Position numbers and translations under genes: made by a program. The notes under the pieces are model-generated. The model made no database searches, had not been told where the DNA came from, and saw only the letters and a list, made by a program, of their open reading frames with translations. Below, one piece after another: positions 1 through 64,000 of a stretch of DNA of 64,000 bases; the stretch's first letter is position 1, and each line of letters begins with the position of its first letter. Origin of the DNA: Alphaproteobacteria bacterium (GTDB lineage Bacteria; Pseudomonadota; Alphaproteobacteria; JAAXGF01); the NCBI GenBank assembly GCA_963555825.3, contig CAUVXB020000002.1, forward strand, positions 3,232,001 through 3,296,000, in the 5' to 3' direction.

Positions 1-1
1 C

Positions 2-1468
2 GCGAAGACGTCGCGGAACCGGATCGAGACGCTGGAAGTCCAGCTTGAGAGGCTTCGTGCGACCGGGGCGGTGCTGTCGAGGGCGCTCTACGGCCGCAAG
101 AGCGAGCAGCAGGACAAGCCGGGCTCGGAACACAAGCGCGGCCAGCAGCGCGGCGCGCCCGGCCACGGCCGCACCCAGCGGCCCGGGCTCGATGAGCGCA
201 CCGAAGAGCACAACCCGCCGCCGGATGCGTGCGTCTGCGGCCGGTGCGGGCAGCCCTATGCGCCGAACGGCGCCGAGGAATCCACCCTCGTCGAGATCGA
301 GGTCAAGGCCTACAAGCGCGTGATCCGCCGTCCGCGCTGGCGCCGGACCTGCGAGTGCGCGTCGTCGCCCATGGAAGTGTCGGCGCCCCCGGTGCCGCGG
401 CTGTTCCCCAGGACGCTCTACGGGACCAGCTTCTGGGCACGCTTCCTGTTCGAGCACTGTGCCTGCTTCCGCCCCGTGCACCGCGTTGCCGCGTGGATGT
501 CCGCCCAAGGGCTGACGGTCTCGCCGGGGACGCTGGCCGACAGCCTGAAGCGGTTCGTGCCGCTGCTCGAGCCGCTGGCCGAGGCGATCCTTGCGCACCA
601 GAACAAGGCGGCGCTGCGCCATGCCGACGAGACCAGCTGGCGCGTCCAGGAACTTCGCGGGGAAGACCGCTCGAGCCGCGCCTGGCTGTGGGTCTCGGTC
701 AGCAATGACGCGGTCTCTTTCCATATCGACCCCTCGCGCAGCGCCGAGGCGGCGCAGAAGCTGTTCGGCGACGCTCTCCTCGACACGGTCATCGTCTGCG
801 ATCGCTATAGCGCCTACAAGCGACTCGCTCGCCTTCGCGAGGGCAAAGTGACCCTTGCATTCTGTTGGTCCCATATGCGCCGCGATTTTGTCGAGTGCGC
901 GGCCGGCCAGGTGAGACTGACGGACTGGTGCCAGGGATGGATCGAGCGGATCGCGTCGGTCTACCGCCTGAACGAGGCGAGGTTGGCTCATTACGACCCC
1001 GTGATCAAGCGCCAGACGCCGGCGTTCGACGCGGCGCAGGGCGCGTTGAAGGCGGCGCTCGACGGCCTGTTCGCGGAGGCCGCCCGGGAGTTGGTCGGCC
1101 TGCCGGACCAGGCGCGCCAGGGCAGGGCGCTGCGCTCGCTGCTGAACCATCGCGAAGGGCTGAGCGTGTTCGTCGACCGCCCGCAGGTGCCTCTGGATAA
1201 CAATCGCGCCGAAAGATTGTTACGAGGTCCGGCCATAGGGCGACGGCTGTCGTTCGGTTCCGACAGCGAGGACGGCGCCAGGTTCACGGCGATCATGTAC
1301 TCGGTGGTGGGCACGCTCTCGATGAATGGCATCGACATCCTGAGCTGGCTGGACACGTGGCTCGCAGCGTGCGCGGAGAACGATCGCAAACCACCGGACG
1401 ACCTGTCGCCGTGGCTGCCATGGTCGATGAGCGAGGAGCGCAGGCGCGAACTCATGGCGCCGGCGTGA
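2..1468 (+). CDS. tnpC: IS66-family transposase (TnpC-like), 5' end outside window
   Basis: Frame open from position 2; LYGRKSE, GQQRGAPGHGR, CxCxxC zinc finger, HADETSW, CDRYSAY, CWSHMRRDF, DNNRAERLLR motifs. Confidence 0.93.
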   Translation, partial: AKTSRNRIETLEVQLERLRATGAVLSRALYGRKSEQQDKPGSEHKRGQQRGAPGHGRTQRPGLDERTEEHNPPPDACVCGRCGQPYAPNGAEESTLVEIEVKAYKRVIRRPRWRRTCECASSPMEVSAPPVPRLFPRTLYGTSFWARFLFEHCACFRPVHRVAAWMSAQGLTVSPGTLADSLKRFVPLLEPLAEAILAHQNKAALRHADETSWRVQELRGEDRSSRAWLWVSVSNDAVSFHIDPSRSAEAAQKLFGDALLDTVIVCDRYSAYKRLARLREGKVTLAFCWSHMRRDFVECAAGQVRLTDWCQGWIERIASVYRLNEARLAHYDPVIKRQTPAFDAAQGALKAALDGLFAEAARELVGLPDQARQGRALRSLLNHREGLSVFVDRPQVPLDNNRAERLLRGPAIGRRLSFGSDSEDGARFTAIMYSVVGTLSMNGIDILSWLDTWLAACAENDRKPPDDLSPWLPWSMSEERRRELMAPA

Positions 1469-2346
1469 CCGGCGCGATCGAGTGCCGTTATTACGGCCGC
1501 GACTTCACCGCCGGGGAAATGGCGCTGCTGCGCGCGCTGATCGCCGGGCCGCCGCCGTTGAACCGCCATATGCTGTCGAAGGAGTTCTGCCGGCGCATCG
1601 GCTGGTTCAAGCCCGACGGCGGCCTCAAGGACATGATGGCCAGGGTCGCCATGCTGGCCATGCACAGGGACGGCCTGATCGCCCTGCCGGCGCCGCAGGG
1701 ACGGCAGAACCGGCCCGGGCCGATCGTCTTCGGGCCGGACACCGAAGCGCCGCTGTTCCCGGCCCCGACGACCCTCGACAAGGTCCGTCCGCTCGACCTG
1801 CGCCCCGTCGTGCGCGGCACCCGGGAGAGCAAGCTCTGGAACGAGTTCGTCGCCCGCTACCACTATCTCGGATACAAGACCCTGGTCGGCGCCCAGATGC
1901 GCTACGCCGTCCACGACCGCGACGGCTGGCCGCTCGCCATGCTCGGCTTCTCCACCGCCGCGTGGAAGCTCGCCCCGCGCGACAACTTCATCGGATGGAC
2001 ACGGCAACTGCGCGAGAAGAACCTTCCCTTCGTGGTCGACAACCCGAGATTCCTGATCCTGCCCTGGATCAATATCCCCAACCTGGGTTCGCACATCCTG
2101 GCCATCATCCGCCGGCGCCTGCCCGATGACTGGACCGAGCGCTACAACACCACGCCCGTGCTCATCGAGACCTTCGTCGAGACCCCGCGCTACACCGGCG
2201 CCGTTTACAGGGCCTCCGGCTGGACCCGCGTCGGGACCACCCAGGGGCGCGGGCGCTACGACCGGGACAGGCAGTCCGACAAGCCTAAAAAGGATGTCTG
2301 GCTCCGGCCCCTGCGACGGGATTGGAAACGCACCCTCAATCGCTAA
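1465..2346 (+). CDS. DUF4338 (Druantia DruA-like) domain protein carried inside IS66
   Basis: GTG 1465 overlaps the transposase TGA (GTGA); motifs WNEFVARYHYLGY, AAWKLAPRDNFIGW, NPRFLILPW, LIETFVE, YRASGW, GTTQGRG. Confidence 0.85.
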   Translation: MTGAIECRYYGRDFTAGEMALLRALIAGPPPLNRHMLSKEFCRRIGWFKPDGGLKDMMARVAMLAMHRDGLIALPAPQGRQNRPGPIVFGPDTEAPLFPAPTTLDKVRPLDLRPVVRGTRESKLWNEFVARYHYLGYKTLVGAQMRYAVHDRDGWPLAMLGFSTAAWKLAPRDNFIGWTRQLREKNLPFVVDNPRFLILPWINIPNLGSHILAIIRRRLPDDWTERYNTTPVLIETFVETPRYTGAVYRASGWTRVGTTQGRGRYDRDRQSDKPKKDVWLRPLRRDWKRTLNR

Positions 2347-2379
2347 AATCGGCCGGGGCGAATGGAAACGCCCGCGCTG

Positions 2380-2438
2380 ATTCCACGGCCTGAACGAACG
2401 CTTACTCGAACGGTAAGCGTTCGTTCAGGCCGTGGAAT
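2380..2438. repeat. Perfect 26-bp inverted repeat: IS66 right end, 7-bp spacer, IS66 left end
   Basis: attccacggcctgaacgaacgcttac (2380-2405) - tcgaacg - gtaagcgttcgttcaggccgtggaat (2413-2438). Confidence 0.9.
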
Positions 2439-2760
2439 GGGTCCCGTCAAGCGCATCTCCCACGTTGAGGCGAGGCCCCACAAGGTGCTGTCTTTCTGCT
2501 GGTAACGCGATTTGCCATGCGCTATCGTCGTGCGCATGGTGGTTCTGGACGAGGATTTTGGCACCAACCTGACGCTGGTCGAGGGTAATGGCGGGGTCCG
2601 GTTGTCCCCCGTGTCGGTGCCGGAGCACGCGCCGCGCGACTGGCGGTCACAGTGTGAGCGGGAACGGGCGCGGGCGGACGCGGCCGAAGCGCGCGCGGAA
2701 GAGCTGCGCTGGGCGGAAGTGGCCGCCCGCAGCGATGGCGGTTCGTGGAAGTCTCGGTTC
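2413..2760 (+). pseudogene. Truncated second IS66 copy: left IR plus start of a coiled-coil ORF, cut by the CRISPR array
   Basis: Starts with GTAAG IR; ORF ...RDWRSQCERERARADAAEARAEELRWAEVAARSDGGSWKSRF runs straight into a repeat fragment. Confidence 0.7.
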
Positions 2761-4266
2761 CCCGCGCGTGCGGGGAACAGATCGGTCGGTTGGTGAAAAG
2801 TCGTCTAAACAACGGTTCATCCCCGCGCGTGCGGGGAACAGGCTCAGTGTCGCTCACGCCATGAGTTGCCCACCGGTTCATCCCCGCGCGTGCGGGGAAC
2901 AGCAGCACCAGGGCGATTACGGCAACTTCATCGGCGGTTCATCCCCGCGCGTGCGGGGAACAGACCTCAACGATTGTTGCAACCTGAATGAGATACGGTT
3001 CATCGCCGCGCTAAGAACGGTTCATCCCCGCGCGTGCGGGGAACAGACGATCCGCCGTCACAACGATACGGTTGACTACGGTTCATCCCCGCGCGTGCGG
3101 GGAACAGCTGATGCGGGAACTGGTCGTCGCGCGTCAGGACGGTTCATCCCCGCGCGTGCGGGGAACAGCTCACCCGTCATGGTGTCGCCAGACACGTTTA
3201 CGGTTCATCCCCGCGCGTGCGGGGAACAGGGATGAAGCGGCCGGCGGACTTGGTCATGCGGCGGTTCATCCCCGCGCGTGCGGGGAACAGATCGAGGTGG
3301 CCGCCGTGGATCGCGGCGAACGCGGTTCATCCCCGCGCGTGCGGGGAACAGCTTGGCGATGAAACGCCAGAACTGGTTGGCGCCGGTTCATCCCCGCGCG
3401 TGCGGGGAACAGCGACTTGCCCATTTCTACATCCCCCCGCCAGCCGGTTCATCCCCGCGCGTGCGGGGAACAGTCGACCGGATCGGGCGGTTCTGGAGCC
3501 GACGACGGTTCATCCCCGCGCGTGCGGGGAACAGATCTCAGCTGTATCTTCGGGGTTCTCCTCCACCGGTTCATCCCCGCGCGTGCGGGGAACAGCTTAG
3601 ATCCCGCAATTTGATATATCCTACAATCGGTTCATCCCCGCGCGTGCGGGGAACAGTCAAGTACTTAAACACCGGGTCCGAACAAGACCGGTTCATCCCC
3701 GCGCGTGCGGGGAACAGATTGACCTTCGGGTGCAGGACAGGGTCGACGCCGGTTCATCCCCGCGCGTGCGGGGAACAGGCAAGCCCGTATCGCTCCGGCA
3801 CGCTGGTCTACGGTTCATCCCCGCGCGTGCGGGGAACAGGCAACGTGGGACGATATCGCCAACACATACGACGGTTCATCCCCGCGCGTGCGGGGAACAG
3901 ATCGTCACCGTAACGTCAGTCGTCAAGTCGGTCGGTTCATCCCCGCGCGTGCGGGGAACAGGTGTCGGCCAGCGCCTCGCCGGGAAGCGGCACCGGTTCA
4001 TCCCCGCGCGTGCGGGGAACAGTAATCGATGATGTCGCCCAGCCCGCTATCGTCCGGTTCATCCCCGCGCGTGCGGGGAACAGCGCTCCGTTGACCAGCC
4101 CGAAGACCGGGCAGGCGGTTCATCCCCGCGCGTGCGGGGAACAGACTATGGCGATTTCATCGGCTACGATGATTACCGGTTCATCCCCGCGCGTGCGGGG
4201 AACAGGCGGCGACCGCCGTTTTCCCGGATCCGGTGGGCGGTTCATCCCCGCGCGTGCGGGGAACAG
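2755..4266 (-). CRISPR. Type I-E CRISPR array, 29-bp repeat CTGTTCCCCGCACGCGCGGGGATGAACCG (minus strand), 26 repeat units, 32-bp spacers
   Basis: cggttcatccccgcgcgtgcggggaacag recurs every 61 bp from 2813 to 4266; first unit (2755) lacks 3 nt; unit at 2996 is partial; reverse complement resembles the E. coli I-E repeat; no cas genes in the window. Confidence 0.98.
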
Positions 4267-4267
4267 T

Positions 4268-5770
4268 CTGCGCCGCCTCGCCAAACGCCGGGGCATCCTG
4301 CTCGGCCAGTGGGGCGCGGGCCGCAACGCCAAGCTGATCGGCTGGTCCCTGGAAGGCTCCGCCATCACCGTGGCCCCGCCCCGCGTCGGCAAGGGCGCTC
4401 TCATCGCCCTTAACCTGCTGTCGCCCGGCGACCGGGGGTTCCAGGGATCGACGGTCACTATTGACCCGCGCGGCGAGCTCTGGTGTATCGCCGCCCGGCG
4501 CAGGCGCGAGCTGGGCCGCCGGGTTCTGCTGATCGATCCCTTCAGGGTGGTGGCCGAGCACAAGAAGTTCAAGGAAACCCATTTGCCTGACGTTGAAAGC
4601 GCGTCCTACAACCCGCTCGACTTTATTCGAGACGATGAAAGCCTCGCCGTGCGCGACATCAACGTGCTGCTCGATGCCCTGCTCACGCCGCCGCGCCCGG
4701 ACGCGCATAACAGCGGCCGGCATTTCTACGAATCCGCCCGCGCGATCATCGCCGGTTACATGGCATGGGTTCGTTTCCAGGAACCGGCCGAGAGGCAAAA
4801 CCTGTCCACTCTTTACGAGTTGCTCTCGATGCCACCGAAGGAAAGGGATGATTTTGCCGAGGGGGTGGCCTCAATGGACCGCTTTGCCGGCGGGCTCACC
4901 CATATCGCGGTTGAGCGCCAGGCCCAGGTCGGCGATGAGGAAGGCGGCAGCAATTTCATGACCATCGCCAACCAGCTCGCCTTCCTGAACTACCCTGAAT
5001 TGCTCGCCCATACGCAAACCTCCAGCTTCGATCCCTTGGATCTGGCGGAGGGCGATACCGACCTCTTCGTCGTTGCGCCGGAAGAGACCATCGAGCACGT
5101 CAAGGGCTGGCTGCGCCTGTGGGTCGCCATCCCCAACGCCGTCGCCGGTATCAAACCGCTTGAGCGTGATCTTCTTATCGTCATCGACGAGATGCCGCGG
5201 CTTGGTTACCTCAAGCCGGTCATGGACGGCTACACCATGGCCGCCGGCAAGGGCGTCCACTTCTGGTGCTTCGCCCAGTCGATCTCGGCGCTCGATTCGA
5301 CCTGGGGCAAGGAGCACCGCAAAACGCTCCTGCATCTGGCCGAACTGGTCCAGATCCTGGGCTTCCCGCGCACCGACGCCGAGGGCGCGGAGGAACTCTC
5401 CAGGGCCATCGGCACCGCCACTTTCGAGGCCAGGACCGAGAACCGCTCCGGCACCATCGCCGAGAACCGCATCGTCACCGCCAACACGCAATGGCAGGCC
5501 GGCGAATCCCGCGCCCTGGTGCGCGAGCGCCTGATCACCCCCGATGAACTCATGACGCTTGGCCCCGACCACCAATACGTCATCGCCTCGCCCAAGGACA
5601 TGCCGCGCGATGCGCTGCATCTCCATCACGCCCACTACTGGCGCCGTTGGGATTCCCGCGATCTTGCCGATCCCAACCCGTTCGTCATCCGCAAAGAACG
5701 CGCGGAAAAGGCCAACACAAAGCGGGTGTGGCCGCAATTCAAACTGCCCTTTGGAGGAAAAGCGTTATGA
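4268..5770 (+). pseudogene. virD4: Type IV coupling protein (VirD4/TraG family), N-terminus replaced by the CRISPR array
   Basis: GILLGQ, Walker A-like APPRVGKG, TIDPRGEL, LIDPF, YNPLDF, Walker B IVIDEMPRLG, FAQSISAL, ERLITPDEL; no native start after the last repeat. Confidence 0.85.
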
Positions 5771-6549
5771 CGGAGAAACTTGAACAATTGGCAGGCAATC
5801 GCGATCCTGGGGCCAATGAAGCATTAAGGCCCGCCGGATGGACACGCGCTTCGGCAATTGGCGCTCCGAGAAGCGCGGCGCCCGCCGGGGAAGTCCCGGG
5901 TGAGGATCGCGGGGAGACAGCATCGGAGAGCCTCGTGGCGAACACGGGCGATCCATCTCAGCCAGCCGGAAGTGATGGCGCGAAGGATCTGCCGGGCGGC
6001 GGTACTGGGGGCGACCCCGATCCGGAACGCGTCCCGGCCGATGAAATCGCAACACTTGCAAACGTCCTTGATCTGACGCGCCGCATTTGCGCGCGCCTCG
6101 GCAAGGAACCGGGCGTTAATTTGGTCGAGCTAAGTGGGAAAGTCGACGAGCTTACCCTTGCCATGGAGAAGTTCGCGTCCGGGGCGGAGAAAACCGGAGC
6201 CGCGCTCGATAAGGTGCTGGCTGCGCGGGAAGCCGCAACAGGCGAAACCGCGAAATGTGTCGAGGACAATAATCGGAAAGTCACGGCCGACTTCCACCGC
6301 TGGGCAGACACGCAGCGCCGGTATCGCTTTCGATTGTCGGCGCTCGCGCTGGCCGTCGCCGTACCCGCCTTCTTTATGCTCGGTGTGCTGCTTGAGCAAC
6401 AATTCCAGATCGTGCCGCTCCACGATCCGACCAGCGGCTGGAGCGCCCACATCTGGCAGAACTACGGCCGCACGATCGTCGATTGCGCGGAGGATGCGAG
6501 ACGGACGAACAAGGCGATCGAGTGCAGGTTTCCCGTTCACGCGCCTTGA
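5767..6549 (+). CDS. Hypothetical protein (coiled coil plus one transmembrane helix) coupled to virD4
   Basis: ATG 5767 overlaps the virD4 TGA; GGAGG upstream; hydrophobic segment LSALALAVAVPAFFMLGVLL. Confidence 0.7.
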   Translation: MTEKLEQLAGNRDPGANEALRPAGWTRASAIGAPRSAAPAGEVPGEDRGETASESLVANTGDPSQPAGSDGAKDLPGGGTGGDPDPERVPADEIATLANVLDLTRRICARLGKEPGVNLVELSGKVDELTLAMEKFASGAEKTGAALDKVLAAREAATGETAKCVEDNNRKVTADFHRWADTQRRYRFRLSALALAVAVPAFFMLGVLLEQQFQIVPLHDPTSGWSAHIWQNYGRTIVDCAEDARRTNKAIECRFPVHAP

Positions 6550-6654
6550 CGGCCAAGCATAACCGGCCTTTAGCCGGTCCCCTGAACGGCCTCTTTTTCC
6601 CCGTTCACGTTACAAACGCGTTGCCCTGGCAGAGCGGCACGAGTGGTCGCCGAT

Positions 6655-7104
6655 TTACCGGACGGCCGCGGTTTGGGCAACGGTCTCGGGTCCCTCGCCA
6701 CCGAACCGTGTGGCGGCGAAGCCGATGACGAGCCCGGCGATGGCGCCCTCGGCGACAAACCAGAACGGGGAAGACAAGATGCCCTCCGGACCGAACACGG
6801 ACGCAATGGCGTCGGCCAGCGTGTCATAGGCAAAGAACGTCAGCACGAAGTTCATCCATGCCCCCAAAAGGGGTGCCAGAAACTACCACGGCATCGGCAC
6901 TTTCAACATTGGGGGCCGCGTGTAGCCGCCGATCACGCCGATGATCGCGCCCAGCGTCGTGTACCAGAGCAATATTCCCCAGCGCAGCAGGCTGTCATCG
7001 CCGACCGGATAGACAGTGAGGTAGATAAATCCCGCAAGGCCGAGCAGGGCGCCGAGCGTTTTGCCGACGGCGATGCGGGTGTTCAACGAGGGATTGCCGA
7101 ACAT
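6655..7104 (-). pseudogene. Membrane protein with an in-frame premature stop
   Basis: ORFs 6883-7104 and 6655-6867 share a frame and are separated by TGG TAG; both halves are hydrophobic. Confidence 0.7.
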
Positions 7105-7149
7105 TTGAACCTCCAGGGTTATTGGCGTTGCCGGTCAGGCCGGAAGTAT

Positions 7150-7178
7150 CCGCAATCGGCCGCAATCGGCCGCAATCG
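7150..7178. repeat. 10-bp tandem repeat (ccgcaatcgg), about 3 copies
   Basis: Read directly; lies just upstream of the membrane-protein gene. Confidence 0.8.
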
Positions 7179-7283
7179 ATTGTCCGAAATCGTATTGATG
7201 TTGCGTTCGGTGCAAGAGCCGATGGCTGGCGGTGTGGGCTACGGGAGGCAATAGCCCGCACCTGGAGGGCCGGCGCATGCCGC

Positions 7284-7768
7284 CTAATTGGCGTTGTTAC
7301 GCTTTTGCGGCCCCCGGCGGTGGCGCCACCGGTCACTCATCGACAGCCTGCCGTCGTCGTTGCGGTCCAGCCGCTCGACGATGTTGGCCAACGGCCTGTC
7401 GTACTCCGCGCGCGAGATGACAGCGTTGCCGTCCGTATCCAGCATCTGGAAGGCGCGCACGGTGAGCGGGCGCGTGGTTTCATGCCAGACGCCGGCGAAT
7501 TCATCGAGGCTGAGGTTGCCGTCGCTGTCGCCATCGTGGGCCGCATGACGGTCATCGCGCACCTTGTCGATCTCCGCCTGGCTGAGCTTGCCGTCACCGT
7601 CGGTGTCGATGGAATCGATTATTTCCATCGCCATGAGTGCGAACTGTCCTTTGGCGAAAAAACCCATGCCGCCATGACCGCGTTCCGCGTAGCTCGCGCC
7701 CGCGAGTGCGATGCCGCCGATAGCCGCGGCGATGCCTATTCCGATCAGCCCTTCGTTCTCGTTCTCAT
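7284..7768 (-). pseudogene. Secreted EF-hand calcium-binding protein with an apparent frameshift in the signal peptide
   Basis: Four DxDxDG-type loops (DTDGDGKLS, DGDSDGNLS, DTDGNAVIS, DRNDDGRLS); AGGAG plus ATG 7768 gives MRTRTKG* one base out of frame with LIGIGIAAAIGG. Confidence 0.7.
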
Positions 7769-7810
7769 GGATATGCTCCTGCGTCGAATGTCTATGACCC
7801 AAATATAGGC

Positions 7811-9259
7811 GATCGTGTCCCGGCAGGTGGTGTAAGAGCGTTGCGCTCTACGCGGCTCCCGGCGGGTAGGGCCGGGACGTTCAGGCTGCCACGGTGGGCA
7901 GCGTGATGGGGACACCATCGCCCAGCGGAGCGATGGATTCCAGCGTCATGTATCTCCTTGAGACGGCCCACTCGTCGTTCTGCTCGAGAAGGATGGCGCC
8001 GACGAGCCGTGTGATGGCGTCTTCGTTGGGAAAGATGCCGACGACGTTGGTGCGGCGCTTGACCTCGGCATGGAGCCGTTCGATCGGGTTGGTCGAATGC
8101 AACTTCTGGCGGTGCTCCTTGGGGAAGCTCATGTAGGCGAGGACGTCGTGCTCGGCTTCGTCCATCAGGGCGGCGAGCTTGGGGACCTTGGGCCTGAGCT
8201 GGTCGGCGACCTGACGCCACTGGACCTTCGCGCTGTCGGCGTCCTCCTGGGCGAAGGCGGTGGCGACGAAGGCGGAGACGACGCGCCGACCCTGGCGGCC
8301 GGCATGGGCCAGCAGGTTGCGGGCGAAGTGCACGCGGCATCTTTGCCAGGTGGCGCCGAGGATCCGGGTCGCGGCGGCCTTCAGGCCCTTGTGGTCGTCG
8401 GAGATCACCAGCTTCACGCCGCGCAGCCCGCGCCGGGCCAGCGAGCGCAGGAACTCAGTCCAGAAGGTCTCGGCCTCCGACGCGCCGATCGCCATGCCCA
8501 GGACCTCGCGGCGGCCTTGGTCGTTGACGGCCACAGCCACGGTCACCGCGACCGAGACGATGCGTCCGGTCTGGCGCACCTTCACATAAGTCGCATCCAG
8601 CCACAGATAGGGCCAGTCGCCCTCCAGCGGTCGATCAAGGAAGCCGTTGACCTTATCGTCGATCTCGCCGCACAGCCTGGAGACCTGGCTCTTGGAGACG
8701 CCCGACATCCCCATCGCCTGAACCAGATCGTCGACCGAGCGGGTCGACACGCCCTGGATGTAGGCCTCCTGGATCACCGCAGCCAGCGCCTTCTCGGCCA
8801 TCCGCCGCGGCTCCAGGAAGCCGGGGAAGTAGCTCCCCTTCCTCAGCTTCGGGATCTTCAACTCGACCGTGCCGGCCCGGGTCTCCCAGGACCGGTCGCG
8901 GTAGCCGTTGCGGTGGGTGATACGATCCGCCGAGCGCTCGCCGTGAGCGGCGCCGGTCAGGCCCTCGACCTCCAGTGCCATCAGCCGCTCGGCCGTGAAG
9001 CCGATCATCTCGCGAAGCAGATCGGCATCGGAGCTCTTCTCCAAAAGCGCGCGTAGGGTCATCATGTCCTGGGTCATCGTGGTTCTCCTTCGGGTCAGGT
9101 TGGTTCGCACTAGCCCAACCCTAAACCGGAACCGCGATGGCCTCCGCTGTGGATAGCCGGCTTGCCTACGCCAGACTCTCGGCGGTCGCTACGGCAAGCC
9201 GCCTACCCACAGCTACCAGAGGCTCCAACAACTCCTACACCACGTCCTGGGACACGACC
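7811..9259 (-). mobile_element. IS256-family element with 8-bp target duplication
   Basis: Ends gatcgtgtcccggcaggtggtgtaagag / ctcctacaccacgtcctgggacacgacc; atataggc at 7803-7810 and 9260-9267. Confidence 0.93.
7881..9077 (-). CDS. IS256-family transposase
   Basis: [51 protein letters not shown]. Confidence 0.95.
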
Positions 9260-9589
9260 ATATAGGCAGGGTTTGCCGCAAAACCATGTGTATCCGCGCT
9301 CTTTGTGCCGCGAGAGTTGGACGATCGGGAGACCGGCAGACTTTGTTACGTTCTTTGCCTGCGTTTGAGCGAGGCGCTCGTTAGCCGTTGGCTATTGAAG
9401 CGTCACCGTACGTTCTCGTGGCCGATGGCCGATGATCACCGGGATATCCGCGAGCCCCTGCGTTCTACCTGAAGAAGCATGATGAGCTGCGCGTCACCAT
9501 GGCGGACAGCAGCGCGTTCGCGCGGCGGATAGGTACAGCGCGACGATGGGTTTCTGCCCGCCGCAGTTTCAATCCCGGAACGGTTCCCC

Positions 9590-10097
9590 TCATAGTGCCG
9601 GAATGCCGGATTTAGCGGCTTCGGCGTGCGGCGTGACCGGTCCAGTATTCGCCGCCGCCAAGTCCCGCCAGTGGGTGGTGTAGCGCGGGGACAGGCGCTC
9701 CTGGCGCATCCGCCACTCCGCAGTTCTGGCCGCGAGACCGAGGCCGATCGAGCCCCGCCCGAACCGCCCGTTGATCCGATCCACCGCCTGCATCAAGCGG
9801 CCGTTCTCCAACGGACCGTCCTCAAACAGCGATCCAACCAGCTCGCCGGCCGGCGACAGGTCAAGCAGCATCACGCCGGCCTTGCGGTAGGCAAAGCCCT
9901 CGCGCCAGAGGCGCTCGAATATTCGCAACGCTGCCACGACGATAACGCGGCTGTCGGCGGTTGGCGTCAGGAACGCTGCCGATGCGGCGGTCGTATATTG
10001 CGGGGCGGCGGTATCGAAACTGTTGGTCGCGATGGATACCTGCAGATTGCCGCAGACCTGATCGGAACGGCGGATTTTCTCCGCCGTCCTTTCCGCG
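9590..10097 (-). pseudogene. umuC: C-terminal fragment of a UmuC-like Y-family polymerase, cut by IS21
   Basis: YRKAGVMLLDL, LMQAVDRINGRFGRGSI, WRMRQERLSPRYTTHW; upstream part replaced by IS21 at 10098. Confidence 0.8.
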
Positions 10098-10288
10098 TGT
10101 CAATGGCGGAGCAAAAAGGGACCACCTCGGCGGTGTAAGAAGGGACCGCTTGGCGGCTGCGGGCTTGTCCCCGTAGTCCACGGGAGGGCCCCGCGCGCGA
10201 CGCGGCGTGCCCTCAACAGGCTGACGCGGCGGCGCGCGCGGGAGGGACCTGTGGGCCCACGGGGTCAAGCGTGGGCTGGGTGGTCGGT

Positions 10289-11053
10289 TCAGTTAGCAGT
10301 CGGGGTTTGACGCCTGCGGCTCTGGTTGAGCCTGTAGCTGTCACCGTTCATCTCGAGGATGTTGACGTGGTGGGTGAGGCGATCGAGGAGCGCGCCGGTG
10401 AGGCGCTCGGAGCCGAACACCTCGGTCCATTCGTCGAAGGGCAGATTGGTGGTGACCAGGGTCGAGCCCCGCTCGTAGCGTTGGCTGAACACCTCGAACA
10501 ACAGCTCGGCGCCGGTCTTCGACAGCGGCACGAAGCCGAGTTCGTCGACGATCAGAAGCTTGTAGGTGGCGAGCTTCTTCTGGAACCTCAGCAGCTGCTT
10601 GTCATCGCGGGCCTCGATGAGTTCGTGGACCAGCGCGGCGGCGGTGATGAAGCCGACCGAGAGGCCCTTCTGGCAGGCCGCCAGGCCGAGACCGAGGGCG
10701 ATGTGGGTCTTGCCGGTCCCACTGTTGCCGAGCGCGATGAGGTTCTCGCGGCGCTCGATGTACTCGCAGCGGGCCAGCTCCAGGACCAGCGCCTTGTTGA
10801 GCGAGGGGATGACCTTGAAGTCGAAGCTGTCGAGGCTCTTGACCACGGGGAAGCGCGCCGCCTTGATGCGCCGCTCGACCATGCGGCGCTCGCGGTCGAT
10901 CAGCTCGAGCTCGGCGAGTCTCAACAGGTAGCGGACGTGATCGACGCCTTCCGAGGCGCACTGCCGGGCGATCTTGTCGTACTCGCGCAGGAAGGTCGGC
11001 AGCTTCAGCGTCTTGAGGTGGTGGGCGAGCAGCACTTGCGGTGTGTCGGTCAT
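10289..11053 (-). CDS. istB: IS21 helper ATPase IstB
   Basis: GNSGTGKTH Walker A, LLIVDELG Walker B, ALLDRLTHH, GDSYR. Confidence 0.95.
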   Translation of the reverse strand: MTDTPQVLLAHHLKTLKLPTFLREYDKIARQCASEGVDHVRYLLRLAELELIDRERRMVERRIKAARFPVVKSLDSFDFKVIPSLNKALVLELARCEYIERRENLIALGNSGTGKTHIALGLGLAACQKGLSVGFITAAALVHELIEARDDKQLLRFQKKLATYKLLIVDELGFVPLSKTGAELLFEVFSQRYERGSTLVTTNLPFDEWTEVFGSERLTGALLDRLTHHVNILEMNGDSYRLNQSRRRQTPTAN

Positions 11054-12549
11054 GCGCCGAGCCCCGACAGCAGGCTCATGTACGACTTGGCGGACGTCAT
11101 CGCGACCCGGGCGCGCGGCAGATACGGATAGACGTCGAGGTTGAGCCTGGGCGGCCGCCGCTCGATGCGGCACAGTACCAGGTGCTTCACCGCATCAAAG
11201 CCGATTGCGCCGAGCCGCAGGGCGTCGCCGACCGCACCCTCGACCTCCTCGAGCCGGAAGGTCTCCAGTAGACGGAGCACCTGGACGTACTCGCGCTTGC
11301 CTGCCTTGCCCATACGAGCTTCGAGGAGCCGCCGCAGAGTGATGAAGGCCTCGGGCAGGTCCCAGCCCGCCAATGGCGCGGCCTGGTCGAGGGCGCCGAT
11401 CTTCTGCTCGATCAAGGGCAGGTAATGCAGCGGGTCGAAGATCAGGTCCTCGCTGTCGTAGGACCGGCGGTGCCGGGCGATCACCTCGGCCCCGCAGCTG
11501 ATCACCACCTCATCGACGTAGCCCCGGATGAGCACCTCACGGTGGCCGTAGGCCACGGGCACGGAATAGTCGTTGCTGCGGTAACGCACCAGCGACAGCG
11601 AACTCGCCCGTCCAGGGCGCTTATCGCAGGCATCATAGGGAGCAGGCGGCAATGGCAAGAGAACTTGACGATCCCGCTCGAGACGCTCGCCGATGGTCTC
11701 CTTGTGGCCCCGCAGCCGCGCCGCCTGGCGCCGGCGGCACTGTTCGGCGAGAGCATCGTTGAGGGCCGCGAAGCTCTCGGCACGCGGGACGGGGACCAGG
11801 AAGTTCCGCCGGATGAAGCCGACCAGTCCCTCGACCTTGCCCTTGTCGTTGCCCTTGCCCGGCCGGCCGAACCTGTCCTCGAACAGATAGTGGGACTGAA
11901 GCTCCGTGAAGACGCGCGTTCGCTGCCGCTTCCCATCGCCCAGGATCCGGGCAACCGCCAGCTTGGTGTTGTCGTACAGGATGGATCGGGGGACGCCGCC
12001 GAAGAAGGCAAACGCCGCGTTGTGGCCATCGCAGAATGCTTCGGTCGTCTCCGCCGGATAGGCCGCAACAAAGCAACCATCACTGTGGGGAAGGTCGAAG
12101 GCAAGGAAGTGGATCTTCCGTAACGCGCCGCCGATCACCGCCATCGCTTCGCCGAAGTCCGCCTGGGCGTGACCGGGGGAATGGGAGAGTGGCACGAACA
12201 CCTCACGCGACCGAAGCCCCTGCTCACGAACGTAGTCCTTCACGATGGTGTAGCCGCCCGTGAAACCGTACTCGTCCCGGAGGCGGTCGAAGATGCGCTT
12301 CGCAGTGTGCCGTTGCTTGCGGTGGCTGGTCCGATCGTCTTCCAAGATCCGATCGATGATTCCCGTGAACGGACCCAGCTTTGGCCGCCTCGGCGGCGCG
12401 CTTCGGCGATACCCTGGCGGCACCGAGAACGACAGCATCTTACGGACCGTCTTGCGGTCTACACCAAACACCCGCGAGGCCTCGCGGGTGCTCATCCCCT
12501 CGACATGACACGCCCGCCGAACCCGTGCGTACAACTCCACCCGATACAT
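11050..12549 (-). CDS. istA: IS21 transposase IstA
   Basis: N-terminal HTH, PGHAQADFG, ILYDNTK, KGKVEGLVG. Confidence 0.95.
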   Translation of the reverse strand: MYRVELYARVRRACHVEGMSTREASRVFGVDRKTVRKMLSFSVPPGYRRSAPPRRPKLGPFTGIIDRILEDDRTSHRKQRHTAKRIFDRLRDEYGFTGGYTIVKDYVREQGLRSREVFVPLSHSPGHAQADFGEAMAVIGGALRKIHFLAFDLPHSDGCFVAAYPAETTEAFCDGHNAAFAFFGGVPRSILYDNTKLAVARILGDGKRQRTRVFTELQSHYLFEDRFGRPGKGNDKGKVEGLVGFIRRNFLVPVPRAESFAALNDALAEQCRRRQAARLRGHKETIGERLERDRQVLLPLPPAPYDACDKRPGRASSLSLVRYRSNDYSVPVAYGHREVLIRGYVDEVVISCGAEVIARHRRSYDSEDLIFDPLHYLPLIEQKIGALDQAAPLAGWDLPEAFITLRRLLEARMGKAGKREYVQVLRLLETFRLEEVEGAVGDALRLGAIGFDAVKHLVLCRIERRPPRLNLDVYPYLPRARVAMTSAKSYMSLLSGLGA

Positions 12550-12667
12550 CCCCCCCGCCTTCCAGTCAGAGCAACCCTGACAGAAGGCTATACGCGGTCC
12601 CATTTTGGTCCGCCGCAGCCGGATCGACCGGCCGCTTCAGTGGGGGATTATTGCTCTGCCGTTCTCA

Positions 12668-12770
12668 CCCATGGTGTCGTTCTCCCTCTTGGGTTTGCAG
12701 CACCCGGAGCCTAACGGCTCCAGGAGAGCGACACCTACCTCAACTTTTCAACATCGACCGGGACATCTCC
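12668..12770 (-). mobile_element. Remnant left end of an IS256-like element
   Basis: Minus strand ggagatgtcccggtcgatgttgaaaag... leads to an ATG that is cut by IS21; resembles IS256-type ends. Confidence 0.45.
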
Positions 12771-12972
12771 CACACTCGTAGTGCCGCTGATACACTGGAA
12801 CTACCCAATGTTGCTTCTGTCCAAGGACAAAATTCAGATCATGTGCCTTTGCATCCATATTACTTTTCCTCAATGCTTAATCAGGGTTCAACTCCCTACG
12901 AAGCTTCGGGTTCTCCGATGATGTCTCGGCACAACAGCCTGTTTTCCAAGTAAAGCTCATCGAACGTAGCGG

Positions 12973-15660
12973 CTACCCCATACGGTGTGCGGCCATCAGG
13001 CCTGCAAGCGTTGAACTCTCCTTTATTTCGTCATGTGGCACGAGGGCGTAGACCCAAGGCTTGCCACTATTCTCGGCCGCATGGGCATTTGCGTGACCGA
13101 CCCACTCACCGGCGGCTCGCGCTTTGGCGAGAACGATCTCATTCGTCATCTCATTGCGGGCTTTTACCTCGACGATGAGCTTTTCGGCCTCGGTCTCGAC
13201 AACGAAATCCGGTTCGTACCCCCTGCCCGCCAGATACTCGATCTGGAACTGCTTGGCTCCTGGCTTCATCCATCGCATCACGCTCATTTCGTGGTCAGCA
13301 TCAACGAGGACTGCAAAACGCCGTTCATCATCGGAATCAAATTTCTGGAACGGATAGCAACATTTCTGAAAGCCCATGAAGACGTGCTTCTTCGTATCCC
13401 CAAGAGGCATGATGGGGCGATTGAAATCTTTCACCCTCGTAGGATCGGAGACATTGAAGGCCTGTGGCCGCAGAACCTGAAACCCACGTGAGATGGTGGC
13501 ACGATAATCTGTAGGCGTTTCCCAATAATGCTCCTTCATCTGCTCAAAAATGAACCGGGCCAGTTCCTTTCCATGGACAAGGCACACATTCTCCACATCC
13601 TCCGGCTCTGTAAGGTAAGACCGAATGCGTTCAACCATCTGCCCTGCCAGTTTGTACAGAAAATCCGCCTGGCTATCGTAATCTACCTGATCAAATTCGA
13701 TGAGGTGGCGAACAATATAGTTTTCCACGACTTCCTCGCCTGCTCCCTTGAAGGAACGCGCGAGGAATGTTCGGGCCTCCGTCCGCATATTTGTAATCAT
13801 AATTTCATCGGAAATCGGCTGCTTCGAAATTGCCTCAAGCCCGTCAAGGTCAAATTCCTTGTAGCCGAACGTCACCTCACGGGTCGGGATGACAACGATT
13901 TCCGGAATTTCAATCGTCAGCTCGACAATTTTCGACGTCACGACCTCAACAATCTTGTCGTAATCTGGCTCTTTGGCGACGCCTTCAAGTTCGCCCTGGG
14001 CAGGCTTCAAAGCCTCCTTTACCGCTGCTGCAATTTCCTTGCGGACTTCTGGCTCATTTAACTGCCTAACGCCGCGTTTTAGCTTACGCTCATACTGGTG
14101 CTGGATAAGTTCAATGGTGGTTTGGGCGGCCCGCTGCTCCTGCGGTGTCTCGAACACATACGGCGCTTGCTCGGGGCTGGATAGCCCAGGCATACCGGCA
14201 TCGGCCCCCGTCAATATGCTGTCCAGCACCGTCGGCGATTCTAGTACATTCGCCCCTGCGCCTGATACGTCTGCCTCATCACCAATGGATATTTTCTTGA
14301 TAGCAAAAGGTGAATCATCCTCCTGCGCGCGCCTGATAACTTCATCAAAACGGTCATGGGCAATAACGGTCAGCGTGTCCACGGTTTCAACGCCTGTTCG
14401 CTTTCCGTAAGGTAACCGCAAGCCGCGCCCAAGGGTCTGCTCGGTTAGAATATCGGAGGTCGAAGCGCGAAGTGGTACAATTGTATAAAGGTTGTTGACG
14501 TCCCAACCTTCCTTCAGCTTGTTCACATGAATGACGACATCGGTCTGAGCATCATGTTCCAACGCGACAAGGCGCTGCATGGCTTCATCATTTTCCTCGC
14601 CTTTAAGCGCTGAATGAATTTCGATTACCTTGCCCCTATAGCGACCGCCAAAAAAATCATCGCTTTCTATCTGCTCACGGAGTGCTTTCGCGTGCGTTGT
14701 TTCCTGCGCGACGACGAGCATGAACGGATGGACTTTCGGCTTTCCGCTGTCGCGTGCGTATATATCCAACTCCACCTTCACATGTTCATGATAGTGAATT
14801 CCGTCTTCCAGCTTGATTTGCTCAAGCTGCTCCGGCGTGACCGAAGTTGGATCAAAATTCGCGCGCGTCGCCACTGCCGGTTCTTTGACAAATCCATCCG
14901 CCATGGCATTGCCCAGGCCATAGTCAATGATCACGTTTTTGAATGAAGTGGATTTTGCGCCCACCGTCTTAGGTGTGGCGGTCAATTCTAGCCCTAGTAC
15001 TGGCTTCAGCTCTGCAACCGCCTTCATGCCAGCCTTGGCGCGATATCGGTGCGCCTCATCCATCATCAGGACAAGATCAGGAAGTCCCGCGAGATAATCG
15101 AAATAGGATTCACCGATATATTCGTGCAGCTTTTTGATCCGACCCTTGTCCTTGTTGATCTTATCCACATTGAAAATATTGATTATCGGTGTATTTCCAA
15201 ATAGGTCGCTGCCCTGAACCCCGCGCCCATTGTGCCAATTGTCACCCGTCACCAGAAGCGGTGGGTTCTGGGCAAACTCAGAAATGCCCTTGAACACATA
15301 TTTGGGCGTGCCAGGCGTGAAATCCTGAATCAGCTTGTCATAGATCGTTGTGTTTGGCGCGAGCACAAAGAAATGGCGTGAGCGCTCCGTCAGGAATAAG
15401 AAGGCTGCGAAGGCCCCCATCAAGCGAGTCTTACCGACGCCGGTTGCCAACGCAAAACAGAGTGACGGAAAGTCCCGCTCGAAATCAGTTACGCTTGGGT
15501 AGCTCGCCTGAATGGTCTCTAATGCTGCGGCAAGGTCTGTGTCTTTTGAGAGTTCAATCTTCGAAACGACATCCGCCAATATGGCGAGCGATTGCTCCTG
15601 CGGCGAACGCAGGGAAAGGCGCTGGGTGATCTGGCGCTGTATCCGTTCATCACTCACCAT
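12973..15660 (-). CDS. res: Type III restriction endonuclease subunit Res
   Basis: ATGVGKT, DEAH, LTATP, KLKEGWDV, EQTLGRGLR helicase motifs; C-terminal YEPDFVVE...VEVK nuclease. Confidence 0.93.
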   Translation of the reverse strand: MVSDERIQRQITQRLSLRSPQEQSLAILADVVSKIELSKDTDLAAALETIQASYPSVTDFERDFPSLCFALATGVGKTRLMGAFAAFLFLTERSRHFFVLAPNTTIYDKLIQDFTPGTPKYVFKGISEFAQNPPLLVTGDNWHNGRGVQGSDLFGNTPIINIFNVDKINKDKGRIKKLHEYIGESYFDYLAGLPDLVLMMDEAHRYRAKAGMKAVAELKPVLGLELTATPKTVGAKSTSFKNVIIDYGLGNAMADGFVKEPAVATRANFDPTSVTPEQLEQIKLEDGIHYHEHVKVELDIYARDSGKPKVHPFMLVVAQETTHAKALREQIESDDFFGGRYRGKVIEIHSALKGEENDEAMQRLVALEHDAQTDVVIHVNKLKEGWDVNNLYTIVPLRASTSDILTEQTLGRGLRLPYGKRTGVETVDTLTVIAHDRFDEVIRRAQEDDSPFAIKKISIGDEADVSGAGANVLESPTVLDSILTGADAGMPGLSSPEQAPYVFETPQEQRAAQTTIELIQHQYERKLKRGVRQLNEPEVRKEIAAAVKEALKPAQGELEGVAKEPDYDKIVEVVTSKIVELTIEIPEIVVIPTREVTFGYKEFDLDGLEAISKQPISDEIMITNMRTEARTFLARSFKGAGEEVVENYIVRHLIEFDQVDYDSQADFLYKLAGQMVERIRSYLTEPEDVENVCLVHGKELARFIFEQMKEHYWETPTDYRATISRGFQVLRPQAFNVSDPTRVKDFNRPIMPLGDTKKHVFMGFQKCCYPFQKFDSDDERRFAVLVDADHEMSVMRWMKPGAKQFQIEYLAGRGYEPDFVVETEAEKLIVEVKARNEMTNEIVLAKARAAGEWVGHANAHAAENSGKPWVYALVPHDEIKESSTLAGLMAAHRMG

Positions 15661-15663
15661 GGC

Positions 15664-17328
15664 TCAGCCCTCCTTCTTTCCGAAGAGGGGTAACTCTTCT
15701 GCCATTTTCTCCCGCTCGATTGCCTCATCACTTTTCGCCATAGGCAAGTTGGCGACATTCAGACTGTAATCATCCTTCCCCCATTCGCACTTGGACAGCA
15801 CGGCATGAGGAATTTTCTTAATGGTCAAATTATCAAAAGCATCCGCCTCCGCGTTAAAGGCTTTGCAGCAAACAAGCAGGCTGCGATCCGGTCCCACATT
15901 TTCCGAAAGTTTCTTCAGTGCCGCATGAGTCATGGACGCCGTGGTCACAAAGATGAAGTCGGTCTCCGTGGAATGCCCATGCCGCCAGTATTCGTTTTTA
16001 TCCTGCGAGGGGTCATAGACGAAACCCATATTCTTGCAGAGCGCTTCGGCCAGCATCGCTGAATTATATTCTTTTGAGATGACCCAGTTGCCGTATTTAT
16101 CTTTTTCGAGAAGTGATGGAGCGAGACGGTAATAGCGGAAACCACCGCCGCCCCTCCAATTGGAAACGTCGGTAACCCCTCCAGGATCATCGTCTTCGAC
16201 GACCTTTTGTAACCGTGGAGCGACGTGGGTAATACAATGGTCACCTAGTTCAACCATTATCCAGCGGCGCCCCATCTTTTGGGCGACAGCTCCCGTTGTG
16301 CCGGAACCTGCGAAGGAATCCAAAACTAGATCACCTTGGTTCGTAGCAATTTGGAGAACTCTGTTTAAGAGACGCTCTGGTTTTGGAGTGTCAAAAACCT
16401 TCGAAGCCCCAAATAGAGCAATGCTTTCTTTTTTTGCCTCGTCTGTGTGCCCAACCTCTGAATGTGGCCACCAATTATGTGGCGTCATGCCGTCTCTAAC
16501 CTCTGACAAGAACCTCTTTAGGGCAGGAACACTGTTTTCGCCTTTTAATCCCCACCAAAGTCGATCCTCGTCCACATGTTTTTGATGAGTACCTCTGTCG
16601 TATTTCCAGGCCTTGACTTTGTTCTTGACGATTGCGCGCGTGAATGGGTTCACAATGTCGTAAACCAAATTACGGCGTTTCTCCATGGTAGCTTGATTCA
16701 AATAGTCTACGGACTTCCACGGCCCTCTTGGGTCGTCATCAGGGTTCGAGTATCGAGATACCGCCTCGCTAGATCGCGGGAGCAGGTTATTCTGAAACGC
16801 CTCTGATTTTCGGTAAATCAAAATAATATCGCAAATTGACGCGATACCTTTGTAGTTGTTACTGACACTATACTTTTTCTGCCATGTAACTTGTCTGACG
16901 AAATTAATTCGCCCAAAGATTTCGTCGCAAAGCACCTTTAGATAATGGCCTTCAATCTCATCAATATTAATCCAAATCGAACCGTCATCAGAAAGCAGAT
17001 TTCGTAATATTTCCAATCGGTCTTTAATTAACGAGAGCCAAATTGAGTGTTCCAAACCATCTTCATAATGCTCGAAAGCGTTACCCGTATTGTAAGGGGG
17101 ATCGATATAGATACACTTCACCTTAGCAGTGTACTCTGCTTCTAAGGCCTTTAGCGCCAGCAAGTTGTCGCCGTGAATGAGAATATTATCGAAGATGTCG
17201 TCTTCAGACTGTCGCTCTTTAGCGTGGCAAGACAGCTCAGGGTCTTCGATAAGGATGCGTGGTTCCAATTTCGGACGCTCATCCTTTCCAATCCAGGTCA
17301 GCTCCAACTTCTGCTTTTTTCTGCTCAC
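15664..17328 (-). CDS. mod: Type III DNA methyltransferase subunit Mod
   Basis: KLELTWIGK, GDNLLAL, IYIDPPY, FDTPKPE, DSFAGSGTT; GTG 17328 overlaps the SNF2 stop. Confidence 0.93.
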   Translation of the reverse strand: MSRKKQKLELTWIGKDERPKLEPRILIEDPELSCHAKERQSEDDIFDNILIHGDNLLALKALEAEYTAKVKCIYIDPPYNTGNAFEHYEDGLEHSIWLSLIKDRLEILRNLLSDDGSIWINIDEIEGHYLKVLCDEIFGRINFVRQVTWQKKYSVSNNYKGIASICDIILIYRKSEAFQNNLLPRSSEAVSRYSNPDDDPRGPWKSVDYLNQATMEKRRNLVYDIVNPFTRAIVKNKVKAWKYDRGTHQKHVDEDRLWWGLKGENSVPALKRFLSEVRDGMTPHNWWPHSEVGHTDEAKKESIALFGASKVFDTPKPERLLNRVLQIATNQGDLVLDSFAGSGTTGAVAQKMGRRWIMVELGDHCITHVAPRLQKVVEDDDPGGVTDVSNWRGGGGFRYYRLAPSLLEKDKYGNWVISKEYNSAMLAEALCKNMGFVYDPSQDKNEYWRHGHSTETDFIFVTTASMTHAALKKLSENVGPDRSLLVCCKAFNAEADAFDNLTIKKIPHAVLSKCEWGKDDYSLNVANLPMAKSDEAIEREKMAEELPLFGKKEG

Positions 17329-18754
17329 GCCACGACCTCCCAACGGATTGAGAATAATGGTTCCAGAACAGGTGCCGTATCCATACTTTGCGCGATGTCA
17401 TCCAGCATCTGATTGACTTCATCACGAATATTTTTACGCCGCTCAAAGGTCTTGAGCTTCATTTCATCGCGTTTGCCTTCCAGCCGCTGAATGCGCCTTT
17501 TTTCGTTCAACTTGTCAGCCATTGCCATCGCTATGTTGGTCCGCAGCGCTTTTCTGGCTGCTTTGATCTCCTCATCCATTTCCTTGATCTCAACCTCCGC
17601 CGCTTTTTCAAGATCATCGGCATAGGCATCGAGCTTATCCGTTTCCGCATCCAGCCATTCGGCATTTTGCTGCTGGGCCTCCTCGATAATTGCCTGCTGT
17701 TGCGCTGCTTCGACACCCAACAACGTGCTGTCTGGAATAGATGTTGTCGGAGAACCATTGTCGGTCGCTGGGACCAAGAAAAGGCGGTCCACGGTTTCAG
17801 GGTGAACTTCTTCCCCCTGATCTGTGATACACGCTGCAACGATATGCTCACGGACAGATTGAGGGGTTTTGATAGTGAGTTTTGACAGCTTCAACCAACC
17901 AGCTTTGCCGCCCAAATTTCTCACGTCGGCTATTACATTCGGATAGGCTGAATGGTCAAATCGCAAGCACTCAAGGCCAATCTCCCGTTCCTTAGCCTGA
18001 TTGACCAAAGTTTCTGCCAAATTCCCATCAGCCAGCCGAAAGAATTGCCAGCCTTCCTCATCGGCAAGCGGCCATTCCGTTGTGTAGGTATTTCCTTGAT
18101 AGTCAAAGCGTGGGCTCTGATCGCCGTGGAAATTCGCATCAGGCAACTCGGCGCGGGCAACGGTGATCAGTCGCCGGGTGAACTCATCCAACGACCCATC
18201 GATGATGCCCTTGCGGGCTTTCAGGCGACTGACAACATCCTGATCCATATGCTCCATCAGCTTTTTGCGAGCATCCAGCATATCGGCGTCGATCTTTTCC
18301 TCCATCTCTTCCTGAAGCATGTCGAAGGAAAGCTGCACTTCCTCGTCGCTGCGGGCCTCTTGCACGATCTCCAGTACCTTGCGCTCGAAATCAATGCCGC
18401 GCTCAATTGCGCCTAATACCTCATCACTTACGCCGAAGACCCCTTCAAACAGTTTGAATTTCTTCGCCAGCAATTCATAGACACGCGCTTCGGCTTTGTT
18501 CTTACGATTGAGAAGATTGACCACCGTTACGTCGAGCTTTTGGCCATATCGATGACAACGACCGATCCGCTGCTCTATCCTTTGCGGATTCCATGGCAAA
18601 TCGAAGTTCACGACAAGGGAACAGAATTGCAGGTTGATGCCCTCGGCACCTGACTCCGTTGAGACCAATATGCTTTTGTCTTGGGAATTATCCCTACTAC
18701 TTGACATCTTTACCCTGACTCCCTATATTCAAAGTGTCGCAAGGGAGAATGGAA

Positions 18755-19735
18755 ATGGCGAAAAAGGGACCGGGCGAAGCGCACCGCGAAGGGCTCACCA
18801 TTGTCCAGTTGATGGACATGTTCCCGACCGAAGAAGCCGCAACGGCATGGCTCGAGTCGGCGATCTGGTCTGACGGTGAGCGGCATTGCGGCAAGTGCGG
18901 ATCGACCCGAACCAGCGAGGTTCCGAACGCCAAGCCGATGCCTTACTGGTGCACGGATTGCCGCTCCTACTTCTCCGTTCGAACGGGCACGCCTCTCGCG
19001 CGCTCCAACGTGCCGTTGCGCAAGTGGGCTATCGCGATCTATCTTTGCTTGACGAGCCTCAAGTCGGTTTCTTCGATGAAGCTGTCCCGAGATATTGGCG
19101 TCAAGCAATCGACCGCTTGGTTCATGCTGCACCGTATCCGGGAAGCGTGGGCGGGCGAGTACGGCGGGCCTTTCGACGGGCCGGTCGAAGTTGATGAGAC
19201 TTACTTTGGCGGCAAGCGCAAGAACATGAGTAAGGCTAAGCGCAAAGAGTTGGCTGGCACCGGACGTGGCGCGGTTGGAAAGACTGCCGTGGTTGGAATG
19301 AAAGACCGCGACAGCAACAAAGTGACGGCCCGTGTCGTTGACGACACAGATGCCAAGACATTGCAGGGGTTCGTCACCGATCATGCCGCCCCCGATGCCA
19401 CGGTCTACACCGACGATCACGGCGGTTATCACGGAATGCCGTTCGAGCACGAGAGCGTCCGGCACAGCGTCGGCGAATACGTTGACGGGATGGCGCACAC
19501 CAACGGCATCGAGTCGTTCTGGTCGATGCTGAAACGCGCTCACAAGGGAACGTTCCACAAGATGAGCCCGAAGCATCTTGATCGTTACGTCCAGGAGTTC
19601 GCTGGTAAGCACAACATCCGCGAGTCAGGGACGCTTGCGCAGATGCGGGATACTGTTGCGCGGCTTGTCGGCCGCAACCTTCTCTACCGCGACCTCATCG
19701 CTGGCAACGGGCTTTCGAACGCGGGCCGGTCGTAA
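18755..19735 (+). CDS. IS1595-family transposase
   Basis: CxxC...CxxC zinc ribbon, VEVDETYFGG, VYTDD, HTNGIESFW, HLDRYVQEF. Confidence 0.93.
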   Translation: MAKKGPGEAHREGLTIVQLMDMFPTEEAATAWLESAIWSDGERHCGKCGSTRTSEVPNAKPMPYWCTDCRSYFSVRTGTPLARSNVPLRKWAIAIYLCLTSLKSVSSMKLSRDIGVKQSTAWFMLHRIREAWAGEYGGPFDGPVEVDETYFGGKRKNMSKAKRKELAGTGRGAVGKTAVVGMKDRDSNKVTARVVDDTDAKTLQGFVTDHAAPDATVYTDDHGGYHGMPFEHESVRHSVGEYVDGMAHTNGIESFWSMLKRAHKGTFHKMSPKHLDRYVQEFAGKHNIRESGTLAQMRDTVARLVGRNLLYRDLIAGNGLSNAGRS

Positions 19736-19828
19736 CGGTTCGACACGGCGGAACAGCGCGCGCGCCAGCGTCTCGGGCGTCGCGCCAACCAAATCCACCT
19801 TCGGATCAAGCTTCGGCATGTATTTCAT
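19625..19828 (-). CDS. Small ORF convergent with and overlapping the IS1595 transposase 3' end
   Basis: GGAGG 8 nt upstream of ATG 19828; MKYMPKLDPKVDLVGATPETLARALF... Confidence 0.45.
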   Translation of the reverse strand: MKYMPKLDPKVDLVGATPETLARALFRRVEPLRPARVRKPVASDEVAVEKVAADKPRNSIPHLRKRP

Positions 19829-19933
19829 GTTGCAGCCCTCCATTCGGCCATTGTGCGCCCGCCCTTGCTGCGATTACAGCCAGAGCAGAGCAGTTGCAGG
19901 TTGTCGCCGGTCCAGACCGTCCCGCTGGCGAAG

Positions 19934-20545
19934 TTAGCGGGCATCGGCTTGAGCGAGACGCTTGGCAAGAAATTCAATCCATTCTGTATGGTTCGTCACG
20001 GTCAGCCCCTTTTCGATCTTGGGATGGGACTCGCCTTGTTTGTCGAGAACGTGGCAGGCCCGCTCTAGGTGAAACAAGAGAGCGTTCGACTGCCCTTTTT
20101 CCCGAGCCGTAACTTTGGCAGGGAATTCCTGACCGCTGTATCGGATCAGCTCATCCAAGCACCGTTGAAGATCCGGGACGTTTTGCAGCCGCTTGTTGAC
20201 CAGCCGCGAGCCCCACCGTCGTCTCCATACAGATCGCATCCGAAGGATCGGCCTGCTCCAAGGTGGCGGCCTGACGCTCACGGTCGCTGTCGATGTCATG
20301 AGATGGAACGAAGCAGGTCTCGCATCAGCCGCGAAGCGCTCCTTCCCACCAAAAAGCTTTAACCCCTTTATGGCCGAACCAATATTTCGTCTGTGAGCTA
20401 TGGCAGCCGGCACAAAGGCTGCTACCGCCACGATTGCCCACCGCCAATCCCCCAGCGGAAGCCACGGTTCCATCATGAGCGCCACGGCGGCCGTCGCGAC
20501 GGCCACGCCGAAACCAAAAGTAATGGTTTTGAGCCACTGTCCCAT
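19934..20545 (-). CDS. Hypothetical membrane-anchored passenger protein of IS1595
   Basis: 203-aa ORF inside the IRs with two N-terminal hydrophobic segments. Confidence 0.6.
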   Translation of the reverse strand: MGQWLKTITFGFGVAVATAAVALMMEPWLPLGDWRWAIVAVAAFVPAAIAHRRNIGSAIKGLKLFGGKERFAADARPASFHLMTSTATVSVRPPPWSRPILRMRSVWRRRWGSRLVNKRLQNVPDLQRCLDELIRYSGQEFPAKVTAREKGQSNALLFHLERACHVLDKQGESHPKIEKGLTVTNHTEWIEFLAKRLAQADAR

Positions 20546-22101
20546 GCCCCGACGCTAGCCGACCGGGCCGGGAGCGTCAAGTAGTAGGGATAATTCCCTT
20601 TGTCTTCACCCTTGAACGCTTCGACAATTGCAGCCTTCATGTCCGCACTCTTAGAACCTGAGACCGCATCAGTACCTTGATGACGCTCTAACCAATCTGC
20701 ATATATGGCCTTGCTTCCGGCGTCATTGTTTGAGCCATTCATTAGTACGATCCGACCGTCAAAGCCGTTCGCAGCGAGCACCTCGCTCAAATATTTTTGG
20801 GTGCGAACCGATTCCGTAAATATGACTGCTTTTTCTTGGCCATCGCGCTTAACGATCTCAGCTAAAATTTCGGGGAGCTTTTCCACCAATTTCTCGCCCT
20901 TGGCATTTGAGCCAATAGAAAGCGCAAGATCCCGGTAAATTTTCAGTTCGGCAATCTCCGCTTCCCACAATTCGGGATCAATTGCCGGGCCTGTCGTCCC
21001 TGTTCCCTCTTCTTCCCCCCATTCTTCGGCCAGTTCATCGACGGTATCGATGTCATCAAGCACGCTCTCATCAATTCGCTTCTTCTCTTCAAGGCGCGTG
21101 ATGATGCCTTGCAGAAATTGCGAAATCGCAAAGGTGGAGGAGCCAAGAATTTTTCGGGCAACCAGCAACACAAGGTGATTAGTCCGGTCGCCGAACGCGA
21201 TGGTATCCTTTCGCTGTAGAAAGGCAGAGACCTGTTCATAAAGAAGCACTTCTTCGTTGCCAGATTCGAAGTCGAAGGTGCGAACAATACGCTTGGTGAA
21301 ATTAATGTGCCCGGCCTCGACCACCTGTCGTCGTAATGTCCGCAGGCAAACCTGAGCAAGCCTGCTCTTGAGAACAGAAAGAGTTGCCGGGCTGGCCCTC
21401 GCGTCGGTGTACATGGTACGGAACGAGTATTGATCGCCAAAATGATGATCGTCGATCATGGAGACGAGCCCGAAAAGTTCCATCAAAGAATTCTGCAAGG
21501 GCGTCGCGGTAAGAAGCATCTTGAATGGGCGTTGCAGAGCTTCCTTCAATTTTTTCGCACGTTTCGACCCGCTTTTCTTATAAACATTGCGGAGGCGATG
21601 CGCTTCATCGTAGATCACCAAATCCCAGTCTATGACGGCAACGTCATCGGCTTTTCCTGCTGCAAATTCGTAGGAAACGATAACCACTGCATTTTCTGCC
21701 TCGAAGGGGCGACGAACGTCTGATCTCAAGCGTTCTCGGTAGGTTTTGGCATCTAGAATGACGCTATCGAACGAAAATTTTTCACGCAGCTCCTGAGCCC
21801 ATTGCTTACGGAGCGAAGCTGGAACGATAAGCAGAACCTTGCGTTTCCGCTCGGCCCATTTCTGAGCAATGACCAGACATGCCTCAATGGTTTTTCCAAG
21901 ACCAACTTCGTCGCCAAGTATCACACCTTTCGATAGCGGGGATTGCAGAGCAAACAGCGCCGCATCCACCTGATGCGGGTTCATATCAACACGTGCGGTC
22001 GAGAGCGACTTTGCAAATGCCTCGTCGCCACTCCCTTCCAAGGTTATGCGGTGCGCCAAATACTGGCTATGGAACGGCGGGTAAGAACTCATAGAGTTGG
22101 T

Positions 22102-22290
22102 CTACCCTTTCCCTTTTCTGTGCCGAGATCGCTCATCAATCCACCGTTCTATTTCACTTCGCCTGAACCGCCATGATCCACCAACCTTAAAACCCGGTAT
22201 CTTCCCTTCGGCGGTTAAACGGTATGCGGTCTTCTCCGTCAGCTTCAGATACGCAGCAACTTCTTTGATGGTCATGATATCGGTATTCAT
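22102..22290 (-). CDS. Excisionase-like / Mad1-like HTH regulator heading the defence operon
   Basis: MTIKEVAAYLKLTEKTAYRLTAEGKIPGFKVGGSWRF; 9 bp upstream of the SNF2 start. Confidence 0.85.
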   Translation of the reverse strand: MNTDIMTIKEVAAYLKLTEKTAYRLTAEGKIPGFKVGGSWRFRRSEIERWIDERSRHRKGKG

Positions 22291-22500
22291 GGCATGCCCA
22301 CGGAAACGACTCCCTATGAGAAAATACGGGAAAATTCGGCAAATCGCAACGAGGTATAGTAAGCGCTCCATTCTTTCTCGCCTCGATGGAGGATAAGCTG
22401 CGCGGCTGTACCAGAGCCCGGTCCACTTCGAGATGGCGGGCCGAGAGTGAGCAATCAGCTCTCCACTAAACCGAAGCAAGACCAGTCCGACCTGTGCTGC

Positions 22501-22593
22501 TCATTTAGCGGAGATCAACCTGAGCCGGGACGGATCGGCGTTGGGCAGGACCTCGACCCGCTTGACCACGAGGCCGGTGCCGTCCCACAGAAC
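22501..22593 (-). pseudogene. Fragment of an S24 (LexA/UmuD-like) peptidase domain
   Basis: Translates as VLWDGTGLVVKRVEVLPNADPSRLRLISAK*; no 5' part seen. Confidence 0.55.
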
Positions 22594-22860
22594 CGCCGCC
22601 GTTGCATGGGAGACGAAGCCATGAAGAGTCGGGCCACAGTTGATAAGCCTCGGGGTTCGTGCGAGCCGGTTCGTCACCTACTTCGCGCCTCACGGCCTGC
22701 TGAATCTCCGGCAACACCGAAATCGTGCTCAAGTGGGGACTTCGGGCTGCGCCCAACAAGTTCGAATACGTGCAAAATCGAAAATCCTGCCCGTTGAATC
22801 TCAAGCATCATGCAGCGTGCCCGGCATACCGTGTTGCGGCATTTTAGGGATTGATTCCAC

Positions 22861-24114
22861 CTATGGCGGGTTTGACGGAGCCGCCGCGGCGGTTGCGTTC
22901 ATCAACGCATCTATCCGGTCAGCGATGCCCTGCGCGGGTTCGCGCAGTTGCCCGATGGTCCAGTCGGCCGCGTACCCCTCGGTGATGTCGTTGGGCCGGA
23001 CGTGGTTGACCAGCCGCTTGGTCAAAGTGCGCGGCAGCAGCAGGTCGCGCTCTGCCACCGTGATGAAACAATTCCGCAAAGCGTGGTACCAGAACTTCGT
23101 GCCGCCCGTCTCGCCGATCAGCCGGTAGAAATGAGCCAGGTCGACGACATGGCCCGAGGCGCTGGCGGAGGACGGGAACACCCAGTCCCGAAGCCCACCC
23201 GGGAGGGTCGCGATCACTGCCCGGCGGCGTTCGAGGATGGCGGCCAGTTGCCGGGTAATGGGCAGTTCCAGGGGCGCGCCGGTCTTGGTCTCGTCAACGC
23301 GGAAGACAAGCTCCGCCATGTCCACCCGCTCCCACCGGAGCGGCAACACCTCGTTCAGGCGCATGCCGGTATACAGCCCGAACCGGAACGCGTCCCGGGC
23401 AACCGGCGCGATGGCCCCCGCCTCGATGCCTTTCTTCCAGCGCGGCAGCACCTCCGCCGGAGCGGAGATCTTGCGCCGCTTCGGGGGATGATACTTGCCG
23501 CCGCCGGCGCGCCACAGCTCGACCGGGTTGCGCAGGCCCTCGAGATCGACGCAGGGCCGGCGATAGATCGAACCCAGGAGCGATATCGACATGTTGGCCG
23601 GCGCCCAACCGTTATTCCGGGTGAGGCTGTTGAAACGGTCCTCTACATCCCGGCGGCCGATGGCGTCGAGCGGACGCATGCGCCAGTCGGCGAGATAGCC
23701 GAATATGTTGCGATAGTGTTTATTGGTGCGCGCGGTCCGTTTGGGATTGACCGCCATGTAGTCATCGAAGGCTTGCTCGAGCAGGGGCATGCCGCCCGCC
23801 TCGGCGCGCCCGCCCACCGGACGGTCGCCGGCTTTGCGCAACACCCGCCGCGCCATATGCCGGGCTTGCTCGGCCGTTATCCCGCCGTGGCGGCCAAGAA
23901 CGACGCGCTTGTTGGGCGCCTTTCGTCCACCGTCGCCAGCGCGGTAGTTGACGATGTAGGATTTGAGGCCGGTGGGCTGCACCCGGATACCGAACCCGGT
24001 CAAGGTGTCATCCCAGGCGACCCAGGACTTGGCGGCGGGCTTCAGCGCCTCGACAGTGCGTTTGGTCAAGGACAGCTTGTTCAACGCGATACGTTTTCCG
24101 GAGGGTTTCGTCAT
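22861..24114 (-). CDS. Tyrosine recombinase (P4-like, arm-binding domain), pair 1 gene B
   Basis: ATG 24114 overlaps the upstream TGA; WDDTLTGFG, YTGMRLNE, ETKTG, YHALRN, LVNH, TEGY. Confidence 0.9.
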   Translation of the reverse strand: MTKPSGKRIALNKLSLTKRTVEALKPAAKSWVAWDDTLTGFGIRVQPTGLKSYIVNYRAGDGGRKAPNKRVVLGRHGGITAEQARHMARRVLRKAGDRPVGGRAEAGGMPLLEQAFDDYMAVNPKRTARTNKHYRNIFGYLADWRMRPLDAIGRRDVEDRFNSLTRNNGWAPANMSISLLGSIYRRPCVDLEGLRNPVELWRAGGGKYHPPKRRKISAPAEVLPRWKKGIEAGAIAPVARDAFRFGLYTGMRLNEVLPLRWERVDMAELVFRVDETKTGAPLELPITRQLAAILERRRAVIATLPGGLRDWVFPSSASASGHVVDLAHFYRLIGETGGTKFWYHALRNCFITVAERDLLLPRTLTKRLVNHVRPNDITEGYAADWTIGQLREPAQGIADRIDALMNATAAAAPSNPP

Positions 24115-25409
24115 TCCGGACTGATCCAGTGCGGCACGCGGGGCCTGCCGATGGAGCTTGCCGTGGCCGTTTTGGCCGGGCAATCGTTCATCAGCGCCTC
24201 GATCCGATCCGCGATGCGCTGAGCCGGTTCCCGCAGTTGCCCGATGGTCCAGTCGGCAGCGTAGCCCTCGGTGACGTCGTTGGGCCGGGCGTGGTTGACA
24301 AGCCGTTTGGTCAAGGACAGCGGCAGCAGCAGGTCGCGCTCGGCGACGGTAATGAAACAATTCCGCAGTGCGTGGTACCAGAACTTCGTGCCGCCCGCCG
24401 TTCCGATTCGCGCATAGAATTGACTGAGGTCAGAGATGTGGCCTGCTCTGGCTGAGGACGGGAACACCCAGCCGCGAAGATCGCCCGGTAGCGTTTCGCT
24501 CTCCCGGTTGCGGCGTTCGAGGATGGCCGCCAGTTGCCGGGTGATGGGCAGTTCCAGGGGCTCACCGGTCTTGGTCTCCTCGACCCGGAAGACAAGCCCC
24601 GCCATGTCCACTCGTTCCCACTGCAGGGACAGCACCTCGTTGAGGCGCATTCCCGTATAGAGCCCAAACCAGAATGCATCCCGGACCTTCGGCGTCGCCA
24701 CCACCGCTTCGATGCCCGCCCGCCAGCGCGGCAGCACCTCAGCGGGTGCGGAGATCTTGCGCCGCTTCGGGCGATGATACTTGCCGCCTCCGGCGCGCCA
24801 CAGGTCGACCGGGTTGCGCAGGCCCTCGAAATCGACGCAGGGCCGGCGGTATATCGAACCCAGGAGCGATATTCCCCGGTTGGCGCAGGCCCAGCCGTGA
24901 TCTTCCGTGAGGCGGCTGAAACGATCCTCCACGTCCCGCCGGGTGATGCTGTCAAGGGGACGCAGTTGCCAGCCGCCGAGATAGCGGGCGAACTGTTCAA
25001 GGTACAGTTTTTCGGTGCCCGCCGCCCGGTTGGGATTACCCGCCATGTAATCGGTGAAGGCCTGCTTGAGAAGAGGCATGCCGCGCACCTCGGCACGCTC
25101 GCCTGCCGGGTCGGCGCCACCAGCGACCTTGCCCAGTGCCTGATGGGCGAGACGCCTCGCCTGCTCGGGAGACATCCTGCCAAAGCGGCCAAGAACGACA
25201 CGCTTGTTGGATGCCTTTCTGCCACCGTTGCCGGTGCGGTAGTTGACGAAGAAGGATTTGATGCCGGAGGGATGCACCTGGATGCCGAAGCCGGTCAATT
25301 TGTCATCCCAGGCGATCCAGGGTTTATCCGCGGGCTCCATCGCCTCGACAGCGCGTTTGGTCAAGGTCAGCTTGTTCAGCGCGACACGTTTACCGGTATG
25401 TTTTGGCAT
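24111..25409 (-). CDS. Tyrosine recombinase (P4-like, arm-binding domain), pair 1 gene A
   Basis: WDDKLTGFG, YTGMRLNE, ETKTG, YHALRN, LVNH, TEGY; close paralogue of 22861-24114. Confidence 0.9.
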   Translation of the reverse strand: MPKHTGKRVALNKLTLTKRAVEAMEPADKPWIAWDDKLTGFGIQVHPSGIKSFFVNYRTGNGGRKASNKRVVLGRFGRMSPEQARRLAHQALGKVAGGADPAGERAEVRGMPLLKQAFTDYMAGNPNRAAGTEKLYLEQFARYLGGWQLRPLDSITRRDVEDRFSRLTEDHGWACANRGISLLGSIYRRPCVDFEGLRNPVDLWRAGGGKYHRPKRRKISAPAEVLPRWRAGIEAVVATPKVRDAFWFGLYTGMRLNEVLSLQWERVDMAGLVFRVEETKTGEPLELPITRQLAAILERRNRESETLPGDLRGWVFPSSARAGHISDLSQFYARIGTAGGTKFWYHALRNCFITVAERDLLLPLSLTKRLVNHARPNDVTEGYAADWTIGQLREPAQRIADRIEALMNDCPAKTATASSIGRPRVPHWISPE

Positions 25410-25588
25410 CCTCCGATTATGGCTAGCGCGGGTATATTGTCAACACTCAAACCAACACAAGAAAGTAAACTACAGGCGCTTCCTGACATCCCATGACGGT
25501 TAAAGAGGCTATATGCTATTCCATAACACATTGAAAAGTACCTATAATGTCATGTTCTGATAACCCCTGACATCTCCTGTCAACGTTT

Positions 25589-25660
25589 GCAGGTGAAACG
25601 AATAACATGATCGACAAGGCACGCAAGATCGGAATCCCCGTCCTTCTCGCCGCCGCATAA
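25589..25660 (+). pseudogene. Probable C-terminal fragment of a SLOG/YspA (DUF2493-like) protein
   Basis: AGETNNMIDKARKIGIPVLLAAA* resembles the SLOG G-T-x-N-M-x-x-K-A-R-x-x-G-I-P-V motif. Confidence 0.4.
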
Positions 25661-26002
25661 CGGCACCCTTCAGGGTCGGCCCCCGCCATCACACAGCGGA
25701 GGTCGGCCCCTTTTTTATGCCGGGTGCATAAAGTCACGGCCCATGGCGGGGCGCTTCGCGCCACCGCCAATTGTGCGAGCTTACGCTCGCTGTCGGCTCC
25801 TCGTTCTTCGAACGATGCATCGCCGCCTCACGGCACGGCGCTTCGCGCCATCGCCGTACGCGGGCGCTGACGCGCCACGCCATCGCCCGGCCATCCCCCA
25901 CTGAAACTTCATTGTTCGCACCCCTCAAACCACGATGACGGACCCGCCGTTCTCCGAACGTCGTATCGCCGCTTCGCGGATCCATATGCGCCTTCATTCC
26001 AG

Positions 26003-26305
26003 TTAGAACGGATCGCTGCCTTCTTCCGACACCATGGCCCTGGCGGCCTCGGCAACCTTCCTTCCCGGCAACACGCCCTTGTCCAGAAACGTCCGCAGAC
26101 TGCGCTCCGTGATATCGATGCCGCCCGATTTCAACACTTCATGCATCTGAGCCACCGTAACCCCCTTGGCCTGTTGCTCGACCAATCGCTTCCGCAAACG
26201 GTCCAGCACATCCGTCAGGCTCAGCTTGGGCGGCACAAGTTTCGCCAATTCGCCATCCATGGCATCGAAGTCGATATCCGCTTCGTTGAAGCGTTTCGCC
26301 GGCAT
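26003..26305 (-). CDS. Small putative DNA-binding protein (plasmid StbA/MobC-like)
   Basis: 100-aa ORF with GGGGAG RBS; KGVTVAQMHEVLKSGGIDITERSLRTFL is HTH-like. Confidence 0.55.
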   Translation of the reverse strand: MPAKRFNEADIDFDAMDGELAKLVPPKLSLTDVLDRLRKRLVEQQAKGVTVAQMHEVLKSGGIDITERSLRTFLDKGVLPGRKVAEAARAMVSEEGSDPF

Positions 26306-26636
26306 CGTCCATCTCCCCGCTGTTTCCAGAATTCGCAATCAGGCCCGGATTCTGCCATTGGCCCGACAGCCGGTCAATTCCACCCTTCGACCGGTCAATT
26401 ACAAATGTGCCGCCCCGTTCCAAGGCAGGGCCAAATTCCCCTTGATCTCCGATTATGCAGTCTATATCCTCTCGCGAAACGTAACGAGTAATAATAACCT
26501 TCTCACACCTCTGCACAGAATGTGCACAGTAAAATCCAAGCAAAACTAACCATTAAACACCGCTTTTTCTCTAGTTCTTCTCGGGGCATGGACCGAAAAC
26601 CTGCCCCGGGTGCAACTCGAAACCGGAGAAAAAGCC

Positions 26637-27761
26637 ATGCGCAATCTTCCCCTAAACCAGCATCGTGTCGACCATCTAAAGCCACGGAACTCTACCTACG
26701 ATATCCGCGATATCGACCTTAAAGGCTTCGGGGTCAGGATCCTGCCTTCGGGCAAGAAAAGCTACTTCCTGCAAACGCAATACGAAGGCCGGCGCCGCTG
26801 GACGAAGATCGGCGATGCCGACGCAATGCCCGAAGCCGAGGCCCGGTCGCAAGCGCGATCAATGTTGGCGGGTGTCGGGAAAGGGCGGGAGAGTGTCTCC
26901 GCACAGCCGGCAGAGATCGCTTTCGAGGCGGTCGCCGAGGAGGTGTTCGCGTATTACCGGAGGCACTGGAAGCCGCGCACGCTCGCCGTCAACCTGAACT
27001 ACTACGAGAACAATATCCAGCCATGGTTCAAGGGGCGGCCGGTCGCCGGCATTACGCGGCGGGATGTGCTGGAATGGTTCGAGTCCCTTCACGCGAAACC
27101 GGCCTCGGCTAACCGTTCGCTGCCGGTGCTATCGGTCATTCTGCGGCAGGCCGAGGTATACGGATACCGACCGGAGGACAGTAACCCTTGCAAAGGTATC
27201 AAGCGTTACCGCCGCCGCGCGCGGGAACGCTTCCTGTCGCCGGAGGAGATCCGCCGCGTCGTCGAGGTTCTGAACCGGTATGACGAAGCGCGTCCGTTCC
27301 AGGCGGCCGTTATCCGGCTGCTGTTACTGACGGGGTGCCGCAAGGGCGAACTTCTGACCCTTAAATGGCGGGATTACCGGGAAGGCAAGCTCTTCCTTCG
27401 GGATAGCAAGAGCGGGCCACGCACGGTCTGGCTGTCGTCTGCCGCGCGGGAGGTCCTGGACCGGCTGCCGAGGAAAAGCGCATGGGTCTTTCCCTCGCAT
27501 TGGCGGAACTTGGACCATCTCTCGGGAATCACCGATTTCTGGCAGGACGTGCGGACGGAAGCCGGCCTTCGGGATGTCCGGCCGCACGATCTGCGGCACA
27601 CCTACGCCAGCATTGCCCTCATGCATGGCGAAACTGTGCTGACCATAGGCCGGTTGCTGGGGCACGACCATCCGGGAACCACGCTCAAATACACCAACTT
27701 CGCCGATGCGGCGGCCCGTGAGGCGGTCGATGCCGTCTCGTCGGTCCTGCGGAGGGCATGA
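26637..27761 (+). CDS. Tyrosine recombinase, pair 2 gene A
   Basis: DLKGFGVRI, LTGCRKGE, DSKSG, HDLRH, LGH, TLKY. Confidence 0.9.
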   Translation: MRNLPLNQHRVDHLKPRNSTYDIRDIDLKGFGVRILPSGKKSYFLQTQYEGRRRWTKIGDADAMPEAEARSQARSMLAGVGKGRESVSAQPAEIAFEAVAEEVFAYYRRHWKPRTLAVNLNYYENNIQPWFKGRPVAGITRRDVLEWFESLHAKPASANRSLPVLSVILRQAEVYGYRPEDSNPCKGIKRYRRRARERFLSPEEIRRVVEVLNRYDEARPFQAAVIRLLLLTGCRKGELLTLKWRDYREGKLFLRDSKSGPRTVWLSSAAREVLDRLPRKSAWVFPSHWRNLDHLSGITDFWQDVRTEAGLRDVRPHDLRHTYASIALMHGETVLTIGRLLGHDHPGTTLKYTNFADAAAREAVDAVSSVLRRA

Positions 27762-27764
27762 GCC

Positions 27765-28940
27765 ATGGCAAGGAGGATCAAGCTGACCGATGCGAGGATC
27801 GGCAAGCTCAGAGCCGGGGATGTCGAATACACGGTTTGGGACACCCGTATCTTGGGGTTCGGGGTCCGGATCAGGCCGACGGGGCACAAGAGCTACGTGT
27901 ATCATCGTTATGCCGAAGGCCAATCCCGGAGGTTCACGCTTGGGCAGGTAGCGCTCGGGAGCGTCGACGAGGCCCGGCGCGACTGCATGGAGGTCTGGGG
28001 AATAATGCAGTCGGGTGGGCGGGCGGAAGGCGCCGACGACGCGCAGGCTCCACTGTTCCGGGACTTTGTCGCGGGGTCGTGGAGAGCGGCGTGTTATGAG
28101 CCCTGTAAACCATCGACAAAGACGTCAAAAGACTGGGCCTTGAACAATCAGCTGCTGCCCGTTTTCGGCGCCATGCCGCTCGACGGGATCGACAGGACAG
28201 GTGTTATCCGATGGTTCGAGGGGTACAGTGCAACAGCACCCGGCGGCGCGAACTCGGCGTTGCTCGTGTTCCGGCAGATCATGAACCATGCAATTTCCCG
28301 GGGACACATCGAGACCAACCCGACCCGGGGCGTAAAGAAGAATCCGCGCCCCAAGCTCACCCGCTTCCTGTCGCGCGAGGAAATCGGCCGTCTCCATGAA
28401 GTGTTGGACGGATACGAACCCAGACGGCCTTCATGCAAGGCACAGGCGGACATCATTCGCCTGCTGTTGCTGACCGGTTGCCGCTCGGGCGAGATGTTGA
28501 AGCTGCGGTGGCGGGAAGTTGAGGACGACACCCTTGAGCTCGAGGACAGCAAGACCGGCCCGAGACAAGTGTTGCTGAGCCCGGAGGCGCGCGCCATTAT
28601 CGAGCAGCAGCCAAGGTCGGGAAGCCCCTGGGTGTTTCCCTCACCGGTGAATCCGGCGCGGGCGCGCGTCGATCTCAGCCTGTGGAAGAGGGTGCGGAAG
28701 CTGGCCGGTATCGAGGATGTGCGCCTTCACGATCTCAGACATACATTTGCCAGTCAGGCGGCGATGCAAGGTATTCCGCTGCCGGTGGTGGCGCGTCTGC
28801 TCGGCCACGCCCAGGTGCAAATGACGCTGCGCTACGCGCACGTCAGCGACCGGGACGTCGAGGCCGCTGCCGAGCGCATCGGCGGGGTGATGGCTGGTAT
28901 CATGGACCGATCGCCAGTTCGGCCGGAGCCCACGCCATGA
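27765..28940 (+). CDS. Tyrosine recombinase, pair 2 gene B
   Basis: WDTRILGFG, LTGCRSGE, DSKTG, HDLRH, LGH, TLRY; starts 3 bp after gene A. Confidence 0.9.
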   Translation: MARRIKLTDARIGKLRAGDVEYTVWDTRILGFGVRIRPTGHKSYVYHRYAEGQSRRFTLGQVALGSVDEARRDCMEVWGIMQSGGRAEGADDAQAPLFRDFVAGSWRAACYEPCKPSTKTSKDWALNNQLLPVFGAMPLDGIDRTGVIRWFEGYSATAPGGANSALLVFRQIMNHAISRGHIETNPTRGVKKNPRPKLTRFLSREEIGRLHEVLDGYEPRRPSCKAQADIIRLLLLTGCRSGEMLKLRWREVEDDTLELEDSKTGPRQVLLSPEARAIIEQQPRSGSPWVFPSPVNPARARVDLSLWKRVRKLAGIEDVRLHDLRHTFASQAAMQGIPLPVVARLLGHAQVQMTLRYAHVSDRDVEAAAERIGGVMAGIMDRSPVRPEPTP

Positions 28941-29025
28941 AATTTTCCGTCTGCAATCGACGGCATGGTGTGCGTCTCTGAACCTGGAAGGGATTGGCCG
29001 GCCTGTTTGCATACGGCTGCACGGG

Positions 29026-31594
29026 TGTCAATGGCGGAGCAAAAAGGGACCACCTCGGCGGTGTAAGAAGGGACCACTTGGCGGCTGCGGGCTTGTCCCC
29101 TAGTCCATGGGAGGGCCCCGCGTGCGACGCGGCGTGCCCTCAACAGGCCGACGCGGCGGCGCGCGCGGGAGGGACCTGTGGGCCCACGGGGTCAAGCGTG
29201 GGTTGGGTGGTCGGTTCAGTTCGCCGTCGGGGTTTGACGCCTGCGGCTCTGGTTGAGCCTGTAGCTGTCACCGTTCATCTCGAGGATGTTGACGTGGTGG
29301 GTGAGGCGGTCGAGGAGCGCGCCGGTGAGGCGCTCGGAGCCGAACACCTCGGTCCATTCGTCGAAGGGCAGATTGGTGGTGACCAGGGTCGAGCCCCGCT
29401 CGTAGCGTTGGCTGAACACCTCGAACAACAGCTCGGCGCCGGTCTTCGACAGCGGCACGAAGCCGAGTTCGTCGACGATCAGAAGCTTGTAGGTGGCGAG
29501 CTTCTTCTGGAACCTCAGCAGCTGCTTGTCATCGCGGGCCTCGATGAGTTCGTGGACCAGCGCGGCGGCGGTGATGAAGCCGACCGAGAGGCCCTTCTGG
29601 CAGGCCGCCAGGCCGAGACCGAGGGCGATGTGGGTCTTGCCGGTCCCACTGTTGCCGAGCGCGATGAGGTTCTCGCGGCGCTCGATGTACTCGCAGCGGG
29701 CCAGCTCCAGGACCAGCGCCTTGTTGAGCGAGGGGATGACCTTGAAGTCGAAGCTGTCGAGGCTCTTGACCACGGGGAAGCGCGCCGCCTTGATGCGCCG
29801 CTCGACCATGCGGCGCTCGCGGTCGATCAGCTCGAGCTCGGCGAGTCTCAACAGGTAGCGGACGTGATCGACGCCTTCCGAGGCGCACTGCCGGGCGATC
29901 TTGTCGTACTCGCGCAGGAAGGTCGGCAGCTTCAGCGTCTTGAGGTGGTGGGCGAGCAGCACTTGCGGTGTGTCGGTCATGCGCCGAGCCCCGACAGCAG
30001 GCTCATGTACGACTTGGCGGACGTCATCGCGACCCGGGCGCGCGGCAGATACGGATAGACGTCGAGGTTGAGCCTGGGCGGCCGCCGCTCGATGCGGCAC
30101 AGTACCAGGTGCTTCACCGCATCAAAGCCGATTGCGCCGAGCCGCAGGGCGTCGCCGACCGCACCCTCGACCTCCTCGAGCCGGAAGGTCTCCAGTAGAC
30201 GGAGCACCTGGACGTACTCGCGCTTGCCTGCCTTGCCCATACGAGCTTCGAGGAGCCGCCGCAGAGTGATGAAGGCCTCGGGCAGGTCCCAGCCCGCCAA
30301 TGGCGCGGCCTGGTCGAGGGCGCCGATCTTCTGCTCGATCAAGGGCAGGTAATGCAGCGGGTCGAAGATCAGGTCCTCGCTGTCGTAGGACCGGCGGTGC
30401 CGGGCGATCACCTCGGCCCCGCAGCTGATCACCACCTCATCGACGTAGCCCCGGATGAGCACCTCACGGTGGCCGTAGGCCACGGGCACGGAATAGTCGT
30501 TGCTGCGGTAACGCACCAGCGACAGCGAACTCGCCCGTCCAGGGCGCTTATCGCAGGCATCATAGGGAGCAGGCGGCAATGGCAAGAGAACTTGACGATC
30601 CCGCTCGAGACGCTCGCCGATGGTCTCCTTGTGGCCCCGCAGCCGCGCCGCCTGGCGCCGGCGGCACTGTTCGGCGAGAGCATCGTTGAGGGCCGCGAAG
30701 CTCTCGGCACGCGGGACGGGGACCAGGAAGTTCCGCCGGATGAAGCCGACCAGTCCCTCGACCTTGCCCTTGTCGTTGCCCTTGCCCGGCCGGCCGAACC
30801 TGTCCTCGAACAGATAGTGGGACTGAAGCTCCGTGAAGACGCGCGTTCGCTGCCGCTTCCCATCGCCCAGGATGCGGGCAACCGCCAGCTTGGTGTTGTC
30901 GTACAGGATGGATCGGGGGACGCCGCCGAAGAAGGCAAACGCCGCGTTGTGGCCATCGCAGAATGCTTCGGTCGTCTCCGCCGGATAGGCCGCAACAAAG
31001 CAACCATCACTGTGGGGAAGGTCGAAGGCAAGGAAGTGGATCTTCCGTAACGCGCCGCCGATCACCGCCATCGCTTCGCCGAAGTCCGCCTGGGCGTGAC
31101 CGGGGGAATGGGAGAGTGGCACGAACACCTCACGCGACCGAAGCCCCTGCTCACGAACGTAGTCCTTCACGATGGTGTAGCCGCCCGTGAAACCGTACTC
31201 GTCCCGGAGGCGGTCGAAGATGCGCTTCGCAGTGTGCCGTTGCTTGCGGTGGCTGGTCCGATCGTCTTCCAAGATCCGATCGATGATTCCCGTGAACGGA
31301 CCCAGCTTTGGCCGCCTCGGCGGCGCGCTTCGGCGATACCCTGGCGGCACCGAGAACGACAGCATCTTACGGACCGTCTTGCGGTCTACACCAAACACCC
31401 GCGAGGCCTCGCGGGTGCTCATCCCCTCGACATGACACGCCCGCCGAACCCGTGCGTACAACTCCACCCGATACATCCCCCCCGCCTTCCAGTCAGAGCA
31501 ACCCTGACAGAAGGCTATACGCGGTCCCATTTTGGTCCGCCGCAGCCGGATCGACCGGCCGCTTCAGTGGGGGATTATTGCTCTGCCGTTCTCA
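29026..31594 (-). mobile_element. IS21-family element copy 2 (istA 29977-31476, istB 29216-29980)
   Basis: IstA and IstB identical to copy 1; same ends; no target duplication. Confidence 0.95.
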
Positions 31595-31890
31595 CGAATT
31601 CGTGTCGTTCCACCTTGCCCGGTCGCATGGGCAGGTCGGGGGACACCCTCTCAAGCGTCTGGATGCCGGTCATTTCGTCAATCGATACCCACATCCCCAC
31701 AGGCTCAACAACAACAGCAGCAGGATGTGATAAACACGATTTTGGCAGCATGATCAGGAACCGGAATACACCTTAACTGCGCTGCCAAGCTGTCCAACAA
31801 TGTGGGACCAGATCAGGTCAGCACTCTCTACATCGCCGAAACGCACAAGCCTGCGTCAGGCCAAAACGGTACGGCACGCGCGTTCAGAGT

Positions 31891-32262
31891 CTATGTCGGA
31901 TCGCCTTCGCCAAATTCCCAATAGTCGTCAATCGACGGGATTTGCGTTTCCGTATCATCGTGAAATCCGACATCGGCGAAGAGATCATCGAACGAAATAG
32001 CCACGTCCAGCGGCGGCAACTCGTTCTTCAATATGGTTTCTACGATGTTTTTCTCGGCACTGTTTTCGTCGTATTTGACCGGCGAGCGATGGTGAACGAA
32101 CCTGTCGTCGACAGAATTAGGCGCACGAAACCGGACGTATTCGCTTTCATCGTCGATCGATAGGGAAATCAGGAAATGCGCTGCAGACAGAGCGTCCTTG
32201 GCCTGTAGCAATACATAGTGACGCGGTCTAACCCTCTTTAATTTCCAGTTGCGGGCCGGCAC
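31891..32262 (-). CDS. Hypothetical protein, possibly a fragment
   Basis: 123-aa ORF with natural-looking composition downstream of the sulfatase. Confidence 0.35.
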   Translation of the reverse strand: MPARNWKLKRVRPRHYVLLQAKDALSAAHFLISLSIDDESEYVRFRAPNSVDDRFVHHRSPVKYDENSAEKNIVETILKNELPPLDVAISFDDLFADVGFHDDTETQIPSIDDYWEFGEGDPT

Positions 32263-32280
32263 GGCGCTACCATCAGTCTC

Positions 32281-33876
32281 CTAATCTGCGACGGTTTCTT
32301 GTCTTCGCCGGCGCGGCGGGCGGCGTTCGACCATGCCGCCCGGCCCGAGCCGCATGTTGGCGAGGGTCCGTTCGTCATGGTTCATGCGCCAACTCAACAT
32401 TTTTTGCGCGTATTCGAGCACCAGTCCGTGATAGTTGGGATCACCGGCGAGATTGTGAAATTCGTGGGGATCATTTTCCAGATCGAAAAAGAGCGGTGGC
32501 AGGCCGGTAAAATGGACGTATTTGTAACGCCTGTCCCGGATCAGATTAGCGGTGCATTGATCGGGAGTCAGTCCCAATTCTCGGCCATCGTCAGGTCCTG
32601 GAAAATGGCGAAAATCAAACTCCGCATGCGCCTCCGTGCGCCAATTCTGGACGTCCTGACCCTGACAGAAGGGGAGCAGCGGCTCGCCGTCGCAGGCGAC
32701 GGGGACCTCGAGGCCAAGCCACTCCAGGATCGTCGGCATGAGATCGATATTTTCACTGAAGGCGTCGATCGTCTTGCCACGGCCCGGGTCGCTCGTTGCT
32801 CTCGGATCACGGATGATCAGGGGAATGAAGTAGGTCTGCTCGTAGTAGCTGAATTTCGCCATCATCCAATGGTCGCCCAACTGTTCGCCGTGGTCCGAGG
32901 TGAAGACGATAAGGGTTCGCTCCCAAGCCCCGCTCTCTTTTAGGTGCGCGATCAATCTGCCGATCTGCGCGTCGACCTCTGTCATCATGGCGTAATAGGT
33001 CGCCTTGATCTGGCGGATTTCGCGTTCGTCAAGGTCAAGATATTCCTTGAGGGAGGCGCCATGGGTATAGGGCGAGTCCAGTTGGTTCGAGAGGTAAAAG
33101 CGGGCCCAGGGATGCTGCATGGCCTCTTCCTCGGGCGTCGCATGGCGAACCGGCAGCGGCACCTCGGCGGCATCGTAGAGAGCATTGTAGGGTTCTGGCA
33201 CGATAAAGGGCGGATGCGGCGACCGATAGGAGATGTGGACGAACCAGGGTGTCGTGTCGCGAGCCGAGATATAGGCCATCGCCTCGTCGGTCAGAAAGGC
33301 CGAACCGCTGTCTTCCGCCCGGTACCACGTCGGCGCGAAGGTGCGGCCTCGCGCCGGATCGATGCCCTCCCTGTTGGGCCGAAAAAGCGCTCGAGGATCG
33401 TCTTCGACCTCATACCCCCGTTGCCGCAACGCTTCGATCCACGGCAGGAAGTCGGCGTCCATACGGACCACTGGCGCCATTCCCGGCAACAATCCGGTTC
33501 GAGTTCTGAGTTCGGGATCGTCCGTTTCCCGGCCCCGCGGGTCCGCGCTGATATCGGTATAGCCGAAAAGGGCGGGATCGTAGCCAGCTTTGCGGGCCTC
33601 GCGCGCAATATTGGCGTGGCGGTCATCGAGCGGCGTGCCGTTCATCACCGAGCGATGATTGTGCAGATAGAGGCCTGTGTAGAGGCTCGCGCGCGCCGGC
33701 CCACACGATGTCGCCTGCGAGTAGTGACGGCGAAATAAGGTGCCTTCGGCCGCCAACAGGTCCAGATGCGGCGTTTTCACGACCGGATGGCCGAGGGCGG
33801 AGAGGCATTCGCCCCGCCACTGATCTGCGGTAATGAAAAGCACGTTTTCCGTCGTCTTCTCGGTCTTCTCGTTCAT
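32281..33876 (-). CDS. Alkaline-phosphatase superfamily sulfatase / phosphonate monoester hydrolase
   Basis: NVLFITADQWR, formylglycine motif CGPAR, NGTPLDDRH, PHPP, TSDHGEQLGDH. Confidence 0.9.
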   Translation of the reverse strand: MNEKTEKTTENVLFITADQWRGECLSALGHPVVKTPHLDLLAAEGTLFRRHYSQATSCGPARASLYTGLYLHNHRSVMNGTPLDDRHANIAREARKAGYDPALFGYTDISADPRGRETDDPELRTRTGLLPGMAPVVRMDADFLPWIEALRQRGYEVEDDPRALFRPNREGIDPARGRTFAPTWYRAEDSGSAFLTDEAMAYISARDTTPWFVHISYRSPHPPFIVPEPYNALYDAAEVPLPVRHATPEEEAMQHPWARFYLSNQLDSPYTHGASLKEYLDLDEREIRQIKATYYAMMTEVDAQIGRLIAHLKESGAWERTLIVFTSDHGEQLGDHWMMAKFSYYEQTYFIPLIIRDPRATSDPGRGKTIDAFSENIDLMPTILEWLGLEVPVACDGEPLLPFCQGQDVQNWRTEAHAEFDFRHFPGPDDGRELGLTPDQCTANLIRDRRYKYVHFTGLPPLFFDLENDPHEFHNLAGDPNYHGLVLEYAQKMLSWRMNHDERTLANMRLGPGGMVERRPPRRRRQETVAD

Positions 33877-33910
33877 CTCAAACCCACGGCCTATGGCGCA
33901 GTCGGTGCAC

Positions 33911-34949
33911 TATAACGCGTAATACCAACGGCGCAAAATTCTGACTCGCAAGGGATTCCCTTTTTGGGCTGGATGTGATTCAAGGCTGGCGAAGGAGATT
34001 CGCCATGTCAGTATGCATTGCTCTTCGGGACGACTACGACAGCATTGAGCTCCGGTGTTTGGCCAAGCACAGTCGCGATCCCCGCCAAGTTCGCCGGCTT
34101 TTGGCCTTGGCGGCGGTTTACGACGGCATGAGCCGAGCGGAAGCCGCTAAGGTCGGCGGCATGGATCGCCAGACGCTGAGAGACTGGGCGCACCGCTTCA
34201 ACGATGAAGGGGCAGACGGCTTGAAGAACCGTCCCGGTGCGGGCCGCCCCCGGCTCTTGACCGACGAGCAGATGGGCGAACTGTCGGTGATCGTCGAAAC
34301 GGGCCCCGATCCAGAGATTGACGGTGTGGTTCGCTGGCGGCGGGTTGACCTGAAACGGGTGATCGAAGAACGCTTTGGCGTGATCTATAGCGAGCGGGCG
34401 ATCTCCGACCTTCTCGTCGCGCTGTCCTTCTCCCACATCAGCGCCCGGCCGCAGCACCCCAAGCAGGACCAGCGGGTGATCGAGGCGTTCAAAAAAACTT
34501 CCCCCGCACGCTCGCTGCCCACCTAGCCGGTCTGCCCAAGACCAAGCGGGTCGAGATCTGGTTCCAAGACGAGGCCAGGCTGGGACAGAAGAACGGGCGT
34601 GTGCGCATTTGGGCGAAGAAGGGAACAAGGCCACGCCTGCCCGCCGATCAGCGCTACACGAACGCCTACCTCTTTGGCGCAATCTGTCCCATGGGAGCCA
34701 AGGGTGCCGCTCTCATGCTCCCCTTCGCCAACACAGCCGCCATGCAGATGCATCTCGACGAGATCAGCTGCAACGTCGCCGCCAAGGCCCATGGCGTCGT
34801 CCTGATGGACCGCGCCGGGTGGCACAGCACCGACCAGCTCAAGGTCCCCAAGAACCTCACCATCATCCTGCTGCCATCGCGCTCGCCCGAGCTGAACCCG
34901 GTCGAGAACATCTGGCAATACCTCCGCCAGAATTGGCTCTCTAACCGCG
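33911..34949 (+). mobile_element. IS630-family element, 3' end cut by the next IS
   Basis: ORF-A from 34005 (HTH, SHISARPQHP), A7C slippery site near 34491, ORF-B WFQDEAR...MDRAGWH...SPELNPVENIW. Confidence 0.88.
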
Positions 34950-36287
34950 TGTGGCTCCCATAAATCCTATCTGCCGCAGAAATCCTAGTATTCCCGGCTT
35001 GTGCCGGATAGCGTCTCCGACATGTGCACGACCATTCGAATTGTCCTTGCCATGGTCCGTGAGGCTTTCCTCAGCCGCGCGGCGTTGCATCTTGAGAACC
35101 TTGCCCTGCGACAGCAGCTTGCCGCCTTAGATCGGAAAGGAGCCAGGCCATCGCTTCGGATGGCCGATCGCCTTTTCTGGGTCGTCCTGTCTCGGCTGTG
35201 GTCGGGTTGGAGGGAGATCCTGGTGATCGTCAAGCCGGAGACGGTTATCGGCTGGCATCGAAAGGGCTTCCGACGTTTCTGGACCCGGAAGTCGCGACGG
35301 GGGAAGCCGGGACGACCGCCCGTGTCGAGCGAATTCCGAGGGCTTATCCGCCGGATGTCTCGGGAGAATCCGTTGTGGGGCGCTCCCCGAATCCACGGTG
35401 AGCTCAGGATGCTCGGCTTCGAGGTCTCCGAGGCGGCCGTGTCCAAGTACATGCCGCGCCATCCAAAGCCACCTTCGCAGACATGGCGGACGTTCCTCGA
35501 GAACCACGTCGGGTGCCTAGCGTCGACCGACTTCTTCGTCGTACCCACCGCGACGTTCAGTCTTCTATTCGTGCTCGTTGTGCTGCGGCACGAGCGTCGG
35601 CGGATTGTTCACATCGGCACCACGGCACACCCGACTGCGGCGTGGGTCGCGCAACAGATCCGGGAGGCCTTTCCGTGGGAGACAGCACCACGGTATATGA
35701 TCCGAGATCGGGATCGTGTGTACGGTATTGCCTTTCGTTCGCGGATAAAGGCGATGGGCATCGAAGAGGTCGTGACGGCGCCGCGATCGCCGTGGCAGTC
35801 GCCGTACGTTGAGCGCGTGATCGGGTCCATCAGGCGAGAGTGTCTGGATCACGTGATCGTTCTAAACGAACGGCATCTGCGGGCGATACTCTTGTCGTAC
35901 ATCGACTACTACCAGCGATCCCGCACGCACCTGGCGCTAGGCAAGGATACCCCTGAACGGCGATCGGTTCAGCCGGCTGGCGCCGGGAAGATCGTGGCGT
36001 TTCCACAGGTCGGCGGGCTGCATCATCGGTACCAGCGGTTGGCGGCCTGACTGGCACCGGCTATCGTATAATCGGCTTGCGGCGATGATTCTGACGCCGT
36101 CGGGGTCGCCGTAACCTCAGCAATCCGTCTTACTATGGCAAGGCCCCCCAAGCCGGTTGCCGATCGATGTGGGCGTCGTTTCCGAAGATGACTATGCCCG
36201 CCTCACAGCGAAGATGGTGCCATCACCAGTGCCGGCGGACCGGTCGGCGTTCTTGATGCACCCCGGATGAGATAAATGGGAGGCACA
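34950..36287 (+). mobile_element. IS with rve integrase-core transposase (IS481/IS3-like)
   Basis: Ends tgtggctcccataaatc / gataaatgggaggcaca; no target duplication. Confidence 0.85.
35001..36050 (+). CDS. Integrase-core (rve) transposase
   Basis: ENPLWGAPRIHGEL, DFFVV, IRDRD, PWQSPYVERVIG, GGLHHRY. Confidence 0.9.
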   Translation: MPDSVSDMCTTIRIVLAMVREAFLSRAALHLENLALRQQLAALDRKGARPSLRMADRLFWVVLSRLWSGWREILVIVKPETVIGWHRKGFRRFWTRKSRRGKPGRPPVSSEFRGLIRRMSRENPLWGAPRIHGELRMLGFEVSEAAVSKYMPRHPKPPSQTWRTFLENHVGCLASTDFFVVPTATFSLLFVLVVLRHERRRIVHIGTTAHPTAAWVAQQIREAFPWETAPRYMIRDRDRVYGIAFRSRIKAMGIEEVVTAPRSPWQSPYVERVIGSIRRECLDHVIVLNERHLRAILLSYIDYYQRSRTHLALGKDTPERRSVQPAGAGKIVAFPQVGGLHHRYQRLAA

Positions 36288-36381
36288 CCCAGTGACGGCG
36301 CATGGCATGAGATTGATCCTCCCCGTTGGAGGCATCAACACACAGCAGCAACCCGGCGCCCGTCGTTGATGCGCTCAGACC

Positions 36382-39034
36382 TCAAAGCGCTCGTGTCCGT
36401 GCACCACTGTCTTGGAACAAGTTGAAGACAAACGCCTGAACAGTGACACGTCGCCCCTCATTCTCGGCGCTACGCATCTGCACCCCCATTCATTCCCCGG
36501 CTTCGGAACAAGCCTCGTCACGCAGGAACAGTGGATGAGCGCGAAGCGTCTCGGGCACTACGTTGAGGATATTCGTGAAGTCCTTGTTCTTCACGTTGAA
36601 CATGATCAAAGCGGCTTTACTGTCACGCCAAGTCAGGTAGCCGAGAAGCTGGTGAGCTATAGCTGAATCTTGGTGATGGAGAATGAAGGCGGCGTATCCT
36701 GGCGTTGATGAAGACGCCAATTTTCCGAAGAAAGGGATACGCCATGAAAGACGATACAGTTGTTGCGTTGCGCCAGCCAGAGTCATTTTCCGACGATCCG
36801 CTGACGGAGATATTGCGCGCCGGCGCCCGGCAGTTGCTTGGCCAGGCGATTGAAGCGGAAGTTGCCGCCCATATTGAAGCCCATGCCGATTTGACCGACG
36901 CTTCGGGCCGGCGCCGTATTGTCCGTCACGGGCACATGCCGGAACGCGAGGTTCAGACCGGGATCGGAGCTGTGACGGTGAAGCGGCCAAGAGTGCGAGA
37001 CCGAGATCCACAGGCCACGGGCGGGCGCATCCGTTTCACGTCATCGATCCTGCCGCCTTATCTCAGGCGCGCCAAGTCGGTCGAGGCGCTTCTGCCCTGG
37101 CTTTATCTGAAGGGCATCTCCAGCGGCGACTTTTCGGAGGCCCTGGCGGCGCTGCTGGGACCGGACGCGCCGGGCCTGACGGCCAGCACCATTGGCCGGC
37201 TGAAAGCGGTCTGGTGGGACGAATACGAAGCCTGGCAAAAGCGCGACCTTTCGGCTCGGCGCTACGTCTATTTTTGGGCCGACGGGGTCTACTTCTCGCC
37301 TCGCATGGACCATGACAAACAGTGTGTTCTGGTGATCATCGGCGCCGACGCCATGGGCAACAAGGACATCGTCGGCATGGTCGACGGTTATCGAGAGAGC
37401 GCGCAAAGCTGGAAGGAACTGCTGCTTGATCTCAAGCGCCGGGGCTTGGAGACCGGCCCCGAGTTGGCCGTCGGCGACGGCGCCTTGGGCTTCTGGAAGG
37501 CGCTACGCGAGGTTTACGGAGAGACCAGGGTGCAGCGTTGCTGGGTCCACAAGACCGCCAACGTGCTCAACCAGATGCCCAAATCCCTGCAGGCCAAAGC
37601 CAAGGGCCATCTGCACGACATCTGGATGGCCGAGACTAGGGCCGACGCCGAAGCCGCCTTCGACTTCTTCATCGCAGCCTACGGCGCAAAATACCACAAG
37701 GCCGCAGAGCGCCTGGTCAAGGACCGTGAACGCCTGCTGAGCTTCTACGACTTCCCGGCCGAGCACTGGAAGCACATCCGCACCACCAACCCCATCGAAA
37801 GCACCTTCGCCACGGTGCGCCTGAGGACCGTCAAGACCAAGGGGTGCCTGAGCCGCAAGACGGCGCTCGCCATGGCCTTCAAACTGATCTTGAGTGCCAG
37901 GCGGAAATGGCGGAAGCTGGACGGATCAAATCAACTCGCCGAACTCGTCGAAGGAGTGCCGTTCAAGGACGGAATCAAGATAACCAAACACGCCGCCTGA
38001 TAGCTCCGTCACCAACTTTCGGACATAGCTCGAAGCTGGTCCATCGCTGCAGTGAGACCCGCTGCACCTGTCCACAGCTTGCACTCCCCCACGAAGGCAG
38101 CGCGATTGTCCTGCTCGATGCAGATGTCTGTCTTGCCTTTACCTCGAAACGCCTCGCCCACGGCATCACCATGAAAGTGCCCGTTCAACTGCGCCAGTAT
38201 GATGTTGCGCAAGTCTTCTTCACCGTGCACGGCATAGGTGCTGGGCGTCCGCTCGAACGTGCGTCCTTGGTGTCGAATGAACTGAAGGTTATGCCCGTAG
38301 GTCTCGTCTGTGATCCCCGGCTCTGGCGCAAGACCCGACTTAGGTACCTGGGGCAAAGCCGGAGGACGTCGGATTTCCACCTTCACTGGCTCAATGGAAG
38401 GTACGCCAGGTTGTGTGGCCAACGGTATGTCGAGCAAAGCCGCGATGTTATTATGACGTCCAATTCGGTCGCGACGATGATTGACCGACTGCTGCACTAA
38501 GTTGGGTAGACTCTCGTTATAGACAACTACCTGCTTGTGCGAGTGATCCACGTACTCACGGATCAGATTCAACTCCCGCTCGTAAATCGACTTGAACTTG
38601 GCGGAGTCGGCGTCGTGCGGCTGTGAAATAGAGAGGCGCAACTGACCCCGTCGGACTTCTGCTCGCGGGAATACTGAGGACCACGGGTTGGTCCGATACC
38701 GAAATATCCACTCCTCCCCCTTGAAGGGAATGTCGATATCCACGCGGGTTCCCGGAATATAAAATGGGCTACTGCGATCAGGTATAAACATCCGCATAGA
38801 ATCGCCGGAAACATCCACCTGCGTCTCGTTCTGACTCATGATCGTCGCGTCTTCGCAAAGAACAAGTGGCTCTGCCGTCAATCCAGCGACCACATGGTCG
38901 ACCAATTCCTGATCGTTTGAGATCAGGAATTGATCTTTCGGTATCCGGTTAACAGCTTCAGGAACAGTTTCCTGCCGTCCTCGAAGCTGCGCGTCCAAGT
39001 CTTCTTCAAAGAATAGCAAATTTCGGTCTCTCAT
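36382..39034 (-). pseudogene. PD-(D/E)xK-like nuclease-domain protein split by IS256, with a further in-frame stop
   Basis: GKTDICIE...FVGECKLW; rejoined frame AMDQL-LGYLTWRDSKAALIMF...GE*MGVQMRSAENEGRRVTVQAFVFNLF. Confidence 0.7.
36654..38031 (+). mobile_element. IS256-family element (transposase 36744-38000) with 9-bp target duplication
   Basis: IRs gagctatagctgaatcttggtga / tcaccaactttcggacatagctc; gaagctggt at 36645-36653 and 38032-38040; YFWADGVY, VGDGALG, TTNPIES. Confidence 0.95.
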
Positions 39035-39108
39035 GATTGCTATATACCATATCCGGTATTTCGCCTGCCAATAGATTCGCGCGCACCTAAGAGTGATTTC
39101 CCCCTACC

Positions 39109-39231
39109 TAGTGTCCTGATTCCAAAGTTCGTACCGTTATGATGTTGCGGCTGCAGCGGTTTCGAGGGTCCTGAGGCAGAAGCGCTTGATGGACGCCAGG
39201 ATCTCATCGGCTGTCTTGTGCCAGCGGAAGG
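39109..39231 (-). mobile_element. 3' remnant of an IS630-family element
   Basis: FRWHKTADEILASIKRFC...* followed by ggaatcaggacactag; cut by IS21 copy 3. Confidence 0.7.
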
Positions 39232-41799
39232 TGTCAATGGCGGAGCAAAAAGGGACCACCGTGGCGGTGTAAGAAGGGACCACTTGGCGGCTGCGGGCTT
39301 GTCCCCTAGTCCATGGGAGGGCCCCGGGTGCGACGCGGCGTGCCCTCAACAGGCCGACGCGGCGGCGCGCGCGGGAGGGACCTGTGGGCCCACGGGGTCA
39401 AGCGTGGGTTGGGTGGTCGGTTCAGTTCGCCGTCGGGGTTTGACGCCTGCGGCTCTGGTTGAGCCTGTAGCTGTCACCGTTCATCTCGAGGATGTTGACG
39501 TGGTGGGTGAGGCGGTCGAGGAGCGCGCCGGTGAGGCGCTCGGAGCCGAACACCTCGGTCCATTCGTCGAAGGGCAGATTGGTGGTGACCAGGGTCGAGC
39601 CCCGCTCGTAGCGTTGGCTGAACACCTCGAACAACAGCTCGGCGCCGGTCTTCGACAGCGGCACGAAGCCGAGTTCGTCGACGATCAGAAGCTTGTAGGT
39701 GGCGAGCTTCTTCTGGAACCTCAGCAGCTGCTTGTCATCGCGGGCCTCGATGAGCTCGTGGACCAGTGCGGCGGCGGTGATGAAGCCGACCGAGAGGCCC
39801 TTCTGGCAGGCCGCCAAGCCGAGACCGAGGGCGATGTGGGTCTTGCCGGTGCCGCTGTTGCCGAGCGCGATGAGGTTCTCGCGGCGCTCGATGTACTCGC
39901 AGCGGGCCAGCTCCAGGACCAGCGCCTTGTTGAGCGAGGGGATGACCTTGAAGTCGAAGCTGTCGAGGCTCTTGACCACGGGGAAGCGCGCCGCCTTGAT
40001 GCGCCGCTCGACCATGCGGCGCTCGCGGTCGATCAGCTCGAGCTCGGCGAGTCTCAACAGGTAGCGGACGTGATCGACGCCTTCCGAGGCGCACTGCCGG
40101 GCGATCTTGTCGTACTCGCGCAGGAAGGTCGGCAGCTTCAGCGTCTTGAGGTGGTGGGCGAGCAGCACTTGCGGTGTGTCGGTCATGCGCCGAGCCCCGA
40201 CAGCAGGCTCATGTACGACTTGGCGGACGTCATCGCGACCCGGGCGCGCGGCAGATACGGATAGACGTCGAGGTTGAGCCTGGGCGGCCGCCGCTCGATG
40301 CGGCACAGTACCAGGTGCTTCACCGCATCAAAGCCGATTGCGCCGAGCCGCAGGGCGTCGCCGACCGCACCCTCGACCTCCTCGAGCCGGAAGGTCTCCA
40401 GTAGACGGAGCACCTGGACGTACTCGCGCTTGCCTGCCTTGCCCATACGAGCTTCGAGGAGCCGCCGCAGAGTGATGAAGGCCTCGGGCAGGTCCCAGCC
40501 CGCCAATGGCGCGGCCTGGTCGAGGGCGCCGATCTTCTGCTCGATCAAGGGCAGGTAATGCAGCGGGTCGAAGATCAGGTCCTCGCTGTCGTAGGACCGG
40601 CGGTGCCGGGCGATCACCTCGGCCCCGCAGCTGATCACCACCTCATCGACGTAGCCCCGGATGAGCACCTCACGGTGGCCGTAGGCCACGGGCACGGAAT
40701 AGTCGTTGCTGCGGTAACGCACCAGCGACAGCGAACTCGCCCGTCCAGGGCGCTTATCGCAGGCATCATAGGGAGCAGGCGGCAATGGCAAGAGAACTTG
40801 ACGATCCCGCTCGAGACGCTCGCCGATGGTCTCCTTGTGGCCCCGCAGCCGCGCCGCCTGGCGCCGGCGGCACTGTTCGGCGAGAGCATCGTTGAGGGCC
40901 GCGAAGCTCTCGGCACGCGGGACGGGGACCAGGAAGTTCCGCCGGATGAAGCCGACCAGTCCCTCGACCTTGCCCTTGTCGTTGCCCTTGCCCGGCCGGC
41001 CGAACCTGTCCTCGAACAGATAGTGGGACTGAAGCTCCGTGAAGACGTGCGTTCGCTGCCGCTTCCCATCGCCCAGGATCCGGGCAACCGCCAGCTTGGT
41101 GTTGTCGTACAGGATGGATCGGGGGACGCCGCCGAAGAAGGCAAACGCCGCGTTGTGGCCATCGCAGAATGCTTCGGTCGTCTCCGCCGGATAGGCCGCA
41201 ACAAAGCAACCATCACTGTGGGGAAGGTCGAAGGCAAGGAAGTGGATCTTCCGTAACGCGCCGCCGATCACCGCCATCGCTTCGCCGAAGTCCGCCTGGG
41301 CGTGGCCGGGGGAATGGACGAGCGGCACGAACATCTCGCGCGACCGAAGCCCCTGCTCACGAACGTAGTCCTTCACGATGGTGTAGCCGCCGGTGAACCC
41401 GTACTCGTCCCGGAGACGGTCGAAGATCCGCTTCGCCGTGTGCCGTTGCTTGTGGTGGCTGGTCCGATCGTCTTCCAGAATCCGATCGATGATCCCCGTG
41501 AACGGACCCAGCTTCGGCCGCCGTGGCGGCTTGCCGCGGCGATACCCCGGCGGCACCGAGAACGACAGCATCTTGCGTACCGTCTTGCGGTCCAGCCCGA
41601 ACACCCGCGAGGCCTCGCGGGTGCTCATTCCCTCGACACGACACGCCCGCCGGACCCGCGCGTACATCTCCACCCGATACATCCCCCCGCCTTCCAGTCA
41701 GAGCAACCCTGACAGAAGGCTATACGCGGTCCCATTTTGGTCCGCCACAGCCGGATCAACCGGCCGCTTCAGTGGGGGATTATTGCGCCGCCGTTCTCA
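39232..41799 (-). mobile_element. IS21-family element copy 3 (istA 40183-41682, istB 39422-40186), mosaic variant
   Basis: Same ends as copies 1 and 2; istA 5' region diverged. Confidence 0.95.
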
Positions 41800-42101
41800 C
41801 CGATAACCGTCTCCGGCTTGACGATCACCAGGATATCCCTCCAACCCGACCACAGCCGAGACAGGACGACCCAGAAAAGGCGATCGGCCATCCGAAGCGA
41901 TGGCCTGGCTCCTTTCCGATCTAAGGCGGCAAGCTGCTGTCGCAGGGCAAGGTTCTCAAGATGCAACGCCGCGCGGCTGAGGAAAGCCTCACGGACCATG
42001 GCAAGGACAATTCGAATGGTCGTGCACATGTCGGAGACGCTATCCGGCACAAGCCGGGAATACTAGGATTTCTGCGGCAGATAGGATTTATGGGAGCCAC
42101 A
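41800..42101 (-). mobile_element. Left-end remnant of the rve element seen at 34950
   Basis: Near-identical to 34950-35250 in reverse orientation; cut by IS21 copy 3. Confidence 0.9.
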
Positions 42102-42253
42102 GGTACGAGGTGTTGCCCTCGGGATCCCAATCGAGGCCGTTGGCGCCCTCGGCCAGCCGATCCGCCTCATTGTGCACAAGGTCGAGAATCTCGCGCCGCG
42201 CCTCAGGGCTCAACTTGCGCAGCAGCGCCTCGTCGATGACGAAACTGACCATA
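42102..42253 (-). pseudogene. 5' fragment of a hypothetical protein interrupted by the rve element
   Basis: GGAGG RBS, then MVSFVIDEALLRKLSPEARREILDL..., ending at the IS terminus. Confidence 0.5.
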
Positions 42254-42410
42254 ATCGCGCCTCCCCTTACCGATGCAACGCGCCGCCGACGCGCCGCTGT
42301 CGCCATCATAATACCTTTGCCGCGCCGAGACCATCGCGCGTCGGGCTTTCGCCGGAACGCCCGTGGGGTTACTCTGTCGGCGACCATGACGATCCGGCGG
42401 GCCCAGGCGG

Positions 42411-42854
42411 ATGATCTCGAAAACTGACCAAAGCGGCACGCGCGCAACGGGCGGCGGGCCGTTTGCCTTCTTCAGCCGCAAGAAGCGCCCGAACACGGTG
42501 ATCGCCGCCGACATGAAGATCGTCGGCGAGCTCGAAAGCGACGGCCACGTCCACATCGACGGCACCGTCGAGGGCGATATCTACGCCAACTTCGTCACGG
42601 TCGGCGAGACCGCCCATGTCGAGGGCGTGATCGTCGCCGAGGAGGTCCAGATCGCCGGCTCGGTCGACGGGCGCATCGAAGCGCCGGTGGTGTTCATCGA
42701 GGCGACCGCGCGGGTCGTCGGCAGCGTCTTCCACACCGAGATCGAGATCGAGGAAGGCGCGCTGATCGAGGGCCCCCGGCCGTGGCGGCCCAAGGTCTAC
42801 CTCGAGGAGCGCAGTGCCAACCGCGGCGTCGAGCAAGACGCCGGCGACGCATAG
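42411..42854 (+). CDS. Bactofilin (polymer-forming cytoskeletal protein)
   Basis: TVIAADMKIVGELESDGHVHIDGTVEGDI...IEIEEGALIEG. Confidence 0.9.
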   Translation: MISKTDQSGTRATGGGPFAFFSRKKRPNTVIAADMKIVGELESDGHVHIDGTVEGDIYANFVTVGETAHVEGVIVAEEVQIAGSVDGRIEAPVVFIEATARVVGSVFHTEIEIEEGALIEGPRPWRPKVYLEERSANRGVEQDAGDA

Positions 42855-42947
42855 AACTTTCGAAATACCGCCCAAGGCGGTATGGTAACGGCAACGGCGC
42901 AGGCATCCGCGCCCCGGGTTTCAATCAAGTTGCGAGGGATGAGGGAC

Positions 42948-43571
42948 ATGTTTGGCAAAGGCGAGAAAGAGGCAGAGAGCGGCCCGGCGCAGCCCGCGCG
43001 GGGCTTCGGCAAGTCCGACAAGGACACGTCCGCGCGCGGCGCCGGCAAGGCGAGCGGCGAGACCTCGGCGATCAGCGCCGACCTCAAGGTCGTCGGCAAT
43101 CTCGAAAGCGCCGGCGACATCCAGGTCGACGGCACCGTGGTGGGCGACATCAACAGCCGCTCGCTGACCGTCGGCGAGGGCGCCCATGCCGAGGGCTCGA
43201 TCACCGCCGAGAAGGTGCGCATCTGCGGCAAGCTGTCGGGCCAGGTGACCGCCGCCTCGGTGTCGATCGCCGCGACCGCGGTCATGAACGGCGACATCAC
43301 CTACCAGGTGCTCTCGATCGAGGAAGGCGCGACGCTCGAGGGCCGCTGCCACAGGGTCGACTCGACCGGCGCCTCGGCCGCCCCAAAGGTCGCCGCGGTC
43401 AAGCCCGCGGCCAGCCCGGCGCCGGCGGCCGCCTCGGGCAGCGGCGGGAGCGGCGGCAGCGCATCGTCGGGCAGCGGCGGCAGCGCCTCGTCGGGCGGCG
43501 GCGGTGGCGGAAGCGCCTCGTCGGGCAGCGGCGGCGGCGCCTCGTCGGGCGCGAAACCGGCCGCCGAGTAG
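42948..43571 (+). CDS. Bactofilin with a Gly/Ser-rich tail
   Basis: SAISADLKVVGNLESAGDIQVDGTVVGDI...LSIEEGATLEG; GSASSG repeats. Confidence 0.9.
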   Translation: MFGKGEKEAESGPAQPARGFGKSDKDTSARGAGKASGETSAISADLKVVGNLESAGDIQVDGTVVGDINSRSLTVGEGAHAEGSITAEKVRICGKLSGQVTAASVSIAATAVMNGDITYQVLSIEEGATLEGRCHRVDSTGASAAPKVAAVKPAASPAPAAASGSGGSGGSASSGSGGSASSGGGGGGSASSGSGGGASSGAKPAAE

Positions 43572-43656
43572 CGGCGGCGACAATACGCGCCAAAATTCGA
43601 GCTTAACGGGCCGCGGCCGCCGTCGCGGCCCGTTTCATTCGCGAGATCCGCGCCCC

Positions 43657-43791
43657 CTACCCCCACACCTTCTCGGCCGTTTCGCAGAGCACCGCGAGCT
43701 TGGCGCTTTGCTCGTCGATGGTCAGCGCGTTGCCGCCGATCGAGGTGGCGAAGCCGCATTGCGGGCTGATCGCGAGGCGCTCCTTGGGTAT
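43657..43791 (-). pseudogene. C-terminal fragment of a cobalamin-independent methionine synthase II-like protein
   Basis: PKERLAISPQCGFATSIGGNALTIDEQSAKLAVLCETAEKVWG*. Confidence 0.75.
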
Positions 43792-43934
43792 ATGGCCTTA
43801 AAGTTTCATGACCGTGCCACGCTTCTCACGGCCAGAGACGCCAAGCCTTTCCTGAGGGAGCCGGTCAATCTGCCAACCTATGACTGCGAACTGTTCTTCG
43901 ATATCGAAGTCGACCCGATGCGGGACATTTGTTC
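43792..43934 (+). pseudogene. Internal fragment of a TM0106-type RecB-like nuclease
   Basis: LPTYDCELFFDIEVDPMRDIC motif, cut by IS1380. Confidence 0.5.
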
Positions 43935-45612
43935 CCGGATTTCCCAGATAGATAACAATTTCACATACTTTGGACGCCGATTCTGATATAAAAATCAATA
44001 CATTGAGGCGATACAGGGGGCTCGGCAATGGCGTACCCGATGGGTGAAGCGAAACCGGAGCCTCTTCGGGTCGATTTCGACTGTCGCCTGAAGCTGGAAT
44101 TCCCCGGCAGCAAGATCACCTCGGACGCTGGCCTACTGGCCTACCGCGAGCTGGACGATGTTCTCGGCCTGACCAACCTCGGTGGCGCGGCGTTGTCGGA
44201 CCTGCGGCGCGGCAAGAATACGCGCCACCTGCTGACGGGCCTGTTGCGGCAATCGGTCTATGGCCGCTTGGCCGGATACGAGGATGTCAACGATGCCGAG
44301 CGACTGTCGCTCGACCCGGCGATGCGAGCCATCGTCGACTGCAAGGGCCTTGATCGTCGTGCCGCCTCGACCAGTCAGATGGGGCGCTTCGAAACGGAGT
44401 GGTTGGCAACGGAAGAGAACTTTGCCGTGCTAAATTATCTGCCCGGCGCATGGATCGACCGGGTTCATGATCGCAAGATACCGAAGATCATCATCCTCGA
44501 CATGGACAGCTCCGTCAGCCCGACCCACGGTGGTCAGGAGGGCTCCGCCTACAACGGCCATTTCGGGTGTTCCTGCTATCACCCTCTTTTCGTGTTCAAC
44601 CAGTTCGGCGATCTTGAGCGATGCGCCTTGCGCGCCGGCAACGTCCATAGCGCTCATGGCTGGCGCGACGTTCTGGAACACGTGGTCGCCCGGTATCGGG
44701 ATCGCAGGCTGCGGCGCTACTTCCGAGGCGATGCAGCCTTTGCCTCACCGGATCTCTATGAGTTCCTGGAAGCCGAGGGCTACAAGTACGCCATCCGTCT
44801 CAAGGCCAACGCGGTTCTTCAGGAAAGCATCGTCCATCTGCTGACCCGCCCCGTCGGTCGCCCGCCCAACCATGTTCGCCGCTTCCATGCCAGCTTCAGC
44901 TATCAGGCAGGTTCGTGGAGCAGCAAGCGCCGGGTGGTCGCCAAGATCGAGTGGCATCCGGGCCAGCTATTTTTCCGCGTGTGGGGTTCATCGTAACCAA
45001 CCTGTCGCGGCCCGCCGAGCGGGTGACGAAGTTCTACAACGGCAGGGGCACAGCGGAGCAGTACATCAAGGAAGGCAAGAACGCGATCAACTGGACGCGG
45101 CTGTCATGTCACAGCTTCCGCAACAACGAGGTGCGACTTCAGCTGCACGCCTTGGCCTACAACCTGGCCAACTTCATGCGAACATTGGCTTTGCCGAAGG
45201 AGGTCGAGCACTGGTCGTTGACCACGCTGCGGGAGAAGCTGGTGAAGATCGGCGCGAAGGTGGTCAGTCACGGGCGGTACGTCACCTTCCAACTAGCGGA
45301 GGTCGCCGTCCCAAGAGCCCTGTTCGCTGAGATCCTGCGCCTCATTGACGGCCTGCGGCCGGCGCCGTTGCCGCCATGACGACGGCCCACCCACCAGAAT
45401 CCAGATCGGCCGACAGCACAGCTGTGTCCGACGAAGGCCAAGCCCCGCCCTTAGTGCATGAAATGGCGCCTGGACAGCGATTCCCGTCTCCAAATCAGGT
45501 AGATATGGAGCGGGGCCCGTTTTGGCGCGCCGGTTTACTGCCGGAGTCGCCGTGGGAAGCGCATCCTGTTACCATCATCGCCAACCTGGGAGAGCCAATT
45601 GGGGAATCCCGG
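43935..45612 (+). mobile_element. IS1380-family element with frameshifted transposase (44028-45379)
   Basis: Ends ccggatttcccagat / attggggaatcccgg; TSDAGLL, LDMDSS, RGDAAF, YNGRGTAE; frameshift near 44975. Confidence 0.9.
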
Positions 45613-45706
45613 CTAAAGAACGATTCATGTTGAACGGTGACTCATGCTAAACAGTGATTTATGTAAATCAATCAATGATGCTTAACAGAGAATAGGGAGG
45701 TTCAAA

Positions 45707-46726
45707 ATGCATCTTCGCAACAAAATTCTGGCGACGATTTCCATCCTTGCGGTGGGCTTCGCCATGGTGGCACCGACCGGCCTCGGAGCGGCCGGGCTGC
45801 CCGACATGATGGAGAAGCCCGGTGGCTTTCCCGAACGGCCCCTTTCCATGATCGTGCCTTACGGTCCCGGCGGCGGTTCGGGCCAGATTTCCCGCGCCAT
45901 GATCCAGGGCGTCAAGGACGCCGCCGGCATCGACATCACGCCCGATTACAAGTCTGGCGGTTCCGGAATGGTCGGGCTCAAGACCTACATGGCGGCGCCG
46001 GCCGATGGCTACACGGTGTTGGAGCACATTGACGACGCGTCCAGCGCCTACGTCATCGGCAAGTCCAAGATTCACCCGGCGAAGGACCTCATTCCCCTGG
46101 TCATAGCCCAGATCACCTTCAGCCAAATCTACATCCGGGCCGAAGAGACCCGTTTCAACGATTGGGCTTCCTACGTCAAGTTCGTCAAGGGCAAGGGCGG
46201 CAAGTCGACCATCGCCAATGTCTCGGGCGAGGGCTCCATGGAGCGGATCAACATGAACCGCATCGCCAGCCACTTCGGCTTCAAGGTGCAGCAGATCAGC
46301 TTCGACAAGGGTGGCCCCAGGTACGCGGCCCTCAAGGGCGGCCAGGTTGACGCTCTTTTCGAGCAACCGGGCGACGTCCGCGGGTTCCTGGAAAGCGGCG
46401 ACTTCAAGCCTATCCTGTCCCTGCTGTTTAAGCGTCCCGCGGCATTCGCCGACGTGCCCTCGATGACGGACGTGGGACTCACCTTCGAGCCGCTAATGCG
46501 ATTCCGCGGGTTCTACGTCAACAAAAACGCGCCGGCGGACCGGGTGAAGTACCTCCAGTGGGCCTTCCAGAAGGGTTTCCACACGGACAGCTACCAGGCC
46601 TTCAATAAGAAGAAGTACATGGACCTGATTCCCAGTTTTCGGGACACCGAAGGCGCCAAGAAGCTGATCATCGACACCATGAAAGTCTACGAGAGGGTTT
46701 TCAAGAAAATGGGATTGATCAAGTAA
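45707..46726 (+). CDS. tctC: Tripartite tricarboxylate transporter substrate-binding protein
   Basis: Signal peptide; FPERPLSMIVPYGPGGG, APADGYT, GGQVDA. Confidence 0.9.
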   Translation: MHLRNKILATISILAVGFAMVAPTGLGAAGLPDMMEKPGGFPERPLSMIVPYGPGGGSGQISRAMIQGVKDAAGIDITPDYKSGGSGMVGLKTYMAAPADGYTVLEHIDDASSAYVIGKSKIHPAKDLIPLVIAQITFSQIYIRAEETRFNDWASYVKFVKGKGGKSTIANVSGEGSMERINMNRIASHFGFKVQQISFDKGGPRYAALKGGQVDALFEQPGDVRGFLESGDFKPILSLLFKRPAAFADVPSMTDVGLTFEPLMRFRGFYVNKNAPADRVKYLQWAFQKGFHTDSYQAFNKKKYMDLIPSFRDTEGAKKLIIDTMKVYERVFKKMGLIK

Positions 46727-46805
46727 CCCCTGCTCCTTGAACTTTCCGCAACAGGGCTCCGGTGGGGAATCCCCCCGCCGGAGTTCGACTTGAAGGGGTA
46801 CATCC

Positions 46806-47336
46806 ATGAGCCGACTGACCCCCGGCCAATGGTTCGAAGTGGCAGTGTGGATCGGTTTCGCTGCGTTCGCCTACGCCATGACCTTCACCTTCGACCGGGA
46901 AATAGAGATGTACAAGTTCGGGGCCGCCGGTTGGCCCCGGGTGGTGATCGGGCTGATCGTCGTCGCCGCCGTCGGCCAGCTCCTGCAGGACCTGAAGGCG
47001 GGCCAGCCGGCCGGTCATCAGGATACCGGCGAATTCGTCAAGAGTTCCCAACACGGGTTCCAATTCTACGTCCGCATGGGAATTACCCTGGCCCTCCCCA
47101 TCGTCTATGCCAGCCTGCTCAACGGCACCGGGTACTACTTCACCACGCCGCTGTTTCTCGCCGCCTACCTCTACATGACCGGCGTCCGCCAGGCGCGGCC
47201 GCTGATCGTGGTGCCCCTGGTCATCTACGTTGTCGTGACCTTCACCTTCACCCGCATACTCTACGTCGGCCTGCCCACCGGCTACTGGCCCGGGTTTTAC
47301 GATTTCAGCAACTGGCTGATCGTCCTCATCCGCTGA
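46806..47336 (+). CDS. tctB: Tripartite tricarboxylate transporter small membrane subunit
   Basis: Hydrophobic ORF between tctC and tctA; GAAGWPR, LYVGLPTG. Confidence 0.85.
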   Translation: MSRLTPGQWFEVAVWIGFAAFAYAMTFTFDREIEMYKFGAAGWPRVVIGLIVVAAVGQLLQDLKAGQPAGHQDTGEFVKSSQHGFQFYVRMGITLALPIVYASLLNGTGYYFTTPLFLAAYLYMTGVRQARPLIVVPLVIYVVVTFTFTRILYVGLPTGYWPGFYDFSNWLIVLIR

Positions 47337-47355
47337 GCGCCGCCCGGAAAATACC

Positions 47356-48834
47356 ATGGAAAATTTTATCGACGGCAGCCTGACCCTGTTCAGCAGCCCC
47401 CTCAGCGTCCTCATATTCTTCTGCGGGCTGATCGGAGGGCTGCTGTTCGGCGCCATCCCCGGCATCAACATGCTGACCCTGGCCGCCATCTTCCTGCCTT
47501 TCTCGGGACTGCTGACGGCCAGCGATGCCATCATGTTCTATTCGGTGCTCTATTGTTCGGGCACCTACGGCGGCGCCGTGACGGCCATCCTGTTCAACAT
47601 ACCGGGCGCCCCGGAGAACGCGCCGACGGCCTTCGATGGCTATCCCATGACCCAACAGGGCCAAGCCGGCAAGGCCATCGGCGCCGCGGTGCTCTGTTCG
47701 GCCTTCGGCGGTACCTGCTCGGTCCTCCTGATGATGGCGGCGACGCCCTTGCTGGCGGATGTGGCAGTGGTCTATTTCGGCCCGCCGGAAATCTTCGCCC
47801 TGGTCTTCTTCGGCATCGCGGTCGCCTCCTCGGTGGGCGCCAAGTCCCTGTGGAAGGGCTGGCTGTCGGTGTTGCTGGGCCTGATGTTGGCGACCGTGGG
47901 ACTGGACCCGGTGGCCGGCATCGAACGCTACAACTTCGACTTTGTCTATCTTCTGGCGGGCCTTCACTTCATTCCTATCATCCTCGGCTTCTTCGCCGTC
48001 TCGGAGGTCTTCGTGCAAGCCGAAAAACGGGTGAAGGGCATCTACGACATGCCCAAGTTCGCCACCAGTTTTCCTTCCCTTGCCGAATTCTGGAAGCTCA
48101 AGCTCGCCGTCGCCCGGTCGGTGGTGCTCGGCTTTTTCGCCGGCATCCTGCCCGGCATAGGCGCCACCCTGGCCGCCTTCCTCAGCTACAACGAGGCCGT
48201 CCGCTGGTCGAACACGCCGGAGAAATTCGGCAAGGGCGAACTGGAAGGCGTGGTGGCGTCCGAGACCGCCAACAACGCGGCCACGGGCGCCGCCATGATA
48301 CCGCTGCTGGCGCTGGGCCTGCCGGGCGGGGCGCTGACGGCGATGATGGTCGGCGTCTTCCAGATGCACGACATCGAGCCGGGACCCCTGGTCTTCATCA
48401 ATACCAGCGACCTGGTGTGGGTCGTCTTCGCCGCCATGTTCTACGCCAACATCGCCATCCTGGTGCTGGGATTCGTGGAAACCAAGACGGTGCTGCACCT
48501 GTTGAAAATACCGTTCCAGTACCTGTCGCCGGCGATCCTGCTTATGTCCACCGTCGGCGCCTACGCGGTGCGCAGCCTGCCCATGGACGTGCTTGTCATG
48601 TTCGCCGCCGGTCTCCTCGCCTACCTGCTCAGGCGCACCGGATATTCGGTGGCCGGCATCATCCTCGGCCTCATCCTGGGCAAGCTGGGTGAGCAGAACT
48701 TCGCCCAATCCATGCAGATGGTGAGTTATGACATGTGGGAGTTCATCAGCCGGCCCATCGTCGCCGTCCTGGTGTTCGCCGCGCTCGCCACCATCGTCGC
48801 CAACGTGATCAGTGCGCTCAGGGGACGCCGCTAG
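47356..48834 (+). CDS. tctA: Tripartite tricarboxylate transporter large membrane subunit
   Basis: YGGAVTAILFNIPG, FDGYPM, ETANNA, LALGLPG. Confidence 0.93.
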   Translation: MENFIDGSLTLFSSPLSVLIFFCGLIGGLLFGAIPGINMLTLAAIFLPFSGLLTASDAIMFYSVLYCSGTYGGAVTAILFNIPGAPENAPTAFDGYPMTQQGQAGKAIGAAVLCSAFGGTCSVLLMMAATPLLADVAVVYFGPPEIFALVFFGIAVASSVGAKSLWKGWLSVLLGLMLATVGLDPVAGIERYNFDFVYLLAGLHFIPIILGFFAVSEVFVQAEKRVKGIYDMPKFATSFPSLAEFWKLKLAVARSVVLGFFAGILPGIGATLAAFLSYNEAVRWSNTPEKFGKGELEGVVASETANNAATGAAMIPLLALGLPGGALTAMMVGVFQMHDIEPGPLVFINTSDLVWVVFAAMFYANIAILVLGFVETKTVLHLLKIPFQYLSPAILLMSTVGAYAVRSLPMDVLVMFAAGLLAYLLRRTGYSVAGIILGLILGKLGEQNFAQSMQMVSYDMWEFISRPIVAVLVFAALATIVANVISALRGRR

Positions 48835-48895
48835 AGGATTGAACGCTGAGGCTTCCGGGTCCATCTTGCCGGCAGATAGACCGGAGAAAACGACC

Positions 48896-50314
48896 GTGAA
48901 CCTGAAATCATCCGCCGCCGCGGACAGCCCCGAGGCCGTCGTCCAAGGGCTCGTGGAAAAGGCCCGCGCCGCCATGGACGCCTTCGCCGGCGCCGATCAG
49001 GCCCGGGTGGACGAGGCCGTGACCGCCATCGCCTGGTCCATCTACGAGCCGGGCCGGGCGCGCCAGTTGGCCGAAATCGCCGTCCGCGACACCGGCCTCG
49101 GCAACGTGGAAAGCAAGGTCGTCAAGAACCGGCGCAAGACCTTCGGCTGCCTGCGCGATCTCATGCGGGTGCGCACCGTCGGCGTCATCGACGACGATGA
49201 GGCGACGGGCATCGTCAAGTACGCCAAGCCCGTCGGCGTTGTCTGCGCCGTGGCGCCGTCCACCAACCCGGCGGCGACGCCCGTGAACAAGGCCATGTTC
49301 GCCGTCAAGGGCGGGAACGCGGCGATCATCGCCCCCAGCCCGGCCGGCCTGGGGGCGACGACGCTGACGGTGGAATTCATGCGGGCCGAGTTGAAACGGA
49401 TCGGCGCGCCGCCTGACCTGGTGCAGGTGCTGGGGCCGCCGGTGGACAAGGCCATGACCCAGGCCCTGATGGAAGCCTCGGACCTGGTGGTGGTCACGGG
49501 GTCGCGGAACAACGTGCACCGGGCCTATTCCTCGGGCACGCCGGCCATCGGGGTGGGACCCGGCAACGTTCCGGTGATCATCGATTCCAGCGCCGATCTC
49601 AAGGATGCGGCGGAAAAGATCTGCGCCTCCAAGATCTTCGACAACGCCACATCTTGCTCGTCGGAGAACTCGGTCATTATCCTGGACGACGTCTATGACG
49701 ATGCCTTGGCCGCCCTCGAGGCCGCCGGCGGCTACCTGTGCTCGGCGGACGAAAAGGGGATGATCGAGCGCACGCTGTGGACCGACGGCCATCTCAACCG
49801 CCGTGTGATCGCCAAGGACGCCCCGGTATTCGCCGCCGAATGCGGCTTAGGCGGCGCCCCCGTGACGGCCAAGTTCTTCATGGTCGAGGACGTTGGCGCC
49901 GACAGCCCGTTTGCCGACGAGAAGCTGTCCCTGGTGCTCACGGTCTATCGGGCGGCCGATTTCGACGCCGCCTTCGACCAGGTCCTGGCCGTGCTCCAGG
50001 TCTGCGGGAAGGGCCATTCGGTCGGCATCCACGGCCATGACGAGGGCCATATCCGGCGCCTGGCCCGGGACCTGGACGTGGTCCGGGTGCTGGTCAACCA
50101 GGCCCATACCTTCGGCAACGGGGGCAGTTTCACCAACGGCCTCAACTTCACCCTGTCCATGGGCTGCGGCACCTGGGCGGGTAACTCCATCAGCGAGAAC
50201 CTGAACTACCGGCACTTCATCAACGTCACCCACCTGGTGCGCGAAATCCCCGAGGACAAGCCCAGCGAAGAGGAGCTTTTCGGCCCCCACTGGGAAAAGT
50301 ACGGGACCCCATGA
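48896..50314 (+). CDS. sauS: CoA-acylating aldehyde dehydrogenase, sulfoacetaldehyde dehydrogenase-like
   Basis: [32 protein letters not shown]-terminal [12 protein letters not shown]; followed by a CoA ligase subunit. Family call is firm, substrate is inferred. Confidence 0.7.
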
Positions 50315-50466
50315 ACTTCGAGGAGCACGCTGCCAAGCCGCTCCTGGCCGGGGCCGGCATCGCCGTTCCCGAAGGCCGCCTGGCCCGCAGCGCAGACGAA
50401 GCGGAACGGGCCGCGACCGCGCTCGGGCCGGTGATGGTCAAGGCCCAGGTGGCGGCGGGAAAGCGG
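50311..50466 (+). pseudogene. 5' fragment of an ATP-grasp acyl-CoA ligase beta subunit (SucC/SauC-like)
   Basis: [22 protein letters not shown]...[12 protein letters not shown], then an abrupt switch to AT-richer DNA. Confidence 0.8.
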
Positions 50467-50470
50467 GCTG

Positions 50471-51163
50471 ATGGTGTTCTCTCTAATGGGTGCGAATGGG
50501 TATAAATTTGCTGAGAATATTGGGCTTCAGCCGGTCAGGGAACAGATAATGAACCCTGAAAAGAAGATACTCCAAGGCGGGTTCATTGGAAAAATGCGAC
50601 TTGATTCCAGCGATTATCGTAAACTCGATAGACCAATAGTATTCATGTGTCGGACGGGGAGCCTTCCATTTTGGATAGTTCCCATGCGGGGTGACAATGC
50701 TGTCTTCCTATCGTGCGGAGGGACAGAGCCGATTGATAAACTTGTAATGAATCCAAAGGAAGCAAATATTCCGTTCGGTTCATTGGTCGGTTGGCTGTCA
50801 CGGAGATTCAATAGTTCTTCTTCGATTGGGGGCACTGTAGGTGAAGAGGGTAATGATTGTTATAGTTCTCTTGCAGGCACTGTTGGTGGTCCTTTCGCCA
50901 CCAGTAAAGGAGGGTGGCTATTTGTTATGGTCTTCCACCAAGAAAAGGATTTCGTGGCGCTACCATACTGGCCAGAGGACGGTCTTCCAACCTCAGATGG
51001 GCTTAACGTGATTGACATGTTCAGCGAGCAGGAGGCTGTCGGGCGGAAATTGGACAAATCTCAGTTGGCGACTACGAATTTTGGATCATGGGCCAGAAAT
51101 CTTTCTGTATCACGCAGACCGATGGATGGTGAGCGAGGGCAGAAGGAAGAATCGGATTCCTAG
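50471..51163 (+). CDS. Hypothetical protein in an AT-richer insert
   Basis: 230-aa ORF; base composition differs from the flanks; start uncertain. Confidence 0.5.
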
Positions 51164-51693
51164 ACCGCCGTTGCGGCGGATCGCCGGGATAGTGGTTAGG
51201 TATGTACACGTATCAGCCTGTTCCGGATCGGTGGCGGAGGAATGGGGAGCGTGAGGGGAGGCGCCGAACGGCTGGGAACCGCGGATCAGGTGCCAGGAGA
51301 ATCCGTGGCGCTTTGGTTGAGGGAAACGCCCTCGCAGGGACGGAATGTTACGGCGACGGACTTAACCGGCACGCCGGTCGACTGTGGGAGCGGCATGCGC
51401 GTGGCGGATAGAATCGCATCGTGATGGACAGGGATGGCAAAGAGGAATACGCGGGCGTGTGGGGCGTTGACAGGGGCTTCACCGACAAGAGGCCATGTTG
51501 ACACTGGCCGGTGTGGGCGGGGACGGCGGCGGGTGGGACCGCACGGCAGTCGAGGGCCGGTCGAGCGCGGAATCGCTAGAGATGCCGGGCAGGACGTGCA
51601 CGCGCAGGCGTGCACTGCGACAGGCTCTCGTGACCGCGCGGCCGAGAAGGGGTTCGGCGCAGGTTACCTCAGCGGGCTGCGGTCCATGTAAGG

Positions 51694-52876
51694 ATGACGG
51701 GGATGGATCTTGATCGATCGGCCGCAACGAAGCTCCACGACGTCTTCATCTGTCATGCGAGCGAGGACAAGGACGAGTTCGTCCGTCTGCTGGCGGAAGC
51801 GCTGCGAACCCATCACCTGGAGGTGTGGTACGACGAATTTGCGCTCGAGGTTGGGGACAGTCTGCGCGAGGCGATCGATCGAGGTCTCGCCGCCTCGCAC
51901 TACGGCATAGTCGTGCTCAGTCCGAGTTTCTTTCGCAAGCGCTGGCCGAGGCGCGAGCTGAATGGTTTGGTGGCCCGTGAGATGGCGGAGGACCGCGGGG
52001 TGATCCTGCCGATCTGGCACCATGTGGATCGCGACGAGGTCGTGGCGTTCTCGCCCCCCCTTGCCGATCTTCGCGCGGCGGTATCCGCGTCGGGGATGGC
52101 GAACGTGGTGGGGCAGCTGCTGAAGAAGCTTCAGCCGGACGGCAGTCCGTTGGTGGCAGCAAGGGACATTCTCATTGAGAAGGGACTGTCGCCACCGGTC
52201 GTCACCGATGAGTGGTGGCTCGACATTGTCGAGATCAAGGAAGGCCGGTTTCTGTACCCCGATTTGAATCTGGAATGGCGGTGGATTTTTCCGCTGCCCT
52301 ATCCTGCGGGCTCCCGAGCCGCGGAGCGAGGAGCGAACATCGCCTGGACGGCACTGCAGCTCGATTGGGCGCAGGATGGCAGGGAGCGGAAGATTTGCCA
52401 GTTGACGCACCCGGAATTGGTGCACGATTACCTTCGACAATGGCCCGGTCTTGTCGAATGTGCGCAGGCAAATCCTGCAACGCTGGCACTCTATGCTCCA
52501 CAGCTGACCATTCCGGGATTTGATGGTGAGTTTAGGGAAGCGTTCGACGAACTGACCTCACCGGACAGGACGTCGAGTTGCGATGCGTTTCGCTATGGCG
52601 GGGCAGACACTGTGGACGGCAACCAGCCACTGTGTGGAGACTTTGTCGCCTGGCGGCATCCGACCTACGGCAACTATACGCCGGGCGAGATGAGCTACGA
52701 GTTCGTGAATTGCCACGACGGATCCTACTCCCGTCAGGTCTTCAATGGCTTCCAGTGCCTGATATGGCTGCTGTGCGACGAGTCGCGGTGGATGCCTGAA
52801 GAGCTGAGGGAGACGCTCAAGCGTGGCTTCAGAGAACGGGTGTCGTGGTGGGTGAACGAGGGTGCTGTCAACTTAA
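51694..52876 (+). pseudogene. TIR-domain protein with an unknown C-terminal domain, truncated by IS1380
   Basis: HDVFICHASEDK, VWYDEF, GDSL, VVLSPSFF, WPRRE; last codons run into the IS1380 end. Confidence 0.85.
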
Positions 52877-54518
52877 CCGACATTTCCCAGATAGCCTTCA
52901 AATCCATGGCAATCATACTCAAATTGCGCCACCGTTGTAATGGCTTTCCCTCCGCAGCCGTCCGATAGCCTGATTTTGGTGAGTTGGCCGTGCCCGGAAG
53001 GCCCTTTTCCCATATTTTCCGCCATCCAGGCGTACCTCCCCCGCACTTTTCACCTCGCCGTCGATTCCCTCGGCCTACGCCGGAACGGGTTTTCGTCGTA
53101 GATCATCAATCAGGCTCAGGATTTTCCGGAACAGTTCCCTCGGCACCGCCACCTCGGCTAATTGGAACGTGACGTACCGGCCATGGCTGACCACTTTCGC
53201 ACCGATCTTGACCAGCTTCTCCCGTAGCGTGGTCAGAGACCAGTGTTCCACCTCCTTCGGCAAGGCCAACGTCCGCATGAAGTTGGCAAGATTGTAGGCC
53301 AGGGCGTGAAGCTGGAGCCGGACGGCGTTGTCGTGGAACTTCCGGCATGACAGCCGGGTCCATTTGATCGCGCACTTGCCTTCCTTGATGTACTGCTCCG
53401 CTTTGCCCCGCTGATTGTAGAAGGCCACCACCCGCTCGGCTGGCCGCGACAGGTTGGTGACGATGTAGCCGACACGGGGAACCAGCTCGCCGGGGTGCCA
53501 TTCCACCTTGGCCACCACGCGCCGCTTCCTGTCCCAGCTTCCGGCCTGATAGCTGAAACTGGCGTAATAGCGCCGCACATGGTTCGGCGGTCGGCCAACA
53601 GGTCGCGTGAGCAGATGGCCGATGCTTTCCTGGAGAACCTTGTTGGCTTTGAGGCGGATCGCGTACAGGAAGCCCTCGGCTTCGAGGTAATCGTAAATCT
53701 CCGGCGAGGCGAAGGCGGCATCGCCCCGGAAATACAGTCGTACCTTCCGACCCTTATAGCGAACGACAACCGGCTTCAACACGCCTTCCCAGTCATCGGC
53801 ACTGTGGACGTTGCCGGGACGGAGGGAACTCCGTTCCAGATCGCCGAACTGGTTGAACAGGAATAGAGGGTGGTAGCAAGTGCATCCAAAGTGTCCGTTG
53901 TAGGCCGTTCCTTCCTGGTCGCCGTGGGTCGGGCTGACGCTGCTGTCCATGTCGAGAATGATCTTCGTCGGCGGGTGCCGGTCATGAACCTTGTCGATCC
54001 ATTGCCCGGAAAGATTGGCCAAGGCTTCAACGTTCGCGTTGGTGGCCAGAACCTCCGTCTCGAAGCGCCCCATCTGACTGGTCGAGGCTGCCTGTTTCGT
54101 GACAGCATGGCCGCCGACGATCCATCGCATGACCGGGTCGAGGCTGAGCCGGTCGGCATCGTTCACGTCGTCGTACCCCCCAAGGCGTCCGAAAACGGAC
54201 TGGCGGAACTGCCCGACAAGACCGTGGCGACCGTTCTTCCCACGACGGGTATCCGTGAGTACGTCCCCGGCAATCTCGCTCAGTCCGACCGCATCGTCCA
54301 GTTCCCGGTACGGCAACAACCCAGCGTCGGAAGTGACCTTGGAACCGTGGAAATCCAGCTTCAGCCGACGGTCAAAACCGAGCCTCAAAACCCCTGCTTC
54401 CCTTTCACCCATCGGGTGAGCCATATCAACACCCCAAATCTGCCTATAACGTAATGATTCTTATACCAGAATCCGGGTACGATGTCGTCAAATCACAGGG
54501 TCATCTGGGCAATGCGGG
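52877..54518 (-). mobile_element. IS1380-family element with intact transposase (53075-54424)
   Basis: Ends ccgacatttcccagat / atctgggcaatgcggg; paralogue of 44028-45379. Confidence 0.92.
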
Positions 54519-54742
54519 CTAGTGTCTACGTGCGAGCGTGTGGTCCTGGCCTGATGCGAGTCATTGTTGCGGCGGCTGGTTGCCGTGAGGCATTATCGCG
54601 CCATGGATGACGACGCGCGATTTGCCGAACTTCACGGGATCGTAGGCGATCTCCGCTGCATCGACGAACTACTGCGCGATGGCTTCCATATCGGAAGCGA
54701 TGGCAAGCGCCGTGACGGTTGGTCTATTGTGTGCCTATCCGC

Positions 54743-56149
54743 TGTCGATAACAAACTGAATTGACCGGTTTATGTACCATATGATTTGACCGCTTCTGTT
54801 GTGGATGTTGGCTCTGTGGGGAAGTGGTCAGGTCGGCGCAGCCGAGCTGTCCACTTATCCACAGAGCGCCGGCCGGTCGCGTCGAAGCGGATCACGCGGC
54901 CCGCCTTTTGCTGCTTTCGATCGGCGTGCCGTCTTTCTTGTAGCGGGCCAGGCAGCACGGGCCATGGAAGACGGCAAGGTCGCCGTCGGGATATTCGTGC
55001 ACACTCACTTTGGCCTTGACGTAGTGGTGGCGATGGCGGCCTGCCGGGATCTGCAGGCTCAAGTTCTTGTAGCGCACCGTGTTGTCATTGCCGACCACAC
55101 GGTCCTCCTGCACACAGAGGATGTCCGCCAGGTTGCCGGCGAACGGCACGAAGGCGGAGCCTGTGTCCTCGGCCGGCCGGGCGAAGCGGGCATTGTGGGC
55201 CGGCAGGAAGTCCTCTTTCAGGAACCGGTTGGCGGCTGCCATATCGGTGATGCCGGCGAGCTCGAGTTCCTGCGGCAGGCGTTTCTGCAGGGTGCCGAAC
55301 ATGCGCTCCGAGCGGCCCCGGGCCTCCGGCGAATAGGCCGGGATCAGCTCAATACCGAGTTGCTGCAGGGCACGTCCGACCTGGGTTGGATTGTCCTTGT
55401 CGACCTTGCCGCCGGCCTCCGGCGTGTGCCAATAGTGCGAGGCCCGGTCTGCATAAAGCGAGCAGAACAGCCCCATGGCCGACCCCACCTCCAGCAGCGC
55501 CACAAAGCTCGACATGGTGCCCTCCTCGGCGACGAAGAAGGCGGAATAGATCTCCGAAGTGGCATCGTCCATGGTCACGATCAGGTCCCAGTACTGACCC
55601 GGCACCCATTGGTGCGCGGAGCCGTCCTGGTGCAACATCATGCCGACCATCGGCCGGCGCGGCCGCTTGCGGCGGTGCACGCCGCGCCGCGGCGCCGGCG
55701 CGATCCGGCCGTGCGCCTGGAGCGTCAGCCGCACCCAGTTGTAACTGCGCGTGACGTCGTGCTTTGCAACCAGCTTCTCCCAGAAGTGCCAGGCGGTGAA
55801 ATGCCGGTACCTGGTATCGAACAGATCCAACAGTGCCACCACCTCGTCGACCCCGGCGCGGCGCGCGGAAACCCGACCCAGGCGGCGGTCGTAAAGACCC
55901 TCCGCGCCCTCGGCCTCAAAGCGATCGCGCCAGCGTCGGAACGTGCGCTCGGACATGCCCAGGATCTCGGCTGCCTCCAGCTGGCTCAACTCACCCCTGT
56001 AGGTGCGTCCGTAAACCTCATCGAACTTCATCAATCTCAACCCCTGTAACTGCTCTGTCCGGCGCATCAGCTCCGCCACTTTCTGGAGGAGTTCTAATGC
56101 CAGACAGATCATTTGTTACATTGACCGGCCATATCACGTGTTATCGACA
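54743..56149 (-). mobile_element. ISNCY/IS1202-like element (transposase 54892-56067)
   Basis: Ends tgtcgataaca / tgttatcgaca; LHQDGS, MDDATS, YADRASHY, ARGRSERMF. Confidence 0.88.
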
Positions 56150-56260
56150 GTTGCGGCCTCGCCGTTTTTGCCGAATCCCTTGCTCATTCCGGTGCCGCCC
56201 TTCGTGGCCATGCGGATGCGCGCGCAGCCGTGCATTTGCAGCGGGGCTTGCCAAGAGCCT

Positions 56261-56746
56261 TCATTCGGCCGATGGCGCGTCCGTCGCGAGCCACCGCGCG
56301 AGCGCCTTGCCGGGGTCGGCGATCTCCTCGACCGAGCCGTACCACCAGGCCTCCCAACCCGCCTCCGGCAGGCCGGTGAACACCATCAGGTTCAGCGGAT
56401 AGGCTTCACTGTCGGTGCAGCGGCGAAAATCGTCACGGAACAGGAATACGGGCTTTCCCCAGGCGATCGCCATGCCAAGCTCCACCATCACCCCCTCGTC
56501 CGGAGGACAGCCGTTGACCACCGCAAACAGCCCGTCCGCCTCGCGCACGTCGCGAAGGTCGGCCTGCCCGATCCGCCAGGCCCAGCCGGTGCCCGCCCGG
56601 TCGATCTGGTTGTTGCGGGCGAACGGTTCCCAGATCTCCGCGCCCATCGCCTCCAGGGCAGCCACCAGCGCCGTCAGCGGGCCGCCGCGCTGCTGCGCGG
56701 AAAATCCGTAGGGGTTGGCCAGATACAGGGTCTTGCGCGATGTCAT
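56261..56746 (-). CDS. Nucleoside 2-deoxyribosyltransferase-like protein
   Basis: YLANPYGFS, DLRDVREADG, PDEGVMVELG, NLMVF. Confidence 0.85.
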   Translation of the reverse strand: MTSRKTLYLANPYGFSAQQRGGPLTALVAALEAMGAEIWEPFARNNQIDRAGTGWAWRIGQADLRDVREADGLFAVVNGCPPDEGVMVELGMAIAWGKPVFLFRDDFRRCTDSEAYPLNLMVFTGLPEAGWEAWWYGSVEEIADPGKALARWLATDAPSAE

Positions 56747-57219
56747 GCCGCGCAGCGTAGCACCGCGCCGTGGCGCTGTCCGCCTCTCTGCCCGTGCCGC
56801 TTGCGGACCTCATCGTACCGATCGAAGTGCGCGGACCAGCCCGTGAAGGGATCGAAGCGATCGAGCGAACGCATTTCCGAATCGCTCAGCGACAACGCGA
56901 GCATTCCGGATATCGACGGTGTCGCGGGGGTTGAGCTGCTCATGTCGCGCCTTCTCCTCGCGGGCGTTCGAGCAGCTCATCCACCTGGCGGGCTGCCGGA
57001 CGCGCCTGTCCCTCCCAAAAACTCAAACCGGTGGCTGACAACGGGGAACTTGTGTCCTCGCGTGGAAGGGGACGAGCAGATTCGATGTCAGGATAAAAGG
57101 GTCCTGCGCCGACAGGTGCCATGCGCCAGTCGATCCTACATCTCCGCGCTTGCCGGCCACAGGGACGGAACCCGCCAGCGGAGCGATGTGATTGTTGTCC
57201 GCAGTGGTGAGATCGGCGT

Positions 57220-57797
57220 TCAGGCGGCGAGTCGCTCGTAACGATGGTGGAGTCCGCCAACCTGTGGGAGGGCGATGATCTTGCCTGCTTTGGCGCTCTC
57301 GACCGGCCGGGGGACAGGGCAGAGACAAGTGAGTGCGAGAGCGGTGTCAATTGCGACTGAAAATTTCCCATTTTTGTCGATCGCTATGTCGTTTACGTGG
57401 CATCCTGACCTTGACCTGCTTCCCGGGATATGGACCACGGATAGTGAGAAAACTCTCGGTTGCGCCATGCCCTGGAGGTGTCCAAAGCCGGTAAGGAGAA
57501 GTTGAAGGCCCGGCTCGCCAAGCTTCGGGCGGCCGGGGCGATGCTGTCGAAGCTGCCGTCCGACGAGGCTGCCCAACTGCGCGCGGCGTTGAGGCGATCG
57601 CGGCGCCAGAAGACGACGATCGAGGCGCTGCGCAAGGAGACCCGGAAAGGTTCGGGGAGCGAGCCGTGAAGAGGTCGAATTTCAGCGAACAGCAGATTGC
57701 GTTCATACTGCGCCAGGCGGAGGAAGGAACGAGCGTCGAGGAGGTTTGCCGCAAGGCGGGGATTTCTCAGCAGACCTATTACTGAACGAACACTTAC
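57220..57797. mobile_element. Cluster of IS fragments: rve C-terminus, IS21-type end, IS66 coiled-coil piece, IS3 orfA start, IS66 right end
   Basis: GKIIALPQVGGLHHRYERLAA* (minus, from 57220); tgtcaattgcgactgaaaatttccc (~57346); AKLRAAGAMLSK (57460-57640); MKRSNFSEQQIAFILRQAEEG (57666); ctgaacgaacacttac (57782-57797). Confidence 0.65.
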
Positions 57798-57812
57798 CTG
57801 GGGGCCTGGGGG

Positions 57813-57947
57813 GTAAGTGTTCGGCGAAGCCGTGATGGTTCGGGCGGGCGGAGGCGGAGAACGGCCGCGTTGACCGGAAACCCGCCGGCTGCGGCCCCCG
57901 ACCTCGCGCGCCAGCCGGACAATTCCACGGCTTCGCCGAACACTTAC
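57813..57947. mobile_element. 135-bp IS66-derived MITE
   Basis: Perfect 22-bp IR gtaagtgttcggcgaagccgtg; 8-bp duplication cctggggg at 57805-57812 and 57948-57955. Confidence 0.88.
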
Positions 57948-58118
57948 CCTGGGGGAGGAGCTCGGCGACGACCCCTCCTACCCGGCCCCCATTACGACGA
58001 CAGACATGCGCTGTGATTGCATTCCTCGTGATTCCCAATAGATTCCCAACATGCTATGCTTGCTAGGTTGCCGGAATCAAAAACCCCCGGAAAAATTATT
58101 GTTTACAGGGGTTTATGT

Positions 58119-58163
58119 TGGTTGCGGGGGTTGGATTTGAACCAACGACCTTCAGGTTATGAG
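58119..58163 (-). other. 3' half of tRNA-Met(CAT), an att-site duplication
   Basis: Minus strand ctcataacctgaaggtcgttggttcaaatccaacccccgcaacca has the anticodon loop, T arm and CCA; 5' half absent; next to an integrase. Confidence 0.88.
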
Positions 58164-58352
58164 TCTCGTTACATATGGCAGACAGGGGTGCGCACACGTG
58201 CGCAGGAGTATGATAAATCGCAGTATTACACGGCATTCGGAGATTCTCTCTACGACAGACGTACACAGGGATGCGCTCTGGTTTACCTGAAAGTGTTTGC
58301 CAATAGTTAGCCATGGTGATACAGGTTCCCTCTCCCGTCAAGGAGCAATGCC

Positions 58353-59540
58353 GTGGCAAACCGCATCCCCCGTATCTCCAAGCGCTCGGTCGATGCCGTC
58401 AAGGCCGGTGGGACGGATGCCGTCTATTGGGATGGAGAACTCACCGGATTCGGCCTGCGTGTTCGGCGCTCGGGACGCAAGAGCTACGTCGTCCAGACCC
58501 GCATCGCCGGGAAACTATGCTGGTTCACCATCGGCCCTCACGGACCGCTGAACCCGGATCAGGCGCGCGCCCGCGCGCTGGAGATATTGGCTTGTGCGAA
58601 GAAAGGCATCGATCCACGCGACGCAGACGCCCGACGCGAGGCTGAGCCAAGCATGGCTGATCTCGGGCGCAGGTTCCTGGAGGAATATGTCCCGGTCCAC
58701 TGCAAACCGAGCACCCGGGAAGAGTACAGCCGTTCGGTGAGGCTGTTTGTCGACCCCGTGATCGGGGAGTTGCGGGTTCCAGAGGTGCAGCGCAAGGACA
58801 TTGCCGCACTGCATCACGGCCTGCGGGACAAGCCCTATCAGGCCAACCGGACGCTCGGGGTGCTGTCCAAGATGTTCTCCCTCGCCGAAGTCTGGGGCTG
58901 GCGCCCCGACGGCTCCAATCCCTGCCGGCATGTCAAGCGCTACAAGGAGCACAAGCGGGAGCGGTTCCTGTCGCCGGAAGAGACCGAGCGGTTGGGCCAG
59001 GTCCTGCGCGATGTCGAGGAAGAGATGCCCTCGGCAGTAGCCGCCTTCCGCCTGCTTCTGCTGACGGGCTGCCGGATGTCGGAAATCCGGGATCTCCGCT
59101 GGGAGTACGTTAAGGACGACTGTATCGAGCTTCCCGATGCCAAGACCGGCGGACGGGTGGTGCCACTGGGTCCCGAAGCCCGCGCGGTGTTGTCATCCAT
59201 TCCCCGTGACGAGGACAATCCCTGGGTCATCGCGGGCCGCCTCCCCGGCTCTCACCTCACCGATCTGCAACGCCCATGGCGGCGCATCCGCAAGCAGGCG
59301 GGCCTTGAGGGCGTGCGGATCCACGATTTGCGCCACAGCTTTGCCTCGCGCGCGCTGGCTCTCGGCGAAAGCCTGACTATGATTGGGAAACTGCTCGGGC
59401 ACACCCAGGTGCAAACGACTGCCCGCTATGCCCACCTCGCCAGGGACTCCATCCAGACCGCCGCCGCCCGCATCACCGGAAGCATCGGCGGAAATCTCTT
59501 GGGTGATCACGAAAAGAATCGTGCTCTCACCCAGGGATGA
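58353..59540 (+). CDS. Tyrosine integrase (P4-like) next to the tRNA-Met att site
   Basis: WDGELTGFG, LTGCRMSE, DAKTG, HDLRH, LGH, TARY. Confidence 0.92.
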   Translation: MANRIPRISKRSVDAVKAGGTDAVYWDGELTGFGLRVRRSGRKSYVVQTRIAGKLCWFTIGPHGPLNPDQARARALEILACAKKGIDPRDADARREAEPSMADLGRRFLEEYVPVHCKPSTREEYSRSVRLFVDPVIGELRVPEVQRKDIAALHHGLRDKPYQANRTLGVLSKMFSLAEVWGWRPDGSNPCRHVKRYKEHKRERFLSPEETERLGQVLRDVEEEMPSAVAAFRLLLLTGCRMSEIRDLRWEYVKDDCIELPDAKTGGRVVPLGPEARAVLSSIPRDEDNPWVIAGRLPGSHLTDLQRPWRRIRKQAGLEGVRIHDLRHSFASRALALGESLTMIGKLLGHTQVQTTARYAHLARDSIQTAAARITGSIGGNLLGDHEKNRALTQG

Positions 59541-59560
59541 GGCACTCGGTGTTTGCTCCT

Positions 59561-59866
59561 TTACTTGCCGAGCGCCCGCACGACAGCTTCCGGATCACTG
59601 TCGATGACAGTCAGTAAGACACGGGCGGCACGATCCGGAACGCGGCGGCCTTGTTCCCAATCCTGCAAGGCGCGCGCATCGAGACCAAAACGATCCGCGA
59701 ACTTCTGACGGCTCAGCCCCAAGCGTTTGCGAAGCGCGAGGATCCGCTCGGCGGCAGGGTCGTCGACGAACCGGCACGGCAGATCAACCTCGCCGCGCAC
59801 ATGGGCAAGAACCTCGCTCAGTGCCGCCTCGACCTCGCGACCGACCTGAGTTCGTTCCATATTCAT
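59561..59866 (-). CDS. higA: HigA-like Xre-HTH antitoxin
   Basis: LGLSRQKFADRFGLDARALQDWEQGRRVP; coupled downstream of the toxin. Confidence 0.85.
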   Translation of the reverse strand: MNMERTQVGREVEAALSEVLAHVRGEVDLPCRFVDDPAAERILALRKRLGLSRQKFADRFGLDARALQDWEQGRRVPDRAARVLLTVIDSDPEAVVRALGK

Positions 59867-60195
59867 TCCGTCCCCCTTTTCTTGATTGCGGTCACCAGCC
59901 GTGACAGCACTTTCTTGTCCGCCGAGGTCAGATCGTCGCGATCTGCCTTAGCGTAAGCCGTCAGCAAATAGATAGCTTCCGGGCCGGAATGGTAGAAGTA
60001 GATTGTCCGTATGCCGCCCCGCTTGCCCCGGCCGGAACCCGCCCATCGCAATTTGCGAATGCCTCCCGTTCCCCGAATGACCGGCGCTTCGTCAGGGTCG
60101 GCGGCGATCGCCGCCTCCATTTCCTTCCGGGCTTCCTCCGAGATCAACTTGCGAATGGCCCGTTCATAAGTGCGGGTAACGAAGAGCTGCATCAA
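59863..60195 (-). CDS. higB: HigB/RelE-like toxin
   Basis: IRGTGGIRKLRW, GKRGGIRTIY, YAKADRDDL. Confidence 0.88.
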   Translation of the reverse strand: MMQLFVTRTYERAIRKLISEEARKEMEAAIAADPDEAPVIRGTGGIRKLRWAGSGRGKRGGIRTIYFYHSGPEAIYLLTAYAKADRDDLTSADKKVLSRLVTAIKKRGTE

Positions 60196-60349
60196 CGCCC
60201 AATATGCGGCAATGCCGCATATAATTCAAGCGCCCATTTCGTCGATGCGGTCTACCGGACGTCGGCATAGGCCCGGAGGCACATGAACATCGCTCAGGCC
60301 GCATAAATGAAGAATGCCTGTCTGGGTTTTGGGCGCAACGTCACTTAAG

Positions 60350-60435
60350 GCGGCGCCGCCCGGCGACATGTAGCCCTCGCCCCAGACGATCTGCTGGCCG
60401 GTGAAGTCGGCCTCGGTGTAATCGCCGTCGCCCAT
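60350..60435 (-). pseudogene. 5' fragment of a SAM-dependent methyltransferase
   Basis: MGDGDYTEADFTGQQIVWGEGYMSPGG resembles phosphoethanolamine N-methyltransferase N-termini. Confidence 0.5.
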
Positions 60436-60539
60436 GACCACCACTATAGCGCCGGCACGCGCGCGTGCATTTTTGTGTTGACGCGGGGCCGGCTCTCGAT
60501 GACGGTGGCGCGAGAGACGCCGGACAAGCGGGGTGCGCC

Positions 60540-61391
60540 ATGGGCAAGCATCTGTCGGACGCGGAGCTGCGCCGCTATCACGACGACGGTTTCGTCTTTC
60601 CGATCGACATCCTGAACCCGCGGGAGGCGCTCGACTGCCGCCGCCGGCTCGAGGCGTTCGAGGCCGAGCACGGCAAGATGAAATACGCCATGAAGCCGTA
60701 TCTGACGATGCTGCTCGCCGACGAGTTGGCGCATCACCCGGCGCTGCTCGACGCGGCCGAGGACGTCATCGGGCCGAACCTTCTGTTGTGGGACGGCGCC
60801 TTCATCATCAAAGAGCCCCATGACGACCGCTTCATCAGCTGGCACCAGGACCTGACCTATTGGGGCGTCGAGCCGGCCGAGGGTGTCGTCTCGGTGTGGC
60901 TGGCGCTCTCGCCAGTCGGGCCCGAGAACGGTGGCATGCGCGTCATTCCGGGCAGCCACGCGCAGGACATTCTGCCGCACGCGGACACCTTCGAGGCCGA
61001 CAACTTGTTGAGCCGGGGTCAGACCATCGCCGCCGAGATCGACGAGGACAGCGCGGTCGATATGCGGCTCGCGCCGGGTCAGATGTCGCTGCATCACGGC
61101 CGCGTCGTGCACGGCTCGAACCCGAGCCATTCCGACGAGCGGCGCATCGGCCTCAACTTCCAGTTCATCGCGCCCGAGGTGCGCCAGACCGCGATCGACA
61201 ACGACATGGCGTTGCTGGTGCGCGGCGCCGACACTTGCGGCCATTTCGAGCCCGAGGCGCGGCCGGCCGCCGATCTCGATCCGGCGGCGCTGGCGCTGGT
61301 CGCCGAGATCGCGCGGCGCCGCCACAAGCTACTGTTCCGCGGCGCCGAGGCCGACGAGGCCGAACTTAACCGCCGCTACGGCGCCGCCTGA
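60540..61391 (+). CDS. PhyH-family Fe(II)/2-oxoglutarate dioxygenase
   Basis: SWHQDLTYW, VWLALS, GGMRVIPGSH, HGSNP...RRIG. Confidence 0.9.
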   Translation: MGKHLSDAELRRYHDDGFVFPIDILNPREALDCRRRLEAFEAEHGKMKYAMKPYLTMLLADELAHHPALLDAAEDVIGPNLLLWDGAFIIKEPHDDRFISWHQDLTYWGVEPAEGVVSVWLALSPVGPENGGMRVIPGSHAQDILPHADTFEADNLLSRGQTIAAEIDEDSAVDMRLAPGQMSLHHGRVVHGSNPSHSDERRIGLNFQFIAPEVRQTAIDNDMALLVRGADTCGHFEPEARPAADLDPAALALVAEIARRRHKLLFRGAEADEAELNRRYGAA

Positions 61392-61636
61392 GCCGGCACC
61401 TCGCCAGGCGCAGGTGCCCCGCGCAATCAAGGAGGCGTATGCACCAATTAAGGAGACCAATTAAGGGGACGTGATACTTAATTATTGGTAACTACCCAGG
61501 TACCCCGCTCCTGACCGCGAGAGGATGATGTAGGTGGTCGCCGGGGCCGGGTTTCCGCCGCCGCGTCGTTGATCGTCTCTTGACTCCATAGAATCGGGCG
61601 TCTATGGGTTGCGCTCTCGTGTGACGGGAGCGGCGC

Positions 61637-62302
61637 GTGGAATATTTTGGGTCGAAGGCGACGAGCGGTCTGTGCCAGGCGCTGATTGCGCTGATGCCGC
61701 CGCACAGCGTTTACATCGAGAGCCACCTGGGGGGCGGTGCGCTGATGAAGCGCAAGCCAACGGGCGTGCGCTCGATCGGCATCGACCGCGATGCGCAGGC
61801 GCTCGAGGCCTTTGCCTGTGACTACCCGGTCGAGTTGGTGCATGGCTGTGCCCATGCCTTTTTGGCCTCGTTCCCGTTTCTGGGCCCGGAGCTGGTCTAC
61901 AGCGATCCCCCCTATCTGCACGCGACCCGCCGTTCGGCACGGCGCTATCGCTTCGACTACGAGGAGGTCGACCATGTCGCGCTCCTGGACCTGCTCAAGG
62001 ATCTGCCCTGCCAGGTGATGGTCTCGGGCCATCCCTCGGCGCTCTATGACGAGATGCTGGCGGGCTGGCGCAGTCTGGCGCTGCAGGTGACGACCCAGGC
62101 CCAGGTGCGGACCGAGGTCGTGTGGTTCAACTTCGCGCCCGACCGGGTGCATTGGGCGAGCTACGCAGGCCGGAACTTCACCGACCGCCAGCGCATCAAG
62201 CGTAAGGCGGCCAACTGGGGCCGGCGTTACAAGGCCTTGCCGGCGGGCGAACGCCTCGCGGTGCTGGCCGCCATGATGGCCGTCGATGCCGAGGACCCGT
62301 GA
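61637..62302 (+). CDS. Dam-like (D12 class) N6-adenine DNA methyltransferase
   Basis: YFGSK, IESHLGGGAL, YSDPPY, VMVSG, EVVWFNF. Confidence 0.85.
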   Translation: MEYFGSKATSGLCQALIALMPPHSVYIESHLGGGALMKRKPTGVRSIGIDRDAQALEAFACDYPVELVHGCAHAFLASFPFLGPELVYSDPPYLHATRRSARRYRFDYEEVDHVALLDLLKDLPCQVMVSGHPSALYDEMLAGWRSLALQVTTQAQVRTEVVWFNFAPDRVHWASYAGRNFTDRQRIKRKAANWGRRYKALPAGERLAVLAAMMAVDAEDP

Positions 62303-63837
62303 CGCTGTCGCGCTGGCACGAGGACCTCGCCGCCCATGACGAGGCCTTCGCGTGCCTGCAAGATCTTCTTGACCCCTCATCCTTCGCAACCACAGTCGTC
62401 AAGGCCTTCCGGGAATGGGGCCAGGGGCTGTTGCGCCTGGCCACGGCGCTCGTCCGGGAGAATGCCGCGCTCGAGCGGGAGAACGCGACCCTGCGGGACC
62501 GCATCGCCGAGCTCGAGCGGAGCGCGGCGCTTGACAGCACCACCAGCAGCAAGCCGCCCGCCAGCGACGGCCTGCGCAAGAAGAGCGGAACCCAGAGGCG
62601 CACCCGAAGCCAGCGCGGCAAGTCCGGCAGGCCAAGCGGCGGCCAGCCGGGCCACAAGGGAACGACGCTGGCGCGGACCGAGAGCCCGGACCATGTTGTG
62701 GATCATGACCCCTCCGCCTGTTCGGGCTGCGGCGCACCGCTGTCGGACGCCGACCGTCACCGCGCGCCCGTCTGTCGACAGGTCTTCGATGTGCCCGAGC
62801 CACGCCCCCTGGAGGTCACCGAACACCGCGCCCATCGCTGCCTCTGCGGCGCCTGCGCCACCGTGACAGGAGCCGTCTTCCCGGACGGCATGACCGCCCC
62901 GGTCCAGTACGGGCCACGCATCACCGCCTGGGTGAGCTACCTGCTGTACGCCCAGTTCGTTCCCGAGAAGCGCTTGGCCGAACTCATGAGCGACCTCTTC
63001 GCAGTGTCCATCTCCACAGCCACGATCACCGCCATGGGCCGGCGAACCGCCAGGCGCTTCGAGCCCTTCCTCGCCCATGTCGCAGACGTGATCCGCACAG
63101 CGGTCCCGGTCAAGCACCTCGACGAAACCGGCCTGCGGATCGCCGCCCGTACCCGCTGGCTCCACGTGCTGTGCACCCCATTCCTGACCGTCCTGCGCAT
63201 CGGCGCGGGACGCGGCGATGTCGAAAAGGACCTCGAAGGCATCCTCATCCATGACGATTACGCCGCCTACTTCACCCTCAAGGGCGTGCGCCACGGCGCC
63301 TGCAACGCCCATCACCTGCGCGAACTCCAGGCCCTGATCGACATCGAGAAGGAAGACTGGGCAAAGAGCATGCACCGCCTCCTTGAGCGCGCACACAGGG
63401 CTACCCGCTTCTCCCGTGAGAACGGCCGCGACGTGCCCGCCTCCCTGGTGGCCCGGATCTCGCGGGCCTGGGCCCGCATCCTCGACCACGCCATCGCCTT
63501 CCACGAGGCGCAGCCGCCGCTCCGGACCGGCAAGCGCGGACGAAAGAAACGCCGCATCGGTCATAACCTCGCGCTCCGCCTCCGCAAGCACAAGGAGGGA
63601 TGCCTGCGATTCCTCACCGACCCGCGCACGCCGTTTACGAACAATGAGGCCGAACGTGACCTCCGAATGGCCAAGCTGCGCCAGAAGATCTCCGGTGGCT
63701 TCCGCTCCGAGAGGGGTGCCTACAACTTCGCCAGAATGCGTGCCGTCATCGCCACCGCCCGAAAGCAAGGCTGGAACGTCCTCCAGACCCTGGTGCATCC
63801 CGATCCGATGCAACTAATCCCCCAACTGCGCCTCTGA
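62299..63837 (+). CDS. tnpC: IS66-family transposase
   Basis: SSKPPASDG, GGQPGHKG, CSGC, YGPRI, HLDETG, CNAHHLREL, TNNEAERDLR, KISGGF. Confidence 0.95.
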   Translation: MTLSRWHEDLAAHDEAFACLQDLLDPSSFATTVVKAFREWGQGLLRLATALVRENAALERENATLRDRIAELERSAALDSTTSSKPPASDGLRKKSGTQRRTRSQRGKSGRPSGGQPGHKGTTLARTESPDHVVDHDPSACSGCGAPLSDADRHRAPVCRQVFDVPEPRPLEVTEHRAHRCLCGACATVTGAVFPDGMTAPVQYGPRITAWVSYLLYAQFVPEKRLAELMSDLFAVSISTATITAMGRRTARRFEPFLAHVADVIRTAVPVKHLDETGLRIAARTRWLHVLCTPFLTVLRIGAGRGDVEKDLEGILIHDDYAAYFTLKGVRHGACNAHHLRELQALIDIEKEDWAKSMHRLLERAHRATRFSRENGRDVPASLVARISRAWARILDHAIAFHEAQPPLRTGKRGRKKRRIGHNLALRLRKHKEGCLRFLTDPRTPFTNNEAERDLRMAKLRQKISGGFRSERGAYNFARMRAVIATARKQGWNVLQTLVHPDPMQLIPQLRL

Positions 63838-64000
63838 GAACACCGGCACCGCTACCAGCCCGGACCCGAGGCAGGCCATGGACCGCTGTGGAAGGCAACG
63901 GCGCGGCGAATCGGAGCCACGCCTCGGGCGAAGACGTACGATGACCAGTCGGGCTGAACCTGGGATCATGGCCGTCGCGCACACCCACTGGTGCACCGCT

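What the first reader, a model, noticed from the sequence alone, without database searches (positions are those of the whole stretch)
61488..63837. IS66 carrying a Dam-like methyltransferase where tnpA/tnpB normally sit
Seen: IS66-type left end, then an intact DPPY methyltransferase overlapping the transposase start (GTGA), with no partner nuclease. The unrelated IS66 at the window start likewise has a GTGA-coupled passenger. Established: host Dam methylation regulates IS10 and IS50, and orphan methyltransferases shield mobile DNA from restriction. Inference: IS66 lineages that encode their own DNA-modifying enzyme, either to time transposition epigenetically or to evade RM systems such as the type III locus here. 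This is the best candidate for an undescribed system in the window.
Basis: partly seen in the sequence, partly recalled or inferred. Interest (0 to 1): 0.78.

Follow-up and report, generated by a model that had tools for sequence, protein, structure and literature searches.

The report
IS66 element with Dam-like regulator gene
A jumping gene of the IS66 family carries, in front of its transposase gene, a small gene that looks like a DNA methylase but most likely works as a self-limiting switch for the element, and the same gene cassette also sits inside unrelated jumping genes.

Summary
Window 61488-63867 is a copy of a 2431-bp IS66-family insertion sequence. Complete copies have 14-bp inverted ends and 8-bp target duplications that enclose both genes. 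The window copy has lost its last 51 bp, including the right end, so that end is not beyond 64000.

Gene 1 (221 aa) has a Dam/DpnM-like core with the SAM motifs and an invariant DPPY. It lacks the DNA-recognition domain and ends in a two-helix tail. It overlaps tnpC by GTGA.

It is 46% identical to IncP-1 plasmid Upf31. In print, Upf31 represses its own promoter and gave no detectable methylation. The IS gene sits behind the same layout: TTGAC, then a palindrome (ATAG-N10-CTAT) that fills the spacer and runs into the -10-like hexamer.

This roughly 757-bp promoter-palindrome-gene cassette also lies inside IS elements built on unrelated DDE_5 and ISAs1-like transposases, each with its own ends and duplications.

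Best reading: a portable autorepressor that throttles the transposase operon. It is probably not an anti-restriction methylase. Methylation limited to the operator is not excluded.

Earlier agents of this scan reached much the same reading on other DNA. I found no paper describing the IS-borne form. ISfinder could not be queried.

The parts
61488..61501 (+). Left inverted repeat, GTAACTACCCAGGT. The right repeat is missing from this copy.
   Evidence: Same 14 bp at both ends of complete copies, with 8-bp duplications outside them. Identity with the sister copy starts here.
61564..62320 (+). Portable cassette: promoter-like site, palindrome and the Dam-like gene.
   Evidence: Only this stretch (element positions 77-833) is shared, at 82.9% over 761 columns, with an IS built on an unrelated DDE_5 transposase (L092).
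61580..61608 (+). TTGACT (61580-61585), a 17-nt spacer, then TATGGG (61603-61608). This is a putative promoter, inferred and not called by the scan tool.
   Evidence: TTGAC-N3-ATAG-N10-CTAT lies upstream of the gene in 64 of 79 loci and occurs once elsewhere in those loci. It occurs only at the 2 full IS copies in the 6.04-Mb genome, and 0 times in the reversed control. The layout matches the pJP4 upf31 upstream region. The promoter scan found 0 sites.
61586..61607 (.). Palindrome CCATAGA-N8-TCTATGG, the putative operator.
   Evidence: Arms 61586-61592 and 61601-61607 are 100% complementary. The palindrome is conserved across IS lineages.
61637..62302 (+). Upf31-family Dam-fold protein gene (221 aa; motif X YFGSK, motif I HLGGGA, DPPY; no TRD; C-terminal two-helix hairpin).
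62299..63837 (+). tnpC, the IS66-family DDE transposase (512 aa). Its start overlaps the upstream stop in GTGA.
63838..63867 (+). Remaining 3' untranslated part of the IS. The copy is truncated after 63867, with 51 bp including the right repeat lost.
   Evidence: Contigs of 3 of 4 laid runs continue after 63867 with the canonical right end instead.

Best explanation
Window 61488-63867 is a right-end-truncated copy of a 2431-bp IS66-family insertion sequence. Its organisation is the single-transposase type, with no tnpA or tnpB.

Between the left inverted repeat and tnpC, the IS carries a portable cassette of about 757 bp. The cassette holds a promoter-like site, a palindrome that fills the promoter spacer and overlaps the -10-like hexamer, and a 221-aa gene of the Upf31 family. 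The protein has a Dam-like SAM-fold core without a target-recognition domain, plus a C-terminal helical hairpin. tnpC is translationally coupled to this gene (GTGA), and I saw no promoter-like site of its own.

Inferred mechanism: the protein binds the palindrome, probably as a dimer, and represses transcription of its own operon. Transposase output is then held low. Because the repressor acts in trans, output is held lower still as copy number rises.

Shown here: the anatomy, the mobility of the whole unit, the homology to Upf31, the conserved palindrome, and the cassette inside three transposase families. Inferred: operator binding, repression, and the effect on transposition.
For: 1. Integral to the IS.
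- Complete copies have 14-bp inverted ends and 8-bp duplications that enclose both genes. This holds for 3 of 4 copies in G018; the fourth is cut at its left end.
- The same holds in divergent IS66 lineages: L084, L085, L099 and L103.

2. Linkage. All 79 of 79 loci from about 25 assemblies (my count of the record titles) have a transposase gene or remnant directly downstream on the same strand. The split is IS66 73, DDE_5 5, ISAs1-like 1.

3. The cassette moves as a unit.
- Only element positions 77-833 are shared with the DDE_5 IS, at 82.9% identity.
- The DDE_5 IS has its own 18-bp ends, and all 3 of 3 copies have 3-bp duplications.
- The ISAs1-like IS has 14-bp ends and a 9-bp duplication.
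- The protein is 70-76% identical where the TnpCs are only 29-37% identical.
- DDE_5-borne and IS66_B-borne proteins nest inside the IS66_A protein clade, with SH-aLRT 99.

4. Add-on to a simpler IS. The nearest TnpC relatives found (43-51% identity, 6 loci in 4 genomes) have no such gene. Four of them, in 2 genomes, carry GTAACTRC ends spaced for a 1583-bp element, and 8-bp duplications were read at the own-genome pair.

5. Homology to a studied autorepressor.
- The protein is 46% identical (E 1e-49) to the IncP-1 gene annotated Upf31.0 or DNA methylase.
- Elg et al. report that Upf31 represses its own promoter (4.76 to 0.09 XylE units).
- They name inverted CAGCATCG repeats as the likely operator.
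- They predict a C-terminal dimerisation domain.
- They saw no methylation by SMRT or GATC digests.

6. Same layout. pJP4 has TTGACAGCATCG-N10-CGATGCTG upstream of its gene. The IS lineages have TTGAC-N3-ATAG-N10-CTAT in 64 of 79 loci, or 73 of 79 with a looser pattern, and the strict pattern occurs once elsewhere in the loci. In the own genome it occurs only at the 2 full IS copies.

7. Structure. The AF2 model (pLDDT 91.3) shows a Rossmann-type core plus helices 181-200 and 203-219. About 100 residues of DpnM (78-183) have no counterpart in this protein.
Against: - No binding, repression or transposition was measured for this protein. The mechanism is carried over from a 46%-identical plasmid protein whose operator sequence differs.
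- DPPY is invariant, and motifs X, I and II are kept. This holds in 48 diverse sequences, and 131 of 150 cluster representatives have DPPY, with most of the rest being fragments. A pure repressor would not obviously need them.
- The scan tool called no sigma-70-type promoter in 61400-64000, because TATGGG fails its -10 rule.
- High protein identity across IS families may reflect recent cassette spread and not function.
- In the DDE_5 IS the transposase gene starts 67 bp after the cassette gene, so coupling is not universal.
Confidence: 0.6

Rival explanations
1. The protein is an active N6-adenine methyltransferase of very narrow specificity. It methylates adenines in its own palindrome (ATAG/CTAT, one arm overlapping the -10-like hexamer). 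Operon and transposase expression would then depend on methylation state, for example a burst from hemimethylated DNA after replication. This would be an element-encoded version of the Dam control of IS10/IS50 (that control is recalled).
For: - DPPY and the SAM-binding motifs are invariant or nearly so across the family, including in Upf31 of pJP4.
- The adenines of the conserved half-sites sit in the spacer and the -10-like hexamer.
- By my reading of the methods passages, the published negative SMRT test expressed upf31 from a vector in a methylase-free E. coli. A single long operator site could escape such a motif-based test.
Against: - Elg et al. saw no methylation signal and did see strong autorepression.
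- The protein has no recognisable target-recognition domain.
- There are no methylation data for this element.
Confidence: 0.2
2. One reading: the protein is an orphan protective methyltransferase that shields the IS or its carrier DNA from restriction, such as the type III system in this window.
For: - Relatives sit mostly on conjugative plasmids (134 of 189 plasmid records) and in some phages, where orphan methylases are common.
- Database names for relatives are 'DNA adenine methylase' or 'DNA methylase'.
- A type III res/mod pair is present at 12973-17343.
Against: - No target-recognition domain is present.
- The studied relative produced no genome-wide methylation.
- An IS that transposes within a genome is already modified by the host's own Mod enzyme.
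- The tight, conserved position in front of transposase genes of three families, behind an operator-bearing promoter, points to control of the operon.
Confidence: 0.07
3. The gene is selfish or neutral cargo with no role in transposition, for example a plasmid regulator picked up by chance. Alternatively it acts on host or plasmid genes; Upf31 alters kor gene expression in IncP-1 plasmids.
For: - IS elements with passenger genes (tIS) are a known class (PMC9330008, passages).
- Upf31 alters expression of plasmid regulators (abstract and passages).
Against: - The cassette was acquired or exchanged among at least three transposase families, and always lies upstream of and co-directional with the transposase gene.
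- In the own genome the palindrome occurs only at the two full IS copies, so no other target of this exact form is seen there.
Confidence: 0.08

Closest known systems
IS66 family, single-transposase organisation (the ISBst12-type subgroup; this name is recalled from ISfinder and comes from no call)
   Same: - DDE_Tnp_IS66 / NF033517 transposase.
- Ends that begin with GTAA.
- 8-bp target duplications.
- No tnpA or tnpB.
- A 1583-bp single-ORF sister IS with near-identical ends lies in the same genome.
   Different: An extra cassette of about 757 bp (promoter-like site, palindrome, Dam-fold gene) sits between the left end and tnpC, and its gene is translationally coupled to tnpC.
Upf31 (upf31.0) of IncP-1 beta plasmids (Elg et al., Mol Biol Evol 2025, PMC11997246; bioRxiv 10.1101/2024.02.05.579024)
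   Same: - 46% identity over residues 1-194.
- Same length class, with DPPY and motif I kept and a C-terminal helical tail.
- A promoter whose -35 is followed by inverted repeats spaced by 10 nt.
- Published autorepression and no detected methylation.
   Different: - The half-sites differ (CATAG against GCATCG).
- This gene lies inside insertion sequences and in front of a transposase, not in a plasmid backbone next to kor-regulated genes.
- The paper's main text never mentions 'transposase' or 'insertion sequence' (0 occurrences each).
Dam / DpnM / T4 Dam (D12-class, alpha-type N6-adenine DNA methyltransferases)
   Same: - Motif X, motif I, the motif II acid and DPPY align to these enzymes.
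- They are the best structural matches: DpnM E 3e-7, Dam 4e-7, TM about 0.5.
   Different: - About 100 residues of the DNA-recognition domain are absent.
- There is no Pfam MethyltransfD12 hit at E<=0.01, and the TIGR00571 score is far below its cut-off.
- Many non-DNA methyltransferases score almost as well by fold.
IS-encoded transposition inhibitors and repressors, and Dam control of IS10/IS50 (recalled from textbook knowledge; not tested here)
   Same: The proposed logic is the same: an element-encoded or methylation-based brake on transposase expression.
   Different: Here the brake would be a domesticated methyltransferase fold with its own operator, and it is exchangeable between IS families.

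Membership tests
IS66 family insertion sequence | DDE transposase of the IS66 type (TnpC) | tested here: met
   PF03050 at E 3e-41; NF033517 at 289.6 bits against a cut-off of 180.
IS66 family insertion sequence | Terminal inverted repeats that begin with GTAA | tested here: met
   GTAACTACCCAGGT at both ends of complete copies. In the window copy only the left repeat is present. That this feature defines the family is recalled.
IS66 family insertion sequence | 8-bp target-site duplication | tested here: met
   Found in 3 of 4 G018 copies, the fourth being left-truncated. Not seen at the window copy (truncated) or at the C1 copy.
IS66 family insertion sequence | Accessory genes tnpA and tnpB upstream of tnpC (canonical IS66) | tested here: not met
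   Only two ORFs lie in the element. ORF1 has no Pfam hit and is Dam-like. The element therefore fits the single-transposase subgroup and not canonical IS66.
Dam-family (D12) N6-adenine DNA methyltransferase | Family profile match above threshold | tested here: not met
   No Pfam family at E<=0.01. TIGR00571 scores 24.2 bits against a cut-off of 114.85.
Dam-family (D12) N6-adenine DNA methyltransferase | Catalytic DPPY and SAM-binding motifs | tested here: met
   D90, P91 and P92 are invariant and Y93 nearly so. G32, G34, E28 and K7 are nearly invariant. The motifs align to DpnM and Dam.
Dam-family (D12) N6-adenine DNA methyltransferase | Target-recognition domain between the SAM-binding and catalytic motifs | tested here: not met
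   Query positions 66-81 span DpnM residues 78-183, so about 100 residues are missing.
Dam-family (D12) N6-adenine DNA methyltransferase | DNA adenine methylation activity | not testable with these tools
   The only experimental data concern the relative Upf31 and are negative by SMRT and GATC digests (Elg et al.). The supplements were not seen.
Upf31 family (IncP-1 beta upf31.0) | Sequence homology over most of the length | tested here: met
   46.0% identity over residues 1-194, E 1e-49, to records annotated Upf31.0 or DNA methylase. Alignment.
Upf31 family (IncP-1 beta upf31.0) | Own promoter with an inverted-repeat operator | tested here: met
   The layout is the same by sequence only. The half-site sequences differ.
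Upf31 family (IncP-1 beta upf31.0) | C-terminal helical (dimerisation) domain | tested here: inconclusive
   Helices 181-200 and 203-219 are present in the AF2 model. Dimerisation itself is not established here.
Upf31 family (IncP-1 beta upf31.0) | Autorepression | not testable with these tools
   Shown only for the plasmid protein (Elg et al., section 11).

The most novel reading that the evidence does not exclude
The Dam-fold protein is a base-flipping operator binder. It either methylates only the adenines of its own palindrome or captures them in the DPPY pocket, including the adenine at position 2 of the -10-like hexamer. It would then act as a portable brake on transposase expression, either epigenetic or by competing with sigma factor. 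Insertion sequences of at least three unrelated transposase families have acquired this brake independently or exchanged it.
Probability: 0.2. Interest if true: 0.8.

Novelty: new variant of a known kind. Interest (0 to 1): 0.58.

Why it matters
How most insertion sequences limit their own activity is poorly known, and the roles of IS66 accessory genes are unknown (this point is recalled, not from a call).

Here a ready-made control cassette, consisting of a promoter, an operator and a domesticated methyltransferase fold, is shared by IS elements with unrelated transposases across several phyla. That gives a directly testable model for copy-number control of transposition.

It also matters for annotation. 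The family has 5554 clusters at E<=0.001, and its members are labelled 'DNA adenine methylase'. Those labels may be wrong or incomplete.

If the catalytic motifs turn out to be used on the operator itself, this would be an element-encoded epigenetic switch.

Tried and rejected
- **Homodimer test (complex prediction).** The verdict was 'no answer' (scores 0.23 and 0.25, mark 0.42). It counts neither for nor against dimerisation.

- **Expression.** Of the 20 runs listed, 12 are on record as RNA, from 3 studies, and hold most of the stretch. Contigs of 4 runs laid on 61200-64000 cover 61488-63867. The tool warns that RNA libraries can contain DNA and that contigs show no starts, so I do not count this as proof of transcription. 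No start near 61615 could be read.

- **Promoter scan.** It returned 0 sigma-70-type sites, so the promoter is inferred from conservation and from the upf31 promoter layout only.

- **Terminator-like hits inside the ORFs.** I did not pursue these: 4 were found against 1.5 expected.

- **Right end beyond the window.** I looked for it in 7 kb downstream (L023) and did not find it.

- **A direct methylase-transposase complex as the reason for the missing recognition domain.** I rejected this as the main idea, because the same protein (84-86% identity) serves unrelated transposases.

- **The look-up of encoding contigs.** Only the 79 closest genome loci, 189 plasmid records and 75 phage records were seen.

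- **Sources I could not check.** ISfinder and TnCentral cannot be queried here, so the IS may already be registered.

- **Literature searches for the IS-borne form.** Searches found no paper describing it.
Full report
**What is in the window.** Two same-strand ORFs lie at 61637-62302 (221 aa) and 62299-63837 (512 aa). They overlap in GTGA at 62299-62302. The second ORF is an IS66-family transposase: PF03050 at E 3e-41, DUF6444, and NF033517 at 289.6 bits against a cut-off of 180. The first ORF has no Pfam family at E<=0.01 and only a sub-threshold dam hit (TIGR00571, 24 bits against 115). It does carry YFGSK, HLGGGA and DPPY.

**Limits of the element.**
- The window's genome (G000) holds three copies.
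- The window copy and a copy on contig 1 are 99.87% identical over 2381 bp, beginning one base before GTAAC at 61488 and ending at 63867.
- The third copy is cut inside the first gene and is interrupted near its right end.
- A genome of another family in the same class (G018) holds four copies at about 99.7-99.8% identity.
- Three of these are 2431 bp, begin and end with the 14-bp inverted repeat GTAACTACCCAGGT, and are flanked by 8-bp duplications (GTTCGAGT, CCAGGAGG, GAATTATC). The fourth is truncated at its left end.
- Both genes therefore move as one IS.
- The window copy lacks the last 51 bp, including the right repeat.
- Beyond 63867 the sequence matches, at 90%, a paralogous stretch on contig 1. 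That stretch continues leftwards where the window has the IS, so the IS end and neighbouring DNA were lost together.
- Contigs from 3 of 4 laid runs continue after 63867 with the canonical right end.

**What the 221-aa protein is.**
- It belongs to a large, well conserved family: 3794 hits in the 90%-clustered collection and 5554 clusters at E<=0.001 in the 50% library.
- D90, P91 and P92 are invariant, and the glycine-rich motif is nearly so, in 48 sequences down to 38% identity. DPPY occurs in 131 of 150 representatives; of the 19 others, 2 have DPPH and most of the 17 without the motif are short fragments.
- A family profile aligns to DpnM (1.4e-9) and Dam (6e-6) in two blocks: motifs X, I and II, and then DPPY onwards. 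The roughly 100 residues of DpnM between them (78-183) have no counterpart.
- The AF2 model is confident (pLDDT 91.3). It shows a Rossmann-type core plus two C-terminal helices at 181-200 and 203-219.
- Foldseek ranks DpnM, Dam and T4 Dam first (TM about 0.5), but many RNA and small-molecule methyltransferases score close behind.

**Relatives with a history.**
- In PLSDB, 189 plasmid records hold a relative, all below 60% identity, and 134 of them are conjugative plasmids. IncP-1 records annotated Upf31.0 or DNA methylase match at 46% over residues 1-194 (E 1e-49).
- 75 phage records also hold relatives, the best at 48% identity.
- Elg et al. studied Upf31 of pBP136. I read the outline, sections 11 and 12 and passages of the bioRxiv version, and passages of the Mol Biol Evol version. 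They report:
  - no GATC methylation and no SMRT signal;
  - strong repression of the upf31 promoter by full-length protein (4.76 to 0.09 XylE units);
  - inverted CAGCATCG repeats as the likely operator;
  - a predicted C-terminal dimerisation domain.
- Their main text does not mention transposases or insertion sequences (0 occurrences each). I could not see their supplements.

**A conserved control site.**
- Notes of earlier agents in this scan pointed me to a palindrome-bearing promoter, and I tested that lead.
- Upstream of the gene the window has TTGACT (61580-61585), a 17-nt spacer and TATGGG (61603-61608).
- The perfect palindrome CCATAGA-N8-TCTATGG (61586-61607) fills the spacer and overlaps the -10-like hexamer.
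- The pattern TTGAC-N3-ATAG-N10-CTAT lies within 130 nt upstream of the gene in 64 of 79 loci (22 of 32 distinct upstream sequences). A looser form is present in 73 of 79. The strict form occurs once elsewhere in those loci on either strand.
- In the 6.04-Mb genome the pattern occurs only at the two full IS copies, with 0 hits in the reversed control.
- pJP4 has the same layout in front of its upf31 gene: TTGACAGCATCG-N10-CGATGCTG.
- The consensus promoter scan called nothing in 61400-64000, because TATGGG fails its -10 rule. The promoter is therefore inferred, not shown.

**The cassette is not tied to IS66.**
- A scan of one genome per species found 534 confirmed relatives, of which the best 80 were kept (79 distinct loci, about 25 assemblies by my count of the record titles).
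- They come from Alpha- and Gammaproteobacteria, Chloroflexota, Binatia, Tectimicrobiota and a planctomycete, going by the record titles.
- With five transposase queries, all 79 loci have a transposase gene or remnant just downstream on the same strand:
  - IS66 lineage A: 57 loci;
  - IS66 lineage B: 7 loci;
  - IS66 lineage C: 9 loci, one of them a remnant;
  - DDE_5 (PF13546): 5 loci, two of them truncated;
  - DDE_Tnp_1 with DDE_Tnp_1_assoc: 1 locus. I call this one ISAs1-like; that name is recalled.
- The DDE_5 element has its own 18-bp ends, and all 3 of 3 copies have 3-bp duplications (TTA, TCA, TAA).
- The ISAs1-like element has 14-bp ends and a 9-bp duplication.
- IS66 lineages B and C have GTAAC ends and 8-bp duplications in 4 of 4 copies read.
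- The window IS and the DDE_5 IS share only element positions 77-833 (82.9% identity). That stretch is the promoter-like site, the palindrome and the gene.
- The proteins stay 70-76% identical where the TnpCs are only 29-37% identical.
- In a quick maximum-likelihood tree (38 rows; one row dropped for too few filled columns), the DDE_5-borne and lineage-B-borne proteins nest inside the lineage-A protein clade (SH-aLRT 99). Yet lineage B's TnpC is closer to lineage C (52% against 33-37%).
- The root of that tree rests on a long plasmid branch that the tool flagged.
- Each label is as clustered as it can be on the tree (4 changes, the minimum possible). The sample therefore shows a few transfers, not constant shuffling.

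**An add-on to a simpler IS.**
- Among 301 genomes of the class, 5 have a TnpC match at E<=1e-60.
- The 7 matches at 99-100% identity, in G000 and G018, lie in the IS copies mapped above; the gene is whole in 6 and cut in the third G000 copy.
- The 6 loci with 43-51% identical TnpC, from 4 genomes, have no match to it (tblastn E<=0.01).
- Four of them, in G000 and G204, carry GTAACTRC ends spaced for a 1583-bp single-ORF element; no such ends were found at the other two. The 8-bp duplications were read at the own-genome pair.

**Reading.**
- The first gene is an integral control module of the IS. It is placed so that everything transcribed towards tnpC passes its palindrome, and tnpC translation is coupled to it.
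- By homology with Upf31, the most likely action is autorepression, which would hold transposase low and lower still as copies accumulate.
- Restriction evasion is unlikely for three reasons: the protein has no recognition domain, the studied relative gave no methylation, and the window's type III system (res 12973-15660, mod 15664-17343) has its own methylase.
- The conserved catalytic motifs remain unexplained by a pure repressor.
- I therefore keep open methylation or adenine capture restricted to the operator. A motif-based SMRT test without the operator in cis could miss this.

**Prior notes and print.**
- This scan noted the same IS and cassette before on other DNA: e1-2462456, e1-3108145 and e1-4064956. 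Their readings (a cassette shared by several transposase lineages, a palindrome-bearing promoter, a probable throttle) agree with what I tested here.
- Literature searches found no paper on an IS-borne Upf31-like gene.
- IS elements with passenger genes are a known class (PMC9330008, passages).
- ISfinder could not be queried.

**Verdict.** This is a new variant of a known kind, of moderate to good interest.

Noticed in passing
window 1-2405: A second, unrelated IS66-family IS with at least 8 full copies at about 100% identity in the genome. Its TnpC (2-1468, cut by the window start) is followed by a GTGA-coupled ORF (1465-2346) with a Pfam DruA domain (PF14236, E 4e-39).
   Followed up: partly
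window 12973-22092: Type III restriction-modification pair: res 12973-15660 (ResIII) and mod 15664-17343 (N6_N4_Mtase). Helicase and SNF2 ORFs lie next to it at 17325-18707 and 20473-22092.
   Followed up: partly
window 11050-12603, 29977-31530, 40183-41682: Three ORFs with rve plus Mu-transpos_C_2 domains, probably copies of one IS (two have identical scores). Together with a T4SS coupling protein (3962-5770) and integrases (22861-24360, 58353-59540), they suggest the window lies in a mobile island.
   Followed up: no
L023 3006-4688 (window 63868 onwards and beyond its end): Directly after the truncated IS lies a 560-aa ORF that joins Y-family polymerase domains (IMS, IMS_C) to a Phage_integrase domain. 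It is probably a chimera at a rearrangement junction. About 5.9 kb is inserted here relative to the paralogous stretch on contig 1.
   Followed up: partly
L094 3912-5049 and G042 genome-wide: A 1138-bp non-autonomous element with IS66-type ends holds only the promoter-palindrome-gene cassette plus a tnpC remnant. The genome search returned 65 matches in all, mostly short pieces. In the three examined, a left end of about 145 bp (with the palindrome) adjoins about 330 bp of the right part, MITE-like.
   Followed up: partly
G000 contig 1, L004/L005 (C1:1617598-1619184 and its twin): A 1583-bp single-ORF sister IS with ends GTAACTGCCCAGGTAG and 8-bp duplications (GCTTATTT, GAACGTTC). Its TnpC is 51% identical, and it has no methylase-like gene.
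   Followed up: yes
L096 3816-6065: An ISAs1-like IS (DDE_Tnp_1_assoc plus DDE_Tnp_1) with 14-bp inverted ends and a 9-bp duplication (CATTCGATC). It carries the same cassette and is single-copy in its genome.
   Followed up: yes
window 61641 and 61648: The window copy differs from the sister copy, and from contigs of 3 of the 4 laid runs, at two bases in codons 2 and 4 of the gene. Codon 2 gives Glu where the family consensus has Gly.
   Followed up: no
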